Shown here: positions 1-64,000 of the stretch, piece after piece
How the letters are laid out: each line of letters begins with the position of its first letter
Numbering within the stretch: the stretch's first letter is position 1
Assembly (NCBI GenBank): GCA_013540595.1
Contig: JABXKE010000002.1
Location: 60,050 to 124,049, forward strand
Origin: Pyrodictium sp.
GTDB lineage: Archaea > Thermoproteota > Thermoprotei_A > Sulfolobales > Pyrodictiaceae
DNA length: 64,000 nt
Direction: 5' to 3'
Made by a program: the position numbers and the translations under genes
The notes under the pieces: model-generated
What the model was told of the DNA's origin: nothing
Database searches by the model: none
The model's input: the letters and a program-made list of their open reading frames with translations, nothing else

Positions 1-1203
1 TAATGACTGTTCGCACAAACTCTGTTGCTGGAACATCTCGAAGACTCATAAGCTTCTTCAAGAGGTTTATCAGTCCCAGAGAGAATGGATAGTATCTCTT
101 CATTTCCTCCTTAAAGCGAGTGAAGACCTCTACAAGGTTTAGCTGTCTAGCAATATCCTCCAGCCACTCCACATACTCGTCCTGGAGTTTTGTAAGCTCC
201 GCACCCTCTACGGTTCTAAGTATCCTGTAGCGCGCTATCTCAAGAGCATGCTCGGGACTGTACGATAACTCTGCTAGACCTGTACCGCCAAGACCTCTAC
301 TATAGCGCTTAGCTACTACGTCTAAGTCGTCAAGTAACCCCCTAATTTTGTTGTAGATCGTCTCGTTGTCCTGGTGCTTTATAGCTAAAGCCTCTATCTC
401 TTTGCGGTCCTGTTCTGCGAGAACCCATATAACAACGCCTGCTACAGGCTTGCCGTTTAGTTTGGCGTAGAGGTAGCTGAGAAAGTTCACCACAGTATTA
501 GCTTCGCTATATATGGATTCAGCCTCTGAGCGCCTCCCCTCCCTAATCTTGTCGGTGTAACTCCTAAGCTTCTGTGCGAGACCCCACCCTAGCTCATCTA
601 TGAGTATTAGTAGGCGGGGTCTTCCTCCAAGCTCTTCATACCGTTCCATAATCTCCGATATTAGCTCGGCAAGTTTCTCACTTGAGAGTCCATACAGCTC
701 ATGCTCGTATTTTCTAAGAACCTCTGACACCGCTCGAAGAAGCTGCGGGCCCTTTGTACGTGCTACTGGGTGCCTCATGTCGGCATATGCTTTGAGCTCC
801 TCGATAATCCTAATGAGCGGCTTGTCCTTAGAGCAGTCCATTCCAAGTACGAGAGTTTCCCTCACAACATCATCGCCAATACCTATTCCTACCCTCTTGT
901 ACATGTCTGACGTGAATATATGCCATAGGAAGATTAGTGAGTGCGTCTTACCAAAGCCGAAGCCCCTCTCCAGAGGGCCTCCTACAACGCCTGGAATATC
1001 TAGCCTCTCAACTATTCTCTCAATGAATGCCCTGAGTGGAGGAGTGACATAGGTTATTTGAAGCACGTAGTCTGGGTCCGCGAAGCTAGTTCTTCTAACA
1101 CTACTAATCCAATCCACTAGCACAGAGTCAAAGCTTGGTATCAGCTCTCTCTTCAACAAGTCAAACGAAGTCTTAGGCCTGAAGACTTGGCCCACAGGCT
1201 TCA
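1..1203 (-). CDS. P-loop ATPase, N-terminal 401 aa only (gene runs off the left edge). Tentatively DUF499/COG1483-like (BrxC/PglY-related). It sits directly downstream of the methyltransferase remnant.
   Basis: I translated the minus strand by hand from the ATG at 1201-1203. The product reads MKPVGQVFRPKTSFDLLKRELIPSFDSVLVDW...GVVGGPLERGFGFGKTHSLIFLWHIF, which carries a GxxGxGKTH Walker-A motif. The frame stays open to position 1. The ORF track does not list it because it is open-ended. Confidence 0.45.
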
Positions 1204-1215
1204 TGAGGGATCACC

Positions 1216-2581
1216 TTAGATGCGGGGTATGAGGTGGAGAAGAGTTCTAATGGCTAGCTCCCTAGCAACCATAGCTTCTGAGCCTCTATATCCTCCCTGA
1301 ATGAATCTATCGAGACCCTTAGCCTCAGCTTGTCTAAACCCTAGGTCGATGTCACGCACTGTCTCCAGGAGGATAATAGCTGTAGAGGCCGCATCTGCAA
1401 CATCCTCATCACTCCACGTGGAGACCTTTCTCCTAATGCTACTCGCCCTTACTGCTGGCGCGCCGCTCTCATGCAACGCCAAGTATGCTAGATAGAGGGC
1501 TCTGCCAGGTATCAGTGAGGAGAGCCTAGCCCATGTAGTTCGTGCACCAGCAGCGCTTAGAGCCTCGAACATGAGCGGGTAGAATGCCTTACCCCTTCTC
1601 CTACCCTCACCCTCCTCCTCGCCACCCTCAGCCTCCTCCACAATAGATTCTCCAACTAGGCCTATATCCCTAAGCCTATCTATGTCATAGCCAAGGAGCT
1701 TCGTAACAGTCTGAGCGAAGTCGTAGCTAAGTGGTAGAGGCTCACTCCTATATCTGCCAGTCTCCAAGTCTACCCTTGAGAGGAACCATAGGGTTATGTA
1801 AGACCTTGTAGCAGCATCGTCCAGCATGGCCCGACGTACATACTCAACAACTCTGCTAGCATCATCCTCGGATAGCTTTACCGCGCCAGACTCTGCCAGC
1901 ACCTTACGAAGTAGTGGCGCTACGAATAGCTCATCCACCTTAGTAGCAGCAGCATCGAACAGCGGGTCAAACCTATCGAGTCCAGGTATCTCAAATCTTG
2001 TGGCAACCGATAACGCGCTACCGAGTATCAACCCCATCATGTCGGCCGGGCTAGCGCCGGCTTCTCTCGAAATTCTCCTAGCATCTTCAACAACTGTTTT
2101 AGCAGCCTCCACAAACTCTGGATGATTAAGCAGAGCTCTCTTAACATCAGCTCCAACCTCAACAAGCCTCTTCCTTGGATACTTCCTAGCGACTATGATG
2201 AGGCTAGTCTCCTGAGCAATGACGTTGACCTGCCTCTTGTACCTTGTCTTCATCTCTGTCTGTAGAGGCCACACCTTAGAGACAACATAGCCAGCCTCAT
2301 ACAGCGACTCTCCAATGGTTTTCCAAGCCACGTCTGTTGGATGAGTAAACCACAGCACTAGGACACCATCGTCCTTTAGCACCTTATACGTCTCCTTAAC
2401 GAACTCTTTGAAGAACCTACGGAACCTACCACTAGTATCCCTCTTATCGTACGTAACAACCTCTCTTTCACGAGGAACGGTTGGGCTTGTCCAGCTCCAC
2501 CCTGAAAGCCTTAGCCCCGGCTTGAAAAGTAGCTCGAGGAGGCCGTAGAGGAGCTTATTACTAGTCCTGGAGCACCACTCC
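1216..2581 (-). pseudogene. 5'-truncated DNA methyltransferase-like gene, C-terminal ~455 codons only. Consistent with the C-terminal part of a COG1743/DUF1156-type adenine methylase. There is no start codon and no SAM-motif I region.
   Basis: The ORF is open from the stop at 2582-2584 down to 1216 and contains ...RFRRFFKEFVKETYKVLKDDGVLVLWFTHPTD..., a typical methyltransferase post-catalytic motif. The only start is a GTG at 2382. The upstream space where the N-terminal half should be encoded is occupied by other genes. It lies 13 nt upstream of the ATPase gene in the same orientation. Confidence 0.4.
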
Positions 2582-3294
2582 TCACAGAGAAGGATCTACT
2601 GCTGAGAGAAGAGTTTCGGGATCCTCACACGTATAATGCTATACTCTCAGCACTCGCAAGAGGCTATGACACACCCGCGAAAATAGCACAGGTAACTGGG
2701 ATAGACCCTAGCCATACGAGTAAGTATCTGCACGTACTAGAGCACTTAGGCATTGTCAAAAGGGAAGCACCACTATTCAAGAAGAAGGGACGTTATAAGA
2801 TAGTAGATCCCATACTAAGGACATGGTATACACTAATAGAACCCGTTGTAGACTTGTTGGAGACTGAGGCCTACAATGAGGCCTACAAGGCCATCATGGA
2901 GCGCATAGACTACTACACAGCTCAGACATGGGAGGAGATAGTTAGGGATTACCTCCTCCAAGTCTACGCAGGGAAAGGCTACACAGTTGCAGGGAGACTA
3001 GGGCATAAAGGTGAAGAGGTAGACATAGCACTACTCAACACAGAAGAAAAGAAGGCAGTACTAGCTGAAGCAAAGTGGTCTACTCTCACACTAGAAGAAG
3101 CCTACTCACTGCGCAGACAGACAGAGAAGAAGGCACTAAGACTCCTGCCAGAAGACTATACTGTTGAGGAAATAGTCGTAGCTGCTAGATCAATCACTGA
3201 AGCCCCCAAGCCCTCATGGGCTATAACACTAGACACTATAGAGTCCACATGGGAGACGAGGCCCTTAGTGAAAGAGAGTAGAGAAAGAGTCTAG
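2533..3294 (+). pseudogene. 5'-truncated archaeal ATPase (PF01637-type, archaeal ATPase family). Only the C-terminal wHTH plus DUF234 region remains; the P-loop domain is missing.
   Basis: The frame opens right after a TAG at 2530-2532 with no Met. The translation LEEAVEELITSPGAPLLTEKDLLLREEFRDPHTYNAILSALARGYDTPAKIAQVTGIDPSHTSKYLHVLEHLGIVKREAPLFKKKGRYKIVDPILRTWYTL... matches the C-terminal HTH plus DUF234 of archaeal ATPases. The ORF track shows only 2854..3294. Confidence 0.55.
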
Positions 3295-3347
3295 AGGCAC
3301 TGCACATACACGGATATCTACGCTGCCCTAGCAGTGGTGTATGAGCC

Positions 3348-4037
3348 TTGATTAGTGCTACATCAGCCGCAATAGCTGTAGCAGCTTTCCTCCTAGGCTC
3401 ACGCGGCTGGGAAGAATGCATCAGCACCACTGACATCTCTTCTAGGCTTGGCCTACGCCCCCAGCTCGTCGAGAACGCCATCGGCCTCCTCGGGGAAGCA
3501 GTAAGAGTAGTTGATGACTGTGTACTTGTTAGTGATCCCCTAGACCTCGCCATCGCAGCAATACGCCTTGGAGCCTCTGAGAAGATTATCGCTGAGAAGC
3601 TTGACTGGAAGATGTTCGAGGACTATGCAGCTAAGGCGTTAGGGGAGGCAGGCTACAATGTGTATAAGGACTTGAAGCTCTACAGTCCATTCAAGTTCCA
3701 AGTAGATGTTCTCGGCATCCTGGCAAACCACGGAGTCGTCTTTGAGTGCAAGCATTGGAACCCAAGAGCGAGCACACCCTCAAAATTGAAGAGTGTTGCT
3801 AGGAGCCACCTAGAGCGGGTCAAGAGGCTAGTAATGGCCTGGACTAGGCTCAAACTACCGAGACCATTGCGCGGCGTCATTAGGCTAGTGCCAGCAGTAC
3901 TCGTGCTGAGAGAACACACGCCAGCCCCCATAGTTGAAGGGGTAGCAGTTGTGCCAGTGTCAAGGCTTAGAGGCTTCATAGAGGAGCTGCCATCCCTAGC
4001 CTACGACGATAGAGTCAAGGTGTTCATAGTAGATTAA
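3348..4037 (+). CDS. N-terminal winged-helix DNA-binding domain fused to a C-terminal PD-(D/E)xK (restriction-endonuclease-like) nuclease domain.
   Basis: The wHTH-like stretch is TTDISSRLGLRPQLVENAIGLLGEAV. Downstream, E...D(QVDVLG)...ECK(FECKHW) spacing matches PD-(D/E)xK motifs I-III. I did not recognise a specific named family. Confidence 0.4.
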   Translation: MISATSAAIAVAAFLLGSRGWEECISTTDISSRLGLRPQLVENAIGLLGEAVRVVDDCVLVSDPLDLAIAAIRLGASEKIIAEKLDWKMFEDYAAKALGEAGYNVYKDLKLYSPFKFQVDVLGILANHGVVFECKHWNPRASTPSKLKSVARSHLERVKRLVMAWTRLKLPRPLRGVIRLVPAVLVLREHTPAPIVEGVAVVPVSRLRGFIEELPSLAYDDRVKVFIVD

Positions 4038-4561
4038 TTGCGTCCAAGCCTCTGAGCATACATCCAAGAACACTTATAGTGTGAGGGAGAGCTTCCGCTA
4101 TCTCCGCCTCTTTCGTAGCCACAAACTCCGACCAGACAATGCGGTCTGAGCCTTTCTCCTTCAGCCAGAGTGTGCAAGATAGGGCCTCGCATACTCTTCG
4201 CCAACAAACACTGTTCTGCGTCACCTGGGACGCCGCCATAGAGTTCTGATAGGAGAGAAGCAGAGTCAACAACTGAAACATAACGGCTACCACGACTAGG
4301 CACTATTGTCTTGATCCTAAACCTTCCACACTCAACACCAACAACAGCATTCCCATTCAATAATAATGCTATATATCTTGTAGACTTTCTAAGAAAAAAG
4401 AGTGTAGCATACTGCTCAACAATGCTATGAGCTTTCCTGGAGTGTACACTCTTGGTAATACTCTTGTGGAGCCCCAAGCAGATTTTTGTCGGTGTCCAAA
4501 GAACATTGTGAGTACAATGGCGTATTACTTGGTGACTGTTTACTAAATCGTAAATGGCCAT
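4034..4561 (-). CDS. Hypothetical protein (175 aa). It overlaps the stop of the nuclease-like gene by 4 nt (convergent).
   Basis: Open reading frame only. I recognised no family from the sequence. Confidence 0.25.
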   Translation of the reverse strand: MAIYDLVNSHQVIRHCTHNVLWTPTKICLGLHKSITKSVHSRKAHSIVEQYATLFFLRKSTRYIALLLNGNAVVGVECGRFRIKTIVPSRGSRYVSVVDSASLLSELYGGVPGDAEQCLLAKSMRGPILHTLAEGERLRPHCLVGVCGYERGGDSGSSPSHYKCSWMYAQRLGRN

Positions 4562-4731
4562 GAAAATACTTATGATATACTTTGGATGATGACTACCTAC
4601 TATATGACTACCTATATGTAGCCGTCACTGTCCAATATCATTCACTGTACTAGGGCTGAACTCTGCTCCATTTAGCTTATAACTACCTCCTTATAGTATT
4701 AATAAGCGGATCATGTGTTAAGGAGAGGTAA

Positions 4732-5703
4732 ATGGCGATGGAGTTCCTGGGCTGCGTGGCTAAACGTACACCCCTAGCCGCCCTAATGGGTGTAGAGGCT
4801 AGTGTCGAGTGCACAGTGTCTGGTAGCCCGCCACAAGGCGTAGATGAGGCCGCCACAATACTCAGTAGGCTTGTCAGTTACGTGTCTCGGGGCCTTGGAG
4901 TTGACTTGCGTCCAGCTGGGAAGATTCGCTGGGAGGGACTCGGCAGAGGCAGGTATCGCATCTATACGGTTCAGGTTGGAGGAGATGTTGCTGGCCAGGC
5001 TAGGATAGTTGTGGCTGAATGGCTTGGTAAGCCTCTTGCAGGCATAATAGTGCTCTACGGGCTCGCTGGCAAGCTTGATGCCGAGGAGGAGGTTGAGTGG
5101 GGTAGCCCGCTACGAGGCGTGATACCTGCACCCTGGGGCCCAGTAGAGGATGTTAGTGTGATGCAGAAGGAAGCACCTAAACTGATAAAGTATAAGGCTG
5201 AGCGTAGCGAGCCAAGCCATCCAGGCAACTTGTCTGTCGAGGGCCCCGAAGCAGGCATAACAATTAGCCTGAAAGACCTCAAAGAGAGGGCTGAGTGGAA
5301 GACACTAGACCTCCACTGTGTGACGGGGTGGAGCTATACTGGTAGGAAGTGGCTTGTTGTGCCTCTCAGCGAGCTACTGGACCTGGTTGGTGGCTGTCCT
5401 GGAGGATGGTGGGTCGCTGCTACGTCCTCCACAGGGTACACAACAGTGCTACCATGCCTAGAGGCTGTAAAGTCATACATAGCACTGGGCCTTGAGGGAG
5501 AGAAGCTCAGTCGGGATCACGGGGGCCCAGTAAGGCTTCTCGCACCAACACTCTTCGGGTGGAAGCACGCAAAGTGGCTGGCAAGCCTGAGGGTAGTCAG
5601 CGAGTACCTTGACGGGTTCTGGGAAGCCCACGGCTACCACGAGAGGGGCCTCTGGAAGCTCGATGAGCGCTTCAAGATAAGAAACCCAGAACTACTACGC
5701 TAA
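4732..5703 (+). CDS. Molybdopterin-dependent oxidoreductase domain protein (sulfite-oxidase/YedY-like Mo-binding fold) with an N-terminal extension.
   Basis: The C-terminal half reads LHCVTGWSYTGRKWLVVPLSELL...GEKLSRDHGGPVRLLAPTLFGWKHAKWLASLRVVSEYLDGFWEAHGYHE. This resembles the Oxidored_molyb domain: substrate-binding Cys-containing TGW motif, the GGP...L.P motif, and the K.WL...I tail. Confidence 0.5.
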   Translation: MAMEFLGCVAKRTPLAALMGVEASVECTVSGSPPQGVDEAATILSRLVSYVSRGLGVDLRPAGKIRWEGLGRGRYRIYTVQVGGDVAGQARIVVAEWLGKPLAGIIVLYGLAGKLDAEEEVEWGSPLRGVIPAPWGPVEDVSVMQKEAPKLIKYKAERSEPSHPGNLSVEGPEAGITISLKDLKERAEWKTLDLHCVTGWSYTGRKWLVVPLSELLDLVGGCPGGWWVAATSSTGYTTVLPCLEAVKSYIALGLEGEKLSRDHGGPVRLLAPTLFGWKHAKWLASLRVVSEYLDGFWEAHGYHERGLWKLDERFKIRNPELLR

Positions 5704-6195
5704 GGCCACACCAGACACGACGTTTTTGCTCTAAGAGACACAGGAAGGAAGAGGCACCTTCTTCACCCTCTCAAAGACTCTCCACTTATTGACGTGCTGA
5801 GTCTGCGAACCCCACCTACCCTCCCAACGGCATCTCAGTGGAGGGGATGACGAGGGGCTGAGCACTGAGGATATTGATAGGGTAAGAGATAACTAGACTC
5901 CCCTACCTAGGCTCCATATGTGGCTGTGCTCAGCATCTACGCCTTTTTACACCTAGTTCAACTGTCCTAACGCAACTCCTTACTGCTTTTCACTTGTTAC
6001 TGGGGCTGCTAGCCTAGAGCTTGTGCTTTCAAGAAACGCCAGCTTGTTGGTATGCGCGATTCCTAGTAGTGCTGAGGCTAGAATCACAATAGTCATTATG
6101 ACTGTGCGGGAGACCGCATTCTCTCTACCAACTACTAGCCTTGATTTGTAGGTGGCAGTTAACAGTATGGGTGTTAGTGACACAAGAACAATATC

Positions 6196-6630
6196 ATGGA
6201 GACGCAGCCCCCAACCTATACTGGTGAAGCTTCTCTTGGTGTCTTCAGGTTAGCGTATGGTGTAACACTCATTGTTGTAGCCTACAAGGATAGTAGCAGT
6301 ATAGACGTAGTAGTGCACGGCACTATTATTGATGGAGAGAAGTGGGCGGAACTAGTAGCTAGACCTCTCGTAGCTTCTAGTAGTACTCCACTCCTACCGC
6401 TTACTATGAGGATTAAAGATGAGCTTAGGAGCGGGTGGGTTCTATGTAGGATTCTTCTCCAGGCAAATGGCAGCCAATCCTATGGGCATGGCTGTGTTTG
6501 TAGCGTAAGGAGAGTCTATGTATTGCTTGAAATACCCGTATACTATCTCAATAGCACTATCTTGTATGGCCTGAACTACTCTACTAAGATCTTGAGGCTA
6601 CCTTGCTCTGAGCCTAGGACTTCTGGGTAA
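6196..6630 (+). CDS. Hypothetical protein (144 aa) in an otherwise low-coding stretch.
   Basis: ORF only. Confidence 0.15.
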   Translation: METQPPTYTGEASLGVFRLAYGVTLIVVAYKDSSSIDVVVHGTIIDGEKWAELVARPLVASSSTPLLPLTMRIKDELRSGWVLCRILLQANGSQSYGHGCVCSVRRVYVLLEIPVYYLNSTILYGLNYSTKILRLPCSEPRTSG

Positions 6631-7098
6631 GGAAGCTAGCGAGCACCATAGCAGAGAGGCTTGCTAGCAACCTTACTGCTCCAGGCGCAGTCGCTGCTAG
6701 AAAACTCATAGGTAGTGCACCATTACTATATGCTGTTTCTACACCCAACCTTGACGATGCTGCTCCAGAGCCTTGCCTGCTGTACTCCCAGTAAAGTACA
6801 ATGGTAAACTCTACAGGATAACACTAGAAGCACCCAATCTCTTGTTGAGGCTGTGAAGTTGAAGGTGCTCTCTGGCGGTGGCAACTATACAACCATAATT
6901 ATTTGCTCCAACACTACCGTGGCATCAGGACAGCCCACTAGTAGCTAGAGAGTAGTCATTATCTCATTGACTCAGAGTAGAGGCGAAGACAACAATAATA
7001 CTACTGAAGTAGTAGTAGTTATTGAGCGGAGAGGCTAGCCTTTTGTTTTGCTAGGCAACTGTACTATCTCCTCTTAAGAAGGAGAGAGGTGTGCCACT

Positions 7099-7704
7099 AT
7101 GGAGGTTCTAGATGGCATACATGTTCTCCGTGAAGACTATGTCAACTTCTACCTTATAGTCCGGGATGGCAACGCTGTCCTCATTGATACTGGCCTCACT
7201 GGCAAACCATTAAGAGAATACTTGGAGAGGATCGGGCTCAGACCCAGCAACGTAAAAGTCATTATTATAACTCATTACCACATGGATCATACAGGCGGCT
7301 TGCGTAGTGTACACGAATTCACTGAGGCCCCTATAGCCGCCCATAGGGAGGAGGCAGGCCTAGTCGAGGATAGGGCTGACATTAAGCCATCTATACTGCT
7401 TGAAGACGGCCAGACTATTGAGGGCCTCCTCGTCGTGCACACTCCTGGCCATACGCCAGGCCACATAGTGCTCATAGACGAGAAGACCGGGGCCCTCTTC
7501 ATAGGAGATCTCGCATATGAGGAGGATGGACGTCTAGTCGAGATACCACACCGTTACTCCTTGGATCCAGAGATGAATAGAAGGTCTATAAGGAGGCTTC
7601 TCGACTACGAGTTCAAGCACGTACTCCCAAGCCATGGCAGACCCTTGCTTGGTAGTGGTAGAGAGAAGGTTGAGGAGCTAGTGAAAGAGCTAGGGCTGGG
7701 ATAG
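7099..7704 (+). CDS. Metallo-beta-lactamase-fold metallohydrolase.
   Basis: The HxHxDH motif is present (HYHMDHTGGL), with downstream H and D ligands (HTPGHTPGH, GDLAYEEDG). A GGAGAGAGG Shine-Dalgarno-like tract lies 8 nt upstream of the ATG. Confidence 0.85.
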   Translation: MEVLDGIHVLREDYVNFYLIVRDGNAVLIDTGLTGKPLREYLERIGLRPSNVKVIIITHYHMDHTGGLRSVHEFTEAPIAAHREEAGLVEDRADIKPSILLEDGQTIEGLLVVHTPGHTPGHIVLIDEKTGALFIGDLAYEEDGRLVEIPHRYSLDPEMNRRSIRRLLDYEFKHVLPSHGRPLLGSGREKVEELVKELGLG

Positions 7705-7712
7705 GGCCTGCG

Positions 7713-8324
7713 TTAGGGAGGCATAATAAGTGCTGAGGGTAGCGGTTTTCCCCAAGCGTTATAGTAGACTTTTTCCCTCACAGTATTCCGTGGCTCTTTC
7801 TCCTTCTCTACTGCTGGCTTCCCCACTGGTATTATTGCTTCTAGCGTGTAATCGTCTGGCACACCTAGCACTCTAGCAGCTGCACGCGGGTTTGAGGGTG
7901 TGTAAGTGAGCGATGCCAGGCCCTTCTCCTCTAATGCCAGTAGGAGGTAGCCTATGGCTAGCCATGTGCTCTCACGCGCATAAGGCGCCTTCTTGTGTGC
8001 TAGAACAGCTATTAGTACTGGTGCATCTGTGAGAAACCCTTTCTTCCAAGTTATGCCTCTCTCCCTGAGCCAACTCCTAAACCATTCGGGGATAGCCGTG
8101 CTCTCGTGGAGCTTTTTCTCCCACTTCTCACACTCTTCTCTAAGCTTTTTCTTCGTCTCCTCGTCATCTATTACTATGAACATCCATGGCTGACGGTTTG
8201 CGCCAGAAGGAGCCTCTAAGGCTGCTTGTATAGCGTAGAGGACGTCTCTCAAGTCTATGGGCTCGGAATTGTATTCTCTAACACTACGCCTCCTCCTGGC
8301 TAGGCTCAGCATACAACCCTCCAT
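7713..8324 (-). CDS. Nitroreductase-family flavoprotein.
   Basis: RRSVREY and NRQPWMF motifs are characteristic of FMN nitroreductases. Length is about 200 aa. Confidence 0.8.
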   Translation of the reverse strand: MEGCMLSLARRRRSVREYNSEPIDLRDVLYAIQAALEAPSGANRQPWMFIVIDDEETKKKLREECEKWEKKLHESTAIPEWFRSWLRERGITWKKGFLTDAPVLIAVLAHKKAPYARESTWLAIGYLLLALEEKGLASLTYTPSNPRAAARVLGVPDDYTLEAIIPVGKPAVEKEKEPRNTVREKVYYNAWGKPLPSALIMPP

Positions 8325-8433
8325 TGCAGCCCACCAATAAACTGTTACGATGATAGTGTTCTTAGTGCTCTAACAGTAAATAAGATGGGGCTAAGAAAAG
8401 ATAAACAATTGCGTGCCTGGCTGAAGAGTAGAC

Positions 8434-10434
8434 TTACCCATCCCTGGGGCTTGGCTTCTCTTCTTTCCTGTGCTCTTTTAGGTGTTCCATAAACCATTCT
8501 ACTATATGTTTGAGCCTCTCTACTCTATGCTTTGGTTTCCCACTCCTGCTGAGGTCGTGGCTTTCTCCTGGGAAGAGTACTAGGCGTGTCTTCACATTGT
8601 TTAGTCTTAGTGCTGTGAAGAACTCTATTGCTTGGTCTAGCCAGCAGCGGTAGTCTTCAGTGCTATGTATAATTAGTGTTGGCGTCTTTGCTTTCTCTAC
8701 GTGCATTAGTGGGCTCTTCTCTAGGTATGCCCTCACATTCCTCCATGGAGGCTCTCCGCAGCCTATCATTGCTGCGTTGTAGTAGAAGCCTATGTCTGTA
8801 GTTCCAAACTTGCTTATCCAGTCACTTATAGAGCGCTGTGTTACTGCTGCCTTGAACCGGTCTGTATGGGTTATAACCCAGTTCGTCATGAATCCACCAT
8901 AGCTTCCGCCTGCGACTCCTGCACGTTCTGGGTCTAGCTTGTCCCCATACTTCTCTAGGACGTAGTCAACTGCCTCCATTAGGTCTTGGTAGTCGCGTTC
9001 ACCGTACCTGCAGCGTATATCTGCGAACTCTTCTGTGTAGCCATCGCTTCCGCGTGGGTTAGTGTAGACTACGGCGAAGCCCTTGTGTGCTAGTAGGTGG
9101 AACTCGTAGTAGAACCCATCACCATACATCATCTTGGGCCCGCCATGGATGTAGAGTATCCACGGCACCTTCCCGCTGCTCTCTAGGGCCTCTTTTGGGG
9201 GCCAGAGTATCCAGCCATCAATAACGGTGCCATCGCTTGCCTTGAACTTGAAGTGCTCTGGTAGTGTAAGTGTGTACTCTCTAGTGAAGGCTTCGTTGAA
9301 TCTTGTGAGCTTCTCTACTCTCCCATCTTCTGCGACGTAGAGTTCTCGGGGCTCAACAGGGCTCATAGCTGTGAACACTACAAGCCTGCCATCTGGGTCT
9401 ACGTCAAACTCGTCGACGCTCTTGTCTTCCAGTCGGAGATAAACAATTGTATTACCCTCTGGTGTTGTGGTGTAGAGTGATACTTTGCCAGCATCAGAGA
9501 CAAAGAAGAATAACTTGCCACTCCCAGGAGCCCATTTAAGGAGTGGTGAACAGCTCTTCCACCGGCTATCGCTCCCCAGGGTGTTCAACGTGTTACGGTC
9601 TAGGCCTTCTGTCAGTACTCTAAGCATCCCCGTCTCTAGGTCGTACAAGTAGACACGGTTGTGGGAGGCGAAGCCCCGGCCCTGCTCGACGTTCCTGCCT
9701 ATAAACGCTAACTGATCCCCACTGGGGCTCCATGCCAGTGCGACTATGCTGAAGCCTCGGAGTGGAAGCTCAGTCTTCTCTCCCGTCACGGTATCGTGTA
9801 TGTATACTCGCGTCTCGTAGGGCTTCAATTCTTCTACCGAGGCTGTGTAGGCCAGCTTTCTCCCATCAGGGCTCCACACAACAACACCCACATCTATGTC
9901 TCCTTCTGTGAGCTGAACAGTGTAGCCACTCGAAGAATCGACAAGGAACACGTGTTTTCTCACATTGTAGGTGAATCCCTCACCATTCCTCCATATTGGA
10001 ATCCTATCTATCACCTTCACATCCTCGTGAGGCTCACCAACCTTAGACACTACAGCTATCCTAGAAGAATCGGGAGACCATTCATACCCAACAATGCCTC
10101 CCTTGAAGTATGCGAGCTTCCAGGGCTCCCTAGACCCGAGCGATGCTATGTAGAGGCTTGCACCCTTATCCCCCTCCTCTAGCCCTCTCTTAGAGACGAA
10201 TGCTAGCCTCTCACCGTCTGGACTCCACTTCGGGCATGAGTCATCGGGGCCGCCAGTGAAGGGGTAGGCCTCGTTGCTCTCTAGGTCGTAGATCCAGACA
10301 GCTGACTCGTACTTGTCCTTTTCTAGGTTCATCTTTGTGACGAGGAAGGCTACTAGCTTCTTTTGAGGGTTGAGTGCTGGGCTTGATACTAGGGTCAATT
10401 TTGCAATGTCTTCAGGGCTGAGGAGCCTGCCCAA
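8434..10434 (-). CDS. S9-family serine peptidase (acylaminoacyl-peptidase or prolyl-oligopeptidase type) with an N-terminal beta-propeller.
   Basis: Repeated SPDG(R/E)(K/R)LA(Y/F) propeller blades are followed by the catalytic GGSYGGFMT (GxSxGG) motif and the Asp/His region. Length is 666 aa. Confidence 0.9.
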   Translation of the reverse strand: MGRLLSPEDIAKLTLVSSPALNPQKKLVAFLVTKMNLEKDKYESAVWIYDLESNEAYPFTGGPDDSCPKWSPDGERLAFVSKRGLEEGDKGASLYIASLGSREPWKLAYFKGGIVGYEWSPDSSRIAVVSKVGEPHEDVKVIDRIPIWRNGEGFTYNVRKHVFLVDSSSGYTVQLTEGDIDVGVVVWSPDGRKLAYTASVEELKPYETRVYIHDTVTGEKTELPLRGFSIVALAWSPSGDQLAFIGRNVEQGRGFASHNRVYLYDLETGMLRVLTEGLDRNTLNTLGSDSRWKSCSPLLKWAPGSGKLFFFVSDAGKVSLYTTTPEGNTIVYLRLEDKSVDEFDVDPDGRLVVFTAMSPVEPRELYVAEDGRVEKLTRFNEAFTREYTLTLPEHFKFKASDGTVIDGWILWPPKEALESSGKVPWILYIHGGPKMMYGDGFYYEFHLLAHKGFAVVYTNPRGSDGYTEEFADIRCRYGERDYQDLMEAVDYVLEKYGDKLDPERAGVAGGSYGGFMTNWVITHTDRFKAAVTQRSISDWISKFGTTDIGFYYNAAMIGCGEPPWRNVRAYLEKSPLMHVEKAKTPTLIIHSTEDYRCWLDQAIEFFTALRLNNVKTRLVLFPGESHDLSRSGKPKHRVERLKHIVEWFMEHLKEHRKEEKPSPRDG

Positions 10435-10601
10435 GGCCCACTATTCACCTACGCCTAGTAGTGTTGTAGTAGAGGGTTAAAAGGTGGCTGCAAGACTAGG
10501 TGCACGTTGACCTGACTTGCTCTGGGTTTTGCGTGGTAGAGAGTTTATTTCTCCTGGTATAATTGTAGTCTAGTTGAACAAGCTCGTTTGGTGGGTGTAC
10601 A

Positions 10602-11990
10602 GTGTTCGAAGAAGTCGAGTCTAAAGCCCTCAGCTTCATAGAGAGTAGGTACCGTGAGTACATTCGTGTCCTCGGCGAGCTCGTAGCTGTTGACACTGTC
10701 TCAGCTCAACGTAGCAGTAGTGAGATGATGAAGGGTGCACAGCTCGTCTCATCGATACTATCTAATGCTGGTTTTCGTACAGAAGTGAAGAACTATGGTG
10801 GTCACCCCATAGTAGTAGGCGAGCTTGGGGATGGCCCCATAACAGTACTAATCTACAACCACTACGATGTACAGCCACCTGAGCCTCTTGAGCTCTGGGA
10901 CTCTAACCCATTCGAGCTTGTTGAGCGTGATGGCAAGCTTTATGGTCGTGGTGTAGCAGATAATAAGGGTAATATTGTTGCTAGGCTTGCAGCTGTAGAG
11001 GCTCTCGCACCCTACCTCGACGAGTTGGGGGTCAAAATTAAGTGGATTATTGAGGGAGAAGAGGAGATAGGGTCCCCCACACTCCCCAAGGCAGTCGAGG
11101 AGCTTAGGGACTGGCTTAAAGCTGATGGCGGGTTCTGGGAGACAGGTTATGTTAGCCGTAAGGGGCGCCTAATAATACCACTAGGCTTTAAGGGAATGCT
11201 CTACGTTGAGGTGATTGTACGCGGAGCAAATAGGGATGTTCACAGTGGTTCGGCTCCACTAGTGCCTAACCCTGTCTGGAGGCTTGTGAAGTTTCTATCA
11301 TCAATAAAGGATGAGGATGGGAGAATACTAGTCGACTGGCTCTATGATGGAATGATTGATCTTGGCCCAGAGGCTGTTGAGCTACTCAAGGACATAGACA
11401 TTGAGGATCTTGAAGAGATGAAGAAGCAGCTTGGAATAGAAAGGTTCAACATGGGCTTGGAGGGTCTTGAAGCACTAAAACACCTCTACCTAATGCCATC
11501 AATAAATGTTTCAGGACTATACGCAGGCTACATTGGTAAGGGCTCTAAGACCGTTATACCCTCAATAGCTGGCGCAAAGATAGACATACGCCCCGTGCCA
11601 GGCCAAGACCCAGAGAGGCTCTTTAAGCTCTTCAAAAAATTCTTAGAAGAGAAGGGGCTAGGCGATGCTGAAGTAATAGTCCACGGCGCTATGTATCCCG
11701 CTGGCTACACTAAGCCGAGCGAGGACATAGTGAAGGCGTCAGCTGAGACTGCTGAGAGAGTCTACGGTATAAGGCCTCAACTTATACCGTTGTCAGCCGG
11801 CTCAGGGCCATACTACTACATAGCAAACTACGTGGGCACACCCTTAACAGGCGCTGGTGTGGGCCACTACGACTCAAGGGTACACGCTCCAAACGAGAAC
11901 ATTAGGATAGAAGACTTCGTTAAGAGCATGAAACACGTAGCACTAACAATTATCGAGTTTGCAAAAATGAAAAGGAAAACAACTGGTTAG
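10602..11990 (+). CDS. M20-family metallopeptidase (ArgE/DapE/ACY1/CPG2-like dipeptidase or aminoacylase).
   Basis: Motifs YNHYDVQPP and GRGVADNKG are present, with an H/D/E metal-ligand pattern. The start appears to be GTG or another non-ATG codon according to the ORF track. Confidence 0.85.
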   Translation: MFEEVESKALSFIESRYREYIRVLGELVAVDTVSAQRSSSEMMKGAQLVSSILSNAGFRTEVKNYGGHPIVVGELGDGPITVLIYNHYDVQPPEPLELWDSNPFELVERDGKLYGRGVADNKGNIVARLAAVEALAPYLDELGVKIKWIIEGEEEIGSPTLPKAVEELRDWLKADGGFWETGYVSRKGRLIIPLGFKGMLYVEVIVRGANRDVHSGSAPLVPNPVWRLVKFLSSIKDEDGRILVDWLYDGMIDLGPEAVELLKDIDIEDLEEMKKQLGIERFNMGLEGLEALKHLYLMPSINVSGLYAGYIGKGSKTVIPSIAGAKIDIRPVPGQDPERLFKLFKKFLEEKGLGDAEVIVHGAMYPAGYTKPSEDIVKASAETAERVYGIRPQLIPLSAGSGPYYYIANYVGTPLTGAGVGHYDSRVHAPNENIRIEDFVKSMKHVALTIIEFAKMKRKTTG

Positions 11991-12005
11991 CTCTCACTGA
12001 AATTC

Positions 12006-13619
12006 TTGGAGGAATTATATGGTGGTGCAATAGAATTGGAGTACGACTTAATCATAAAGAACGGCATAGTACTGGATGGCACAGGAACACCGCCTTTCCG
12101 AGCCGATATAGGCATTAGGGGAGACACTATTGCTAAGATAGGGGATCTCTCGGGTTCTAGGGCTGAGAGAGTCATTGATGCTTCAAGCCTCTACGTTGCC
12201 CCTGGCTTCATAGACATCCACAACCACAGCGACGTGGCGCTCCTTGCTACGCCTACAGCAGACAACTACGTACTACAAGGAGTCACTACACTAGTCATAG
12301 GTAATTGCGGCGCATCGCCTGCCCCCTTGTCTGAAAAGAATAGAGAGCTAGTGGAGAGGTACCGGGCCTTATATCCTGAAGTGAGTATTGACTGGAAGAG
12401 CTTTAGTGAGTACCTTGAGAGACTAGACTCTACACCCAAGAAGGTCAATGTTGCAGCATTAGTGGGTTTTGGCGCTGTCCGAAGCTCTGTTCTAGGCCTC
12501 GAGGATGTGAAGCCTACTGATAGACAGTTAGAGGAGATGAAGCAAGCCGTAGAAGAAGCTATGAGGGCTGGTGCTTTTGGGCTATCCACAGGACTGATCT
12601 ACACTCCACAAGACTATGCTGATACAAGTGAAATCATCGAGTTGTGCCGCGTTGTAGCACGGTATGGAGGCATATATGCTACACACATGAGGAATGAGGG
12701 CATAAAACTTCTAGACTCAATCATCGAAGCTGTAACAATAGGGTTGGAGTCTGGGTGCCCAGTAGAGATCTCGCACCTCAAAGCCGTCGGGAAACCTGCC
12801 TGGGGCCTCGTACGGAAAGCCCTACAACTAATAGAGTACTATGCATCGCTAGGCTATGACGTGTCAGCAGACGCTTACCCCTACACAGCCACGTCAACGT
12901 CACTATCCATACTCTTACCGCCATACATGAGAGAGGGAGGAGCCTCTAAGCTTGCAGAAAGACTAGCCAAGATAGATTCCCTAGACAAACTGCGTAGGGA
13001 GATGGAGGAGGCTTGGAAGTTTACAGGAAGAATCATAGAGTGGGACCAGGTAACAATAGCCCTGTCAATGACTCATCCAGAAGTCGAGGGGAAGAGTATT
13101 GAGGAGATAGCAAAGGAGTGGGGTGTGGACCCTGTAGAGGCAATTGTGAGGCTGTTAGTAGATGATGAAGGGCGAACCGCAGCGATATATCACACGCTAC
13201 GCGAGGAAGACGTCATAGACGCTATTAGCTCACCGTTAGTGGCAATCGGTAGTGATGGCTCCGTGCAACGCTACGGTAAAGGCAAGCCACACCCACGGAG
13301 CTATGGTACATTCCCACGCGTCATAGCACGGTACGTGAGAGAACTAAAGATAGTCACTCTACCGGAAGCAATCAGGAAGATGACCAGCCTGCCTGCAAGA
13401 AAGCTCAGGCTATGGGATAGAGGAGTGATAAGGCCGGGAATGAAGGCCGACATAGTAGTACTCGACTACTACCACATACGTGACACCGCCACATTCGAGA
13501 ACCCACACAACTACCCAAAGGGGATAGAGTATGTGGTCGTCAATGGAGCTATTGCAGTAGAAGAGGGAAGGCTAACAAGAGCCATGAGTGGAAAGCTTCT
13601 ACGACGGGGCAGCATGTGA
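12006..13619 (+). CDS. N-acyl-D-amino-acid deacylase (D-aminoacylase), amidohydrolase superfamily.
   Basis: PGFIDIHNHSD metal-binding motif, DAYPYTA motif, about 530 aa. Confidence 0.85.
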   Translation: MEELYGGAIELEYDLIIKNGIVLDGTGTPPFRADIGIRGDTIAKIGDLSGSRAERVIDASSLYVAPGFIDIHNHSDVALLATPTADNYVLQGVTTLVIGNCGASPAPLSEKNRELVERYRALYPEVSIDWKSFSEYLERLDSTPKKVNVAALVGFGAVRSSVLGLEDVKPTDRQLEEMKQAVEEAMRAGAFGLSTGLIYTPQDYADTSEIIELCRVVARYGGIYATHMRNEGIKLLDSIIEAVTIGLESGCPVEISHLKAVGKPAWGLVRKALQLIEYYASLGYDVSADAYPYTATSTSLSILLPPYMREGGASKLAERLAKIDSLDKLRREMEEAWKFTGRIIEWDQVTIALSMTHPEVEGKSIEEIAKEWGVDPVEAIVRLLVDDEGRTAAIYHTLREEDVIDAISSPLVAIGSDGSVQRYGKGKPHPRSYGTFPRVIARYVRELKIVTLPEAIRKMTSLPARKLRLWDRGVIRPGMKADIVVLDYYHIRDTATFENPHNYPKGIEYVVVNGAIAVEEGRLTRAMSGKLLRRGSM

Positions 13620-13793
13620 GGTTAAGGCCTCCTACCTGATGACTTTTTCTAACTCCCACATGCTACCCGCTCGCCCTTCAGAGTATCAGAGTATGGCTAA
13701 AAGTGTAAGGGGAGGAGAATGCTACGGTGGGGATATGGGCAATGTTGGATCCTCTTTATGTGGATGTGAGAAAAAAGGCTTTGTTTACATGGG

Positions 13794-14477
13794 CTAGTCT
13801 CTTGAGGGTATAACGTCTGGGCGGTACCGTGCTAGTACTGCTAGGGCTGCACCAGCAACGAGTACTATTACTGCAAGATAGAGCCCGGTTTCAAGGGTGT
13901 ACCCTAGTTCCTCTTCGTTGTATGGTGTCACTGTCTTCCACGCAGTAATGGTGACAGTTGGCGGTGGAGTAGTGTAGGCTTCCTTGGGCGGTTCTGGCGG
14001 CTTTACAGTGGCTGTAGGCGTCGTCGTTGGCATAGTAGTGGTTGTTGTAGTAGTAGTTGTCTCTTGCTGTTGCTCCTGGACCCCTGTTTGAGTTTGGGTA
14101 CTTGCCTCAAATACTTGCTTGAAGTAGTCGTAGAGTAACTGATACTCCTCATCGGTTATGCCTGCAGCAAACTGCTTCATCTGCTGCATTAACTGATCGT
14201 AGCTTTCCGCCCCACCAAAGGCCTTGTACTCTGACTTTACTGCTTCGTCAAGGCTCGCATACTTTGTTGCCCAAGACCTCACCTTGTCTACTGTGCCCTG
14301 GAAATCTGGTGCAGACGCGCCGTTATGGCAGCTTGCGCATCTAGCCTCAAATACTTGCTTGGCTTTTACCTCGTCAACCTCTGCTAATGCCATTAAGCCA
14401 GTTACGAGTAATAGGCCTACTACTAGTGCAACTATGGTTATCCTAGTGACAACCATCAAGACCCTCACCCCATGCAC
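13794..14477 (-). CDS. Monoheme c-type cytochrome, membrane-anchored. It has an N-terminal TM/signal, a CxxCH motif, a Thr/Pro-rich linker and a C-terminal TM helix.
   Basis: Single heme-c site CASCHNG. A TTTTTTTTTMPTTTPTATVKPPEPP linker is followed by a hydrophobic C-terminal anchor. It is the last gene of the four-gene minus-strand operon. Confidence 0.75.
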   Translation of the reverse strand: MHGVRVLMVVTRITIVALVVGLLLVTGLMALAEVDEVKAKQVFEARCASCHNGASAPDFQGTVDKVRSWATKYASLDEAVKSEYKAFGGAESYDQLMQQMKQFAAGITDEEYQLLYDYFKQVFEASTQTQTGVQEQQQETTTTTTTTTMPTTTPTATVKPPEPPKEAYTTPPPTVTITAWKTVTPYNEEELGYTLETGLYLAVIVLVAGAALAVLARYRPDVIPSRD

Positions 14478-14497
14478 GGATGAGTTATTGTCTCCTA

Positions 14498-15745
14498 TTA
14501 GTGTTCGTGACCATGCTTAAAGTAGTGTGTCATAACTGCCTTGATTGCAGGCTTTGAGAGTAGTAGGTATATGAGTAGGCCTAGTGCGTGTACGCCTACT
14601 GTTATACCGTACTCTATTGGTGTTGGATAGTACGGTCTCACTTCGCCCAGCGTGCTTGGTATGAATGCTGGTATGATTATTGTGAATGTCTTCTCAGCAA
14701 TAACAGCGACTACTATCAGTGCTGATATGGCTACTATTGCCTTCTTATTATTGTGTGTTGATGGTATTAGGGACGCTATTACTGCTGCTGAGCCAAGCCC
14801 CACCCATAGCCACATTAGCACTGCCAGGTATGGCACGTGGAGCCCTAGGAATAGCTCCTTGGCCTGTGCGAGCTTTGACGGCTCTGTTGTGTACCAGAAT
14901 ATCTCTTGGACCTCGCTGAGGGTGAAGTATAGCCCGACGACTGTCGCTATAACTGATATATACAGTGTTTTCCTGTAGACATCAATGCTGACCTTGAAGC
15001 CCTCGATATACCTCTCTGCAAGGTATAGTGCTATGAGTAGTAGTGCAGGCCCACTGGCAAACGCCGTGGCAACGTAGCGTGGTGCCAGCAGCGGGCTATT
15101 CCATATAGGCCTAGCTGTTAGTGCTTGTGAAATGAAAGCTGTTACTGTGTGTATGCCTATAGCAAATGGCGCAGCTATAACCATGAATGGCACTATGAAC
15201 TTTGCTGGTAGTGGCTTATCTTTCCTGTAGTAGTGGACTGTGACGAGCATACCTATAATGTTTATGAGCAAGTATCCTGTTATAACTATGAAGTCCCAGT
15301 CAAGCATTGATCTTAGGTTTGGCAGGCGTGGCATTAGGAACAGTGCCCTTATTGGCCTACCCATGTCAACAACAATTAGCAGCAACACTATTATTAGTGC
15401 AGCTATTGCCTGGACTTCGCCTAGCACAGCAATTTTCTTGAACTCTTTGTCGTTGAATACATAGGCTGCTATAGCGAATACTATTCCTGCAGCAGCCACG
15501 CCAACCCAGAACACGAAGAACGATATGTATATGCCCCACGGCACCGAGTCACTCATAGCAGTAAGTATTAAGCCGCCCTTGTCGCTGCCAAGGAATATTG
15601 GAGCATGCTGCATGAATATCCACAAGTACAAGCCGTACACTGCTAGTAACAGTAGCCCAAATGCCGCCAAGTAGTAGCGCCGACTGCCACGCAGAGCCCA
15701 GCCTATGATGTACTTTATCGTCTCAAACCATTCGGATGCACTCAC
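14498..15745 (-). CDS. NrfD/PsrC/ActC-family polytopic membrane subunit (quinone-interacting) of a complex-iron-sulfur-molybdoenzyme (CISM)-like respiratory module.
   Basis: About 10 predicted TM helices. NrfD-family signatures are present: VPWGIYISFFVFWVGVAAAG and DMGRPIRALF. Confidence 0.7.
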   Translation of the reverse strand: MSASEWFETIKYIIGWALRGSRRYYLAAFGLLLLAVYGLYLWIFMQHAPIFLGSDKGGLILTAMSDSVPWGIYISFFVFWVGVAAAGIVFAIAAYVFNDKEFKKIAVLGEVQAIAALIIVLLLIVVDMGRPIRALFLMPRLPNLRSMLDWDFIVITGYLLINIIGMLVTVHYYRKDKPLPAKFIVPFMVIAAPFAIGIHTVTAFISQALTARPIWNSPLLAPRYVATAFASGPALLLIALYLAERYIEGFKVSIDVYRKTLYISVIATVVGLYFTLSEVQEIFWYTTEPSKLAQAKELFLGLHVPYLAVLMWLWVGLGSAAVIASLIPSTHNNKKAIVAISALIVVAVIAEKTFTIIIPAFIPSTLGEVRPYYPTPIEYGITVGVHALGLLIYLLLSKPAIKAVMTHYFKHGHEH

Positions 15746-15758
15746 TGCTTATCACCTC

Positions 15759-16811
15759 CTACCTCTCCCCCTTACTTGGCGGAGTACGGGCTGGGCCAAA
15801 GAAGTAGAAGAACTTGGGCTTAGCACCAGTTTCAGGCTTCAATACGAAGAGGCCGTACTCCTCTGCTATCCTCCTTATCGGGCTCTCTGGGTCATTCAAG
15901 TCTCCGAATACGCGTGCCCCCACAGGGCAGACCTCCACACACGCTGGCACGCCGCCGTCACGTACGCGCTGGATACACCATGTACACTTCTCTATGACGT
16001 GTGGCTGCCTCGGTATATTACCTAGTATATGCATATTCGGGTTCAGCTCCTGTATCGGCACGACAGGCTTTGCCCAGTTGAAGCGTCTCGCACCGTAGGG
16101 GCATGCCACGGCACAGTACCTACAGCCAATACAGACATCGTAGTCTATGACTACTATGCCGTCAGGCTCCTTGTAAGTGGCCTTGACCGGGCACACCATA
16201 ACGCATGGAGGGTCTTCACAGTGCATGCATGCTATTGGTACGTATACCTTGTCTTTCTTGGGTATCTCCTCGTAATACCAGTTGGAGCCCAAGAGTTCTA
16301 GTGATTCTTCGCGCGATATTTCTAGAACCCTAATCCACTCAATTCCAAGGTTTCTGCCCTGATTATTCTCCATGACGCATGCATAGACGCATCTACGGCA
16401 ACCAATACATTTATTGATGTCCAGCGCCATAGCATACTTTACACCCTTACGTGGCGCAGTAGCTTTAACAGTTATCAACTCAACCTTTTTGCGAGCAAGT
16501 TTGCATTCCTCAGAGTCCTCACCCTTCTCCCTACAGATATTCTCTGCCTCAGCAGAATACCTCTTCTTCAGCTCAGCCTCTTTCTTCTTAGCCCTCTCCT
16601 CCATGGGGGATTCTGCTTCAGCAGTACTCCTCAGTAAGTCTTCAAGACTAACTCTCTTCAAGTTCTTAGCAAGCTTGTCTCTGTCAACTACGAGTACGCC
16701 ACTTATACCGGCTACGCTGGCGCCGACAGCAATGGCTTTGAGGAGGTCTCTTCGTTTCCGATCAACACTACGAGACAAGTTATGCAATGAGCCCTTCGGC
16801 ACGACTATCAA
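15759..16811 (-). CDS. Tat-exported 4Fe-4S ferredoxin-type iron-sulfur subunit (PsrB/NrfC/ActB-like).
   Basis: Twin-arginine signal (RKRRDLLKAIAVGASVAG). Several CxxCxxCxxxCP cluster motifs are present (CIGCRRCVYAC, CMHCEDPPC, CIGCRYCAVACP, CTWC). Confidence 0.8.
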   Translation of the reverse strand: MIVVPKGSLHNLSRSVDRKRRDLLKAIAVGASVAGISGVLVVDRDKLAKNLKRVSLEDLLRSTAEAESPMEERAKKKEAELKKRYSAEAENICREKGEDSEECKLARKKVELITVKATAPRKGVKYAMALDINKCIGCRRCVYACVMENNQGRNLGIEWIRVLEISREESLELLGSNWYYEEIPKKDKVYVPIACMHCEDPPCVMVCPVKATYKEPDGIVVIDYDVCIGCRYCAVACPYGARRFNWAKPVVPIQELNPNMHILGNIPRQPHVIEKCTWCIQRVRDGGVPACVEVCPVGARVFGDLNDPESPIRRIAEEYGLFVLKPETGAKPKFFYFFGPARTPPSKGER

Positions 16812-16822
16812 CCTCGCACCTC

Positions 16823-17551
16823 CTACTTTTCTGCTCTTGTGGCAAAGCGTGTAAGGGCAAAACCTATCGGAATTAAGGCCCCTATAACAGCCAGTACGTT
16901 GGCGATAGCTATGCTGTCCTGGCTTGGGGGCTTAGGCCTCTCAGAGGGTGGAGGCAGCAAGCTAGGAGACGGGTACACTGGGTCATGGGGATCATGGCAT
17001 TCAACGCATGCTCTAGCAGGAACTGTTGTAAGATTCTTGTAGCCGTTCGGGCAGATATGAAAGCTGTATGCTACATCCTTGTAGCCCTTTACTACGAGTA
17101 AATCGCCGTCGGGACAAGTATAGGTCTTATTGCCGTGAACCAAGAGCCTATAGTCCTCATAAGTGCCGGGATGGCAGGTAGCACACAACTTATTGGTCTC
17201 CATGACTAGGCTTCTGTCGTGGTATCCTGGAATATAGACAAACACGTCATTCTTAAGCTCTATCATAAAAGGTGGCTTATGGCAATTCAAACAGTAAAGC
17301 CCTCTATGCGCTCCCCTCGTCAAATCTATGTTGTGGAATGTGCTCGCCTTCTTGTCCCCTGTAAGTTGCATTGTTGCGTGACAATTCGTGCAAGGGTATA
17401 TTGTCTTATAGTACTCCTCGGTTTTCTGAGCCTCAGCATACGCCACATGGATTGCCGCGACAGTCAGTACCAATAATATCATGATGAAGCAGACTGTGCA
17501 CACCGTTCTCGTCAAGGCGTGCACCTCTCCCATCATCCTGCTGTATTCCAT
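16823..17551 (-). CDS. Tetraheme c-type cytochrome (NrfB/ActA-like) with an N-terminal membrane anchor or signal and a C-terminal TM helix.
   Basis: Four CxxCH motifs: CTNCH, CLNCH, CATCH, CVECH. It is the first gene of the minus-strand operon. Confidence 0.8.
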   Translation of the reverse strand: MEYSRMMGEVHALTRTVCTVCFIMILLVLTVAAIHVAYAEAQKTEEYYKTIYPCTNCHATMQLTGDKKASTFHNIDLTRGAHRGLYCLNCHKPPFMIELKNDVFVYIPGYHDRSLVMETNKLCATCHPGTYEDYRLLVHGNKTYTCPDGDLLVVKGYKDVAYSFHICPNGYKNLTTVPARACVECHDPHDPVYPSPSLLPPPSERPKPPSQDSIAIANVLAVIGALIPIGFALTRFATRAEK

Positions 17552-17574
17552 TATTTGACATATAAACTCGCTAT

Positions 17575-17595
17575 TTTACAGTATATAAGTGATCT
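17575..17595 (-). promoter_or_regulatory. Candidate TATA box/BRE for the cytochrome operon (leaderless or short-leader transcript).
   Basis: On the minus strand, TTATATA lies 31-37 nt upstream of the ATG at 17551 (plus-strand coordinates 17583-17589), in an AT-rich intergenic stretch. Confidence 0.25.
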
Positions 17596-17751
17596 ATGCC
17601 AATCCACATTAAAGTTAAAGTAGAGGGGTTTAAGTTGTTAACCCGTAAAGTTTTGGATAAATTAACGTACACTAAATAAAACCGTGCATGTCAACGTTAA
17701 TGGGGATCAAGAGTGGCCATTGCAGGACTCCCATAAGCTTGTTGACTGTGC

Positions 17752-18375
17752 CTAGGGATTGCCCGACGAGAGGGTGCGTTCTATAAGGCTTACAGCACAT
17801 TTCCCAGGGTCGACCTCAACGCCGTCATATACTTTCCCGACTGCATGCCGCAGACAAGCCCAATCGATAAGATCCTCTAGGCCAGCATCTTGTGCTATTC
17901 TACGCGCCTTCTCGAGAATAGCTAGTGCTGAACCCTTAAAGCCCTCCTGGGCCTTAGCAAGAGCCCCTGCAATTATGGCTAACAGTCTACCCTCAACACC
18001 GGCTCTGTGCCACAGTTCTTCCCCGACACTATGTGCTTCCCAGAATCGTTGACCACGCATCATCGCCAGATATCTTCGCGCGAGAACCCACAAAGGTTCA
18101 GATTTATGGTCGTGAGACAGTGATGCGTAATAAGCTTCAAGCACTTTGTAACCTCTACTCTCAAGTGATTCACGCGCATGCTCAAGGCTAGATCCATATA
18201 CAATTAGTTCAATCCACTTAGGAGACACATGAACAGTCAAAGGCTTACCTATGACCCCCCTCAACACTTTTCTGATACTACTGGCATCGCGGGGCTTTAC
18301 ACGCCAGCTATTGGGTATGCGTACAATGACTATCGATGCATTAGACTCATGCAAAATAACACACCAATCAGGCAT
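17752..18375 (-). CDS. DUF309-domain protein.
   Basis: The FWEAHSVGEELWHRA motif matches the DUF309 signature (F-E-A-H-E-x-W-E/H). Confidence 0.45.
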   Translation of the reverse strand: MPDWCVILHESNASIVIVRIPNSWRVKPRDASSIRKVLRGVIGKPLTVHVSPKWIELIVYGSSLEHARESLESRGYKVLEAYYASLSHDHKSEPLWVLARRYLAMMRGQRFWEAHSVGEELWHRAGVEGRLLAIIAGALAKAQEGFKGSALAILEKARRIAQDAGLEDLIDWACLRHAVGKVYDGVEVDPGKCAVSLIERTLSSGNP

Positions 18376-18400
18376 TCTCTGAGAGGCGGTTGGGGATGGG

Positions 18401-19156
18401 TTATGGCCTGCTTATCTTGTCTACTATGGCCGCCACATCCTTGTATGCCTCCGTCATGCGGAGCTTATCAGGGGATCCCACGGCCTCTTCAAGCCTATCA
18501 TCGAGTCTTATAGCTCCAGCAACAACATACTCCTTGACACGTAGTCTTGGACTGAAAGAGTCAGCCATGTTAACTACTATTATTGGCTTTTTATGCAACA
18601 ACTCCTCGACCAAGGGGAGAGACCTTTCTAGGCTCTTTATAGAGAGTCGTGACGGAGTAGTGACTGCTATCACTCTAGTCTTGTCGGCCGCAACACTTCT
18701 CAAAAGCTTGAATAGTGTTAGCTGTGTGTCTCCGAGCCCTGGGGGAGTGTCAATCACCAGTGTATTGACTCCTTCCCAGTTGCCTATCGTGAATAGTTCA
18801 AGTAGCGCATCAACATCCTCTTCTCCCCTTAGAGGCAGCGAGGTTTCTCCAGCAAAGAATACTGGTGATAGGATATAGAGATTATCAATAACCTTGTATG
18901 GTTTTACGCCCATGACTTCTTCAAGCTCTACCCGTGCAGGAACACCTAAGATCACGTGGAGTGTGGGGCTAGCAAAATCTACATCAAGTAGCCCAGTGCT
19001 AACACCCTTTTCAGCTAGCGCCAAGCCAAGTAACGCAGTTAGAGTTGATTTTCCTACGCCGCCTTTAGTACTAACAACAATTATTACCTCTTCTACTTTC
19101 GAGAGCTGATACTCTACACCGGAGAGCCTGGGATCAGACTCTGCAACATTAACCAT
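18401..19156 (-). CDS. Mrp/MinD/NBP35-family P-loop ATPase, probably the ATPase-type hydrogenase maturation factor HypB found in Thermococcales and other archaea.
   Basis: Deviant Walker A STKGGVGKST. Length is 251 aa. It is co-oriented with, and overlaps by 8 nt, the hypA-like gene immediately upstream. Confidence 0.7.
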   Translation of the reverse strand: MVNVAESDPRLSGVEYQLSKVEEVIIVVSTKGGVGKSTLTALLGLALAEKGVSTGLLDVDFASPTLHVILGVPARVELEEVMGVKPYKVIDNLYILSPVFFAGETSLPLRGEEDVDALLELFTIGNWEGVNTLVIDTPPGLGDTQLTLFKLLRSVAADKTRVIAVTTPSRLSIKSLERSLPLVEELLHKKPIIVVNMADSFSPRLRVKEYVVAGAIRLDDRLEEAVGSPDKLRMTEAYKDVAAIVDKISRP

Positions 19157-19535
19157 AGACTCTCACCCTGATTTCTCTGCCCCTCACCACCTTCAAGTCC
19201 CTTGAGCCGCACTTGGGGCACCTCACATAGGCATGTAGGGCTTCAGGGAGAAAGTGTATGGCTTCTCTCGCGTCTGGACTGAGCTCGCTCATGTCCAATC
19301 TCCACTCATGGCTACATTGCTCGCAGCGTAGAACTGGCGGCTCAGTAGTAATCCTATACTCCACGCCCGGCATCACTTCTCTAAGGTTCATGCGCAGGTA
19401 CTCGCTCAAGACATCAATGTCAATATTCTGCAACTCACCAACAACAACTTCAACTAGCTTAGGCTTCGCAGCAAGAGACTTGGCGAGTTTCTCTGCTTCA
19501 CGCAAAACTGCAAGGGCTATAGCGGCTTCATGCAA
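19149..19535 (-). CDS. hypA: Hydrogenase nickel-insertion protein HypA.
   Basis: N-terminal MHE motif (MHEAAIALAV). Zn-finger cysteines are CEQC...CPKC. Length is 128 aa. Confidence 0.75.
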   Translation of the reverse strand: MHEAAIALAVLREAEKLAKSLAAKPKLVEVVVGELQNIDIDVLSEYLRMNLREVMPGVEYRITTEPPVLRCEQCSHEWRLDMSELSPDAREAIHFLPEALHAYVRCPKCGSRDLKVVRGREIRVRVYG

Positions 19536-19586
19536 GTCAAGCCTACACCAGGAAAGAGAGTATCCGGGCTACAGAAGAGAAAAGTG

Positions 19587-20531
19587 TTACCCTTTCATGT
19601 ATACTAGTATCCTGTCAGCCGCTATGCCTAACCCTATTACTAGGCCTAAGACGAGGTTAGTGTTGAAGGCCTTTGGGATTGCGCCTAGCCCGCTTCTTGC
19701 AAGCAAGTAGTGCTGGTAGCCTAGTAATATGCCAGAAACGATGACGGTTAATGCAGCAATGCCATCAAGGCCGTACACCCTTATAGACGCTGTCAACAAC
19801 AGGAAAACAGCTAGGTGCATGAGGGCTGATAAGCGGAGAGCATTCCTTACGCCTAGCCTAGCAGGGATACTGCCAAGGCCCATCTTCTTGTCGAACTCGT
19901 AGTCCATTATGGCGTAGTATGTATCGAAGCCTGCAACCCACAGGGTTACAGCTACTACGAGTAGCCAGGGCACAGAGGAGAGTACTTCAGCTATGTTGGC
20001 TGCATTCATCCCTGCAGAGGCTACTGCACCCCCGAAGACCACGAAGCCTAGAACCGCTCCGAGGTGGAGGTGGGGTATCCAGTGCACTCTCTTAGCGTAA
20101 GGGTAGCTCATAGCGATAACCCATAACACTGGGCTTAGAGCCAGTGTGTAGATGTTTAGCATTGCAGCAGAAGCATAGTACAAGAGGGATCCGAGAACTA
20201 CTAGTAGCCATGCATCCCTGAGGCTCACAGCTCCCGTCACGAGGGGCCTCATCCTTGTACGGGGGTTTTCGCGGTCTATATCTAGGTCAGCGATATTATT
20301 AAAGGCCATGGCAGCTGTGCGTAGCCCGAGTACTGCAAGGCCAATGAGCACAGCGACCCTCAAGTCTACACAGCTACTACACGCTACGAGTGCTCCTGCA
20401 TAGGCGAATGGGAGGCTGAAGAGGGTATGCTCTATCCGTACAAGCCTCGCCAAAGCAGCAAGCCTACTCCTACCCCTAAGCCTGCCAGGATCCCAGGAAG
20501 CCACCACACCTACCCACCCAGCAAAGCACAC
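19587..20531 (-). CDS. ubiA: UbiA-family aromatic prenyltransferase (4-hydroxybenzoate polyprenyltransferase-like).
   Basis: NNIADLDIDRENPRTRMRPLVTG corresponds to the NDxxDxxxD prenyl-diphosphate motif. About 8 TM helices. Confidence 0.8.
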   Translation of the reverse strand: MCFAGWVGVVASWDPGRLRGRSRLAALARLVRIEHTLFSLPFAYAGALVACSSCVDLRVAVLIGLAVLGLRTAAMAFNNIADLDIDRENPRTRMRPLVTGAVSLRDAWLLVVLGSLLYYASAAMLNIYTLALSPVLWVIAMSYPYAKRVHWIPHLHLGAVLGFVVFGGAVASAGMNAANIAEVLSSVPWLLVVAVTLWVAGFDTYYAIMDYEFDKKMGLGSIPARLGVRNALRLSALMHLAVFLLLTASIRVYGLDGIAALTVIVSGILLGYQHYLLARSGLGAIPKAFNTNLVLGLVIGLGIAADRILVYMKG

Positions 20532-20535
20532 TAAT

Positions 20536-21993
20536 CTACTCTAAGCCCAGACTAGCCCATATCTCATCGACTCTCCTAGCTGTCTCCGGGTCTGGTTCCA
20601 CCTCAGCAGGCCACTCTTTACCGCCATACTCTTCTGGGAGCTTGCGCGTAGCATCTATTCCAAGCTTACTACCATAGCCTGGTGTTGGGGTTGCTGGGTC
20701 AAGCTGGTCTGTATGTGTGCCAGGAACCACTACGACGTCACGCTGGGGGTCTACGTGGGCTGAGACTGCCCAGAGCACCTGGTTTATGTCGTGTACGTCC
20801 ACGTCGTGGTCGACTACTATGATTATCTTGGTTAGAGCCATCTGGCCAAGACCCCACAAAGCCATCATAACCTTCTTAGCGTGGCCTGGGTAGCGTTTAC
20901 GGATAGATACTATGGCTATGCCTTGGAATACACCGTACTCTGGTAAGTTAATGTCCACAATTTCTGGTAGCAAGGTGCGCAGCACAGGGAGGAACACGCG
21001 TTCGACCGCCTTCCCCAGGGCAGCATCCTCCATTGGCGGCTTACCAACAACAGTTACAGGAAAAACTGGGTTACTCTTCTTCCACAGTCTCTCAACAGTT
21101 ATCACTGGGAACTCCTCGTGTGGAGTGTCATAGTAGCCCCAGTGATCCCCAAAGGGCCCCTCTGGAGCCGTCTTGTCAGGATCAACCCAACCCTCAATAA
21201 CTACTTCAGCGCTAGCAGGCACAAGTACGCCATTGGGTAACCTATAGACCTCTACGCCTCGGCCAGCCATTATACCAGCAAACAACAGTTTATCCATGGG
21301 GTACGGTACTGGCATCACACCAGTAAGCATTGTAGCTGGATCAGAGCCCACTACGACTGCTATGGGTAGCTTTTCACCACGCTCAGACGCCAGGCTATAG
21401 GCTAAGCGGCCACGCTTATGCATCTGCCAGTGGACAACGAGTTCTCTAGGGCCACGAATCATTACGCGATAAACACCAATATTTGTAACGCCAGTAACAG
21501 GATCTACAGTGTAGACCTGCCCAAAGGTTATATATCTGCCCCCATCACGTGGCCACTGCATGATGGCCGGCAATGTCTCAACATTAACCTTGTTGCCCTC
21601 CACAACCTCATCACCAAATGATGGTCTACGGACACTCCTAGGAGCATAACGGCCAAGATCCAGTACGTCACGTAGACTGCGGAGCTTCTCAACAATACTT
21701 AGCGGAGGTGAGCGCCAAGCCAGGGAGACTAGTCTCTCACCAACATCCTCGAGCCTCTCAACGCCAAGAGCGAGCTTTATCCTCTCAAGAGAGCCGAACA
21801 AGTTGCCAGCAATTCTCCAGCCAGGGAACCCTTTGACCTCCTCAAAGAGGACTGCTGGGCCACGACGCTGCATAACCCTTCTCAAGACTTCAGGGATTTC
21901 AAGCACGGGGCTTAAGGGAACACGTACTCTCCGCAGCTCACCCTTTTCCTCATAGACCCTAAGGAGTTCACGTAGGTCACGTACTGCAGGCAA
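20536..21993 (-). CDS. ubiD: UbiD-family (prenylated-FMN dependent) decarboxylase.
   Basis: It is 485 aa with UbiD-family features: N-terminal LRELLRVYEEKGEL, central metal/prFMN-binding region. It lies 4 nt upstream of ubiA in the same orientation. Confidence 0.8.
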   Translation of the reverse strand: MPAVRDLRELLRVYEEKGELRRVRVPLSPVLEIPEVLRRVMQRRGPAVLFEEVKGFPGWRIAGNLFGSLERIKLALGVERLEDVGERLVSLAWRSPPLSIVEKLRSLRDVLDLGRYAPRSVRRPSFGDEVVEGNKVNVETLPAIMQWPRDGGRYITFGQVYTVDPVTGVTNIGVYRVMIRGPRELVVHWQMHKRGRLAYSLASERGEKLPIAVVVGSDPATMLTGVMPVPYPMDKLLFAGIMAGRGVEVYRLPNGVLVPASAEVVIEGWVDPDKTAPEGPFGDHWGYYDTPHEEFPVITVERLWKKSNPVFPVTVVGKPPMEDAALGKAVERVFLPVLRTLLPEIVDINLPEYGVFQGIAIVSIRKRYPGHAKKVMMALWGLGQMALTKIIIVVDHDVDVHDINQVLWAVSAHVDPQRDVVVVPGTHTDQLDPATPTPGYGSKLGIDATRKLPEEYGGKEWPAEVEPDPETARRVDEIWASLGLE

Positions 21994-22288
21994 CTACTAC
22001 CCCTCCATCCCCTACACAGAGCAGGGCCACCTTATACTAGCACTTCTCTAGGAGTCAAACCAATCTAGCTCAAGTTGAAAGAACTAAGAATGCAGCGCCT
22101 TCTACTGCTATGACACCATAGCACTTGATTTTCACTTTAGAGCCATTGCTTCACTTGATACTATGCCAACAAGGCTCTCCCTCACTCCTAGAGGAGGGCA
22201 TACATAGTGGTAGTCTAGCCTGATGCACGCAGGCTTTATACTGTTTGAAGGGCATGAAATGCTGATCTTGTCTGGGGCCTATACCATG

Positions 22289-22993
22289 CTAGCCTTCAAG
22301 TGCCCTAACTAGCTTTCTTAGCCTCTCTTCTCTTGGCAGACCAGCAAGTTCTACTACGGCTGAGACTCTTGCAGGAGCAGGTGTTAGCAGGTACACACGA
22401 TCCGCCACAGAGGCTACATCAGCTATGTTGTGGTCAACAAATATTATTGATCTACCATCACTCCTTAGATTGTTTAGTGTCCGGAGGAGACTAAGCCTGG
22501 AAGAGACATCCAGCCCTGCCAGGGGCTCGTCTAGGAGGAGAATGTCTGGGTTAAGCACGAGCATACGAGCAATAGCTGCCTTACGTGCTGTGCCGCCACT
22601 CACCTCGCCTGGCTTCTTGTCTAAGTGCTCCTCTATGCCTAGAAGCCTTGCTGCCCACTCTACTCTCCTAAGTGCCTCCCTCTTTGGGAGCCCGCTGTAG
22701 CGCAGCCCAAGCATAATGTTGTCCCGTAGACTCCTCCATGGCAGTAGGAGGTTTTCTTGGAAAACCATTGTTATACTACCCCTCCTAATCACAGCGCCAG
22801 AGTCTGGTTCTTCGAGGCCAGCAAGTATCCTTAGAAGAGTAGTCTTCCCCGACCCATTAGGCCCGACAACAGCTACTAGCTCGCCCCTATCCGCTCTAAC
22901 ACTTACACAGTCCAGTACTAAGCGCCCACCATAGCTCTTTGTTATGCACCTACCCTCGATCACCGCTGCATTGTAGCCCACTCCTTGACCCAC
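22289..22993 (-). CDS. ABC transporter ATP-binding protein (NitT/TauT nitrate/sulfonate/bicarbonate family).
   Basis: Walker A GPNGSGKTT, signature/Walker B LLLDEPLAGLD, 234 aa. Confidence 0.9.
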   Translation of the reverse strand: MGQGVGYNAAVIEGRCITKSYGGRLVLDCVSVRADRGELVAVVGPNGSGKTTLLRILAGLEEPDSGAVIRRGSITMVFQENLLLPWRSLRDNIMLGLRYSGLPKREALRRVEWAARLLGIEEHLDKKPGEVSGGTARKAAIARMLVLNPDILLLDEPLAGLDVSSRLSLLRTLNNLRSDGRSIIFVDHNIADVASVADRVYLLTPAPARVSAVVELAGLPREERLRKLVRALEG

Positions 22994-23835
22994 CCCTCAA
23001 GCCTTGCAAGTATGAGCTGGTCAAGTACCACCATGAGCGCTACGAGTAGTAACCCCCAAGCAAAGACGCCCCGCGGCTCTGCTAGCGAGTAGTAGTTCTC
23101 TATCATGTAGCCTATACCGCCACTTGCACCCATGGCCTCTGCGACAACACTAATCCTCAATGCTGCACCCAGAGCTGCCCGGGCAGCACCAGCTAGGCCT
23201 GGGAGGAGGCTTGGAAGAAGGAAGTCAGGGTATAGCCTCCACCGGGGGGCACGGAGCATTACTGCGAGTTCTACTAGGCGTCTACTCGTAGACTCTAACC
23301 CTGCAACAATAGAGGATAACAGTATTGGAAATGCTACAGCAGCCGCGACAAGTATTGGTGGTAGTGGACTAAACACGCCAAAAAGCATGAGGAACACTAT
23401 GATCCACACTAGCACCGAGACGCTTTGGACGAGAGTGTTAAGAGCCCTTATGGCATCACGAGCTGTACTACTCAATGTGTACACGTATCCTAGAAACACT
23501 GCTACTGTGAGAGCTAGCGTGAAGCCAGCGAGTGTTCTTAGCAGAGTCACGAGTATACTAGAAGCTATCCTGGCTAGGCCCTCTCCCGCTAGGAAGAACA
23601 GTGTATCAGTTATGCCTGGTATCTGACCAGGGTAGGCGTAGTGTAAACAATGCCAAGAAGCCAGGGCTAGGGCTAGGACTAGCCCCCAGCCCCGTAGAAG
23701 GCTCCTTTTGCTAGGTCCTCGAGGCCTCCAGCTATGTAGCCACCCTGGCGTGCTAGCCTCCACACAGTCACTATGTTCTCTACAAGAATCCCAGTGAGCT
23801 TCTCTGCCTCCTCCATCCGCACCCTCTCCCAGCAA
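22960..23835 (-). CDS. ABC transporter permease (binding-protein-dependent inner-membrane component, NitT/TauT type).
   Basis: Polytopic membrane protein immediately upstream of the ATPase. The annotated N-terminus overlaps the substrate-binding-protein gene by 157 nt, so the true start is probably downstream. Confidence 0.7.
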   Translation of the reverse strand: MLGEGADGGGREAHWDSCREHSDCVEASTPGWLHSWRPRGPSKRSLLRGWGLVLALALASWHCLHYAYPGQIPGITDTLFFLAGEGLARIASSILVTLLRTLAGFTLALTVAVFLGYVYTLSSTARDAIRALNTLVQSVSVLVWIIVFLMLFGVFSPLPPILVAAAVAFPILLSSIVAGLESTSRRLVELAVMLRAPRWRLYPDFLLPSLLPGLAGAARAALGAALRISVVAEAMGASGGIGYMIENYYSLAEPRGVFAWGLLLVALMVVLDQLILARLEGWVKEWATMQR

Positions 23836-24692
23836 TACTCGGCAGCCTCACTAGTTAAGCCGTAGACCTCCTGGAGCACACGTATGGCAAGCTCCCTATT
23901 ATTATTCCACTCTCTAGCAGCCTCAGCCCTAGCCTTCTGGAGCTTCTCTACGAGCTCAGGATTCTCCCGAGCCCACTCGCCTCGTGCAGCATAGACTATC
24001 ATGACACCAGAGTCGCCGGGCCCACCCCATCTCCTCCATAGAGTGGTATAATCCACTACTATCCTTCCACCATACTCCTTCACTAGCTTAGAGACAAAAG
24101 GCTCCCATATCACTACAGCATCCAGGTCGCCACGCTGGAAGGACTCTACTAGCTGTGGAGGAGGCATGCTGGCAAGCTCAAACGCCTCCTCAGGGTCAGC
24201 ACCATATAAGGCTTTCATGTACGCTCTGAACATTGCATAGGTTCCTGTTGGCTTGAACACGCCAAGCCTACGGCCATACAAGTCCTCGAGACTTTTAGCC
24301 TCCACCCCACTCCTAACAACTACTGCTTGGTTCTGGTAGAAGTCAACTGCGACTATAACAACGTCTGTTCCCTGCTCGCGGAGCTTAGCAACAAACTCTG
24401 CAGGGATAACAGCTATGTCAATATCACCCCTAGCAAGAGCATTAGCTAAGTCGAGAGTCTTGCTGAACAATACTACTTCAAGCTTGAAGCCATGCTTCTC
24501 ATCTAGTCCAAGCTCACGCATTACATCAAGGCTTGAAATGCCACCACGCAGCGTACCAATACGCACGAAAGACTTCTCAGAGCCTCCGCCCATCAACAAG
24601 CTTTGATAAGCAAGGAGCGCCAGTACAATGACTACTACGGCAAGAACCAAGAGAACTATTTTCCTCAAGCCGGGCCACCAGGCAAGAAGCAT
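23679..24692 (-). CDS. ABC transporter substrate-binding protein (NMT1/SsuA/TauA-like) with an N-terminal membrane anchor.
   Basis: N-terminal TM/signal (LLVLAVVVIVLALLAY) followed by a periplasmic-binding-protein type II fold. It is the first gene of the ABC operon. Confidence 0.65.
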   Translation of the reverse strand: MLLAWWPGLRKIVLLVLAVVVIVLALLAYQSLLMGGGSEKSFVRIGTLRGGISSLDVMRELGLDEKHGFKLEVVLFSKTLDLANALARGDIDIAVIPAEFVAKLREQGTDVVIVAVDFYQNQAVVVRSGVEAKSLEDLYGRRLGVFKPTGTYAMFRAYMKALYGADPEEAFELASMPPPQLVESFQRGDLDAVVIWEPFVSKLVKEYGGRIVVDYTTLWRRWGGPGDSGVMIVYAARGEWARENPELVEKLQKARAEAAREWNNNRELAIRVLQEVYGLTSEAAEYCWERVRMEEAEKLTGILVENIVTVWRLARQGGYIAGGLEDLAKGAFYGAGG

Positions 24693-24747
24693 AGTATGCT
24701 CTAGGCCTAAATCTCTAATCCAGAAGAGGGGAAACAGGACAAGGTAT

Positions 24748-24840
24748 GGCCGCGGCCTCTAGCGCATCCGGGCAACCGGTTCATCGAACCGCCCGTGCGG
24801 CGGCCTCACCGTGCGTCGGCCGAGGGAGTGCCGCCGACCA
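24748..24840. other. GC-rich (~70% GC), hairpin-dense intergenic element. It may be a structured small RNA or a regulatory/terminator structure.
   Basis: GGCCGCGGCC palindrome at 24748-24757. Perfect 5-bp hairpin CCGCC-cgtgc-GGCGG at 24789-24803. A 6-bp stem GTCGGC...GCCGAC at 24815-24838. The surrounding sequence is about 50% GC. Confidence 0.3.
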
Positions 24841-24906
24841 CTCATGTACTTAATATTATGTATTACTGTTTGGCTGGAATATAAGATCTTAGAGTAGAGA
24901 AAAGGC

Positions 24907-26145
24907 TTAGCCCGATTTTGGCCACCACGTATAATCTCTTACGAGGTCATCATAAGTCTGTCTCCTCCGTGTAAGAACAATTCTGCCATCACGTGTGACT
25001 ACGACTTCGGCTGGTAGGGGGCGCATGTTGTAGTTTGAGGCCATTGATATGCCATAAGCACCGGCATTAAGTAATGCGACAATATCGCCTTCTTGAGGGT
25101 GTGGGACTAGTCTTCCACGTGCTAGCACATCACTGCTCTCACAGAGGTTACCAACGATATCGGCTAGAAACATTGGTTGCTGGCATGCACGATCCACAAT
25201 GACTACTTCATGGTATGCATTGTACAGTGCTGGTCTTATCAAATGGTTGACCCCAGTATCTGTGCCGACTACTAGTACCCCCTCGGCTCTTCTTACATCA
25301 GTAACCCTGGCGAGGAGGATGCCAGCCTCTGCTACGAAGTAGCGCCCAAGCTCTATTGCTATGTTATAGCCTCTCGCCCCGAGGTCGTCGATGGCTTGTT
25401 TGAGCATTTCAGAGAACTTGCTCCATGGAAACCTTTTGTCTGTAGGCCTGTAGGGTACAGCAAAGCCTCCCCCAATGTCTAGCTCCTCAACACTACCTAT
25501 CTCCTGGGCTAGGCTGTACAAGAACTCGAAGACTTCAATGTAGAGTCTTGGGTCATCTATCCCAGACCCTATGTGGGCGTGTAGCCTCTTAACGCTGATA
25601 CCACAACTGTCCAAGGCTTCTACAACATCTCTTAGCTGGCCTGGCGGGACACCAAACTTTGACCCGCGTCCCCCCGTTATAGTGTACTCGTGGTGTCCAG
25701 CGCCAAATAACGGATTTACCCTCACGCCAACGCCTCCCTTGTACCCCAGTCTGCATAGCTTCTTTGCTGAGGAAAGCGAGTCTATGTTTATCTCAACGCC
25801 TAGCTTCACAGCATAAGCCAAGTCTTCTAACGAGACGTTATTACCCGTGAACAGCACACGTGAAGGATCAACACCGAGCCTATATGCTATGTAGAGTTCG
25901 CCTGGAGACACTGCTTCTAGGCCGAGCCCAAGAGAGTACATTAGCCATGCTATGTATGGATTTGGATTTGCCTTAAGAGAATAATAGATACGTGACACTA
26001 TGCCACTCGTAGAGTTCTTAACCTCATCTACACGCCCCACAATAGTATCCTCATCATAGACATATACTGGCGTACCATAACGCTCTGCTATGCTGGAAGC
26101 AGGGTACAAGCCTACGTAAAGCCTGCATTCACGTATACTAATCAA
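24907..26145 (-). CDS. PLP-dependent Orn/DAP/Arg decarboxylase (family 2, alanine-racemase-like fold), diaminopimelate-decarboxylase-like.
   Basis: PLP-Lys motif YSLKANPNP. GGGF glycine-rich loop. C-terminal beta domain with ESSD and NAGAYG motifs. Confidence 0.85.
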   Translation of the reverse strand: MISIRECRLYVGLYPASSIAERYGTPVYVYDEDTIVGRVDEVKNSTSGIVSRIYYSLKANPNPYIAWLMYSLGLGLEAVSPGELYIAYRLGVDPSRVLFTGNNVSLEDLAYAVKLGVEINIDSLSSAKKLCRLGYKGGVGVRVNPLFGAGHHEYTITGGRGSKFGVPPGQLRDVVEALDSCGISVKRLHAHIGSGIDDPRLYIEVFEFLYSLAQEIGSVEELDIGGGFAVPYRPTDKRFPWSKFSEMLKQAIDDLGARGYNIAIELGRYFVAEAGILLARVTDVRRAEGVLVVGTDTGVNHLIRPALYNAYHEVVIVDRACQQPMFLADIVGNLCESSDVLARGRLVPHPQEGDIVALLNAGAYGISMASNYNMRPLPAEVVVTRDGRIVLTRRRQTYDDLVRDYTWWPKSG

Positions 26146-26337
26146 TTATAAACACCAGGAGACATTCTGATCGAAGGCTAGTACTTCGCTGTAACCAGGT
26201 ACATTGTGCCCGCTTTTTAAGCGCATAGCACACTAGAAACCGGGAATGCTGGCCGATTTGAGTCAATGACAAGGTTTAGGGAAAGGCAAGAGAAAATAGT
26301 TGGGTGGGAAGGCCCCGCCGAGGCCCTATTCAGAGTT

Positions 26338-26838
26338 CTAGGCCTGCTTCATACACCTTATAGCTGAGATCATTGCCTTCATTGCTGCAGCCATTTCTGG
26401 GCTCTTCATTAGTGATAGTAGCTGGAAGAGCCCCATGCCCTTCTCAGTCTTCTTAAGCTCCTCCATAGCCTTCTCAGTACACTTCGGCATAGTCTCTGCC
26501 ATCTGTACCAGCATTGGGTGGCTGAACTGTGACAACATGTACACTAGCATCATAGCATTTGCTACAGCTGACATGAACTCTGCACGTGTAGCAGCGTTGA
26601 AGAGTTCATCGCTGCTCCCAGTAAAGACTTCAAGGGCTGCCAGTGCACCAGACTCTTTTAGGTCGTTAAGTAGCTTTACAAGCCTAGCAATAGTGTCCAT
26701 GTTCTCTGATAGGAGCTTAATAGTCTCTGCCGCCTTCTTGAAATCTATACTCTTTATGGCTTCAGCTAGGGCCTTAGCGTCTTCTTCAGGTATCTGCTCG
26801 AGAGCTTCCATAAGGGGGTTCTTCTTCTCAGCCATCAC
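26338..26838 (-). CDS. DUF1641-family protein. This family is typically partnered with FAD-dependent pyridine-nucleotide-disulfide oxidoreductases.
   Basis: All-helical 166-aa protein. It sits immediately downstream of, and is co-oriented with, the SQR-like flavoprotein gene. The family call rests on gene context plus overall composition. Confidence 0.5.
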   Translation of the reverse strand: MMAEKKNPLMEALEQIPEEDAKALAEAIKSIDFKKAAETIKLLSENMDTIARLVKLLNDLKESGALAALEVFTGSSDELFNAATRAEFMSAVANAMMLVYMLSQFSHPMLVQMAETMPKCTEKAMEELKKTEKGMGLFQLLSLMKSPEMAAAMKAMISAIRCMKQA

Positions 26839-26861
26839 GGATCACCTCCACTTGGGATAGT

Positions 26862-28025
26862 TTAGAAGAACTTGTCAAACCATAGTTTTTCAAAAGTCGC
26901 TTTTACTACTCTGAAGAGCCTCATGCCGCCAATCATGTAGCAGTTGGGGTACTCTGCTCTCCCAAGGAGTTTGTCTGTGAAGTCACAGAATACTGCTGCG
27001 CCAAGATACCCCATGTCCATTACACATACGCCAGTCATGTTGTAGTGTTCCCCCATGAACGTGCCTTTTATCTCGTCTATTATCTGGCTAGCCACATACT
27101 CTCCCTGGAAGTGGGCAAATACGCCAGCCATGCCGAGGCCTATTGTTGGCCCTATAATGTCACCTACACCAAACACATTCTTGTACTTGGGGTGACGTAG
27201 TGTTGGTAGTTCTACGAGCATGTAGTTATAGGCCTTAGGGTTTGCAAGCTCAGACTGGGTCACCGCAGCGGGGGGCTCGTGTGGTGGCACGACGATTCCT
27301 AGGTCGAAATCTATTGATGAGCCATCCTCGAAGACTACTCTGCCCTTCTCTACCCTGGCGACATTGGGTTTACCGCCAACAAATTTGATGTTGAACATGT
27401 CTAGGAACCGCTTAAACATACTCACCATGAATGGGCCAAAAGGCTCCATAGGGTCTTTCCACTGGTGGAACACTGTTATGTCTACATTGGTTATGCCACG
27501 CTGCTCCATCAAGTATTTTATAAGGAATGCTGTCTCGAAAGGTGCTGGTGCACACTTGTATATGGGGTCATGTGTCCCTATGACTACTCTGCCTCCACGA
27601 AACTCTGCTAGCATCTTACGGCACTTCAGGGCTCCCTCAGGTGTCCAGGGCGCACAGGTATACTCGTTTCCTGGCAAGAGGTCTGGTCGTGGTGTCGAGC
27701 CAAGGGCTACGACGAGGTAGTCATAGGTGTATTCTCCACCCTTTGTCACTACTTTGTTGTTTGCTGGGTCTATCTTTGTTACCTCGTCAACAACAACTTT
27801 TATGCCTCGCTTCTCGAGCAGCTTTAGTGGCCTCGTAATATCTTCTACCTCCCTTATACCAGTCATAACCCAGAGGAGGCTAGGCCAGAAAAGGTGGCGG
27901 CCATTCTTGTCTATCAACACTATCTCTGCTTCATCACTCGACAAGTGCTCTGAGAGCTTCCTAGCCACTACGACTCCTCCAGTACCACCACCAAGGATTA
28001 GGATGCGCTTAGGCAAAATATGCAC
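26862..28025 (-). CDS. FAD-dependent pyridine-nucleotide-disulfide oxidoreductase of the sulfide:quinone oxidoreductase (SQR)/type-II NADH dehydrogenase family.
   Basis: N-terminal Rossmann motif ILILGGGTGGVVVA, a second dinucleotide-binding region, 387 aa. Confidence 0.8.
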   Translation of the reverse strand: MHILPKRILILGGGTGGVVVARKLSEHLSSDEAEIVLIDKNGRHLFWPSLLWVMTGIREVEDITRPLKLLEKRGIKVVVDEVTKIDPANNKVVTKGGEYTYDYLVVALGSTPRPDLLPGNEYTCAPWTPEGALKCRKMLAEFRGGRVVIGTHDPIYKCAPAPFETAFLIKYLMEQRGITNVDITVFHQWKDPMEPFGPFMVSMFKRFLDMFNIKFVGGKPNVARVEKGRVVFEDGSSIDFDLGIVVPPHEPPAAVTQSELANPKAYNYMLVELPTLRHPKYKNVFGVGDIIGPTIGLGMAGVFAHFQGEYVASQIIDEIKGTFMGEHYNMTGVCVMDMGYLGAAVFCDFTDKLLGRAEYPNCYMIGGMRLFRVVKATFEKLWFDKFF

Positions 28026-28505
28026 CTTGAATCGCTCCTTCCGAGAAAAGAATTTATGCTAAAGAATGAGAATATATATATCTCACACCATATAGAATTA
28101 TCATCAGAAATAAAATAATACAAAAATTTAAAACATTATTCTATCAAAAATTAAAATATTTAAAATAGTGGGATAACACTAGGATACTATCAGCTCCAGG
28201 CTAACATGATAGGCTAAGCTCTAACAATAAGAGACTAAAGGCTCAGCCTATGCTGTCATAGATCTCCTCTGCAAGCAGCCTAGCATTCCTAGCCTTACCA
28301 ATAACTGCAGCTACTAGCCCTCTACCCCCAATGCCTTCTCTGATTAAGCTGTATAGCTGAGTCCTCACATCATCAAGCCTGGTCGCAAGTAGGCTAAGAG
28401 ACTCATGGTTTTTCTCTCAGTACACTATATACTTTCTCTCTCCCATTGCTCAACATGGGCTGGTTTATTTTATGTAGTATCATGTCAAGCGTCTCTGTGA
28501 GTGCC

Positions 28506-28817
28506 CTAACTCGTATAGCAGATCTGAATACTTGTCTTTGCTAGTATAGGTAGGGGTGAAGTGGTCGCTGCAGCATAGCCAGACGCTATGCCTATACATT
28601 CAAGTTGGCTAGTATAGTTGTTCTCAACAGTGTATAGGATGAACTGTAGTATGCTCTGTGAGAGAGTGAGATCCTCGTATAAGGCTTTGAGCTGTAGCGT
28701 GACGTATAGTTCAAGGTATTCATTACGGCTCTTGTGTGCATTATACGCGTAGACTAGGCTTACTAGGAGAGCAACTGCAAGGACACCAGTTAGAACTTTG
28801 TATGCTTGTTGCTTCAT
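28506..28817 (-). CDS. Small hypothetical protein with an N-terminal TM/signal segment.
   Basis: ORF only. Hydrophobic N-terminus VLTGVLAVALLVSLVYA. Confidence 0.25.
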   Translation of the reverse strand: MKQQAYKVLTGVLAVALLVSLVYAYNAHKSRNEYLELYVTLQLKALYEDLTLSQSILQFILYTVENNYTSQLECIGIASGYAAATTSPLPILAKTSIQICYTS

Positions 28818-28963
28818 AGGAACAAAACACCACCCTACTTGTGATGCTACCTCTCCACCGTAGGGGTTTGAGTAGAGGCCAGCCCTTGTATTAGGCCGAC
28901 AAGTCTATATATTCTTGCTGCTAACTTAGAGAGCACTAATATACAGAAAAGAACGGAGTGTAA

Positions 28964-29521
28964 TCACTTCTTCTCTATCATTTTTGCCTGCCTATACTCT
29001 ATGCTATGTTTCTCGAGCTCATGGAGAACCTCGGGGGTTTCACGTAGGACGCGGTCTACTATGTGTAAATACCTTGCAACACGTATAGCGTCTGGGCTAA
29101 TCTCCTTCAGCTCAGTCGAGTCTACTACGACGTAGTGTTTCTTGTTGAGCTTCTCTCCGAGAATGTATTCTGCCTCATTAACACTTGCTTGGAGCGCAAA
29201 GCAGTGTGGGCTACCATCTATTGTGACCACTGTTATTGAGCGTGGCCGCGAGCTCCTAATGATACTAGCTATTTTCCCGTAGTGTGTTGGCGGCTCTCTC
29301 TCGGGGCATGCTAGGAGGACTGTCTTGCCCTTCGACAGTTTCTCGAAGAGTTCAGGGTTTACGAGTGGCAGGCATGCTGATGCGATTAATAGGTCTGAGC
29401 CTTTTAGTGGTGGTGCTTTCACCCAAGTGCTCCAGACCCAGGGGCATACGCCATTGTTGCACGTCAATGCCCTGCGCCTCTCCAGCATTAGTAGCTGTGA
29501 ATATTTTGCGGAAAACAACAC
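28964..29521 (-). CDS. Hypothetical Cys-containing protein (185 aa).
   Basis: ORF only. No confident family recognised. Confidence 0.3.
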   Translation of the reverse strand: MLFSAKYSQLLMLERRRALTCNNGVCPWVWSTWVKAPPLKGSDLLIASACLPLVNPELFEKLSKGKTVLLACPEREPPTHYGKIASIIRSSRPRSITVVTIDGSPHCFALQASVNEAEYILGEKLNKKHYVVVDSTELKEISPDAIRVARYLHIVDRVLRETPEVLHELEKHSIEYRQAKMIEKK

Positions 29522-29618
29522 TATAAATCGTTTATCGTTATTCCTACAACCCGGTTATAGAACGTATATACAAACAAGAGATAATAAGAGAAAACTATAG
29601 TATAATAGTATAGTACTA

Positions 29619-30566
29619 TTGAGGCTTCAAGACAGAAGAGTTGAGACTATGAAGAGCATAATTGGGACTTATGCAGCTATAATACTTGCCCTACTATTGT
29701 CCACGGCTCTCTTCACACTACTCCACGAGTACAAGGCGCCGCAGCCAGAGCCGCTCACAAGCATAGTCTTTGGAGACAATGGCTTTATCGGTGTGGTGCT
29801 ACCAGCTGGTGAAGCTGAGTCTGGAGAGCCACTAGTAGTGTATGTCTATTTAAGAAACACTAGTGTTCTCAGAGACGAGAAGTATCGTAGTATTGGAGTC
29901 AGGGTAATAGTCTACAATGCTAATAAAGGAGAGAAGGTACTTGATAAAGGGTTCTGGCTACATGAACTGCCTGGAGTGGTTCAGTTTAGGCCTCAAGTAC
30001 TAGTGAACACCACGTTCCATATTGTTGTGAGCGCGTTTAATAGGACGAGGGAAATCGATAGGGTCTACAGCACTGTGAAGGTGTACGCACCAGTAAATCC
30101 TGACGTGAGAATAGTCATTGACTATGCTTTGGTGAATAACTCCGAGATTATTGAGGAAATGGAGAAAATAGCTAGTATGCATGCTAGCATGCTTGGAGCC
30201 AATGAAACTAGGGCTAGGAAGGCTAGAGCACTACTCGTGGTTCGTGCCAAGGTGATTAATCGTGGACCTATACCTGTGACGCTATTGGTTACTGGGTGTG
30301 AGGGGGAGGTTGCTGTAGACCTCGTGGACTACAAGGTTCTGAGAGGGGATAGTGTCCTTGCGCCCCTCTTCGTGTGTCTACCACTAATCTGTTGGCCTTT
30401 AGGGCCTGGAGAAGCGTTTGTTGATAATCACTTAAAGTTCCTTGTCTACGAGTACCCATTAGAGATAGAGGTCACACTTAGAGCTAAGGTTTGTAGCTGG
30501 TGCCCAGGCCTAGGAGACACTGACTGCATAGAGGTCACTAATACTACAGTGATAAGTGTAGAGTAG
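29619..30566 (+). CDS. Hypothetical membrane-anchored extracellular protein.
   Basis: N-terminal TM helix (IIGTYAAIILALLLSTALFTLL) followed by a ~280-aa hydrophilic domain. Confidence 0.35.
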   Translation: MRLQDRRVETMKSIIGTYAAIILALLLSTALFTLLHEYKAPQPEPLTSIVFGDNGFIGVVLPAGEAESGEPLVVYVYLRNTSVLRDEKYRSIGVRVIVYNANKGEKVLDKGFWLHELPGVVQFRPQVLVNTTFHIVVSAFNRTREIDRVYSTVKVYAPVNPDVRIVIDYALVNNSEIIEEMEKIASMHASMLGANETRARKARALLVVRAKVINRGPIPVTLLVTGCEGEVAVDLVDYKVLRGDSVLAPLFVCLPLICWPLGPGEAFVDNHLKFLVYEYPLEIEVTLRAKVCSWCPGLGDTDCIEVTNTTVISVE

Positions 30567-30582
30567 CCCTAGTTGCATGTTG

Positions 30583-31308
30583 TTATTCTGGCTTGTAGAT
30601 TTTTATCCAGTCAATCAACAAGCACGTCTTCTCTCTAATCTCCTGGGTTACATGTCTATAGACTCTTCCTGGGTCGCGGCCTGGCAAGAAGACAGCATTG
30701 TCTATCCATGCATCAGCACGCGTCTTTGCTGGTTTTGCTGGTAGGGTTGCGACTTGTTTGCCGTCTATTGTGAACCTTGCATTGTCTCCAAGATACTCTA
30801 CCTTGTAGGTGTGCCACTCTGTTAGGTCTATGCCTGGAATTGAAGGCTTTGTTGAGACTATGTTTATTGGTGCTAGGGGCTTAGCTATTGTAGAGACTAG
30901 CTTCCATAACTTTAGGTTACCCCACGAGTCTATTGGGCTGAAGTACGTCCCGGATTGAGCGAAGAATCCTTGGAGAGGATACCTCCCCCTTGCTTTTAAG
31001 TAGATGAACCAGACTGGGTTGCTCACTCCCAAGATCATGCTGTGGTTCCAGAAGCCTATACCCATACTCCCATAATGGAGGCCAGTCATGCGAGCACGGG
31101 CCTCGAGTGCTACTGGGGGCTCCCATGGTAGGTCGTCGAATTCTCCGTCGGCTATCTCAGCATTGGAGTAGTATAGGGCCTCGCTAGGCCCCGTGCACAG
31201 TCTTGCAACCCCCTCAGCTATTTCTACTGCTGCAAACCCGTCTCTGCGCAGTCTCATTCTTGTCTCTTTGCTGAAGTCCTCACTGAATATTATCCTCCAC
31301 TGAGACAA
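30583..31308 (-). CDS. Hypothetical protein (241 aa). Possibly a ConA-like/jelly-roll fold, but this is weak.
   Basis: ORF with good coding character. No diagnostic motif recognised. Confidence 0.3.
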   Translation of the reverse strand: MSQWRIIFSEDFSKETRMRLRRDGFAAVEIAEGVARLCTGPSEALYYSNAEIADGEFDDLPWEPPVALEARARMTGLHYGSMGIGFWNHSMILGVSNPVWFIYLKARGRYPLQGFFAQSGTYFSPIDSWGNLKLWKLVSTIAKPLAPINIVSTKPSIPGIDLTEWHTYKVEYLGDNARFTIDGKQVATLPAKPAKTRADAWIDNAVFLPGRDPGRVYRHVTQEIREKTCLLIDWIKIYKPE

Positions 31309-31438
31309 TCTGGTTCACCGCCTGCTTTTAGTGTTGAATCAGCGGCTTTATTACGATATGTGCTACGACAAGATGTATTTAACTGTCCACATTCACTAGA
31401 TAATACAACTAGATGTGGGGGTCTAGTCCTCATTTAGT

Positions 31439-32542
31439 GTGATGTATAGGTGTAGATCCATGTTTGCAAAACACCCTCTTGAGCACGTGAAAGAGAAGCT
31501 CTCTGAGAGCGACCTCCTTGATGCTCTTAGATTAGCCATTATAGCTGAGCTTGATGCTGTGAGTTTCTATCTACAGATAGCTGCTAGGAGTCCACGTGAG
31601 GATGTTAGGAAGGTTTTTGAGGATGTTGCTAATGAGGAGAAGACTCATGTTGGCGAGTTCTTGGAGTTGTTGAAGCGCCTTGATCCACGACAAGCCGAGG
31701 AGCTTGCCAAGGGGCGTATGGAGGTCTTAGAGATTATTGGTGGTAAGAACGGTGGAGGAGGCGCTGTAGCTACCACAGGTAGTAGCGGAGAGAATAGTGG
31801 CAGTAGCGTGAGTATTGAGAGTGCTGTGGCTAGGTTGTTCCGTGAAACAGCTAATGCTAGCAGGGTTCTCCGCAGGTATTTGCCAGTGACTATTGTTGGT
31901 CCAGGCGTTGACTATGTGGCTGCGACGAGTGTAGGCTATGGCGAGGAGGGGGTTACTGTTGTCTCAGAGAGTATTGTGCCGTTGAGAGATGTCGTTGTGG
32001 AGTTTACTGTGCCAGAGAAGGTTGTTGAGAGGAGTTTGAGGTTTAATGGTTCTCTTGAACCAATAGTTGACTATGCTGCACGCAAGTTTGTAGTTGCCGA
32101 GGAGAAGATAGTTGTTAGCCAGCTAGTGGAGGCAAAGGGCGTTCTTGAAAAGAATATTGGTGCGTGGGACAAGCCTGGCGAGGCTGTAGACGATGTAGCT
32201 AAGGCTGTTTCTATGCTTGAAGCAGAAGGGTTCAATGGTCCATTCACTCTACTCGTGCCAGTACAGAGGTATGCACGGCTACTAGCTGTCTACGAGAAGA
32301 CTGGCGTAATGGAGCTTTCTAGGCTTGAGAAGCTAGTCAAAGTGGTTCGCACACCTCTGCTCCATGAGAACACCGTAGTCTTACTAGCCGCGCAGAGCAC
32401 TGTGGCAGATATAGTCGTGAGTGTTGACACACGCGTAGACTACCTTGGCCTCGAGACAAGTGGCCACAGGTTCAAGGCATGGGAGACTATTGCGTTGAGG
32501 ATAAGTAATCCACGAGGCATAGTACTAATGAGACAAGGCTAA
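31439..32542 (+). CDS. Encapsulin nanocompartment shell protein (family 1, HK97 fold) with an N-terminally fused ferritin-like cargo domain, of the Pyrococcus furiosus PfV type.
   Basis: The N-terminal LRLAIIAELDAVSFYLQIA...EEKTHVGEF is almost identical in pattern to the ferritin-like diiron motif of the PfV fusion. A Gly/Ser-rich linker follows. The C-terminal PFTLLVPVQRYARLL...HRFKAWETIALRISNPRGIVLM matches the encapsulin A-domain and C-terminal strand. Confidence 0.85.
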   Translation: MMYRCRSMFAKHPLEHVKEKLSESDLLDALRLAIIAELDAVSFYLQIAARSPREDVRKVFEDVANEEKTHVGEFLELLKRLDPRQAEELAKGRMEVLEIIGGKNGGGGAVATTGSSGENSGSSVSIESAVARLFRETANASRVLRRYLPVTIVGPGVDYVAATSVGYGEEGVTVVSESIVPLRDVVVEFTVPEKVVERSLRFNGSLEPIVDYAARKFVVAEEKIVVSQLVEAKGVLEKNIGAWDKPGEAVDDVAKAVSMLEAEGFNGPFTLLVPVQRYARLLAVYEKTGVMELSRLEKLVKVVRTPLLHENTVVLLAAQSTVADIVVSVDTRVDYLGLETSGHRFKAWETIALRISNPRGIVLMRQG

Positions 32543-32620
32543 TACTCCCCGTATACTCTTGAATAATAGTTTTCTCCCCGACAACCTAGCATGGTAATAC
32601 ATGTGTCCCGGGTAGTGAGG

Positions 32621-32639
32621 CCCCGCAAATTCTGCGGGG
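32621..32639. terminator. Perfect 7-bp GC hairpin (CCCCGCA-aattc-TGCGGGG) between convergent genes. Candidate bidirectional terminator or RNA-stability element.
   Basis: Read directly from the sequence. It lies 79 nt after the encapsulin stop and 47 nt after the stop of the minus-strand PP-loop gene. Confidence 0.3.
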
Positions 32640-32685
32640 GCTGTGAGCTACCCGTCTTTGGGCGCCCACACATTCTCCCCAAGCC

Positions 32686-34017
32686 CTAGCCATGCCTCCA
32701 CGAACCACTTAGTATCCACGCCATGGTTTGCTGCTCTGTTTTCTGGCTCCTGCCTCTCGCCGCGACAACAACGTGTGTGAGTCTCCTGAAGAACCCTCTG
32801 TGTAGACTGTATGCTTTGTGGAGCTCGTATATGCTCATGTCGGGGCATATAATGCAGTTCACATTGATTATGCCCTCCTGGTATAGCTGGTTTATTGGAA
32901 TGCTTCTCTCGTAGAGGTATAGTTGTAGTGCTAGCCTAGGCCAGTGGTATAGTGGGAGCGCGCGTATAACCTTGCTTGAGCCTGGGTACTTGCTGAGTCT
33001 CTTAGCCTTGCTATCCCACTTGCGTGTACCCTCGAGTACAATGTTTACGCCGAGCTGGTTAGCCGCTCTGAGTAGGGGCTCTACTCGTAGCAGAGTCTTA
33101 CACCACTTGTCATTCTTGTTCATGAGCCCCTTCTCAGTTATAGCTTCTAGGGGGCTAGGAGCATCAATAATGTAGAGTTCTATGTCTAGTATTGATGCAA
33201 GCTTCTCAACATATCTCGTTGTCTCGGGGAAGACTAGCTCAGAGGCAACATGTATTGCTACTACTCTATCGTTGCCCACTGCTTCACGCGCTATGCTGAG
33301 GAGGGCAGCTGAGGAGTCATCACCTCCAAGGGCTACTGCTACCCTGCCGCCTTTAGCGTGCCCCGCGAAGACTCTTCTAATGAAGTGCCTAGCCTCAGAG
33401 GCTAGGCCACCATGAATCTCCTCGTTAGCCTTCACAGCATCATCCATAGTGCCTGGCTCTAATGTCTTGAGAGCCTTCGGGGCCACATCCTTGACCCTAA
33501 CTGTGTGGTTATCAACTACTCTTGCCACTGCAACGTATCGCCCTAGGTCTAGTATAGCCCACCTCCCACGAGCATTACTCGTGCCTACCCTGATCTTCTT
33601 ACCCTTGAGGTTACCCGGAGCTAGTCCACGCAGTTCTACCGCTTCTGCGCCATAGCTTAGAGCTAGACTTGCAAGCGAGGCTGAGGGGTGGAGAACCCAG
33701 CCACGAGAAGAGGCGTACTCTAGTATTCCTAGCCGCGTAGCCTCAGCAAAAACCTCGACAGCATACTCGCTACCACGCAGCTCTACGGGGTGGAGAACTA
33801 CAAGCCTCTCCTCGAGCCCTATACGGACACCAAACTCGCGGTATATGAGGCTGTCCACAACCCTCTTTTCGGCGCGGCTAGCAAGCCAGTAGTCACTGCC
33901 TAGGCTCCAGCACACCCTACCAGTTCCACGGCAGCCTATGACTGGGATGTTCTTCTCGCGTAGCCAGCCAAGAGAAGTTGTGGCCTTGACTAGGCCCTGG
34001 AGACCCGTCAAGACCAT
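32686..34017 (-). CDS. PP-loop ATP pyrophosphatase of the PAPS-reductase-like family, with an N-terminal extension.
   Basis: The VALGGDDSSAALL motif resembles the SGGxDS PP-loop. Length 443 aa. Confidence 0.6.
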   Translation of the reverse strand: MVLTGLQGLVKATTSLGWLREKNIPVIGCRGTGRVCWSLGSDYWLASRAEKRVVDSLIYREFGVRIGLEERLVVLHPVELRGSEYAVEVFAEATRLGILEYASSRGWVLHPSASLASLALSYGAEAVELRGLAPGNLKGKKIRVGTSNARGRWAILDLGRYVAVARVVDNHTVRVKDVAPKALKTLEPGTMDDAVKANEEIHGGLASEARHFIRRVFAGHAKGGRVAVALGGDDSSAALLSIAREAVGNDRVVAIHVASELVFPETTRYVEKLASILDIELYIIDAPSPLEAITEKGLMNKNDKWCKTLLRVEPLLRAANQLGVNIVLEGTRKWDSKAKRLSKYPGSSKVIRALPLYHWPRLALQLYLYERSIPINQLYQEGIINVNCIICPDMSIYELHKAYSLHRGFFRRLTHVVVAARGRSQKTEQQTMAWILSGSWRHG

Positions 34018-34079
34018 TGAACCTTTCTCCGACCATTATCGAGTCCAGGCTATGATTCTACATGAACTAGTACTCGGGG

Positions 34080-34850
34080 CTAATACCTGCGCGTGAACTT
34101 GCTTATTATGCTCCAGTACTCTTTGTCGCCCAGTATCTTCTCCTGCTCCTTTTTAACCTTGTTTATTAGCCCTTTAGCGTTTCTTGCCACAAACCCTGAG
34201 ATAGCTTTTGCCGCCTCTACTACTCTGCCACGAGGATTTGATGGGAGGCCTACACGGCCTAGACTAGCCTTAGCCAAGAGCCACGCACCAACAACTGCTG
34301 GGGTAGCAGCCTCAGAGAGTTCTTCTGGCGTTATTGAGCCCCCTGTGGACCACCACATTTCCCTGACAAAGGATACTCCAAGGGCACGGTATATCATGCC
34401 TATCCACTTCTCGTAGAGTTCACCAGCTCTATCCCGGACATCTGCAAGAACACGGTTAGGCGAAATACCTGTAAGGGGCGCACGTACAGCCGCCGAGGCA
34501 AGATCCTCGTCGAGTACAGGGTCAAGGGAGCCCCAGACTGTGACGACGCTAGATGCGTATGCGCTGTAAAGCACAGTCTTCATGAAGGCCTCTACGGGGT
34601 CCCCTGGCAAGGACACAATCTCGTTACGAACCATAGCCTCGACCTCCTGTGGCGTAACAGGGTCAGCTGCAGCAGGCTCCCAGCCAACAATAACCCAAGG
34701 CACACTCCAAGCCCCATGACGTAGCCCTATACTCGGGTTATCAGCCACTATGAGCTCCACCTTGTCAAGCAACTCCCTCGCCGCAAGATGCCTTACTACT
34801 TCGTAGCTTGAGGCACATGTAGGGTGCACTAGCACCCTAATTCTCCTCAT
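34080..34850 (-). CDS. Hypothetical protein. The N-terminus may adopt a thioredoxin-like fold (VHPTCASSYEV).
   Basis: ORF only. Weak motif. Confidence 0.3.
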   Translation of the reverse strand: MRRIRVLVHPTCASSYEVVRHLAARELLDKVELIVADNPSIGLRHGAWSVPWVIVGWEPAAADPVTPQEVEAMVRNEIVSLPGDPVEAFMKTVLYSAYASSVVTVWGSLDPVLDEDLASAAVRAPLTGISPNRVLADVRDRAGELYEKWIGMIYRALGVSFVREMWWSTGGSITPEELSEAATPAVVGAWLLAKASLGRVGLPSNPRGRVVEAAKAISGFVARNAKGLINKVKKEQEKILGDKEYWSIISKFTRRY

Positions 34851-35080
34851 TAAAGTTCACCTCTTAGTTTGGCCTAGTAATGTTTCAAAGGATAACACAT
34901 TATTAGGGTGCCGCGCCACGTATGATAATTTGTACGACTATACAAGACTAGGCAGGCAAGTGTACGACATGAACTCTTATTCAAGCATTGTAGAGGATGT
35001 GGTGAGGTATATTAAATGTGTGCCACGCCTAGCACTTTTATAGTACTGTTTCTGGCTATGGTAATGACGGGTTCTACTCA

Positions 35081-36982
35081 ATGCCTGGCAGATACAAGCT
35101 CATAAGTGAGGACTACGACTACCTCACAGTGCTCCGAAGCCGTATGAGCGAGGAGATGCTCGAGAAGCTACTAAAGATAAAGGACCCAGAACTCCACCGC
35201 TGGATAGCAGACATTATACGGTGGGCTGAGCCAGCAAGCGTCTACCTCGTCACGGGCGAAGAAGACTTCGGGTACATCAGGAGGAGGGCTCTTGAGAAGA
35301 AAGAAGAGCTACCTACAAGGAATAAGATGCATACAGTACACTTCGACGGCCCACGAGACCTTGCACGTGACCGTAAGAATACACGCATACTAATACCTGG
35401 CGGCGAAAAGATACCATTCATAAACACTTACGACCGTGACAAGGGCCTAGCAGAAGTAAAGGAGCTGTTCCGCGGTGTAATGCGTGGCCGCGAGATGTAT
35501 GTTGGCTTCTACTGTTTTGGCCCCAAGAATTCGCCTTTCACCATGCACGCTGTACAAGTAACAGACTCCGCGTACGTGATACATAACGAGAACATCCTCT
35601 ACCGTGTGTGCTACGACGAATTCGTGGCCAAGACGCCAGGGCTGCAGTATGCTAGGTTCCTCCACTCTGCAGGCGAGCTAGACGAGCATGGCTGGTCTAA
35701 GAACATACACCTCCGCAGGATATACCTTGACCTCACAGACTACACTGTCTATAGTGTAAACACTCAGTACGGAGGAAACACTCTCGGCCTCAAAAAGCTA
35801 ATGTTCAGGTTCTGTATACACAAAGGCTACCTTGAAGGATGGCTCTGCGAGCACATGTTCATAACTGGCGTAAAAGGGCCAGGAGATAGGATAACATATT
35901 TCACTGGCGCCTTCCCAGCAGGCTGCGGCAAGACAAGCACAGCATTCGTGTCAGACACCATAGTGGGAGACGATCTAGCAATAATAAAGCCCGTCAACGG
36001 TGTACCACACGCTGTCAACCCTGAAGTAGGCATGTTCGGGATCATAGACGGCGTTAACCCGCGTGATGACCCAGTACTCTACAAGCTACTCAACGACCCC
36101 AACGTAGAGATCATATTCTCCAATGTCCTCCTAACAAATGACGGGGAGGTGTGGTGGAATGGCAAGGAGACACCGCCAAGGCCAGGCATAAACTATGCTG
36201 GCGAATGGTGGCCAGGCAAGAAGGACGAAGAAGGAAGAGAGATTAGGCCCTCTCACCCCAACGCAAGGTTCACCATGAGTATCCGCGTACTACCAAACCT
36301 TGACCCAAGAGTAGACGATCCCCTCGGCGTGCCAGTACAAGCAATGGTGTTTGGTGGAAGGGACCCAGACACTAATCCGCCAGTAGAAGAGGCGTTTGAC
36401 TGGGTTCACGGCGTGATAACTAAGGGTGCTGCCCTAGAGTCGGAGAAGACGACTGCTATACTTGAGAAGGCTGGTGTACGTGAGATAAACCCCTTCGCCA
36501 TACTAGACTTCCTCCCAATATCAATAGGCAGGTTCATACAGTTACACTTCGACTTTGCTAAGAAGGTTGACAGACTTCCAAAGATATTTGGCGTAAACTA
36601 CTTCCTCAAGGACGAGAAAGGCAACTTCATAGCAGACAAGAACGACAAGATAGTATGGCTGAAATGGATGGAGCTACGTGTACACAACGAGGTCGAAGCA
36701 GTTGAAACACCTACAGGGCTAATACCAGTCTATACAGACCTAGCAGAACTCTTCAAGAAACACCTAGACAAAGAGTATACCATTGAACGCTACGAGAAAG
36801 AGTTCATGCTACGGGCACCAATGCAGCTAGCAAGAATAAAGCGCGTCGTAGACTTCTACAGCCAAATACCGGATACACCAAAAGAGCTCTTCGAGGTACT
36901 CCAAGAACAAGCCAAGAGAATCAAAGAAGCACAAAGCAAGTGGGGAGACTACATACCACCAAGCAAGTTTGACAGGAAGTGA
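35081..36982 (+). CDS. pckG: Phosphoenolpyruvate carboxykinase (GTP).
   Basis: Kinase-1a P-loop FTGAFPAGCGKTS, 633 aa, typical GTP-PEPCK length. A TTTTATA element lies ~45 nt upstream. Confidence 0.9.
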   Translation: MPGRYKLISEDYDYLTVLRSRMSEEMLEKLLKIKDPELHRWIADIIRWAEPASVYLVTGEEDFGYIRRRALEKKEELPTRNKMHTVHFDGPRDLARDRKNTRILIPGGEKIPFINTYDRDKGLAEVKELFRGVMRGREMYVGFYCFGPKNSPFTMHAVQVTDSAYVIHNENILYRVCYDEFVAKTPGLQYARFLHSAGELDEHGWSKNIHLRRIYLDLTDYTVYSVNTQYGGNTLGLKKLMFRFCIHKGYLEGWLCEHMFITGVKGPGDRITYFTGAFPAGCGKTSTAFVSDTIVGDDLAIIKPVNGVPHAVNPEVGMFGIIDGVNPRDDPVLYKLLNDPNVEIIFSNVLLTNDGEVWWNGKETPPRPGINYAGEWWPGKKDEEGREIRPSHPNARFTMSIRVLPNLDPRVDDPLGVPVQAMVFGGRDPDTNPPVEEAFDWVHGVITKGAALESEKTTAILEKAGVREINPFAILDFLPISIGRFIQLHFDFAKKVDRLPKIFGVNYFLKDEKGNFIADKNDKIVWLKWMELRVHNEVEAVETPTGLIPVYTDLAELFKKHLDKEYTIERYEKEFMLRAPMQLARIKRVVDFYSQIPDTPKELFEVLQEQAKRIKEAQSKWGDYIPPSKFDRK

Positions 36983-36997
36983 TCCAGGCCCTTTACA

Positions 36998-37678
36998 CTA
37001 ATTACACTGTTTTAGTCTGCCCTTAGCCATACAGTAGACACCATCAAAATCTACTCCCTTAACCTTCTCGGTATCAGCTATAATAACCAGTTTTTCTTTT
37101 CCAAAGCCAGTAATAACATCTAGTACAGTCTCCATAGCATCCTTGTCAAGATGGCTTAGGGGCTCATCTAGGAGGAGTATCTTAGGGTTAATAACGAGGG
37201 CGCGGGCAATGGCCACAAGCTGTCTCTGGCCAACACTAAGCTCTCTAACCCTCTTACCCAAAAACCTCTCAACACCCAATAAGCCAGCAACCTCTTCGAC
37301 ACGATCAGCCCAGTCCCCGACACCATCAAGGAGCAATGGGAGCGCAATAGCATCCATAACTCTCATAGCAGCAGGAAGGAGCAGGGTCTGAGGAACATAT
37401 CCCACTACACGCCTACGAAGCAAAGCCAGGCAATCACCACTACAATCCACCCACAACTCTCTACCATCAACAATCACCCTACCCCTATCCGGCCTCGTTA
37501 CACCAGCAATAACCCTCAAAAGCGTAGACTTACCACTACCATTAGGCCCAACAACCATGTACAAACCAGTCTGAAACACAACGCTCACATTATCAAGAGC
37601 AATGCTCGCCCCAACACGGCTACTATACTCCTTATAAACACCTTCAAGACAGGCATATCCACCACAACTACTAGTCAA
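36998..37678 (-). CDS. ABC transporter ATP-binding protein (exporter, MacB/LolD-like).
   Basis: Walker A GPNGSGKSTLL. Walker B LLLDEPLSHLD. Confidence 0.85.
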   Translation of the reverse strand: MTSSCGGYACLEGVYKEYSSRVGASIALDNVSVVFQTGLYMVVGPNGSGKSTLLRVIAGVTRPDRGRVIVDGRELWVDCSGDCLALLRRRVVGYVPQTLLLPAAMRVMDAIALPLLLDGVGDWADRVEEVAGLLGVERFLGKRVRELSVGQRQLVAIARALVINPKILLLDEPLSHLDKDAMETVLDVITGFGKEKLVIIADTEKVKGVDFDGVYCMAKGRLKQCN

Positions 37679-37702
37679 CCCCCTTCAACCCCCTGTCATC
37701 CC

Positions 37703-38887
37703 CTAGCCAGAGGAAACAAACGACTCGAGACTACGCCGACCAGCATACCACAAGCTACCCAGCCCAGACGCTAGAGGACATGCAGGCAGGACAACCACAA
37801 AGAAACTCCACGTCCTTGAAAGTAGAAATGATAGAGGAGGCATACTACCCCCAAAGAGGCCCTTATAGTACAAGTACGGCACAACAAACATGCCAGCAAC
37901 CACGCCGACAAGCACGAGCAACCCAGAAACAAACCCTAAGAGGAACACTAGTGTCCTGGGTGCACCATAAAGCCTTAGAACACCAATAAGCTCAGAAGAG
38001 GACTCAGCGTAAGCAATGCCCTCTCTAAGACCAACAATAAAAGCAACAACAATAGCAAGCACCGAGAACAGCTCCAACGTCCTCAACATTTGCTCACTAT
38101 AAATATTATTAACGTCCTGCTTATAGGCCTGCTCCCAAGAAACCTTATAGAGCTCAAGCCTAACTGGAGGCCATACACCAGCATACTTCCTCCTAAAATA
38201 GTTAAAGACATCATCTATACATTCCTCAAGACTACTAGTATCCTTAGCACCAACAGCAAAGGTTATCGGCATAATTCTGGGGACTAAATCCAAGTACTTA
38301 GGCCCTATAAGCACGGCAACACGACCCCTTTCAAAAACAGAGCGGCTCCTGACAACTAGAAGCTTAAACGTAACATTAGCTCCATGGCCTATTGACCTGC
38401 TAACATTAACTATTTTCCCTACAAGACTACTGGGCAGCCTATACCCTAGAACATCTGGCACATCAACTAAAACTCCATCAGCATTCTTCAAATGGGACAC
38501 TATCATGTCAACATCTACGTCGGAAAACGCTAACCGTAATGCACTAGGTGAACTAGCAATATCAACACCTGTGGAACCGAATATTATGTAGTCGCCAGTC
38601 TTATTAAGACAGGATATGAGTCCTTCAGCGAGCTTCTTGTTGTCGGTAGGATTCACAAGTATTCTATTATCTATCACTGGTGTATAGTGCATGGTGAACT
38701 TTAGCTTCAAATAAGGCTCTACAAAGTAGTAATAGTTTATGTGTGGAGCAAAATGAAGGCCATACAAGAAGCCTATGACGAAAAAGAGGATTAGTGCTGC
38801 ACGGAGTATAGGATAGGCACTCATCCTAATAGATGCACCGAATAAGCGGAGATAAGCTCTCCAAGTAGGCACCAATACTACGTACAC
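37703..38887 (-). CDS. ABC transporter permease, FtsX/MacB-like. It has an N-terminal TM, a large extracytoplasmic domain and a C-terminal TM bundle.
   Basis: The topology pattern is TM, then a ~200-aa loop, then 3 TM. It lies directly upstream of the ATPase. Confidence 0.55.
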   Translation of the reverse strand: MYVVLVPTWRAYLRLFGASIRMSAYPILRAALILFFVIGFLYGLHFAPHINYYYFVEPYLKLKFTMHYTPVIDNRILVNPTDNKKLAEGLISCLNKTGDYIIFGSTGVDIASSPSALRLAFSDVDVDMIVSHLKNADGVLVDVPDVLGYRLPSSLVGKIVNVSRSIGHGANVTFKLLVVRSRSVFERGRVAVLIGPKYLDLVPRIMPITFAVGAKDTSSLEECIDDVFNYFRRKYAGVWPPVRLELYKVSWEQAYKQDVNNIYSEQMLRTLELFSVLAIVVAFIVGLREGIAYAESSSELIGVLRLYGAPRTLVFLLGFVSGLLVLVGVVAGMFVVPYLYYKGLFGGSMPPLSFLLSRTWSFFVVVLPACPLASGLGSLWYAGRRSLESFVSSG

Positions 38888-38937
38888 CCCTTCATTGCCT
38901 ACCTCGGAACCCTTGTTCCATTCTGGTTATGAACTTC

Positions 38938-39480
38938 CTATTTTGGAGGCGTAGACTCAGGGCCACCACACCATAAGATGGACAGTGTGTCACTACCAGT
39001 AGTGCTCGGATAATGCCAGATACTTACATCTTTAACCTTCATAGTTAAGTCCATCGGGTAATCTGATCCTGTCCTGAAGTCTAGCCAATAAGTCGAAAAC
39101 GCCTTGATATAGAATATTCCACTGTCCCAGTACCAGACCTCTATATGCCCGCTGAATAGTTTCGGGCTAGAAGTTCTACTCCATGGAATGTTTATGTTTG
39201 GCACGTTGCCAGCAAGGTTACTTGGCTGCCATACTAGTGAGGCTGGTAACTCTATCCGGTACCTTGCAATACCATAGACTGTGACTGGCGCATAGTTTAT
39301 CCTTGTAAGACCAGTAGAAGCTGCCCCCTGGCATACGGAGTTGGGATCCAACATGGCATAGGCAAAGGCGACTGCCTGAGCTATTTGTGCTCTAGCTCTA
39401 TCACTGCTATTAGAAGAGTTACTACTAGTGTATAGAAGACAACTGTATTTATGGCTTTTTGAGTCTTCATCGTTGTACAC
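38938..39480 (-). CDS. Secreted protein partner of the ABC exporter. The annotated frame lacks a signal peptide. A perfect N-terminal signal/TM peptide (MKTQKAINTVVFYTLVVTLLIAVIELEHK) is encoded in the +1 frame at 39379-39468, so this is a likely frameshift.
   Basis: I read both frames by hand. The ATG at 39468-39470 (minus) opens a 29-codon hydrophobic ORF that stops inside the long ORF, where the mature region ...RARAQIAQAVAFAYAMLDPNSV begins. Confidence 0.4.
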   Translation of the reverse strand: MYNDEDSKSHKYSCLLYTSSNSSNSSDRARAQIAQAVAFAYAMLDPNSVCQGAASTGLTRINYAPVTVYGIARYRIELPASLVWQPSNLAGNVPNINIPWSRTSSPKLFSGHIEVWYWDSGIFYIKAFSTYWLDFRTGSDYPMDLTMKVKDVSIWHYPSTTGSDTLSILWCGGPESTPPK

Positions 39481-39506
39481 CCTCTATATTCTCCTTATAA
39501 TAATGT

Positions 39507-39525
39507 TATATATATATATATATAT
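39507..39525. repeat. (TA)9 dinucleotide microsatellite.
   Basis: TATATATATATATATATAT read directly in the intergenic region upstream of the secreted-protein gene. Confidence 0.9.
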
Positions 39526-39721
39526 CGAAAATAGCGTATAAGCATAAAATTTAATATACGCTCATCTCCTCTTGGCGCATTGTTAATGCATGAGAAATTA
39601 ATGGTTGGCTAGATGTTTTAGCTTGGAGGCTCAGGCTAATTAAATGGTTTGGGCGGGTAGTGTTTTGGGGATGAGGAGGAGCTGGCGAGCCTAGCCTTTT
39701 GGAGCTGTGAGGAAGGGTTGT

Positions 39722-39737
39722 GGGGGTCCCGACCCCC
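39722..39737. terminator. Perfect palindrome GGGGGTC-cc-GACCCCC, 30 nt downstream of the hyuB stop (minus strand). Candidate terminator hairpin.
   Basis: Read directly from the sequence. Confidence 0.3.
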
Positions 39738-39767
39738 CTTGATAATTTAGTAGTTCGTGTTGCTGTT

Positions 39768-41441
39768 TTAGTGTTGTGTCTTGTTGAGGCAGTACTCTCT
39801 CTTTGCGTGTTGGAGTGTTATTCTCTCCTCGTTGAGGTCGTTGATTATTTTTTCTCTTGGTCTTTGGCATGGGTTGCCGTAGCCTCCGCCGCCGGGGGTG
39901 TTAATGTATACTGTGTCTCCGGGTTCGAGCTTGATGGTGGCCTTTGCTCCGAGTTCTATGATTTCTCCATTGTGTTTTACTATGTAGTGGTGGCTTGGTG
40001 CGCCTGGTTTTCCTCCTTTGAGCCCCCATGGGCGTAGTCTGTAGCGTTCTGAGAAGACTGTGAGTATGGCTTCTTCTAGTACTTGGAAGGCTCGTGTTAT
40101 TCCTAGCCCGCCACGGTACGTGCCGGGGCCTCCGCTGTCTGGGCGTAGTTCGTAGGCTTTGAAGAGTACTGGGTACTCGGACTCTATGACTTCTATTGGT
40201 GTGTTAAGTGTGTTAGTCATGTTGGTGTGGACGCCGTCGACACCGTCACAGCATGGTCTGCCTCCTGTGCCGCAGCCTATTGTCTCGTAGAAAGCCCATC
40301 CATTCCCGCCGAGAGTTATATTCGTCATGGTTCCGCAGCTTGCGGCTGGTACGCGTTCGGGAAAGGCTTCTGCGAGGGCGCGCAGGACAACGTCTGCTAT
40401 TCTCTGAGAGGTCTCGACATTGCCTCCCCCAACAGGTGCTGGTGGGACCGGGTTCACGATGCTGCCCTTGGGCGCGTGTATGCTTACTACTCTGTAGAAG
40501 CCATGGTTCATAGGCATCTCAGGGTCTATGACTGATTTAAGTGCAAAAGTTGTAGCTGCAACAGTTACACCGTAGACAGCGTTTAGGGGCTCGTCGACCT
40601 GCTTGTGTGAGCCCGTGAAGTCTACGTGGATGCTGTCACTCCTAATTTCTACTCGGGCACGTATTGGTGCTAAGTCGCCGTTGCTAAGCTCTAAGTAGTC
40701 CTCTGCATCGTAAACACCAACACTGCCATACTCCTCGACTAGTCTCTGGAGCCTACTCCTGGTATACCTTTCAGTGTAGCGCAGTATTTCCTCCCATGCA
40801 CTTAGCAGTGTCTCGACGCCATACTTCTCGGCTAGCTCACGTACACGTTGCTCTCCAAGGTTTAGTGCTGCAAGCTGCGCCATGAGGTCGCCCACAAAGT
40901 ATCTTGGCGTGCGCACATTGGCTTTTATTAGCCTTATAACGTCTTCTCTAAGCTTTCCAGCTTCGACAATCTTAACAGGCGGTATTACTGTGCCTTCCTC
41001 TAGGAGGGAGCGGGCACTGCCGCCGATGCTTCCAGGAACACTTCCACCAACATCAACATGGTGTGCCTTGTTTGCTACTAGTGCTACAAGCCTCCCACCA
41101 ACATATACTGGCTTGATAACCATCAAGTCGTTTAGATGTGTGCCAGATATGTAGGGGTCATTTGTTAAGACCACGTCGCCAGGCCTTAGCTCCTCTCCAT
41201 ACTCCTCAAGCTTTGATACGAGGTTCTTGGCGCCTACAGGCATGCTCCCAAGGTGTACTGGGATATGCTCTGCTTGGGCTAGTAGGTCGCCATTAGGTGT
41301 TAGTATCGCGCAGCTATGGTCTAGCCTATCCCTTATGTTGGGGCTGAAAGCCGTGTTGCGTAGTGCGACACCCATCTCTTCTGAAGCGTATATGAGCGCG
41401 TGTCTGATCACTTCAACAGTTATAGGGTCAACCCTGCCCAT
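39768..41441 (-). CDS. Hydantoinase B / 5-oxoprolinase B-subunit family (HyuB).
   Basis: 557 aa with Hydantoinase_B-family conserved blocks. It is directly downstream of the HyuA-like gene. Confidence 0.85.
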   Translation of the reverse strand: MGRVDPITVEVIRHALIYASEEMGVALRNTAFSPNIRDRLDHSCAILTPNGDLLAQAEHIPVHLGSMPVGAKNLVSKLEEYGEELRPGDVVLTNDPYISGTHLNDLMVIKPVYVGGRLVALVANKAHHVDVGGSVPGSIGGSARSLLEEGTVIPPVKIVEAGKLREDVIRLIKANVRTPRYFVGDLMAQLAALNLGEQRVRELAEKYGVETLLSAWEEILRYTERYTRSRLQRLVEEYGSVGVYDAEDYLELSNGDLAPIRARVEIRSDSIHVDFTGSHKQVDEPLNAVYGVTVAATTFALKSVIDPEMPMNHGFYRVVSIHAPKGSIVNPVPPAPVGGGNVETSQRIADVVLRALAEAFPERVPAASCGTMTNITLGGNGWAFYETIGCGTGGRPCCDGVDGVHTNMTNTLNTPIEVIESEYPVLFKAYELRPDSGGPGTYRGGLGITRAFQVLEEAILTVFSERYRLRPWGLKGGKPGAPSHHYIVKHNGEIIELGAKATIKLEPGDTVYINTPGGGGYGNPCQRPREKIINDLNEERITLQHAKREYCLNKTQH

Positions 41442-41456
41442 GCGCTACCACCACTC

Positions 41457-43520
41457 TTATAGCCTTGTTATTCTTAGTGAATGGAACTCATCGACGTAGG
41501 CCTCAAAACTTGGTGGTATGAGTATTGTGCTGTCATCACTCTCCACGATTGCTGGCCCTTGTATCCTGGCGCCTGGCTTGAGCTTTGGCCTCCAATATAC
41601 TGGTGTTGTAGTCCACCCTGTTTCCTCAAAGAATACTAGTCTCTTTTTCTCTGGTTCGGGCTTGTAGGGGGATGGTTTGCTTCTTGGAAGCTGTGGCTTT
41701 GGAATAAATCCTACGGCGACAATCCTAGCATTGACAACGACTACCGGCTCGCCTCTCAAGTCATAGCCGTACCTGGCCTTATGCTTCTCGTGGAAGGACT
41801 CTACGGCCTCTTCTATACTGCCGCGGTATGGTACAGTTAGTTCATATGCTTGGCCGAGATACCTCATGTCAAGCAACCTAGTTACATGGATGTTTTCCTC
41901 TTTAACACCCTCTGACAGAAGCATCTTAGTAGCCTCGTCTTCAAGCTTTGAGAAGGCCTCCTCGAGATCGTGGCCGCTGAGCTCGTCAGCTCTCTTGACA
42001 ATGGCTGTGTAGAGGTCGTGTCTATAGTCTGTGACCAGTAGTCCAAGCGCAGAAAATACTCCGGGCAGCGGGGGGACAATCACCTCCTTTACACCTATCT
42101 CTGAGGCGAGGAGAGCAGCGTGGAGTGGTCCTGCGCCGCCAAAGGCGTACATGGAGAATTCTCTTGGGTCAAACCCTCTCTCAATACTTACAAGCCTTAG
42201 TGCACGAGCCATAATAGTGTTAGCTATTTTGATTATTGATGCTGCCACCTCAACTATGCTTAGCCCAAGCTTGTCGGCTATCTTTGATAACGCTTTTTCT
42301 GCAAGGCTCTTGTTGAGTTGCAGTCTGCCGCCTGCAAGCTTGCCGGGGAGGCGGCCAAGCACGTAGTTCGCGTCTGTTATTGTTGGCTCAGTGCCGCCCC
42401 TACCATAGCATGCTGGGCCTGGGTCAGCTCCGGCGCTAACAGGGCCGACACGTAGTGCTCCGCCAGGGTCTATCCATGCTATTGTGCCCCCGCCAGCGCT
42501 GACCTCTGCAAGGTCTATGTAGGGGTACCGGACAGGGTACCCGGAGCCCCTTAGAAGCCTGCCCATGTGGACTTTTCCGCCAACCTCGTATTCATGCACT
42601 ATTAGCGGCTCCCCGTTGACTACTGTGGAGGCCTTTGCCGTGGTCCCGCCCATGTCGAAGCCTAAGGCCTTGTCTACGCCCATAAGCCTAGAGAAGTAGG
42701 CTACTGCAACAGCACCAGCAGCAGGCCCACTCTCAATAAATGCTGCAGGATAGCGTGTAGCCTCACTACTATCAGCTACACCACCACTACTCTGCATGAC
42801 AAGTAGCTTCCCGCGAAAACCATTCTTTCTCAATTCATTTAAGACGACCTCTATATACCTTGAAAGGAGGGGTTTGAGTAACCCGTTTACTACTGCTGTA
42901 CTAGTACGCTCATACTCTTTAGGCTGGGGATCAACTTCAGAACTAGTAACAACAATAGCCTTAGGGCATTCTCTTAGTATAATCTCTTTAGCTTTTAGCT
43001 CGTGAAGCGGGTTACGGTAACTATGAAGGAAAGAGACCACAAATACCTCGGCACGGCCACACCATTCACGAGCTATGCGCCTAACAGCGTCCCCGTCAAG
43101 AGGCTCCAACTCTCTGCCATCAGAACCTATGCGCCCCCTGACACCAAACCTCCTAGAGCGCGGTATTAGGGGTCTTGGACGCTCAAAGAATAGGTTGTAT
43201 AGTTCTGGCCTATTCTGCCTGCCAATCTCTAAGACATCACGGAAACCATTATTAGTCAACAAGACTGCTGTAGGGAGTTCTAAGCCTACTTGGCCGAGGA
43301 AAGTATTTGTGCCAAGAGTTGAGGCGTGAACAACTATTTCTACGCTATCTAGGCTCCAGCCAAGCCGTGTAATAGCCTCAAGGAGGCCGCGCCAGGGCTC
43401 GCGGGGAGTAGTCAGTACCTTCAAATGATGAAGCTCACCAGATTCATCATCAAAGCCCACTACATCAGTAAAGGTGCCACCAATATCAATACCTATTCTC
43501 CTAGCCATGACCCACACCAC
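41457..43520 (-). CDS. Hydantoinase A / 5-oxoprolinase A-subunit family (HyuA).
   Basis: N-terminal actin-like ATPase motif [14 protein letters not shown]. Length 687 aa. Confidence 0.9.
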
Positions 43521-43573
43521 CAGCCAAGACTACACTTTATCAACATAGAGTTCAGGGGTGCAAAAACAACATG

Positions 43574-43796
43574 CTACAATCCCAGATAAGCCTCCCTGAT
43601 CTTGGGGTCTTTCTCTAACTCTTCTGGCGTACCTTCACGCACAATCCTTCCAGTCTCAAGTATATACGCCCTATCAGCAACCTTTAATGGCATTCTCACA
43701 TTTTGCTCGACAAGAAGCACAGTTACACCATACTCATCCCTCAGCCGCTTAGCAAGAAGTATGACCTCTCTAGCAAGCTTAGGGCTAGACCCAGGC
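43574..43796 (-). pseudogene. C-terminal 74-codon fragment of a LivF-type branched-chain amino-acid ABC transporter ATP-binding protein. The N-terminus is deleted.
   Basis: Minus-strand translation gives PGSSPKLAREVILLAKRLRDEYGVTVLLVEQNVRMPLKVADRAYILETGRIVREGTPEELEKDPKIREAYLGL*. This matches the LivF C-terminus exactly in pattern. There is an in-frame stop immediately upstream and no start. Confidence 0.6.
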
Positions 43797-44820
43797 TAGG
43801 CCCATAAAGCATAAGGGGTTCCAACACTGTCTGAGCATCCTAGTAGTGGTCAGCATTTACTGTCCCCCACCACTAAGGGTGCAAGCTAGTTTTTCCTCCT
43901 CTTCAATATTATATTGGAAAGGATATTGTAGACTGCCCCTAAGCTCTCTTTAAAACTGTCTTGGCTCTCCTAGTGCAGTACTACCACACAACTACACAAA
44001 TCCTCATACGAGGCGGGCCTCGAGAGGACAACTCTAGCCTCAGCACGCTCGTATGCAGACACGAGTACAGTATCCTCTCCATGCCAGAAAAGCCCTCTCA
44101 CCATGGAAAACATGCAGAATATATTAGGAACCATAAACTGGGCCCAAAAGGATAAGAGTAACTGTAGTTAATGCAGTTTAGAATCCCTCGAAGAGCTGAA
44201 GCGGATAAAAATTGTCTGGACGGCACTATGCATGAGTAAAGCTAACGTGAGGGAAGCAGAAAACTCCTGACAAAAATACTGTTTTAACATTGCCGGCTTA
44301 GGGAAGTTTATAGTGGAGAGGAACATCACCAAAGAGGGCATATAAGCTTATTAGGGGCCTTAATCTCGCTCATGCAGGCACTGTTCGCCACGTATACCGG
44401 TCAAGGTACAATAAAGGATGTAGACTAGCTAGAGAGGGTCTAGGCCTATTATTCGTATCAGGTAACACTGCTGAGGAAACCCAGTATAACAAGGACAAGA
44501 CTCGGGATGGAGTGTTAATAGTGAAGCGCCTTTAAATCTTTAATATTAATATTCTGGCTCAGCATCCCACAGACTTGCCCTGGTGCTCGCCAGCGTCTCT
44601 CTTTCGTGATGTTCAGGGACTTACTAACAATTATCTTATCTTGAACTAGTTACTTTCTAGTAACACCCCCTAGTACTAGGAAGACAGCTATTTTATAATT
44701 GAATTGGGGCCACGTACTGGCTAGTCTTGTGTCCATAATTGCTTGGAGGCGCTTATGTCTAACGAGTTTAGATAGATCCGTGAGAACAAGTAGTAATGGT
44801 GTTGTACAGGTGTTTTAGAT

Positions 44821-45243
44821 ATGAGGGCTAGGGGTGTATCAGTTGTAATAGCTGCTATAATAATGTTTACGTTCCTCATAATTGCAGTGATACCACTTAT
44901 GCTTAGCCTCCTAAAGAGTGGGACACAGGAGCCCATAGCCATAAGTGTTCTTGCGTCATCAAAGGTTAGAGAGTCAACGCCGTCACTTAACATTACTGTT
45001 GATTATGATAAGAGTAATGATACTACTAGGGTGTATCTTGTCGAGAACATTGCTGCTGAAGAGAGGAAGGCTACACTTCTTATAGTCCAAGACGACAACA
45101 ATGGTATATACTTTGTCCGGCCTGGAGCATGCATACAGACTCCATGCAGTGCAGGTCTTGCCTCCGTCAAGGTGGACTTGCTGCGTGGCGCGCAAGGAGT
45201 AAATGAAAGCATAGTGTTGGACCCTGGGGCGCCTATATGGTAG
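44821..45243 (+). CDS. Archaeal type IV pilin-like protein with a class III signal peptide.
   Basis: N-terminus MRARG|VSVVIAAIIMFTFLIIAVIPL: a short basic leader, then G, then a long hydrophobic helix, typical of PibD-processed pilins. Confidence 0.55.
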   Translation: MRARGVSVVIAAIIMFTFLIIAVIPLMLSLLKSGTQEPIAISVLASSKVRESTPSLNITVDYDKSNDTTRVYLVENIAAEERKATLLIVQDDNNGIYFVRPGACIQTPCSAGLASVKVDLLRGAQGVNESIVLDPGAPIW

Positions 45244-46994
45244 CTATAACTTCTGGCAAGCTCTTAGGCGCTTATACTGGCGTGTCAGGGTATTCTCCAA
45301 CACGCTCTTCTCCGACGAGAGTTGTCGAGAAGGCATTATATGCAGAGGTTGCTGGCTCGGTTCAGACAAACTTCCTGAACATGACACTGTTTAGTAGCCT
45401 TGAAGACCTAGTAAACAAGAATGCTGGCGTAGTACTAACAACAGACCCTTCAAGTAATACTAGTGACACATCAATACTCTACACAGGTGTTATGAAGGCA
45501 CTTTGCGGGACTAAGGGTAGTAGGAAGGAGGGCTCATTCCAGCCGTACACTTCTGAATGGCTAACTTATGATGGTCTGCTCCTATACAACCTCTACCCCC
45601 TCTATGGCAGCTTCGTCGTTGGCGGTCTAGGCGGAACGTATGGTGATGTGTATAACACTAGCCTACTCGTAGTCTTCGGTAGGATAGACCTGCATGACAG
45701 CAGTAAGCCAGGCATAATTGCTGCTCTCCGCAACGGTTACTGGTTTGTACTGATAATAACTCGAGAAGGCGTAGTAGAATTGAAGAGTAGTACACTGCCT
45801 TCAAGCCTAAGTAGTCTAATGCAGTTCTTGAAGAGCAGAATTGACACAAGTAGGGTCTACACTAAATACGGGGCGTCTAGCGGTAAGAGAAGCCTACCAA
45901 GTACTGGTGTAGTAGTATTTGACGAGGCGGGCTATGGGCTTGTAATGACGGCAGACCAGTACGTCGCTTACTGTACTCCAGACATGTTCATTGTTGCCTC
46001 AGAAGCCCCAGGCTACATAGTGTTAAGGTTAACAGAGTGCCCTGCAGTAGACACTAACCAGCTCACCATGGGTATTGTAAACGCGACAATCATAGTAGAC
46101 TCTTATGGTTATGCAGAGACAAGAGGAGGAAAAGGATACTATGGATACGATGAGACAGCCTCAATAAGTGATGGCGTATACTCTGAAGAGTACACACTGA
46201 GATCCTCCACACTATCAAAGTCATATACAATGGTAAGGTTCAAACTTGTGGGTGAGACCTCCACACTATCCACATACGATGGCGGGGCAGGAAGAACCTA
46301 TCATGGCGTTGACGCCTTCGGGTTCTACTACTATTCAGGGACAGAGGCCTCCCACGGCATACTAGTGTATGGGCTTAGGTGGGCTAAGGCTAAGATGTTC
46401 TATTTTAGTGCAGGGGCTGGCCCAGGAGGCGTTGACCCATACTTCTTGTTTGCTGACACTGACGGTAACGGACTTCAAGAGATGGTCTTCATGACTGAAG
46501 ATGCTGAGCCCGGGTACTGGTATACAATCAATGATATAACTTCAGGAAACAACTATGGATGCCTTGACTGGAGTGTACAGCCTCTATACTTGAAGTTTAT
46601 TGGTGACCAGTACTTTGTTAATGGTAGAGAGTACGCTCAGGTCTCAATACAGGTACGCTACACATTCCACGACAATGCTGGCAGTGATACTGATGAGGTT
46701 GATGATCCGAAGAAGTACATCTTTAGCTTCCAGGTGACAAGCCTCAATGGCTCAGTATTCATGACTGCTGACTACATATACCAGCTACTCGACGATCTAG
46801 AGGACACTTGGCCGCCGAACCAGAACTGGGTCTCAGAGAGCGTGTTCTTGCTTGTGCCTAATAGAGATGAAAACTACACTATAGCGTTTAGCTTCATGGA
46901 TCCCTACAGCTACGCTACACCACTAACAGGGATGGATGACGTTGACTTTACTGTTGCAATAGAGTGGATAGGGCTTTGGAGGTTGCGGAGGTGA
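45237..46994 (+). CDS. Large Tyr/Gly/Thr-rich hypothetical protein (585 aa) with no signal peptide of its own. It overlaps the pilin gene by 7 nt (ATGGTAG) and may be a frameshift-split C-terminal domain of a pilin-adhesin.
   Basis: ORF only. A DTDGNG Ca-binding-like loop is present. No TM segment. Confidence 0.4.
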   Translation: MVAITSGKLLGAYTGVSGYSPTRSSPTRVVEKALYAEVAGSVQTNFLNMTLFSSLEDLVNKNAGVVLTTDPSSNTSDTSILYTGVMKALCGTKGSRKEGSFQPYTSEWLTYDGLLLYNLYPLYGSFVVGGLGGTYGDVYNTSLLVVFGRIDLHDSSKPGIIAALRNGYWFVLIITREGVVELKSSTLPSSLSSLMQFLKSRIDTSRVYTKYGASSGKRSLPSTGVVVFDEAGYGLVMTADQYVAYCTPDMFIVASEAPGYIVLRLTECPAVDTNQLTMGIVNATIIVDSYGYAETRGGKGYYGYDETASISDGVYSEEYTLRSSTLSKSYTMVRFKLVGETSTLSTYDGGAGRTYHGVDAFGFYYYSGTEASHGILVYGLRWAKAKMFYFSAGAGPGGVDPYFLFADTDGNGLQEMVFMTEDAEPGYWYTINDITSGNNYGCLDWSVQPLYLKFIGDQYFVNGREYAQVSIQVRYTFHDNAGSDTDEVDDPKKYIFSFQVTSLNGSVFMTADYIYQLLDDLEDTWPPNQNWVSESVFLLVPNRDENYTIAFSFMDPYSYATPLTGMDDVDFTVAIEWIGLWRLRR

Positions 46995-47000
46995 AGTACT

Positions 47001-47600
47001 GTGATGGGACAGTCTAATGTTATAGCGACAGTGATCATGGTTGGTATAGCTATAACTGTGGCACTAGGCTTCATAAGTTATGTCATACCACTAGTTGTCA
47101 ACGCTCGTGTCGAGCAGAGTATATCTATGCAAGCCTCGAGAATCGGTAGCGATGTCAGTGTCGGTGTTGCATCAAGCCTCAACAACTCTGTTGGCCGTGT
47201 AGTGGTTTTCGGTGTTAGTAGCAAGACTAGTGATGTTGGCCTCTACCTCGCAGTACTAGGGTTCAAGGACAATTATCCTGTAGAGGCTGCTGACATAGCC
47301 TTGTACACTATGGCTCAAAGTGTTGCTGCAGCCAATACTACTGATGGCTGGAGCCTAGTCTCATGCGTTGTTGTGCCAGGAGAGAATGTGAGAGTCTATG
47401 TTCAGGGAGAATTCTACAAATTGTCATTGTTTAGGATTGAAAGTGTCAAGGTCTGTCCTCTAGGCATAATAAAGCCTGGTAATGAGAGCTTCTACCGCGT
47501 AGAGATAACTAGCCAGTCAACAAACACGACTTACCTTGGAGTAGTCTTGGCAAACATAAATGGTGACTACACTTCTGTGGCATACTTCAATACGGGATAA
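47001..47600 (+). CDS. Archaeal type IV pilin (class III signal peptide, DUF361-like N-terminal domain).
   Basis: MMGQSNVIATVIMVGIAITVALGF is the canonical G|Q-S-x-V-I-A-T-V pre-pilin motif. Confidence 0.65.
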   Translation: MMGQSNVIATVIMVGIAITVALGFISYVIPLVVNARVEQSISMQASRIGSDVSVGVASSLNNSVGRVVVFGVSSKTSDVGLYLAVLGFKDNYPVEAADIALYTMAQSVAAANTTDGWSLVSCVVVPGENVRVYVQGEFYKLSLFRIESVKVCPLGIIKPGNESFYRVEITSQSTNTTYLGVVLANINGDYTSVAYFNTG

Positions 47601-47665
47601 GCCTCTAAGGGTTAAGCACTAGTAGTTCTGTGCTCTTTCAGTGTTAGAGGAGAGGTTCTATTGTC

Positions 47666-48430
47666 TTGAAGATTAGTAGGCGTCGACTCATCGCTCTGGC
47701 TGGCATAACATTGTTAGCTTATACTCTTCCCGGCCTGCGTAGTGGTCGAGAGGTTGTAGTTACAAAGATCCCTGTTGGTCTTGGTCGTCGTGTTCTCTTT
47801 CTCTCTGATGTACACTTGCATCGTAGGGGTGAGAGAGACTATGTTGTCAAGGCTGTTGAAGATGTTAGAGGCGACATAGTTGTTCTCGGAGGCGATTTAT
47901 GGGACTCGAAAACCAAGAATTTTGATGTTGTGGCCGAGTTTGTTGAGGCTCTAAGGAGGCTTGCTGGAGCTGTGATACTTGTGCCTGGGAACCACGAGTA
48001 CTGGGCTGATAAAGATGGTGTTGTTTCGTTGGATGACGCTATTAAGAGGCTCGAGTATCGTGGCGTCATAGTGTTGAGGGATGAAGCTATAGAAGCTAGA
48101 GGGCTACGTATAGGCGGGTTTGACTGGCACGACAACCCTCGCGATTACGGTGCTGCTGCTAAGCGTGTTGGAGCCATAGAGCTTGCTGTGTCACATTCAC
48201 CTGACGTGTTTCCACACCTCACAAGCAGTCAGCGTTTCCTTGCTGCAGGACATACTCATGGCGGCCAGGTGTGTCTCCCCGGAGGCTATGGCGTCGTGAC
48301 CAACAGCGTATACGGCTACAAGTGGGGCTTCTACCGTGAAAAAGACAAAGAAATGTACGTCTCGAGGGGTCTTGGCGAGAAGTATCCTCCACGAATCTAC
48401 TGTGCACGCGAGGTAGTCGTGATGGAGTAG
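47666..48430 (+). CDS. Tat-signal calcineurin-like metallophosphoesterase.
   Basis: Twin-arginine signal SRRRLIALAGITLLA. MPP motifs LFLSDVHLH, GGDLWD, GNHEYW, GHTHGG. Confidence 0.8.
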   Translation: MKISRRRLIALAGITLLAYTLPGLRSGREVVVTKIPVGLGRRVLFLSDVHLHRRGERDYVVKAVEDVRGDIVVLGGDLWDSKTKNFDVVAEFVEALRRLAGAVILVPGNHEYWADKDGVVSLDDAIKRLEYRGVIVLRDEAIEARGLRIGGFDWHDNPRDYGAAAKRVGAIELAVSHSPDVFPHLTSSQRFLAAGHTHGGQVCLPGGYGVVTNSVYGYKWGFYREKDKEMYVSRGLGEKYPPRIYCAREVVVME

Positions 48431-49044
48431 TGCTCGTTGAGTGTGACTTCTATGATGCACTTGACCGCCTCAACAATCTCTCTTAGCGGCATAGAGTATT
48501 CAGTTTTATGTCTTAATGCTAGCTCCGTACTTGGTGGCACATGTATAAAGCCGCCTGGTACACCATGTTTGCTCGCATAGTCTAACAATAGATACCCCGC
48601 CACACCACACAAGTAGGTACCTATGCTGACGCCAGGCCTAACATTAAGTCTCCGCTTAATTCTACACTCCCTAATAATACTCTCTACTGGGAGCCTCGTA
48701 GGGAGAACCCTGACACGCGTAGCCCTATCAACATAGTCGTACTCTATGCGCACACCATCAATGTCCTTACTAGCAAAGCTGGCAACATTAGATGCTGCAA
48801 GCTCAACAATAACACTACGGGCACGAGGGGCAAGCCCTAGGCCTATCACCATAGCCGGCTTCTCCCTCTCAAGCAAGCGTGGGAGGGTGTTCTTGACATA
48901 GTTGTAGGATACCGGTATAATCCTAGAGACTACTTGGAAGCCATTAATAGAGGATCCACCAAGTATCCGTGCCGTCTCCTCAGCAGGATTGAGCTGGAAC
49001 AAACCAAAGACACTATAGGCTAAAAGGAGGACGCTAGGCAACAC
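48397..49044 (-). CDS. pcp: Pyrrolidone-carboxylate peptidase (pyroglutamyl-peptidase I, peptidase C15).
   Basis: GTYLCGVAGYLLLDYASKHGVPGGFIHVP matches the Pcp catalytic Cys and His/GFIHVP region. Length ~215 aa. Confidence 0.65.
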   Translation of the reverse strand: MLPSVLLLAYSVFGLFQLNPAEETARILGGSSINGFQVVSRIIPVSYNYVKNTLPRLLEREKPAMVIGLGLAPRARSVIVELAASNVASFASKDIDGVRIEYDYVDRATRVRVLPTRLPVESIIRECRIKRRLNVRPGVSIGTYLCGVAGYLLLDYASKHGVPGGFIHVPPSTELALRHKTEYSMPLREIVEAVKCIIEVTLNEHYSITTTSRAQ

Positions 49045-49118
49045 CCTTACACCCTAAAATAAAAGAGAGCAGTACAATAAGCAATAACTATTTACTCACG
49101 TGTACGGAGACTGAGCTG

Positions 49119-49310
49119 TTACCCCCTCTCTAGCCATACTGAGAGTAGGCGTTGATAGGCTATAATGTATAGGAGGACAAACATGGCACCGTAAAGTATT
49201 AGTAGCCAGTCAGGGGCCTCCTTGTAGGCTACTACAAACATGAACAATATGGGGAGTAGTATGAATACCCAGTCAATTGGCCTCATCCTCCTTGCGGGCA
49301 AAGAAGTCAT
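49119..49310 (-). CDS. Small two-TM membrane protein (63 aa).
   Basis: ORF only, with hydrophobic helices. Confidence 0.25.
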   Translation of the reverse strand: MTSLPARRMRPIDWVFILLPILFMFVVAYKEAPDWLLILYGAMFVLLYIIAYQRLLSVWLERG

Positions 49311-49382
49311 GGCACTTATATCCCTTCCTACACGCTCTAAGCCCTGAGCATGTACCTTAGATACGAGCTACTAGAGGAGGCT

Positions 49383-51008
49383 CTAGCTTTGGGTTGTTAT
49401 GCTTATTGTAAGCGTGTTGTATGAGTGCATAAGCGTTTTGAATGGCACCCCGTTATCTACTAGGCTATGCCACTTGTATACTAGTTCTGTGGTTGGAGTA
49501 TACGCGTACTCGTCAGTGTCTACTCCTTGTCTACGCGCGGCTATTCTTAGTTGTCCCAGTCTCCCACCAAGCTTAGCCCATTCTATAAGCACTCTTGCTA
49601 ATCTCTCGTCTCCCCGAGCTATAACTGCTTGTGCGTAAGCATAGCGGTAGCTTAGAGCGTCTACGCTGAGTACCCTGCTTGAGGCAGTACGCAGCATCCC
49701 TATCCTCCTCATGTAGTCCTTCTCGCTTATCAGCTTGTGGAACTGTAGGGGTGTAAAGGGCTTAGGTATTAGAGGGTTCACAGATACACGCAAAGCTTCT
49801 CTCATAGGTGGCGCTCGCTTTGAGAGTTCGCGCAGGATACTTGCATACATCTCAACGTCCCTATCGCTCTCCCCTGGCAAGCCAAGCATAAGGTAGAGCT
49901 TTACCTTGAGGCCCCGCCTCCAAGCCTCCACACTAACCCTCTGGGTTTTCTCTAGTGGTATACACTTCCCGAGAGCCTTACAGAGTCTTGGGGAGAACGT
50001 TTCTGGGGCTATGGCTACATGCCTCTGCCCAGCACGGGCTATGAGTGCAAGCCTCTCCTCGTCTAGCTGGTCTGCACGAAGACTACCAATAGTTGCTTCA
50101 GCTCCAAAAGACTCTATCACTTCTTCAAGTAACTCATCTGCATTGGGATGGTCAAAGAAGCTTAGTGCGTAGAATGCAACTTTTCTAACCCTGTTAGCCC
50201 CTAAGCCTCTCTCTATGAGTTCTAGGATCCTCTTCTTGCTTCTATGCCTTAAAGGCATGAGGAAGTGCGCCTCCATACAGAATCTACACATGTGTGGACA
50301 ACCTCGGGAGGCTTCAACCATGTATGCTTCGCCCCATGGCTCGCCACTACCAGGAACGCGGAACTGCATAGTGGTATGATAGGCTTTGTCGAGATTTCTA
50401 ATCCATACACGCTTCACTCGCCGACCACAACTCACACTACTCGCTGGCAGGAAGCCAGGCAAGCATGCAAGCACGTCAAAGGCATCCCAGGCACCCCTAG
50501 TATAAGCTTCCTCTACTAGGCGTGGAACAAGGGGTTCAGCTTCGCCAATAAGTACAAGATCACTAATCTCTCTTGCCACTACAGGATTACTACTGGGAAC
50601 GGGGCCCCCAACAACTATGAGGGGTTGATGCTTTCTTCTACGCTCACTACTTGAAGCGTCTATTCCTGCTGATAATAGGAGGCGGAGTAGAGTGACATAG
50701 TCTAGCTCATAGCTTATAGGAGCTATAACTAGGTCAAAGTCTTTGAGAGGACGGCTAGTCTCGATACTCCTAGGAGGAGGTTCGCGGCCAGCCATGCTGC
50801 TCGCTACTACACGCTCGGCATAAACGTAGTCAAGGCTGTTAAGCATATAGTAAAGGTTTTGATAGGCTAGACTAGCAACAGCGGCACTATATACTGCAGG
50901 GTACAAGAGTGCTACACGGAGACAGTCCCGACATCGCTTAATGACTACACCGTGCTCCCTTAATCCCACCTGGTTACACCCACTCCAATCCCGTACATGG
51001 CTAGACAC
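49383..51008 (-). CDS. Radical SAM superfamily enzyme with an N-terminal B12-binding-like domain (Fe-S oxidoreductase).
   Basis: CxxxCxxC cluster motif ASRGCPHMCRFCME. The preceding Rossmann-like domain reads VALLYPAVYS...PLIVVGGP. Length 541 aa. Confidence 0.75.
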   Translation of the reverse strand: MSSHVRDWSGCNQVGLREHGVVIKRCRDCLRVALLYPAVYSAAVASLAYQNLYYMLNSLDYVYAERVVASSMAGREPPPRSIETSRPLKDFDLVIAPISYELDYVTLLRLLLSAGIDASSSERRRKHQPLIVVGGPVPSSNPVVAREISDLVLIGEAEPLVPRLVEEAYTRGAWDAFDVLACLPGFLPASSVSCGRRVKRVWIRNLDKAYHTTMQFRVPGSGEPWGEAYMVEASRGCPHMCRFCMEAHFLMPLRHRSKKRILELIERGLGANRVRKVAFYALSFFDHPNADELLEEVIESFGAEATIGSLRADQLDEERLALIARAGQRHVAIAPETFSPRLCKALGKCIPLEKTQRVSVEAWRRGLKVKLYLMLGLPGESDRDVEMYASILRELSKRAPPMREALRVSVNPLIPKPFTPLQFHKLISEKDYMRRIGMLRTASSRVLSVDALSYRYAYAQAVIARGDERLARVLIEWAKLGGRLGQLRIAARRQGVDTDEYAYTPTTELVYKWHSLVDNGVPFKTLMHSYNTLTISITTQS

Positions 51009-51175
51009 TACACAACCACTAGAAGCACCCAGCTATAAAACCCTAGCAGTAGAGACCGCATCTTTCATGTCTCGGTAAGAGGAGAGAGCGTAGGCGTTTA
51101 ACACTCTTCAAACCCTCTCTTTTTGCAGGAGAGCGTATTAACCTTTAGAGCCCCTACATACTATGGAGTTGTGAT

Positions 51176-51601
51176 ATGCTACACCACGAATACACTACTG
51201 AGGCTAGGGAGGATTTTAACTCCCTTGCACAATGTCTAAGTGACCCAGTTAAATTCATGGAAAGAAGCCGCTACGTCTACCTAGCCGAGAGGCTTGACAG
51301 CGACAAGCTAAGAGTAGTGTTCAAGTGGAGAAAACTAGGCATGACGAGGTACTATGAGGTGGTGCTAACAGTTAAGCCTAAGCTTGGGCCTAATAGGGTA
51401 GGGTTTCTTCTTGAGCCAACGCCAGAGTCCAAGTACGATTTCTTCCTTAGTGTTGAGATAGAGAAACTAGAGAACCGTGTGTTGTTAAAGGTTAGGTCAT
51501 GGATGTATGCTGGGCTCATGGCTGATATACTTGGCAGAAAAGACTACAGAGAATTTGTTGAGGAACTGGTGGAGAAGGGCGTCTTTTGTAGCAAGAAGTA
51601 A
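51176..51601 (+). CDS. Hypothetical protein (141 aa).
   Basis: ORF only. Confidence 0.3.
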   Translation: MLHHEYTTEAREDFNSLAQCLSDPVKFMERSRYVYLAERLDSDKLRVVFKWRKLGMTRYYEVVLTVKPKLGPNRVGFLLEPTPESKYDFFLSVEIEKLENRVLLKVRSWMYAGLMADILGRKDYREFVEELVEKGVFCSKK

Positions 51602-51688
51602 GCCATGAACCATACTGCGTCAAGCCAGGAGTAGAAATAATGCCAGATAGTAGCTGGGGATTTTATAATTTAAAGTATTACTGAAGAC

Positions 51689-52204
51689 TCACCCACAGCA
51701 ACCCATGTGGCCGTGCATAGGCCCCATGGGGCCGTGTCTGTGACCACACCTACCCCAGTCTACACGATGAAATGTCTTACCTGCCACGTCTATCCTTACA
51801 GGCACAAGAACGGTGCCGTGAGGCGTCTTGTAGGCTTCCCCAACCACAACTACTGGTTTACCGTTGGCTATGCCTGCTAACCGTGTACCGGATATACCTT
51901 CTCCTAGCCTTGAAGACCAGCAGCCGTGGAGCACCACAGCTATAGTGTCGCCTCCTGGCGTCTCTACGTATCCCATAAGCCCGTGTGCGACGTAGAGGAC
52001 GCCAGCTACCTTGTAGCTTCCTCCTCTTAAGGCGCGGCAACCCCAGATGCCTACTACGAACCCTGGCTTTTCCGCGTAGTCTGGGTAGTAGGCTTTAATG
52101 TATACATCCGCTGTTTCAGGATACGTAGAGTACACTATGGCTGGCGGTATAATGGCTAGCAGTAGGGCAGCAGCAATAATAGTTATGAGTCGTAGAGATG
52201 CCAT
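51689..52204 (-). CDS. Secreted hypothetical protein with a C-terminal His/Met/Cys-rich putative metal-binding tail.
   Basis: N-terminal signal LRLITIIAAALLLAIIPPAIV. C-terminus GHRHGPMGPMHGHMGCCG. Confidence 0.4.
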   Translation of the reverse strand: MASLRLITIIAAALLLAIIPPAIVYSTYPETADVYIKAYYPDYAEKPGFVVGIWGCRALRGGSYKVAGVLYVAHGLMGYVETPGGDTIAVVLHGCWSSRLGEGISGTRLAGIANGKPVVVVGEAYKTPHGTVLVPVRIDVAGKTFHRVDWGRCGHRHGPMGPMHGHMGCCG

Positions 52205-52315
52205 TGTCTAGATCCTCCATCCCAAGCCAAGAGAAAAGAACGAGGATAGTTATATGCGTTAACCTAAAAAAGACTATGTGCCTTGATTCGCCCGATATCC
52301 CTCATGTTACTCTAT

Positions 52316-52969
52316 TCACTGTTGAGCAGTTGTTGTGTACCAGTAGTACCAGGGCAACATGTACTCTGTGCCGTCAACTGATACCGCTACAGCTACTGGG
52401 CCTACAACTGTTACCACCACATCTCTGCCTTCAAGCTTCTCCATTACTAGTGGTGCATAGAAGATGCTGCCACTGCTTGTGTCAACATACATTCTTGGTA
52501 TTCTTACAGTTATGTTGTTTACGCCATCATTTATTATTGCTATGTTGAATTCTACGTCTACTATCTTGCCAGTAATAGTTGTTGGCTCAATATTTGCTAG
52601 TGCTCTCATGACTGGTGTACCATCGTACATTATGCAGTGCCCCCAGCCCCAAGGCCTTGGAGGCATTGCTACTGGCACATCGTCGTGGTCAGCGTCCATG
52701 TACCATGGCCCGCCCATGTGTCCCATTGGTGCGTATGGTGTACTCCATGGTGTCTGCCTGGTGTAGTTATAGTTTGCTACTGGGCTTGTATTCCAGGCTG
52801 TCCATCTGCCTCCATGTGCTAGTGCTACTACTGCTATTGCTACTATGCCTAGTACTATTGAGGTTATAGCTATTGTTTTGAGTAAGTCTCCTCTCATACA
52901 CGTACACCCCTCGTGTTTCCAGTATGGCTCTTTGCGTCTATATAGGGGAGACTCACGGTGTGAGAGCAA
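52316..52969 (-). CDS. Membrane-anchored hypothetical protein with a His/Met-rich segment.
   Basis: TM helix TIAITSIVLGIVAIAVVALA, followed by PMGHMGGPWYMDADHDD. Confidence 0.35.
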   Translation of the reverse strand: MLSHRESPLYRRKEPYWKHEGCTCMRGDLLKTIAITSIVLGIVAIAVVALAHGGRWTAWNTSPVANYNYTRQTPWSTPYAPMGHMGGPWYMDADHDDVPVAMPPRPWGWGHCIMYDGTPVMRALANIEPTTITGKIVDVEFNIAIINDGVNNITVRIPRMYVDTSSGSIFYAPLVMEKLEGRDVVVTVVGPVAVAVSVDGTEYMLPWYYWYTTTAQQ

Positions 52970-53031
52970 CGCTTTTAAATGGTTTAGTCATGGTGTTGTG
53001 CTAAGAGATAAATGGCTTAGGCTTTACGGGA

Positions 53032-53595
53032 TTGTGTTGGAAGGCTGAGGTTATCGTGCAGCACTATTCTGCTGCTATAGCGGTCATCGAGGTTGTAGGT
53101 GCTTTAGCGTTTGCATACATGGCTGTGCTAGTTATCAAACTCTATTCGAGGCTTAAGACTAGTGAGCTACTAGTATTCACGCTTTCACTCTCCTTACTCG
53201 CCACGAGCCAGGTACTAGCAGCCCTCTCGGTGCTAGCAAGAGATCCGAGGCTTGCAGCAGTATTCTACACTTCAACTTCGTCTCTTGCCTCAGCAGCATT
53301 CATGCTAATGACTGTAAAGCTTGAGGAAAGATCCTATATAATAGCGCCTACTACTATGGTGCTAGCGGACTTCGTTGCTGGCACACTAGCACTACTAGCC
53401 TCTAGAAGGTTTAGGAGCGAGGCTAGGCTATTAACAGTGATTATAGGGTTCTCGTATTATGGCAGAGCACTAAGCACTATAGCATCATCAGCTAGTGTAG
53501 CTGAGATTGTGCTCTTAGCTTCAGAGTTCACTAGAGCTCTTGCAGCCACAATCCTATCTGTCTACTACGCATTAGTGGTGTCCAAGAGTGCCTAA
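53032..53595 (+). CDS. Hypothetical polytopic membrane protein.
   Basis: ORF with about 5 hydrophobic helices. It overlaps the downstream wHTH gene by 8 nt. Confidence 0.35.
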   Translation: MCWKAEVIVQHYSAAIAVIEVVGALAFAYMAVLVIKLYSRLKTSELLVFTLSLSLLATSQVLAALSVLARDPRLAAVFYTSTSSLASAAFMLMTVKLEERSYIIAPTTMVLADFVAGTLALLASRRFRSEARLLTVIIGFSYYGRALSTIASSASVAEIVLLASEFTRALAATILSVYYALVVSKSA

Positions 53596-53863
53596 GAGAA
53601 CTAGGGTAGAGATCCTTATTGATATACTTGAGACACTAGCCCACGATCCAACCAACCCTACTCGTCTTGCAACTCTAGTCAATATGCCTTATGACAGACT
53701 CAAACCGATAATGATGGAGCTAGAAGCTAAGGGCATTGTTAAACGTACCAGAGGCAGCAGATCATCTATTTTCGAATTAACCCCCAAGGGCATGGAGTTG
53801 CTTAGAGAACTAAGGAGGCTAAAGAAGGTTCTACAAGACTTCGGGTTATCGTTAAGAGATTGA
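53588..53863 (+). CDS. Small winged-helix DNA-binding protein (archaeal HTH_45-like regulator).
   Basis: RVEILIDILETLAHDPTNPTRLATLVNMPYDRLKPIMMELEAKGIV fits a winged-helix pattern. Length 91 aa. Confidence 0.5.
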   Translation: MPKRTRVEILIDILETLAHDPTNPTRLATLVNMPYDRLKPIMMELEAKGIVKRTRGSRSSIFELTPKGMELLRELRRLKKVLQDFGLSLRD

Positions 53864-53987
53864 GATAAGAGATTGAAAAGAATACTTCTAAAATAGTAAT
53901 AGTTTCTACTTCATTCTATGTTGTGAATGTTGAAAGGGATTAATACACTCAACTAGTCTCTACCACATAATGGAGGATAATTAACGG

Positions 53988-54554
53988 GTGTTAAAGTTGG
54001 AGACAGTTTATGGTAGTGGATATGGACAGAAGCAAAGTCACTTACTTGCTGGTAATATAGCAAGTCTTCTAGCGGCAATAATTATAGCTTACCTGTTAAT
54101 AACTGTCTACTATAATGGATACCAAATCCTATTTACAGCACCTTATGCCTACTTCATGGCCTTACTTGTTGTAATAGGGGTACTCGCCAGGCATTCATAC
54201 TTGAAGGTGGCTACTAGTGCTTCTGAAGCCCTTAGACGTATTGCGCCATTAGTGATAAGCTTAGCGGCTATAGGCGTGGTTACTGGCTTATTTAATTCAT
54301 TGCTCGGTGGCGCACTAATAGTTGTGTCATACATATTAGAGTTCTTTATTGCACTCCCCCTAGCGAGGGACTTGGCTAGTGTTAGCAGTATTGCTTCAAG
54401 GCTCTTTATTAGTGGAATAATTGTGTTTAGTGCATCACTTCCATTTATAGTGTTTACTAGTATAGCAGCTGTCACAGCACTAATCGGTGATGCGATAAAG
54501 ACTCTCGGATTGGCATTATTAATCATTAAATCGCTTGCAGGATCACACTACTAG
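53988..54554 (+). CDS. Hypothetical polytopic membrane protein.
   Basis: ORF with 5-6 hydrophobic helices. Confidence 0.35.
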   Translation: MLKLETVYGSGYGQKQSHLLAGNIASLLAAIIIAYLLITVYYNGYQILFTAPYAYFMALLVVIGVLARHSYLKVATSASEALRRIAPLVISLAAIGVVTGLFNSLLGGALIVVSYILEFFIALPLARDLASVSSIASRLFISGIIVFSASLPFIVFTSIAAVTALIGDAIKTLGLALLIIKSLAGSHY

Positions 54555-54810
54555 AGAGTTCCTGGCTAGAGCTACTATACTTAGTGGCTACAGCTTGAAG
54601 GGGCGAATGCTCTTTTCCATGTACTACTAAGGGGAGCAGTATATTGTTGCTATAGATGTGGTGGATTCGTTTATCTTAAAGTGTCTTGCTGGGTACGACT
54701 CGTGCGTTGTTTTACCGGCATGCTACTCCTTAGAGTAGCCCCCATCTAGAATAGGTTTATCTACCTCAGAATAACCTGGTTCTACTTGGCTTTGGCAAGC
54801 GGAGGGGATT

Positions 54811-55035
54811 GTGTTGCCTTTCAGGGTAGAAGAGGGCCAGCCTCGGCGCTGTGTTGTTTGTGGAAGGCTTACAACGAGGCCTATAGCGTATAAGACTTGT
54901 TGTATGAATAGGCCCGCCTACTTCTGTAGCATGTCATGTGCACAGAAATGGATACGTGAATGGATGAAGAACCAAGACCAAGCCATGCATAGCGTACAAG
55001 GCTCTGCTCGTCTAAGAGGACTCAGTTTGTTGTGA
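54811..55035 (+). CDS. TRASH/YHS-type metal-binding zinc-ribbon mini-protein (74 aa). It overlaps the thi4 start by 4 nt.
   Basis: CVVCGR-x21-FCSMSC fits the C-x2-C-x19-22-C-x3-C TRASH pattern. GGAGGGG lies 5 nt upstream of a GTG start. Confidence 0.5.
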
Positions 55036-55859
55036 TCATTGCCTCGTGTAGGGGTGGTGTATTCGTGCCTGGTGAACTACTACCCCTCGAGTCCAAGATA
55101 ACTAGGTACATATTTGAGTATGCCGCAAGAGACTGGGCTAGTATTAGTAGTACTGATGTTGTTATTGTTGGTGCTGGCCCTGCAGGGATGACTGCTGCAA
55201 AGTACCTTGCTGAGAAGGGGTTTAGGGTTGTAGTGTTTGAGCGCAGGCTAAGCTTTGGTGGTGGTATAGGCGGTGGAGGGATGCTACTACACAAGCTTCT
55301 TGTCCATCGTAGTGCTGAGCAGGTCCTCAAAGACTTCAGGATAAACTATACACCGGTTGAGAGCGATGAAGAACTGTTTGTTGTTGACACGGCAGAGTTC
55401 ATGGCTAAGCTTGCTACTGGAGCGATAGAGGCAGGGGCAAAGATAGTGCTCGGAGTCCATGTTGACGACGTGATTATTAGGACCAACCCTCTCCGCGTGA
55501 CGGGGGTTGCTGTGCAGTGGAGTGCAGTGATAATGGCTGGCCTACACGTCGACCCCTTGTTCGTTTATTCTAGGGCTGTAATAGATGCTACTGGCCACGA
55601 TGCCGAGATCCTCAGTATTGTATCGAGAAAAGTACCAGGCTTCAACATAGTTGTGCCTGGTGAAATGTCAGCTTATGCTGAGGAGGGGGAGAGGCTTGTA
55701 GTAGAGAAGACTGGGCGTGTAGTACCAGGACTTTATGTTGCTGGCATGGCTGTAGGTGCTTATCATCAGACACCAAGGATGGGCCCAATCTTTAGTAGTA
55801 TGTTGCTTTCAGGGAGGAAAGTAGCTGAGATTGTTGCCAAAGACCTAGAGTCGGCCTAA
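55032..55859 (+). CDS. thi4: Thi4-family thiazole synthase (archaeal type, also annotated as ribose-1,5-bisphosphate isomerase-like).
   Basis: [37 protein letters not shown] dinucleotide-binding motif. The 275-aa length and C-terminal blocks are typical of Thi4. Confidence 0.8.
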
Positions 55860-55918
55860 CTAGGAGACAAAGAAGACAAGAGCTTTTCTGTACAAGGGAG
55901 TATCTCTCTGGGCTTCCT

Positions 55919-57769
55919 CTACCTTATTACGCAGAGACTACTACACTTCTTAGGCCATGCTACTGCATCGTTTTCAGCTATGCAGGCTAGGCATGCTGCT
56001 ACTTGGCTTGCTGTAGGCCTCTCTTCTGGGTTGTCTGAGAGCATTCTCTCGATAAGCGATACGACAATGTTGGCTGGGCCTTTTACACGTATTATGCTCG
56101 CTATCTTGCTCGTGTCACAGATCATTCCTTTTTCATGGCTTAGCTTGCAGAGCTTGCTATGTTTTAGTCTAACTATCTGCTTTTGGTTCATCCCGGTTAG
56201 GAGTTGAAGCATTATCATGCCGAGCCCGTACACATCATGGCTTGGCTCTGCCCGAGGAGGCTCACTACATATCGGAGCGCTCTTTCTCCCCATTTCGTTG
56301 CAAACTATATCGTAGCCCTCCACCTCTGGAGCCGCGTAGCCAGGTGTGAGCTGTACAACTGGTGTTTCCAGCCTCACTGCTGCACCTAGGTCAGTGAGCT
56401 TAGGTACTACACGGGCTTCTTCAGGTGTTAGCAGAGCCTTGAGCATTTCTTCAAGGAGCTTCTTGGGTTCTAGTGGGGGCTTAGCTGTGAACAGTATATT
56501 TGTCGGCTTCATGTCCTCGTAGACGTAGCCGCTGCCATGAACGTGGGCTAGTGCTTTTGCTATCACAGCACCCATAGCTGCTGCTGAGCGTATCCACTCA
56601 ACACTATTAGGGTCTAAGAGCCTGGAGCGCATGGCTTCTCTTAGGAAATCGGCTAGGCTGCCGCCGCCAAGGTACTCCATTATTATGGCTGGCGGTGAGA
56701 GCATGTAGACTTCAAGGCTATCATTCATTACTGCTTTGTGGAGCCTCTCAGAGTCTATGTGTATAGCTTTAAGCCTAGCCACATATGGGCTCCTAGCACT
56801 GAGCTCGCGCAAGCTACTAGCTTCTCTCTCTATGTCTTTTGCTATGTCTACAACGCTCCTCACCACCTTACTGGGCGTAGCACCACTAGACTCTAGAGGC
56901 ATAGGGAGTAGTAGTTTTACTGCAGACTTATCAGAAGGGTCTTCACGTGCGTGTGCTCTTACTACTATGCCGAACCCACCCTTGCCGATGTACTCCTCTA
57001 CAACGTAGCCATGGACTTCTCTGCCCTGGAGACACTTTTCTACAATTACCTCTGGATACTTCACAAAAAGAGAGAGCTTAACCTCGCGGCATTCAGGGCT
57101 AACACCCCTGCGGACCACGTGCTTCCCAGTATCCTCACTTGCCTCGGTAACCTTCTCCTCTACTGCAACTCTCCTACTCACAATGCGCAGAGTAGCGTAC
57201 TCTACGACTGTGGAGACTAGAGCTAGGAGCGCAGCTAAGCCGAGTAGAGCTGAACCAGGGTCTATGACGAGACTAGAGCCTGCACCTTCAACGACTATTG
57301 ATCCTGTGTTTGGGTCTACTATGCCAAGCTCTAATATTACGTGGCGGTGGAGGATGTAGAAGAGTATTGGGAGCCCTGTATACATGTTAACGGCTATGAC
57401 TATAGCAAAGAACAAGAGTAGTGAGGGGGTAGCCAGTATTGCTTCCTGCATGTAGTCTAGAGTAAAAGTATGTGTGCTCATGAGGCCCCATACTATTAGG
57501 GGCATTGATAGGCCTAGAGCGCCAAGCGCCGTGGCTGCCGAGCTTAATCCTATACTAGCAAATAAGACACCAGAGAAGACCATGTAGTATGATATGAATG
57601 CGAAGAGCCTAGCAGTACGCACGGGTTCACAGTATATACAGCCTCTAACCCACCACACAAGGGGGTCCAAGTCAACGCCATTACTCACAGCAAGAAGCCT
57701 AGATGCTGTGGCGGCGAGAAGCCCCAAAGCAAGCAATGGTAAGCCAAGCATGATCCGTGACTTCCTCAA
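55919..57769 (-). CDS. Membrane-bound eukaryotic-like Ser/Thr protein kinase (Hanks-type) with an N-terminal polytopic membrane domain.
   Basis: Catalytic motifs: IGKGGFGIVV (Gly loop), AVKLL (VAIK-like), DMKPTNILF (catalytic loop), LTDLGAAV (DFG-like), GYAAPE (APE). The N-terminal ~200 aa contains 6 or more TM helices. Confidence 0.85.
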   Translation of the reverse strand: MRKSRIMLGLPLLALGLLAATASRLLAVSNGVDLDPLVWWVRGCIYCEPVRTARLFAFISYYMVFSGVLFASIGLSSAATALGALGLSMPLIVWGLMSTHTFTLDYMQEAILATPSLLLFFAIVIAVNMYTGLPILFYILHRHVILELGIVDPNTGSIVVEGAGSSLVIDPGSALLGLAALLALVSTVVEYATLRIVSRRVAVEEKVTEASEDTGKHVVRRGVSPECREVKLSLFVKYPEVIVEKCLQGREVHGYVVEEYIGKGGFGIVVRAHAREDPSDKSAVKLLLPMPLESSGATPSKVVRSVVDIAKDIEREASSLRELSARSPYVARLKAIHIDSERLHKAVMNDSLEVYMLSPPAIIMEYLGGGSLADFLREAMRSRLLDPNSVEWIRSAAAMGAVIAKALAHVHGSGYVYEDMKPTNILFTAKPPLEPKKLLEEMLKALLTPEEARVVPKLTDLGAAVRLETPVVQLTPGYAAPEVEGYDIVCNEMGRKSAPICSEPPRAEPSHDVYGLGMIMLQLLTGMNQKQIVRLKHSKLCKLSHEKGMICDTSKIASIIRVKGPANIVVSLIERMLSDNPEERPTASQVAACLACIAENDAVAWPKKCSSLCVIR

Positions 57770-57911
57770 AACACTACCACCGAGCCGTCAGACTCGTGGA
57801 GGCTTCTACTCTCACGCCTAATAGTCTAAACCACAGTTGGCCTCGTACCATGCATAAATGTGGTAGCCCCTACTCATTTCAAACTTGCCCCCCTACCGAG
57901 ACTATCAGTGC

Positions 57912-58820
57912 TTACTTAGCCCCATAGTATAGTGGCTTGATTACCCTTTCTTCAATGTCTACCAGCAGTACTGCCGCTCTTCTACCATGGTACAAGCTTG
58001 AGAATACTGATATGACACAATACTCTAACTCATCGAGCCCCAAAGTAACGCTTACACCATCACTATGGCCTCCATCGCTATGCCATACTAGTACACCGTC
58101 AACAGTCTCGTGAGCCCTAACAAGTACTTTAAGCCTATTCTCTTCGAGAAACTTTCTCCAGGCGCTACGGCCGTAGAGGTATATACCTAGGCCACGTGGG
58201 CTAGGTAGGAACCACTCGATGCCGCCACGCGGGTCGTTCCATAGGGCCTGCATTACTAGGCTGGACTCACTCTCTACTAGTGATGGCGAGCCCTCCTCTC
58301 TCAAGACGCGGGCTTCTCGGGCTATCTCTTCGACACGCACAGGGTCTTCTTCACTATTTGAGCATAGTCTGCAAGGCACACCCCCATGGACGAAGAACAC
58401 CTCGTTGGCCCTAGCAGCTATGGGCAGTGCAGAGTATAGCTTAGCTATGTCATTAAGGTAATCTGGCCCCCTCTTGTTTAGGGCTTCACTATAGAAGCCA
58501 TAGTAGTAGTTCATCTCTAGGTCTTCGTGGTTGCCGCGAAGCATGTAAATTGCTGGGCTGCCATCCTCTAGCAGCCTAGACAGTACCAGTTCAAGGTTCT
58601 CTACGCCCCTGGGCCCGCGATCCACGTAGTCACCGAGGAACAGCACAGCTTCAACGCCCAAGTGCTCAGCAAGCTCTAAAGCCCACTCTGTGACTTCAGG
58701 GTATCCATGTGTATCTCCTACAACAAGAATCCTCGCCGCCTCAAGCTCAAGCACTGGCTCTTGGGCCTTAAGCTTCTCAATAGCTCTACTAAGCAATGCA
58801 TGGTAATCACTACTACTCAT
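57912..58820 (-). CDS. PPP-family Ser/Thr protein phosphatase (PP2A-like metallophosphoesterase).
   Basis: GDxHG (ILVVGDTHGY), GDxVDRG (LFLGDYVDRGP) and GNHE (LRGNHE) motifs. Confidence 0.85.
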   Translation of the reverse strand: MSSSDYHALLSRAIEKLKAQEPVLELEAARILVVGDTHGYPEVTEWALELAEHLGVEAVLFLGDYVDRGPRGVENLELVLSRLLEDGSPAIYMLRGNHEDLEMNYYYGFYSEALNKRGPDYLNDIAKLYSALPIAARANEVFFVHGGVPCRLCSNSEEDPVRVEEIAREARVLREEGSPSLVESESSLVMQALWNDPRGGIEWFLPSPRGLGIYLYGRSAWRKFLEENRLKVLVRAHETVDGVLVWHSDGGHSDGVSVTLGLDELEYCVISVFSSLYHGRRAAVLLVDIEERVIKPLYYGAK

Positions 58821-58893
58821 GGCTTGTTATCCCCCTCTACAACATTGCGAGAGGGCGCCAGGGCTACCTAGCCGTTAGAGGTAGCCGTTTTCT

Positions 58894-60072
58894 TCAGCTT
58901 GATCTAAGCCTTTTTGTTGCTTCACTAACAAGCTTCTTAGTAGCCTCTACAGCCTCGGCTCCACCAAGCCTCTTAGTCACTTCTGCTACTTCTCTCATCC
59001 TCTTCGTCTGCACGATAAGGTCTACCCTCTTAGTCTTCTCGGCAAGCTTCTCAGCCTCTACGAGCCTCTTAGTAGCAGCATCAATGTCTCCTTCGAGAAC
59101 AAGCCTCCTGGCTTGCTCCACGTAGACCTGGTATAGGTAGTAGTCGTAGACCTCCCTATTGATGCCAGCTACGAACTCTTCTCTGCTCTTTGCGGGTGTG
59201 ACTTTGTAGGAGAATTTTTCAACGCTCCTCTCTCCCGTGACGGGGTCCTCGTATGAGACCACTATTAGAGCTACATCACCATAATAGTTTGCTGGTATCT
59301 TGACTTCTCCGTAGAACTCTACCTCCTCGTCTTTTAGGACTGGTATAGTGATTGTGAGGCCGTCATAGCCTATGAATCTTGCAGAGCCCGTAATGGGTTC
59401 AAGGACTACCTCAACATTCTTAGCATAAGCCTCAGACGCTGCTGCCTTCTCGAAGGCCTCTACGAGCTTCTCGAGACCGGCAGTGCTCACGTGCTCGAAT
59501 ACGCCACCACCCTTATCGGCTAGTAGTGCTAGTAACTTCTCGTTGTAGTCGGGTCCAACACCTATAATGTAGGGTTTATAGTTGCTGGGCCACTTGAGCT
59601 CAGCGTATTTCTCCAAGTCTGTCACATCTGTTGGACGCCCATCTGTGAGCAATACTATGAACCCGCTATCACCGCTCTTCTCAGCTATCTCAATAGCCCT
59701 CTTCAACGCGCGGTACAAGGGTGTGCCATCCTCAGGGAATAGACCTTCTACTGCGTCAATTATCTCACTGCGCTCCCTTACAGGGTCACGACGGACAACA
59801 AGCTCTTTAACATGGAATGCTGCCGTGCCAAAAGCTAGTACTGTCACATAGTTGCCCTCCGGGAGCATTTCGACTAACCGTTTGACAGCCTTCTTAGCCG
59901 TCTCTATCTTTCCTCCCCTCATAGACCCACTTGCATCGATCAATACTATGTAGTGGATGCCACTAACCCGGACAGCCCCACGGACTGGTGTGAGCGTAAG
60001 CCTAAATGCCCCTGTTACTGGTGTAGTGAAGCTGCGAGTGTGGCTCTGCTCAAAGCTTACTTGGAGAACCAT
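58894..60072 (-). CDS. von Willebrand factor type A (vWA) domain protein, ArnB-like.
   Basis: MIDAS motif DASGSM in IVLIDASGSMRGGKIETAKKAV. Length 392 aa. It is divergent from the Zn-ribbon/FHA gene. Confidence 0.75.
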   Translation of the reverse strand: MVLQVSFEQSHTRSFTTPVTGAFRLTLTPVRGAVRVSGIHYIVLIDASGSMRGGKIETAKKAVKRLVEMLPEGNYVTVLAFGTAAFHVKELVVRRDPVRERSEIIDAVEGLFPEDGTPLYRALKRAIEIAEKSGDSGFIVLLTDGRPTDVTDLEKYAELKWPSNYKPYIIGVGPDYNEKLLALLADKGGGVFEHVSTAGLEKLVEAFEKAAASEAYAKNVEVVLEPITGSARFIGYDGLTITIPVLKDEEVEFYGEVKIPANYYGDVALIVVSYEDPVTGERSVEKFSYKVTPAKSREEFVAGINREVYDYYLYQVYVEQARRLVLEGDIDAATKRLVEAEKLAEKTKRVDLIVQTKRMREVAEVTKRLGGAEAVEATKKLVSEATKRLRSS

Positions 60073-60227
60073 GTATAGCCCCTCACAACAAGACTCTAGG
60101 ACTACTATAATAGCAACTACTGGGATTTATCGTGTTATCCTTTAACCATAGACACCTGGTAGTCAACGCTGAGAGGAGGGCCCACTTGTGTTGCTCCGTT
60201 TAACCCACTAACATAGTGTGAGAAATA

Positions 60228-60902
60228 GTGGTTTTATCTAGGGATACAAGCATAGTAAACACGGGGCTGAAGTGTATGCCCTGGAAATGCCCCGTGTGCG
60301 GTGCAGAGAACGAGGATGACAAGGAGTTCTGTGTTGTATGCGGCGCCGTGAGGCCATCAAATGATGAAGCAGAAAAGCAAGAGGCTCTACAGCTACAGGA
60401 GCCACGTGCTAAGTACGTTGAAAAAGCTGAGGAGGAGGCTGTAACAGAGGAAGCAGCAATAGCAGAGGCTAGTGGAGCTCCGGAAGAGGCTACTGTAGTA
60501 GAAGAGGAAACTGTAGGGGAAGCCGTTGAAGAAGCCGAGGCCGAGCAACCGCCTCCAACAGCGCCTATTGAGGTGCTCTATTTTGAGGTGGTAAATGCTC
60601 CTGCCCCTGATCTTGTCGGGAAGAAGATACCATTGATGTTTAAGGTGTTCCCACAGATCACTATTGGTCGTAGCCCTGAGAACGTGGTTATACTCCCTGA
60701 CCCCACAGTCTCAAGACGCCATGCCACTATCAGGGTTGAGGATGGAAAGGTGGTACTCGTAGACCTAGGCAGTACTAATGGCACCTATGTCTATAACAGT
60801 GAGACTGGGAGCTTTGATAAGGTAGAAAAGGTTGAGCTGAAGCCTGGCATGATTGTGAGATTTGGTGAAAACACAATAGTGAAGATAGTCTCAGAGCCCT
60901 AA
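60228..60902 (+). CDS. Zinc-ribbon plus forkhead-associated (FHA) domain protein, ArnA-like.
   Basis: N-terminal CPVCGAENEDDKEFCVVCGA zinc ribbon, an acidic linker, and a C-terminal FHA core ITIGRSPENVVILPDPTVSRRHATIRVEDGKVVLVDLGSTNGTYV. Confidence 0.8.
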   Translation: MVLSRDTSIVNTGLKCMPWKCPVCGAENEDDKEFCVVCGAVRPSNDEAEKQEALQLQEPRAKYVEKAEEEAVTEEAAIAEASGAPEEATVVEEETVGEAVEEAEAEQPPPTAPIEVLYFEVVNAPAPDLVGKKIPLMFKVFPQITIGRSPENVVILPDPTVSRRHATIRVEDGKVVLVDLGSTNGTYVYNSETGSFDKVEKVELKPGMIVRFGENTIVKIVSEP

Positions 60903-62852
60903 GCTACCCCTTTCTGCTCGTGAAGCTACTAGGTAACCCATAGCTATACCAGTGACAAGAGTAGCTACTAGGCCTAGTGGCTCAAAGCTTTTCACAGCTT
61001 TAGCTTTCTCTGCTATGTGTGTTATAGTGCGAGTATACGTAGTAGTATACATAGTTGTTTTCGTGACAGTTTTTGTGGTCTCTTTCTCCCTAGTTACCAG
61101 CACTGTACTTGTCTGAGATGCTGTTACTGTCTTAGTAGTGGTCTCTTTTTCGACTACTGTTAGTGTCACAGTAGTCGTCTCATACACCGTGATTACCTGC
61201 ACTCTAGGTGTCTCTATGGGTGTTAGGGTAGGCTCGGTTGGAGGCTGTGTCGTTGCTGGACTTGTCTTAATGGTTATTGTCTCAGTTCTCTCTAGGAGGT
61301 TTTGTGGGCTGCCATGAATTACTAGTGGCGCCTCTCTTGGCGTTGCTGCTAGTAGTCTTGCAGCAATTACTACTAGTGCTATTCTTGCCTGGTCATAGTA
61401 CAGCTTGTCTCCCTCACGATACACGGCTATAGCTGGGTCATAGTAGCTCATAGGCGAGACAACATAGTCCATCAGCCATCTCGTCTCGACAGATGGGCTT
61501 GAAGCATCTAGCTGTAGCTGGAATGGATGGCCTAGCCCCATGAAGTGCCCTATTTCGTGTGCTATTGCTCTCACCAGTCCGCCCCGTAGTATCCGGTAGC
61601 CGTAGCCCGGGAAGCTTAGTACTGTGTATTCTAGTGTACTGAAGCCAGTGAAGTTGAAGTTTGAGCCTGGAAACCTCATAAAGCTTGGCTTCGGTGTAGC
61701 TAGCACGTAGACTGGATATTTGCACTCTTCTACTATGCGCTCCATAGCTACTTTACTGGGGCTACACAAGCTTATTCCTCGCGAGTATATGTTGTCTGCA
61801 ACACTCTCGTCAACAACGTCAAGACTTAGCACCATCCATCCATCCTCCATCTTTGCAGATGAGACTATGTCTCTTAGCTCTGGGTTCTCATCAGCATCCA
61901 AGACTCTCAGTGTTACATTGTACTCTGTCCATGGATTCATACTCTCTAGCATGCTTTCTAGGAGAGAAGTATTAATCATGTCTAGTACTGTCTCTGTAAC
62001 AGTTTCATTACCATAATCCACAACTACTACGTCCACATCAAGCTTCTCAACATGCTTTACTCCAACACACATAAAGCTAAGATAGTGATAACGCAAGTGG
62101 TCTACAACTAAGCCCCTAACGTAGCCTGGCACATTACTCATACTCCATAGTGGTGGCTCAGTAGTGATATTAACGTGTACGCCAGAGCCGTAGAATGGTA
62201 TTGTTCTTACAGGCCAGGAGCGTGGTACTACTGTCAAGTCATAGAACGCCATCGGGTGTGGTCCAGCCCACCCCTTAACCCCTTCTAGAGCCTCTACATG
62301 AATGTATTGTGGTGGCTTCTCGTAGTACTGCCTAGAAACACCATCCACATCACCTATCACGACTACTATGTCGTCTGCTTTGATCCCCTCTGCTTGGAGT
62401 AGACTACTGGTCAAGTTCCAGAGAAAATCATAGAACTCTCTAAGTCTAAGCCACTTGATTCTGAGGCTGTGCTTGATAGCATAGTCTTTAGCCCAGTTAG
62501 GCATGTCTAGATCCTCATAGTGTTCTGCCATCCATTCTTGTAGCTTGCTTAGTGCCCAGCTGGGAGCGTAGAGGTATCTTATGCTAGCATTGAGGCTTAC
62601 ACTACACTCAAGCGATATTAGTGTCTCGTTGAAAAGCTCTTGTGTTGTGTTTCCTAGTATGCTGTAAGAGGGGTCATAAGCTACTACAGCAACGTTGAGG
62701 CTGAGAATCATATTGGCTTTACTGCTACTGTTATCTTCACCATAGGCTACTAGCGGCAAGAGCACAAGTGCGTATAGGACTAATAGAACTGCAATACTGA
62801 CTAATCTACTGGCGCTGTTAGTATTGCCTGTATACAACCATGTGCACCCCAT
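60891..62852 (-). CDS. Membrane-anchored extracellular zinc metalloprotease with a metzincin-type active site.
   Basis: HEIGHFMGLGH (HExxHxxGxxH), followed about 25 aa later by a SPMSY Met-turn candidate. There is an N-terminal signal/TM, a Thr-rich stalk and a C-terminal TM anchor (LVATLVTGIAMGYLV). Confidence 0.7.
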   Translation of the reverse strand: MGCTWLYTGNTNSASRLVSIAVLLVLYALVLLPLVAYGEDNSSSKANMILSLNVAVVAYDPSYSILGNTTQELFNETLISLECSVSLNASIRYLYAPSWALSKLQEWMAEHYEDLDMPNWAKDYAIKHSLRIKWLRLREFYDFLWNLTSSLLQAEGIKADDIVVVIGDVDGVSRQYYEKPPQYIHVEALEGVKGWAGPHPMAFYDLTVVPRSWPVRTIPFYGSGVHVNITTEPPLWSMSNVPGYVRGLVVDHLRYHYLSFMCVGVKHVEKLDVDVVVVDYGNETVTETVLDMINTSLLESMLESMNPWTEYNVTLRVLDADENPELRDIVSSAKMEDGWMVLSLDVVDESVADNIYSRGISLCSPSKVAMERIVEECKYPVYVLATPKPSFMRFPGSNFNFTGFSTLEYTVLSFPGYGYRILRGGLVRAIAHEIGHFMGLGHPFQLQLDASSPSVETRWLMDYVVSPMSYYDPAIAVYREGDKLYYDQARIALVVIAARLLAATPREAPLVIHGSPQNLLERTETITIKTSPATTQPPTEPTLTPIETPRVQVITVYETTTVTLTVVEKETTTKTVTASQTSTVLVTREKETTKTVTKTTMYTTTYTRTITHIAEKAKAVKSFEPLGLVATLVTGIAMGYLVASRAERGSLGL

Positions 62853-63076
62853 CCATCGGGGCTGTGTGGGAAATATAAATCAGTGCTCCTAGACTCTGCC
62901 TACTTAACTGGTGTGTAGCGTCTTTAGTGTGATGATGCTGGCCTGTACTTAGGCCTAGAGGGGAGATGCTGAGGCCTGGGGGATCATAACTGAAAACCTC
63001 TACGTAATGCCGCACAACGATTTATTCCGTAGATAACTTATTTAACACCATAAAAGTCTACCGTAATTAACGTGGG

Positions 63077-63310
63077 TTGAAGCAGGCTATGGAGAAACTG
63101 GATCTGCGTGGTAGAGAGTGTCCAGAGCCGTATATTATTGTCATGAGGAAATTCATGAATATGAAGCCAGGCGATAGTATGGAGGTCCTCATGGATTCTT
63201 GGAAGTGTGCATTCTTAGTTGTCGAAAGCATGAAGGCAGTAAAGATGGGCACTGTTAACATAGAAAAGAAAGATAATTACTATGTTATCAAGCTTACTAG
63301 AGTAAAGTAG
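63077..63310 (+). CDS. tusA: TusA/SirA-family sulfur-carrier protein.
   Basis: LDLRGRECPEP contains the conserved CPxP motif. Length 77 aa. Confidence 0.8.
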   Translation: MKQAMEKLDLRGRECPEPYIIVMRKFMNMKPGDSMEVLMDSWKCAFLVVESMKAVKMGTVNIEKKDNYYVIKLTRVK

Positions 63311-63486
63311 CCTTCCACTACTACTCCGAATGCTTGTAGTTCGCCCCCCTTGTTTGTTATAGTTGTTTGCTGTGGTTGTTATTGTTCCACTTGCTAACGC
63401 TTCAAACCGTATATCTTAAATATCTGTGAGATTTAAGATATTATTAGTTCTGAAGAAACCTTTATTTAACGCTGTTAAAGTTATTC

Positions 63487-64000
63487 ATGAATACCAGAGA
63501 GTTAACTCGGGTTAAAGATGGAGGGGGAGGGGATGCAGCTGGATTGTCGTCCAAACCCACAGTAAAGACAACAACGATATCAAAGCATGATAGAGAATGC
63601 AACGTAAGGATAGAACTCATACCAATAGAACTGCTAAGACCGCATGAGCAGATAATTGATGAGCATGTAGAGGAGCTACTTGAGGACATTCGTAGAAGAG
63701 GGGTTCTCATTAAGCCTATACTCGTCGATGAGAAGACTCTAACAATACTTGATGGCCACCACCGTGTCGAGGCTTTGCGGAGGCTTGGTGCAAAGTATGT
63801 GCCAGCAGTACTAGTAGACTATGATGATGAGTGTATAAGTGTTGGTACATGGAGGCCTGGATGGAAGGTTACTAAGAGCCTTGTACGTTCTACTGCTCTT
63901 AGTGGTAAACTCTTACCCCCTAAGACTAGTAGACATATAACTCGTTTTGAGATTCCTGAGTTGAATATTCCTCTTCGTGTATTAGTTGAAGGTGGTGAAG
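63487..64000 (+). CDS. ParB/sulfiredoxin-like nuclease-domain protein, N-terminal 171 aa (gene runs off the right edge).
   Basis: I translated from the ATG at 63487 by hand. The product contains LIKPILVDEKTLTILDGHHRVEAL, the ParB N-terminal domain DGHHR-type motif. The ORF track does not list it because it is open-ended. Confidence 0.55.
   Translation, partial: MNTRELTRVKDGGGGDAAGLSSKPTVKTTTISKHDRECNVRIELIPIELLRPHEQIIDEHVEELLEDIRRRGVLIKPILVDEKTLTILDGHHRVEALRRLGAKYVPAVLVDYDDECISVGTWRPGWKVTKSLVRSTALSGKLLPPKTSRHITRFEIPELNIPLRVLVEGGE

What the first reader, a model, noticed from the sequence alone, without database searches (positions are those of the whole stretch)
13794..17600. Four-gene quinone-interacting respiratory module built on c-type cytochromes rather than a molybdopterin subunit
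The operon encodes a tetraheme cytochrome c (four CxxCH), a Tat-exported tetra-cluster 4Fe-4S protein, an NrfD/PsrC membrane subunit (AAAG and GRP signatures) and a membrane-anchored monoheme cytochrome c with a Thr9/Pro-rich stalk. These genes run consecutively on the minus strand. No PsrA-like or Mo catalytic subunit is encoded in the operon (13794-17551) or elsewhere in the window. The architecture resembles a minimal alternative complex III (ActA/B/C/E) or NrfBCD. c-type cytochromes are rare in Crenarchaeota. They are known in Pyrodictium, Pyrolobus, Ignicoccus and Pyrobaculum. The electron donor or acceptor is not deducible from the sequence.
Basis: partly seen in the sequence, partly recalled or inferred. 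Interest (0 to 1): 0.65.

Follow-up and report, generated by a model that had tools for sequence, protein, structure and literature searches.

The report
Cytochrome c–FeS–NrfD respiratory gene cluster
Four adjacent genes in a Pyrodictiaceae-type archaeal genome encode a membrane complex (two c-type cytochromes, an exported iron-sulfur protein and a haem-free NrfD membrane subunit) that most likely passes electrons between membrane quinones and cytochromes outside the cell; the cluster is real, but it was already noted in Ignicoccus, Hyperthermus, Pyrolobus and Pyrodictium and its function is still untested.

Summary
Four minus-strand genes at 13794-17551 encode a tetrahaem cytochrome c, a Tat-exported protein with four 4Fe-4S clusters, a 10-helix NrfD-family subunit and a C-terminally anchored monohaem cytochrome c. 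All haem and cluster ligands are invariant or nearly so in orthologues. No DMSO-reductase-type molybdenum subunit lies in the window or next to the cluster in the 16 related loci whose flanks were examined.

The cluster is not new. It is the orthologue of Igni_0528-0530, Hbut_1391-1395, Pyrfu_1102-1105 and Pyrde_0485-0488. The Ignicoccus cluster was described in 2008 and its tetrahaem protein was purified in 2014.

The FeS and NrfD subunits score best against DsrO and DsrP but fall below the family cut-offs, and in a small tree the NrfD lies outside the DsrP clade. Homologous cytochrome-FeS-NrfD triads occur in Bacteria, one of them next to napDAB. The monohaem protein belongs to the same family as the cytochrome c subunit of the Aeropyrum pernix bc complex.

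Best reading: a quinol:cytochrome c oxidoreductase, alike in architecture to Geobacter Cbc4 and in role to alternative complex III. It is not a member of ACIII, Nrf, Psr or Dsr. The direction of electron flow and the partners are inferred. I class it as a new member of a known but uncharacterised kind, of moderate interest.

The parts
16823..17551 (-). Tetrahaem cytochrome c with an N-terminal signal/anchor helix (about residues 16-34) and a C-terminal TM helix (about 214-232). The probable start is the ATG at 17536.
   Evidence: Four CxxCH motifs at residues 54, 87, 123 and 182. These motifs, His73/82/139/165/189 and Cys146/167 are invariant in 19 orthologues. It is 43% identical (4e-50) to Igni_0530 and 59% identical to Pyrfu_1102 and Hbut_1391. 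Pfam matches Cytochrome_C7 at 26.7 bits. Helices.
15759..16811 (-). Tat-exported iron-sulfur subunit with four [4Fe-4S] cluster motifs and an N-terminal charged extension of about 80 aa
   Evidence: RRDLL at residue 20. The 16 cluster Cys are conserved in 20-21 of 21 homologues. The best NCBIfam match is DsrO at 183.9 bits against a cut-off of 200. The best solved relatives are PsrB 2vpw_B (3e-39), ArrB, and the ActB C-terminal domain. The Shine-Dalgarno motif GGAGGTG lies upstream.
14498..15745 (-). NrfD-family integral membrane subunit with 10 predicted TM helices and no Cys, hence no redox cofactor. It is the presumed quinone site and proton path.
   Evidence: Pfam NrfD 1.2e-38. NCBIfam DsrP 243.6 bits against a cut-off of 350, and QrcD 44 bits. 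Ten hydrophobic segments. The DsrP1-type signature residues, including Lys352, are conserved (list in PMC8076601). It is 71-82% identical to the Pyrodictiaceae orthologues.
13794..14477 (-). Monohaem class I cytochrome c with a signal peptide, a Thr9/Pro-rich linker and a C-terminal TM anchor. The probable start is the ATG at 14456.
   Evidence: CASCH at residue 47 and the T9 run at 140. Pfam Cytochrom_C 25.5 bits against a cut-off of 21.3. It is 54-63% identical to Pyrfu_1105, 39% to Hbut_1395, and 29% (3e-9) to APE_1719.1, the cytochrome c of the A. pernix bc complex. Met100 aligns with a Met in APE_1719.1. A GGTGAG motif lies before the ATG at 14456.
17552..17600 (-). AT-rich promoter-like region with two TATA-like octamers: TTTATATG at 17559-17566 and CTTATATA at 17582-17589
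   Evidence: Read directly from the sequence. The proximal box is centred about 26 nt upstream of the ATG at 17536, which would fit a leaderless first gene. This is inference by eye and was not tested statistically.
13771..13776 (-). Oligo-T tract (T6) 18-23 nt after the stop codon of the last gene; a candidate archaeal terminator
   Evidence: Read directly from the sequence. Inference only.

Best explanation
The four genes form one operon. It encodes a membrane-bound complex whose redox cofactors all sit on the outer face of the cytoplasmic membrane.

The haem-free 10-helix NrfD subunit binds menaquinol near the outer face. Electrons then pass through the four [4Fe-4S] clusters of the Tat-exported subunit, into the membrane-anchored tetrahaem cytochrome (probably all bis-His), and on to the membrane-anchored monohaem His/Met cytochrome c. 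From there they go to extracytoplasmic acceptors. In relatives these include an HAO-like octahaem cytochrome.

In short, it is a quinol:cytochrome c oxidoreductase. It does the job of a bc1 complex or an alternative complex III with a Cbc4/DsrOP-like set of parts. It may be coupled to proton translocation through the NrfD subunit.

Shown here: gene order, cofactor motifs and their conservation, export signals, family relationships, orthology to clusters described earlier, and the absence of a Mo-bisPGD subunit.

Inferred: complex formation, quinone use, the direction of electron flow, the partners and proton coupling.
For: Operon: gaps of 11-20 nt, strong Shine-Dalgarno motifs before the internal genes, a TATA-like box upstream and an oligo-T tract downstream.

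Conserved order: the gene order is kept in about 20 related loci.

Cofactor ligands: they are invariant or nearly so.

Topology: a Tat motif, signal/anchor helices and C-terminal anchors.

NrfD subunit:
- It keeps residues that match, at a constant offset, the quinone-site and channel residues listed for DsrP1 in PMC8076601: Tyr73, Ser146, Asp151, Tyr95, Tyr158, His199, Thr202, Arg212, Glu278 and Lys352.

Quinone supply: menaquinone-type UbiA and UbiD genes lie directly upstream, and an SQR-like gene is nearby.

Bacterial homologues:
- Bacterial homologues of the tetrahaem protein always sit in cytochrome-FeS-NrfD triads.
- One triad is divergent from napD-napA-napB, where no NapC or NapGH is called within the 5-kb flanks. 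A quinol dehydrogenase would be expected there.
- Another triad lies beside a Rieske/cytochrome b complex.

Monohaem cytochrome: it is homologous to the cytochrome c subunit of the A. pernix bc complex. Its Pyrolobus and Hyperthermus homologues were noted to lack a Rieske/cyt b partner and to belong to 'an unidentified electron transport complex' (PMC4429474).

Named analogue: Geobacter Cbc4 (tetrahaem CbcS, 4x[4Fe-4S] CbcT, membrane CbcU) is regarded as a quinol:cytochrome c oxidoreductase (bioRxiv 10.1101/2025.04.14.648717).

Against: No biochemical activity is known for any orthologue.

The direction of electron flow is not given by the sequence. The homologous DsrJOP and Qrc modules are thought to reduce quinone, or their direction is undefined.

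Ignicoccus-type clusters lack the monohaem gene. Ignicoccus grows only on H2 and sulfur, where a high-potential cytochrome c outlet makes little sense.

The mapping of quinone-site residues rests on an assumed numbering offset to D. vulgaris DsrP, whose sequence I did not have.

The window contains no terminal reductase, no octahaem cytochrome and no ccm genes.

The AlphaFold model of the tetrahaem protein was poor (pLDDT 64.6), so its haem-core type is unverified.
Confidence: 0.55

Rival explanations
1. The same complex runs in the opposite direction. It is a cytochrome c:menaquinone oxidoreductase of the Qrc or DsrJOP type. It collects electrons from extracytoplasmic donors, such as a hydrogenase via soluble or anchored cytochromes c, and reduces the quinone pool electrogenically.
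For: The NrfD and FeS subunits score best against DsrP and DsrO, and QrcD and QrcC are also hit. QrcABCD is a cytochrome c3:menaquinone oxidoreductase (PMC8076601; PMC13059093, abstract). In I. hospitalis an octahaem cytochrome was reduced by the native hydrogenase (PMC4429474). HypA and an Mrp-type ATPase lie just upstream. Tetrahaem bis-His cytochromes such as CbcS have low potentials (-139 mV).
Against: Class I cytochromes c with probable His/Met ligation are generally high-potential (my background knowledge, not measured here), and this one belongs to the family of a bc-complex cytochrome c; that fits an outlet better than an inlet. One bacterial triad sits beside napDAB, a quinol-consuming system. 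There are no hydrogenase structural genes in the window.
Confidence: 0.2
2. It is the electron-transfer and anchor part of a sulfur or polysulfide reductase, or of an H2:sulfur oxidoreductase supercomplex. The catalytic subunit would be encoded elsewhere. This is the view given earlier for Igni_0528-0530 ('bacterial type polysulfide reductase').
For: PMC2614490 and PMC4429474 propose this for Ignicoccus. The FeS subunit is most similar among solved structures to PsrB. The Pyrodictium abyssi H2:sulfur oxidoreductase complex is reported to contain haem c (from my own knowledge; not checked here).
Against: No PsrA/SreA-type gene lies in the window or beside the cluster in the 16 related loci whose flanks were examined. 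Ignicoccus has a separate complete SreABC cluster (PMC2614490). The NrfD has 10 helices, is DsrP-like, and gives no PsrC match. The cluster is conserved in P. delaneyi, an iron and nitrate reducer (PMC8105010, PMC5556600); Pyrolobus fumarii also has it, and I recall from outside these tools that it does not respire sulfur.
Confidence: 0.12
3. It is a quinone-independent complex. The NrfD subunit serves only as a membrane anchor or proton channel for a periplasmic FeS/cytochrome wire, as proposed for the quinone-free organohalide respiration complex of Dehalococcoides.
For: Such a role for NrfD-like subunits is discussed in the literature (PMC10772276, listed). The Pyrodictium sulfur-reducing complex has been described as not depending on quinones (my recollection; not verified here).
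Against: The quinone-site residues of the DsrP1 type are conserved. Menaquinone-type biosynthesis genes and an SQR-like gene are neighbours.
Confidence: 0.05

Closest known systems
Igni_0528-0530 (Ignicoccus hospitalis), Hbut_1391-1395, Pyrfu_1102-1105 and Pyrde_0485-0488: the same cluster in cultured Desulfurococcales
   Same: These are orthologous genes in the same order. The tetrahaem protein is 43-59% identical, the NrfD 49-82% and the monohaem protein 39-63%. Igni_0530 has been purified as a membrane-bound multihaem cytochrome c (PMC4429474).
   Different: The Ignicoccus versions lack the monohaem gene and carry an insertion of about 55 aa in NrfD (468-476 aa). Pyrolobus has a duplicated (dihaem) fourth subunit. 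Several relatives have ccm genes and an HAO-like octahaem cytochrome next door, which this window lacks.
Geobacter sulfurreducens Cbc4 (CbcS-CbcT-CbcU, GSU0068-0070)
   Same: It has the same three-part architecture: a membrane-anchored tetrahaem cytochrome c with four bis-His haems, a 4x[4Fe-4S] protein and a cofactor-free integral membrane subunit. It is proposed to be a menaquinol:cytochrome c oxidoreductase.
   Different: Sequence homology to GSU0068-0070 was not tested, because I had no sequences. CbcS is shorter (about 160 aa) and lacks the C-terminal anchor. Cbc4 has no monohaem fourth subunit.
DsrJOP module of the DsrMKJOP complex
   Same: DsrO and DsrP are the best-scoring curated families. 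The NrfD is 37.5% identical to a DsrP from a genuine dsrC-MKJOP operon. It has 10 helices and keeps the DsrP1 signature residues, including the Lys in place of the usual gating Arg.
   Different: Scores are below the family cut-offs. In an NJ tree the archaeal NrfD clade lies outside the DsrP clade, each with 100% bootstrap. There is no DsrM, DsrK or DsrC nearby. The cytochrome is a tetrahaem unrelated to the trihaem DsrJ. The FeS subunit has an extra N-terminal extension.
Alternative complex III (ActABCDEF)
   Same: The proposed role is the same: quinol to FeS to multihaem to monohaem cytochrome c, all on the P side, with an NrfD-type cofactor-free membrane subunit. ActC is the closest solved relative of the NrfD subunit (6f0k_C, 2.9e-7), and the ActB C-terminal domain matches the FeS subunit. 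DsrP and ActC/F fall in the same major branch of the family (PMC8076601).
   Different: There is no molybdopterin-like ActB1 domain, only one NrfD subunit instead of two, no ActD, and four haems rather than five. The monohaem subunit is anchored by a C-terminal helix and belongs to the APE_1719.1 family.
NrfBCD of E. coli-type nitrite reductase
   Same: A multihaem cytochrome plus a four-cluster FeS protein plus an NrfD membrane subunit acts as a quinol dehydrogenase for a periplasmic multihaem reductase. The tetrahaem protein has a weak match to NrfB (25 bits), and earlier threading matched NrfA minus one haem (PMC4429474 supplement).
   Different: All Nrf-specific models score far below their cut-offs or are not hit at all. 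There is no nrfA in the window.
Cytochrome c subunit (APE_1719.1) of the Aeropyrum pernix cytochrome bc complex
   Same: The fourth subunit here is in the same sequence family: 29% identity, 3e-9, with the same signal, haem domain, Thr-rich linker and C-terminal anchor layout.
   Different: Here it is encoded with an NrfD/FeS/tetrahaem module instead of a Rieske/cytochrome b pair.

Membership tests
Desulfurococcales cytochrome c4-FeS-NrfD(-cytochrome c) cluster (Igni_0528-0530 type) | Orthologous tetrahaem cytochrome with four conserved CxxCH motifs and a C-terminal anchor | tested here: met
   43% identity (4e-50) to Igni_0530 and 59% to Pyrfu_1102 and Hbut_1391. The motifs are invariant in 19 sequences.
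Desulfurococcales cytochrome c4-FeS-NrfD(-cytochrome c) cluster (Igni_0528-0530 type) | Conserved gene order cytochrome c4, FeS, NrfD, with the monohaem gene fourth in Pyrodictiaceae | tested here: met
   tblastn on 28 loci. The order is kept wherever the contig is long enough. The monohaem gene is present in about 20 loci.
Alternative complex III | ActB with an N-terminal molybdopterin-like domain fused to the FeS domain | tested here: not met
   The FeS protein is 350 aa and matches Fer4 domains only. ActB chains match it only over their C-terminal 200-250 residues.
Alternative complex III | Two NrfD-like subunits (ActC and ActF), plus ActD | tested here: not met
   There is a single NrfD gene in the operon and in the window.
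Alternative complex III | Pentahaem ActA and monohaem ActE | tested here: inconclusive
   A tetrahaem and a monohaem cytochrome are present. The tetrahaem query returned no ActA chain; the only ActA hit (6btm_A, E = 0.54, not significant) came from the monohaem query. ActE was not compared.
NrfABCD / NrfBCD | NrfB, NrfC and NrfD equivalog models reach their cut-offs, and nrfA is present | tested here: not met
   NrfB scores 25.4 against a cut-off of 184. NrfC scores 130.1 against 377.6. No NrfD-specific model is hit. There is no NrfA.
DsrMKJOP | DsrO and DsrP equivalog scores above the cut-offs | tested here: not met
   DsrO scores 183.9 against 200, and DsrP 243.6 against 350. The NrfD lies outside the DsrP clade in the NJ tree.
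DsrMKJOP | Co-encoded DsrM (dihaem cytochrome b), DsrK (CCG/FeS), trihaem DsrJ and DsrC | tested here: not met
   None is present in the window or in the flanks of the related loci. A genuine dsr operon (L030) shows what the pattern looks like.
Polysulfide/sulfur reductase (PsrABC/SreABC) and other Mo-bisPGD (CISM) enzymes | Catalytic Mo-bisPGD subunit encoded with the FeS and NrfD subunits | tested here: not met
   No PF00384-type protein was found among the ORFs of the window scanned with Pfam or NCBIfam, which include every ORF of 300 aa or more and most of 120 aa or more, or beside the cluster in relatives.
Polysulfide/sulfur reductase (PsrABC/SreABC) and other Mo-bisPGD (CISM) enzymes | PsrC-type membrane subunit with eight helices | tested here: not met
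   Ten hydrophobic segments. PsrC (2vpw_C) was not recovered at E <= 0.01.
Geobacter Cbc4 (CbcSTU) | Anchored tetrahaem cytochrome, 4x[4Fe-4S] protein and cofactor-free integral membrane subunit | tested here: met
   The architecture matches the description.
Geobacter Cbc4 (CbcSTU) | Sequence homology to GSU0068-0070 | not tested
Bacterial triads with a homologous tetrahaem protein do exist.
NrfD/PsrC superfamily (Pfam PF03916) | Pfam gathering score reached, and no redox-cofactor ligands | tested here: met
   134 bits against a cut-off of 25.8. The protein has no Cys.

The most novel reading that the evidence does not exclude
In Pyrodictiaceae this cluster is the organism's complex III. It would be a molybdopterin-free, single-NrfD, proton-translocating menaquinol:cytochrome c oxidoreductase working at about 100 degrees C. 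In it, the cytochrome c subunit that partners a Rieske/cytochrome b core in Aeropyrum has been re-wired to a DsrOP-like module. That would make it a minimal archaeal counterpart of alternative complex III, and possibly close to the ancestral form from which the ACIII, Dsr and Qrc modules were elaborated.
Probability: 0.3. Interest if true: 0.6.

Novelty: new member of a known kind. Interest (0 to 1): 0.35.

Why it matters
Respiratory chains of hyperthermophilic Crenarchaeota that use c-type cytochromes are poorly understood. This cluster is the only conserved candidate seen here for linking the quinone pool to the extracytoplasmic cytochromes of Pyrodictiaceae and Ignicoccus, which are organisms that respire sulfur, Fe(III), nitrate or traces of oxygen.

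If it does work as a quinol:cytochrome c oxidoreductase, it would explain three things. It would explain why Pyrolobus and Hyperthermus carry a bc-type cytochrome c without a Rieske/cytochrome b core. It would give a function to the purified but unassigned Igni_0530. It would also define a minimal NrfD-based complex III analogue shared with Nitrospirota and other Bacteria.

The window itself adds one more orthologue, and it adds the observation that the cluster can stand apart from ccm genes and octahaem cytochrome genes. It does not add a new kind of system.

Tried and rejected
- AlphaFold2 model of the tetrahaem cytochrome, from a 26-sequence alignment: mean pLDDT 64.6 and pTM 0.44. Foldseek against the PDB gave no match below E = 4. 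No fold assignment is possible, so the NrfH/CymA-like or NrfB-like haem core remains untested.
- phmmer of the tetrahaem protein against PDB sequences: only chance hits to haemagglutinins.
- Exact look-up of the window's NrfD on public contigs: not on record. The source organism could not be named beyond 'Pyrodictiaceae relative with a 1,373,995-bp genome'.
- Search for ccm genes, an octahaem cytochrome, the Cys-rich Fer4 protein or the Trx-CcdA fusion in the window by tblastn: none found, only generic ABC ATPases.
- ACIII, NrfBCD, PsrABC and DsrMKJOP membership: each was rejected on defining features (see the membership tests).
- DUF309, Mrp and HypA, which lie upstream, as part of the module: rejected. 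The arrangement is shared only with the 95%-identical relative L002 and not with the other loci.
- The sulfite-oxidase-family protein at 4732-5703 as a hidden catalytic subunit: considered unlikely. It has no signal peptide, lies on the opposite strand, and is separated from the cluster by unrelated hydrolase genes.
- Literature search for Pyrolobus, menaquinone and Ignicoccus together: no paper found. The quinone content of these organisms could therefore not be documented here.

Full report
**Observation**

The region 13794-17551 holds four consecutive minus-strand ORFs of 242, 350, 415 and 227 aa, separated by 11, 13 and 20 nt.

- The first protein has exactly four CxxCH motifs, at residues 54, 87, 123 and 182.
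- The last protein has one (CASCH at 47), a run of nine threonines at 140-148 followed by a Pro/Thr-rich stretch, and a C-terminal hydrophobic helix.
- The second protein has the twin-arginine motif RRDLL and sixteen cysteines in four ferredoxin-type groups.
- The third protein matches Pfam NrfD at 1.2e-38, has no cysteine and shows ten hydrophobic segments.
- CxxCH occurs in no other ORF of 80 aa or more in any frame of the 64-kb window.

The internal genes are preceded by GGAGGTG-type Shine-Dalgarno motifs. The first gene is preceded by an AT-rich stretch with TATA-like octamers. The last gene is followed by a T6 tract. This fits a single operon, although no transcript data exist. The most likely start codons are the ATG at 17536 and the ATG at 14456.

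**Where the window comes from**

The proteins occur on an NCBI record of 1,373,995 bp. The NrfD subunit is 82% identical to that of Pyrofollis japonicus, 71-76% to Pyrodictium, Hyperthermus and Pyrolobus, and 49% to Ignicoccus. The organism is thus a relative of the Pyrodictiaceae. I could not name it.

**Conservation**

A scan of one genome per species returned 28 loci, nearly all from Pyrodictiaceae, Thermodiscus, Ignicoccus and related metagenome-assembled genomes.

- tblastn shows the order tetrahaem, FeS, NrfD, monohaem wherever the contig allows. Three Ignicoccus-type loci lack the fourth gene and have a longer NrfD.
- In 19 orthologues, all four CxxCH motifs, five further histidines (73, 82, 139, 165, 189) and a cysteine pair (146/167) are invariant. 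Five spare histidines for four haems fit bis-His ligation.
- The sixteen cluster cysteines are conserved in 20-21 of 21 FeS homologues, and most keep the twin-arginine motif.

**Molybdenum subunit**

No DMSO-reductase-type molybdopterin protein is encoded in the window. Every ORF of 300 aa or more, and most of those of 120 aa or more, were scanned. None lies beside the cluster in the relatives.

One correction is needed. A 323-aa protein at 4732-5703 carries a sulfite-oxidase-family Mo domain. It lacks a signal peptide and is separated from the cluster by unrelated genes. I treat it as unconnected.

**Family placement**

- Against NCBIfam, the FeS subunit scores best with DsrO (183.9 bits, cut-off 200) and the membrane subunit with DsrP (243.6, cut-off 350). 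QrcD is a distant second, and no NrfD-, PsrC- or HybB-specific model is hit.
- Among solved structures, the membrane subunit is weakly closest to ActC of alternative complex III (6f0k_C, 2.9e-7). PsrC is not recovered. The FeS subunit matches PsrB, ArrB and the C-terminal domain of ActB.
- This agrees with the published family tree, in which DsrP and ActC/F share one major branch (PMC8076601).
- I aligned the subunit with a DsrP taken from a genuine dsrC-MKJOP operon (L030; 37.5% identity). The invariant residues coincide, at a constant offset of about two, with the quinone-site and proton-channel residues that the review lists for D. vulgaris DsrP1. These include a lysine (Lys352 here) where most NrfD-type proteins have the gating arginine. 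The offset is assumed, because I lacked the D. vulgaris sequence.
- A small neighbour-joining tree places the archaeal proteins in their own clade with 100% bootstrap. That clade lies outside the DsrP clade (100%) and outside the bacterial triad proteins.

**Bacterial relatives**

A profile of the tetrahaem protein finds only about 220 clusters at E <= 1e-3, and six at E <= 1e-30, among 1.84 billion representatives. The family is small.

Every bacterial member whose context I fetched sits in a cytochrome, FeS (310-320 aa), NrfD (403-436 aa) triad:

- in a Nitrospiraceae genome beside a Rieske/cytochrome b complex;
- in a Deferrimicrobiaceae MAG;
- in an unnamed contig;
- divergent from napD-napA-napB in another MAG, with no NapC or NapGH called within the 5-kb flanks shown.

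The last context is the best indication that the triad acts as a quinol dehydrogenase for extracytoplasmic reductases.

**Literature**

The cluster is not new.

- Podar et al. 2008 described Igni528-530 as a 'bacterial type polysulfide reductase' cluster with an NrfD, a periplasmic FeS protein and a membrane protein with four haem sites, also present in Hyperthermus (PMC2614490).
- Igni_0530 was purified from membranes as a multihaem cytochrome and tentatively assigned to the sulfur reductase (PMC4429474).
- That paper's supplement groups Igni_0530, Pyrfu_1102 and Hbut_1391 in one cluster. It groups Hbut_1395 and Pyrfu_1105 with APE_1719.1, the cytochrome c of the Aeropyrum bc complex. [quoted passage not shown]
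- My comparisons show that the window's first and fourth proteins belong to exactly these two groups. The locus-tag numbers show that both groups are encoded in one cluster.
[quoted passage not shown] - The closest named architectural analogue is Geobacter Cbc4 (CbcS tetrahaem, CbcT with 4x[4Fe-4S], CbcU membrane), regarded as a quinol:cytochrome c oxidoreductase.

**Mechanism**

Every cofactor-bearing subunit is exported or anchored with its domain outside. The NrfD subunit has no cofactor but keeps the residues assigned to a P-side quinone site.

The simplest wire runs from quinol in NrfD, through four [4Fe-4S] clusters and four bis-His haems, to the His/Met monohaem cytochrome and then to outside acceptors.

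Several observations favour the quinol-oxidising direction. The fourth subunit is a class I cytochrome c related to a bc-complex subunit. One bacterial triad neighbours nap genes. Menaquinone-type UbiA and UbiD genes and an SQR-like gene lie near the cluster. I give this reading 0.55.

The reverse direction (Qrc-like, 0.2) cannot be excluded. Neither can a role as the electron-transfer part of a sulfur reductase (0.12) or a quinone-independent role (0.05).

**Comparison and verdict**

The proposed labels are analogies, not memberships. 'Minimal ACIII' fails on the ActB1 domain, the second NrfD subunit, ActD and the haem count. 'NrfBCD' fails on family scores. DsrMKJOP fails on DsrM, DsrK and DsrJ and on tree placement. 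Psr fails on the catalytic subunit and the helix number.

The cluster is a further member of an already noted but functionally uncharacterised family of cytochrome c4-FeS-NrfD complexes. I rate the novelty as 'new member of a known kind' and the interest as 0.35. The most novel reading still open is that it is the Pyrodictiaceae's minimal, molybdopterin-free complex III analogue. I give that a probability of about 0.3 and an interest of 0.6 if true.

Noticed in passing
window 4732-5703 (+): A 323-aa protein whose C-terminal half is a sulfite-oxidase-family molybdenum domain (PF00174, 77 bits), with weak MsrP and SoxC matches. No signal peptide is evident. It contradicts the finding's statement that no Mo subunit lies elsewhere in the window, although it is not PsrA-like.
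   Followed up: partly
window 19587-21993 (-): A UbiA-family prenyltransferase (PRK13106, above its cut-off) and a UbiD-family decarboxylase (menaquinone-biosynthesis model mena_SCO4490, 487 bits against a cut-off of 496). They lie directly upstream of the HypA/Mrp/DUF309 genes and of the cluster, on the same strand. These are probably late menaquinone biosynthesis genes.
   Followed up: partly
window 26862-28025 (-): A flavoprotein whose best match is type III sulfide:quinone reductase (191 bits, well below the cut-off of 525). It is another hint of a quinone pool.
   Followed up: no
window 17752-19535 (-): A DUF309 protein, an Mrp/NUBPL-type P-loop ATPase and HypA (hydrogenase nickel chaperone) sit between the quinone genes and the cluster. 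The same arrangement is seen only in the 95%-identical relative L002.
   Followed up: partly
window 31439-32542 (+): A rubrerythrin/EncFtn-like domain fused to an encapsulin shell protein (Linocin_M18).
   Followed up: no
window 55919-60072 (-): A protein kinase (616 aa), a calcineurin-like phosphatase and a VWA protein with an ArnB C-terminal domain lie in a row, resembling the archaellum regulatory network genes.
   Followed up: no
L005, L015, L018, L022, L023 (flanks of the orthologous cluster): Cytochrome c maturation genes lie next to the cluster in relatives but are absent from the window: ccmA and ccmC by family match; ccmF by a weak Pfam CcmF_C match only; ccmB and ccmE assumed from size and position, with no family match. 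A thioredoxin domain is also found there, fused to a multi-helix membrane domain that I take to be CcdA-like by inspection only, and carrying a CxxCH motif.
   Followed up: partly
L016 321-2804, L019 12258-14420, L023 9962-12112: An HAO/hydrazine-dehydrogenase-like octahaem cytochrome c with a long C-terminal coiled coil and a TM anchor lies beside the cluster. The same holds for Hbut_1389 and Pyrde_0496 according to the literature. It is a likely redox partner.
   Followed up: partly
L005 6090-7643 and homologues in L006, L007, L012, L015, L018, L019, L023: A Cys-rich protein of about 460-540 aa (20-24 Cys), with two ferredoxin-type motifs and no other recognisable domain, flanks the cluster in 8 of 15 loci. 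Its function is unknown. It is not present in the window.
   Followed up: partly
L034 1213-7849: In a bacterial MAG the homologous cytochrome-FeS-NrfD triad is divergent from napD-napA-napB, with no NapC or NapGH in view. This suggests the triad serves as the quinol dehydrogenase of a periplasmic nitrate reductase.
   Followed up: no
L031 471-7233: A Nitrospiraceae genome has the triad immediately after a Rieske/cytochrome b pair and a pentahaem cytochrome. A second FeS-NrfD pair lies upstream.
   Followed up: no
L011 9376-10383 region; Pyrfu_1105: In some relatives the fourth subunit is internally duplicated, giving two haem domains and a dihaem protein.
   Followed up: no
L021, L025, L026 (Ignicoccus-type loci): In these loci the NrfD subunit is 468-476 aa, with an insertion relative to the Pyrodictiaceae proteins, and no monohaem cytochrome gene follows it.
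   Followed up: no

What the first reader, a model, noticed from the sequence alone, without database searches (positions are those of the whole stretch)
44821..47600. Three-gene pilin-like cluster: class-III-signal pilin, 585-aa Tyr/Gly-rich protein lacking a signal, and a second pilin
Both small genes start with PibD-type pre-pilin leaders (MRARG|VSVVIAAIIMF... and MMGQSNVIATVIMVGIAITVAL). The large middle gene has no export signal but overlaps the first pilin stop by ATGGTAG. A 1-nt frameshift would therefore fuse it to the pilin, giving a pilin-anchored adhesin or tip protein. No assembly ATPase or membrane platform is adjacent. A B12-radical-SAM enzyme and a Tat-secreted phosphoesterase flank the cluster, and the ArnA/ArnB-like regulators lie 11 kb away. 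This could be an undescribed adhesive-filament system in a non-Sulfolobales crenarchaeon.
Basis: partly seen in the sequence, partly recalled or inferred. Interest (0 to 1): 0.6.

Follow-up and report, generated by a model that had tools for sequence, protein, structure and literature searches.

The report
Frameshift-split modular pilin plus partner pilin
The "three-gene pilin cluster" is really a conserved two-gene pair from a heat-loving archaeon (a large pilin fused to an adhesin-like body, plus a small partner pilin), and in this genome a one-base deletion has split the large gene in two.

Summary
The three ORFs exist as described, but ORF1 (140 aa) and ORF2 (585 aa) are two halves of one gene. 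All relatives found, 727-874 aa long, encode them as a single protein. That includes cultured Hyperthermus butylicus and Pyrofollis japonicus.

The window lacks one base in a G-run (45226-45229). The same lesion occurs in three assemblies from at least two samples. It cuts through a beta-strand of the N-terminal pilin domain.

The intact protein has a class III leader, a long helix and a beta-sandwich. This module matches the solved Pyrobaculum calidifontis type IV pilin 8FK7 (E=4e-6). A flexible linker and a ~550-residue all-beta body follow. The body has no global structural match in the PDB.

A ~200-aa pilin-like partner (ORF3) is always adjacent. In more distant Thermoproteota the pair lies inside type IV pilus ATPase/platform operons. 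In Pyrodictiaceae it stands alone.

The best reading is a minor-pilin adhesin module of an archaeal type IV pilus, recently inactivated in this lineage. ORF3 has also lost its conserved leader arginine.

The idea of a self-contained new filament system is not supported.

The parts
44821..46994 (+). Reconstructed single ancestral gene: a modular type IV pilin (class III leader + alpha1 helix + Ig-like sandwich + linker + ~550-aa beta-rich body). In the window it is split into two ORFs.
   Evidence: Orthologues of 727-874 aa cover both ORFs collinearly. The AF2 model of the 84%-identical P0001 has pLDDT 91.9.
44821..45243 (+). 5' fragment (ORF1, 140 aa): leader MRARG|, hydrophobic helix and most, but not all, of the pilin beta-sandwich. 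The last 4 codons (APIW*) are out of frame.
   Evidence: 86% identical to P0001 residues 1-137. Passes FlaFind. The family profile hits P. calidifontis pilin 8FK7 at E=4.3e-6. The split falls inside strand 130-144 of the model.
45226..45229 (+). GGGG run carrying the 1-nt deletion: window CCT GG- GGC GCC TAT ATG, intact relatives CCT GGA GGC TCT TAC ATG.
   Evidence: DNA comparison with L002, L003 and L008. The junction is identical in the window, L001 (JGI 3300033926) and L019 (JGI 3300033925).
45237..46994 (+). 3' fragment (ORF2, 585 aa): the last strands of the pilin sandwich, the linker and the large beta-rich body. It has no export signal of its own.
   Evidence: 84% identical to P0001 residues 140-727. 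dN/dS 0.09 with no further lesion. Extracellular-type composition with 6 N-glycosylation sequons.
46455..46481 (+). DTDGNGLQE: the most conserved motif of the family (consensus DxDGNGxxE). It resembles a DxDxDG-type calcium-binding loop.
   Evidence: D546, T547, D548, G549, N550, L552 and E554 are invariant in A1. The motif is kept in the 94-sequence consensus. Calcium binding is inferred from general knowledge and was not tested.
46987..46994 (+). GGAGGTGA, a Shine-Dalgarno-like element that overlaps the stop of the large gene, 6-9 nt upstream of the ORF3 start. It implies co-transcription and coupled translation.
   Evidence: Read directly from the sequence. A similar AAGGTGA is present in L002 and L008.
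47001..47600 (+). Small partner pilin-like gene (ORF3, 199 aa). Its leader is degenerate in this lineage: GTG ATG GGA = MMG|QS instead of ATG AGG GG = MRG|QS.
   Evidence: A homologue is always adjacent to the large gene. hhalign to the pilin module of the large family gives 94.8%, E=5e-8. TIGR02537 scores 15.4 bits, below the cut-off of 20.

Best explanation
The locus is a two-gene accessory-pilin module of an archaeal (clade-4) type IV pilus in a Pyrodictiaceae archaeon.

Gene 1 is ancestrally ~725 aa and is a 'modular pilin'. It has a class III leader, a long hydrophobic alpha1 helix and an Ig-like sandwich. That pilin module is homologous to the solved P. calidifontis pilin. A flexible linker and a ~550-residue beta-rich body follow. 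The body has jelly-roll (lectin/CBM-like) elements and a conserved DxDGNGxxE loop. Gene 2 is a ~200-aa pilin-like partner.

Inferred mechanism in intact relatives:
- A PibD-type prepilin peptidase encoded elsewhere cleaves after R-G/A.
- The helices insert into a pilus built by an ATPase and platform protein encoded in trans.
- The body is too bulky to sit within the filament shaft. The large subunit therefore sits at the tip or the start of assembly and serves as an adhesin. The small pilin partners or stabilises it. This follows the S. sanguinis PilA-PilC precedent.

In this window a genuine 1-nt deletion in a G-run splits gene 1. The products would be a truncated pilin fragment and a leaderless body that cannot be exported. 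Gene 2 has lost its conserved leader arginine. The module is therefore most likely recently inactivated in this lineage.

Shown: the ancestral fusion, the deletion and its recurrence, pilin homology, the conserved pair, and operon linkage in other lineages.
Inferred: tip location, adhesion, calcium binding, and loss of function.
For: Fusion:
- All homologues are single proteins of 727-874 aa whose N-terminus equals ORF1.
- Eleven loci, plus H. butylicus and Pyrofollis japonicus, show the intact pair.

Deletion:
- Nucleotide alignment of the junction.
- The same lesion in three assemblies from two JGI samples and the NCBI contig.
- It falls inside a beta-strand of the pilin domain.

Pilin nature:
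- 76 of 93 family members pass FlaFind.
- The confident AF2 model shows helix 4-52 and sandwich 56-162.
- The profile hits pilin 8FK7 at E=4.3e-6.

T4P linkage in distant members:
- L016: T2SSE-T2SSF-large-small.
- L017: T2SSF...T2SSE...class III protein-large.
- L023: T2SSE-137-aa pilin-...-small-large-large.
- L024: T2SSF-175-aa-large.

Machinery in trans: cultured Pyrodictiaceae have 3-4 clade-4 ATPases (PMC4858521 Table S3).

Extracellular signature: low K+R, high S+T, and 10-21 sequons per 1000 aa against 0-5 in neighbours.

Recent lesion: dN/dS is 0.09-0.19, the same as housekeeping neighbours, and there is no second lesion in 585 codons.

ORF3 leader loss is specific to the window lineage.

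Analogy: the PilA/PilC modular-pilin tip complex (PMC9934059).
Against: - No Pfam or NCBIfam pilin model reaches its threshold for any of the three ORFs.
- No assembly genes lie nearby in any of the Pyrodictiaceae loci.
- The rest of the window's genome could not be searched. [quoted passage not shown]
- Tip location and adhesion rest on analogy and steric reasoning.
- The very low dN/dS and clean reading frame of ORF2 would also fit a gene that is still functional, whether through an artefact or through recoding.
Confidence: 0.72

Rival explanations
1. The frameshift is a sequencing or assembly artefact. The gene is intact in the organism and the module is fully functional.
For: The lesion is a single base in a G-run. 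ORF2 has dN/dS 0.09 and no other defect. The supporting assemblies come from sister samples of one project (3300033925 and 3300033926) and may share technology.
Against: The junction is identical in three separate assemblies, which otherwise differ by SNPs (7 over 17.5 kb for L001). A 4-base run is short for systematic homopolymer error. A second, independent lineage-specific change affects the ORF3 leader and start codon.
Confidence: 0.12
2. The split is bypassed or exploited. Either programmed -1 ribosomal frameshifting or G-run slippage restores the full-length modular pilin in a fraction of products. That would amount to a recoding or phase-variation-like on/off switch for an adhesin.
For: Restoring the frame needs a -1 shift within the 31-nt overlap window 45213-45243. 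Purifying selection on ORF2 appears undiminished. The stop and start codons overlap as ATGGTAG.
Against: There is no X XXY YYZ slippery heptamer in the overlap window. Downstream folding is unremarkable (z -0.9 to -2.5). No orthologue has the shift. Only one allele is seen in three assemblies, so there is no sign of length heterogeneity.
Confidence: 0.05
3. The family is not a pilus subunit. It would be a membrane-anchored surface protein that only uses a class III-type N-terminus. Precedents are FlaF/FlaG (S-layer-binding stator proteins) and the Sulfolobus bindosome proteins. The large body would then be displayed at the cell surface and not on a filament.
Against: The best sequence match is a true filament-forming pilin, 8FK7. 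Four of five distant members examined lie in ATPase/platform operons next to other pilins. H. butylicus and P. fumarii have no archaellum-clade ATPase, so a FlaF stator role is unlikely. Stand-alone tandem pilin genes are normal in archaea.
Confidence: 0.13
4. The literal three-gene reading is correct. ORF1 would be a complete small pilin, and ORF2 a separate signal-less protein that works with it.
For: The two ORFs are called separately in every assembly of this lineage. The overlapping stop/start could allow translational coupling.
Against: ORF1 ends inside a beta-strand and lacks the last strands of its sandwich, which ORF2 encodes. ORF2 has secreted-protein composition but no leader. No other genome has this arrangement.
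Confidence: 0.03

Closest known systems
[quoted passage not shown]
   Same: The N-terminal ~140 residues (leader, long alpha1 helix, Ig-like sandwich) are sequence-homologous: profile E=4.3e-6 over positions 5-141. Both are from hyperthermophilic Thermoproteota. Both have conserved cysteines in the sandwich.
   Different: 8FK7 is a 144-aa major pilin that forms the shaft. Here the pilin module carries an extra linker and a ~550-aa body, and a dedicated ~200-aa partner gene is always adjacent.
Bacterial modular minor pilins and their small partner (Streptococcus sanguinis PilC/PilB with PilA; PMC9934059, PMC8179133)
   Same: The architecture is the same: a class III leader and pilin module, a short flexible linker, and a bulky functional module with a jelly-roll/lectin-like element. 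A small pilin encoded next to it is its expected partner. Tip location is expected for steric reasons.
   Different: There is no detectable sequence homology beyond the generic pilin N-terminus. The body is much larger and has no global PDB match. Function, ligand and location are untested. The host is an archaeon.
Large signal-peptide 'minor pilin or adhesin' components, and the PilY-like adhesin, predicted in crenarchaeal clade-4 T4P loci (PMC4858521; preprint 10.64898/2026.04.22.720090)
   Same: Same phylum and same genomic context in distant members (downstream of the platform/ATPase genes). The predicted role is also the same. Stand-alone tandem pilin genes outside the operon are described as common.
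   Different: I could not map this family to a specific arCOG. No PilY1-type beta-propeller appears in the fold searches. This family has a genuine pilin module, whereas PilY1 is a non-pilin.
Archaellum stator proteins FlaF/FlaG (ArlF/ArlG)
   Different: The gene is not in an archaellum operon. Cultured Pyrodictiaceae lack the archaellum ATPase clade. The protein is far larger. The better sequence match is a pilin.

Membership tests
Archaeal type IV pilin-like proteins (class III signal peptide proteins) | N-terminal motif [KRDE][GA][ALIFQMVED][ILMVTAS] followed by a ~20-residue hydrophobic stretch (FlaFind 1.2) | tested here: met
   ORF1 reads MRARG|VSVV with mean hydropathy 3.1. 76 of 93 family members pass (motif from PMC4307647). 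ORF3 itself fails at position -2 (Met), while 6 of 8 orthologues pass.
Archaeal type IV pilin-like proteins (class III signal peptide proteins) | Long N-terminal alpha-helix followed by an Ig-like beta-sandwich | tested here: met
Archaeal type IV pilin-like proteins (class III signal peptide proteins) | Sequence homology to an experimentally established pilin | tested here: met
   The family profile matches 8FK7_A at E=4.3e-6. The small family aligns to the pilin module by hhalign at 94.8%.
Archaeal type IV pilin-like proteins (class III signal peptide proteins) | Match to curated models (Pfam Pilin_N PF07790, Class_IIIsignal PF04021, TIGR02537) above threshold | tested here: not met
   ORF1 scores 11.5 bits on PF07790 (cut-off 25.2). 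ORF3 scores 15.4 bits on TIGR02537 (cut-off 20).
Archaeal type IV pilin-like proteins (class III signal peptide proteins) | Genomic association with a T2SSE-family ATPase and a T2SSF/TadC platform protein | tested here: inconclusive
   None in the window or in any Pyrodictiaceae locus. Present next to distant family members in L016, L017, L023 and L024.
Archaeal type IV pilin-like proteins (class III signal peptide proteins) | Cleavage by a PibD/FlaK peptidase and incorporation into a filament | not testable with these tools
   Needs biochemistry, EM or mass spectrometry.
Modular pilins (pilin module + grafted functional module) | A pilin module joined by a linker to an independently folded extra domain | tested here: met
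   The model shows a low-confidence linker at 165-177 between the pilin sandwich and the 180-727 beta-rich body.
Modular pilins (pilin module + grafted functional module) | The extra module is a recognisable binding domain (lectin, vWA) | tested here: inconclusive
PilY1-like T4P tip adhesins | C-terminal beta-propeller with a calcium-binding site; a non-pilin protein | tested here: not met
FlaF/FlaG archaellum stator | Encoded in an archaellum operon of an archaellated organism; ~150-aa monotopic beta-sandwich protein | tested here: not met
Aap/Ups pilus loci of Sulfolobales | Pilins co-encoded with AapE/F or UpsE/F (and the AapX Fe-S protein for Aap) | tested here: not met
   No ATPase or platform gene is adjacent. 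The nearby radical-SAM gene is not conserved with the module outside close relatives.
Programmed -1 ribosomal frameshift sites | Slippery heptamer X XXY YYZ plus a downstream stimulatory structure, conserved among orthologues | tested here: not met
   No heptamer lies in 45213-45243. Downstream fold z-scores are -0.9 to -2.5. All orthologues are in frame.

The most novel reading that the evidence does not exclude
The single-base change in the G-run may not be a dead end. It could act as an on/off or recoding switch, through -1 frameshifting or run-length slippage, that controls display of a large pilus-tip adhesin. That would be a phase-variation-like mechanism, which is essentially undocumented in Archaea. 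It would act on a Thermoproteota-wide modular pilin whose ~550-residue body has no global match among solved structures.
Probability: 0.05. Interest if true: 0.7.

Novelty: new member of a known kind. Interest (0 to 1): 0.35.

Why it matters
For this window, the practical result is an annotation correction. Two 'hypothetical/FlaF' genes are one disrupted gene. Both it and its partner show lineage-specific damage to their export signals.

At family level, the work defines about 110 cluster representatives across Thermoproteota, including two cultured Pyrodictiaceae. All are annotated 'hypothetical' and none has a Pfam or NCBIfam model. They form a conserved pair of a modular pilin and a small partner, tied to clade-4 type IV pilus operons.

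No archaeal modular pilin or pilus-tip adhesin has been characterised experimentally, to my knowledge. This family, with a confident structural model and a cultured host (H. butylicus A2BMM0), is a tractable candidate. It could help explain how hyperthermophilic archaea attach to surfaces or to each other.

Tried and rejected
- A profile re-search of the word-indexed protein database returned only 2 known proteins.
- The single metagenome scan re-found only two loci already held.
- The afdb50 fold library was unavailable.
- The original FlaFind paper was not held. The motif was taken from a review instead.
- A look-up of P0007's contig failed, so the 1.37-Mb source genome could not be examined for PibD, an ATPase, a platform protein or a second paralogue.
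- Pfam and NCBIfam gave nothing above threshold for the three ORFs or the intact homologues.
- The small-family profile has no PDB sequence match.
- A functional link to the radical-SAM (AapX-like), Metallophos and ArnA/B genes was rejected. These are not conserved with the module across lineages.
- Programmed frameshifting was rejected as the main explanation.
- A decayed Amdase gene upstream was looked for and not found.
- No RNA family or tRNA lies in 43400-47700.
- The sigma-70 promoter/terminator scan was at background and does not apply to archaea.
Full report
OBSERVATION

The three + strand ORFs are present as described: 44821-45243 (140 aa), 45237-46994 (585 aa) and 47001-47600 (199 aa). 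ORF1's stop overlaps ORF2's start as ATGGTAG. G+C content shows no island. Pfam and NCBIfam give no hit above threshold for any of the three.

ONE GENE, NOT TWO

A search with ORF2 found six homologues of 727-853 aa. Their first ~137 residues are ORF1: 86% identity to P0001, which reads ...VLDPGGSYMVAITSGKLL... straight through the junction.

At the DNA level the intact relatives L002, L003 and L008 have GAT CCT GGA GGC TCT TAC ATG GTA. The window has GAC CCT GG- GGC GCC TAT ATG GTA. One base is therefore missing from the G-run at 45226-45229.

The junction is identical in the window, in a contig from JGI sample 3300033926 (L001, 7 SNPs over 17.5 kb) and in a contig from sample 3300033925 (L019). 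The window's proteins are also on record on a 1.37-Mb NCBI contig. The deletion is thus a reproducible feature of this population.

FAMILY AND PARTNER GENE

An exhaustive profile search found 113 cluster representatives. About 20 are full length (750-874 aa). About 90 are shorter (500-640 aa) and share the N-terminus and the C-terminal ~250 residues. The conserved motifs are DxDGNGxxE, FHDNAGxD, YQxLxxxEDTxPPN and DPY...DxDFT. All are 'hypothetical'.

Organisms are Pyrodictiaceae and Hyperthermus-like MAGs. Cultured Hyperthermus butylicus (A2BMM0, 797 aa) and Pyrofollis japonicus (PYJP_02110, 861 aa) also carry the family.

In all 11 Pyrodictiaceae-type loci, and in H. butylicus, a ~200-aa gene homologous to ORF3 follows immediately. 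It begins [RK]-x-Q-[AS]-[EN]-[LVI]-[IV]-[SA]-T. No other neighbour is shared by all loci.

PILIN NATURE

The published FlaFind 1.2 motif (PMC4307647) is met by ORF1 (MRARG|VSVV...) and by 76 of 93 family members.

With a 94-sequence alignment, AlphaFold2 gives a confident model of the intact orthologue P0001 (pLDDT 91.9, pTM 0.77). It shows helix 4-52, a beta-sandwich at 56-162, a disordered linker at 165-177 and an all-beta body at 180-727.

The small family aligns to the first ~88 positions of the large family's pilin module (hhalign 94.8%, E=5e-8).

All three ORFs have a secreted-protein composition compared with their cytoplasmic neighbours. K+R is 5.5-8.6% against 10-15%. S+T is 14-18% against 7-13%. 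N-glycosylation sequons number 10-21 per 1000 aa against 0-5. ORF2 has 8.0% Tyr and ordinary Gly.

LINK TO PILUS MACHINERY

The window has no T2SSE, T2SSF or A24 peptidase gene. Four of five short-form members examined, however, sit in T4P operons:
- L016: T2SSE-T2SSF-large-small, with 3-62-nt gaps.
- L017: T2SSF-...-T2SSE-...-Class_IIIsignal protein-large.
- L023: T2SSE-137-aa canonical pilin-...-small-large-large.
- L024: T2SSF-175-aa-large.

L018 has three tandem large paralogues after a small pilin-like gene.

Makarova et al. record 3-4 clade-4 ATPases and no archaellum ATPase in H. butylicus and P. fumarii (Table S3). [quoted passage not shown] They also note that large signal-peptide proteins in crenarchaeal T4P loci may be 'a minor pilin or an adhesin'. 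A 2026 preprint describes adhesin components in subsystem 4A/4B.

L023 carries a separate canonical 137-aa pilin. This suggests the small + large pair is accessory and not the shaft.

MECHANISM (INFERRED)

This follows S. sanguinis, where the small minor pilin PilA stabilises the modular lectin-bearing pilin PilC in a tip complex (PMC9934059). I propose the following steps:
- PibD-type cleavage.
- Insertion of both helices at the start of assembly.
- Display of the bulky body at the pilus tip as an adhesin.

The conserved DxDGNGxxE loop may bind calcium. None of these steps is tested here.

STATE OF THE WINDOW'S COPY

The frameshift lies after codon 136, inside strand 130-144 of the pilin sandwich. 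ORF1 therefore lacks the last strands of its domain, and ORF2 begins with them. ORF2 has no leader, so any product would stay in the cytoplasm.

ORF3 has GTG ATG GGA (MMG|QS), where relatives at 88-92% identity all have ATG AGG GG (MRG|QS). It has thus lost the -2 basic residue.

Even so, dN/dS against the intact orthologue is 0.19, 0.09 and 0.11 for ORF1, ORF2 and ORF3. This is the same as housekeeping neighbours (0.075-0.185), and ORF2 has no second lesion. The damage is therefore recent. The alternatives are an artefact or recoding.

There is no slippery heptamer and no convincing downstream structure. I rate recent inactivation as most likely, artefact at about 0.12 and recoding at about 0.05.

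VERDICT

This is a new, disrupted member of a known kind, namely archaeal accessory or modular type IV pilins. The family it belongs to is uncharacterised, widespread in Thermoproteota and has no global structural match among solved structures. Interest is moderate to low for this locus and somewhat higher for the family.

Noticed in passing
window 39768-43520 versus 44821-51008 (compared with L002): Divergence from the relative L002 changes abruptly across the 43.5-44.8 kb gap. The two hydantoinase genes have dS 0.15-0.20 (94-98% aa identity). The pilin module and downstream genes have dS 0.5-1.8 (70-87% identity). This suggests a recent recombination or transfer boundary.
   Followed up: partly
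window 43521-44820: A ~1.3-kb ORF-poor stretch lies upstream of the module. Relatives L002, L003 and L008 have an Amdase/Asp_Glu_race-family gene there. The window has no remnant of it, and no RNA gene or tRNA. A 48-aa ORF at 43574-43720 (-) looks, by eye, like the C-terminal fragment of an ABC-transporter ATPase.
   Followed up: partly
window 46992-47003: ORF3 is in the same reading frame as ORF2, separated only by TGA and two codons. The same holds in L002 but not in L004, by coordinate arithmetic. This is probably coincidence and not readthrough.
   Followed up: partly
window 55919-60902: A signalling cluster: Ser/Thr protein kinase (55919-57769, -), Metallophos phosphatase (57912-58820, -), ArnB-like VWA+ArnB_C protein (58894-60072, -) and ArnA-like Zn-ribbon+FHA protein (60228-60902, +). 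Cultured members of this family lack an archaellum ATPase.
   Followed up: partly
window 31439-32542 (+): A 367-aa protein combines an N-terminal rubrerythrin/EncFtn-like domain with a Linocin_M18 encapsulin shell domain. It is a fused cargo-shell encapsulin.
   Followed up: no
window 13794-17551 (-): Four adjacent genes: a mono-haem cytochrome c-like protein, an NrfD-type membrane subunit, a 4Fe-4S cluster protein and a multihaem cytochrome c7-like protein. Together they look like a membrane-bound respiratory oxidoreductase module.
   Followed up: no
L008 and L013 (same MAG, Pyrodictiaceae archaeon S141); L018 6188-11698; L023 9137-13982: The family is prone to duplication. One MAG has two divergent modules (98% and 31% identity to P0001). 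L018 has three tandem large paralogues and L023 has two.
   Followed up: partly
L019 5487-5574 (= window 46129 onward): The end of this JGI contig diverges completely from the window after position 46128. This gives a spurious 312-aa ORF (P0013). It is probably a chimeric contig end.
   Followed up: no
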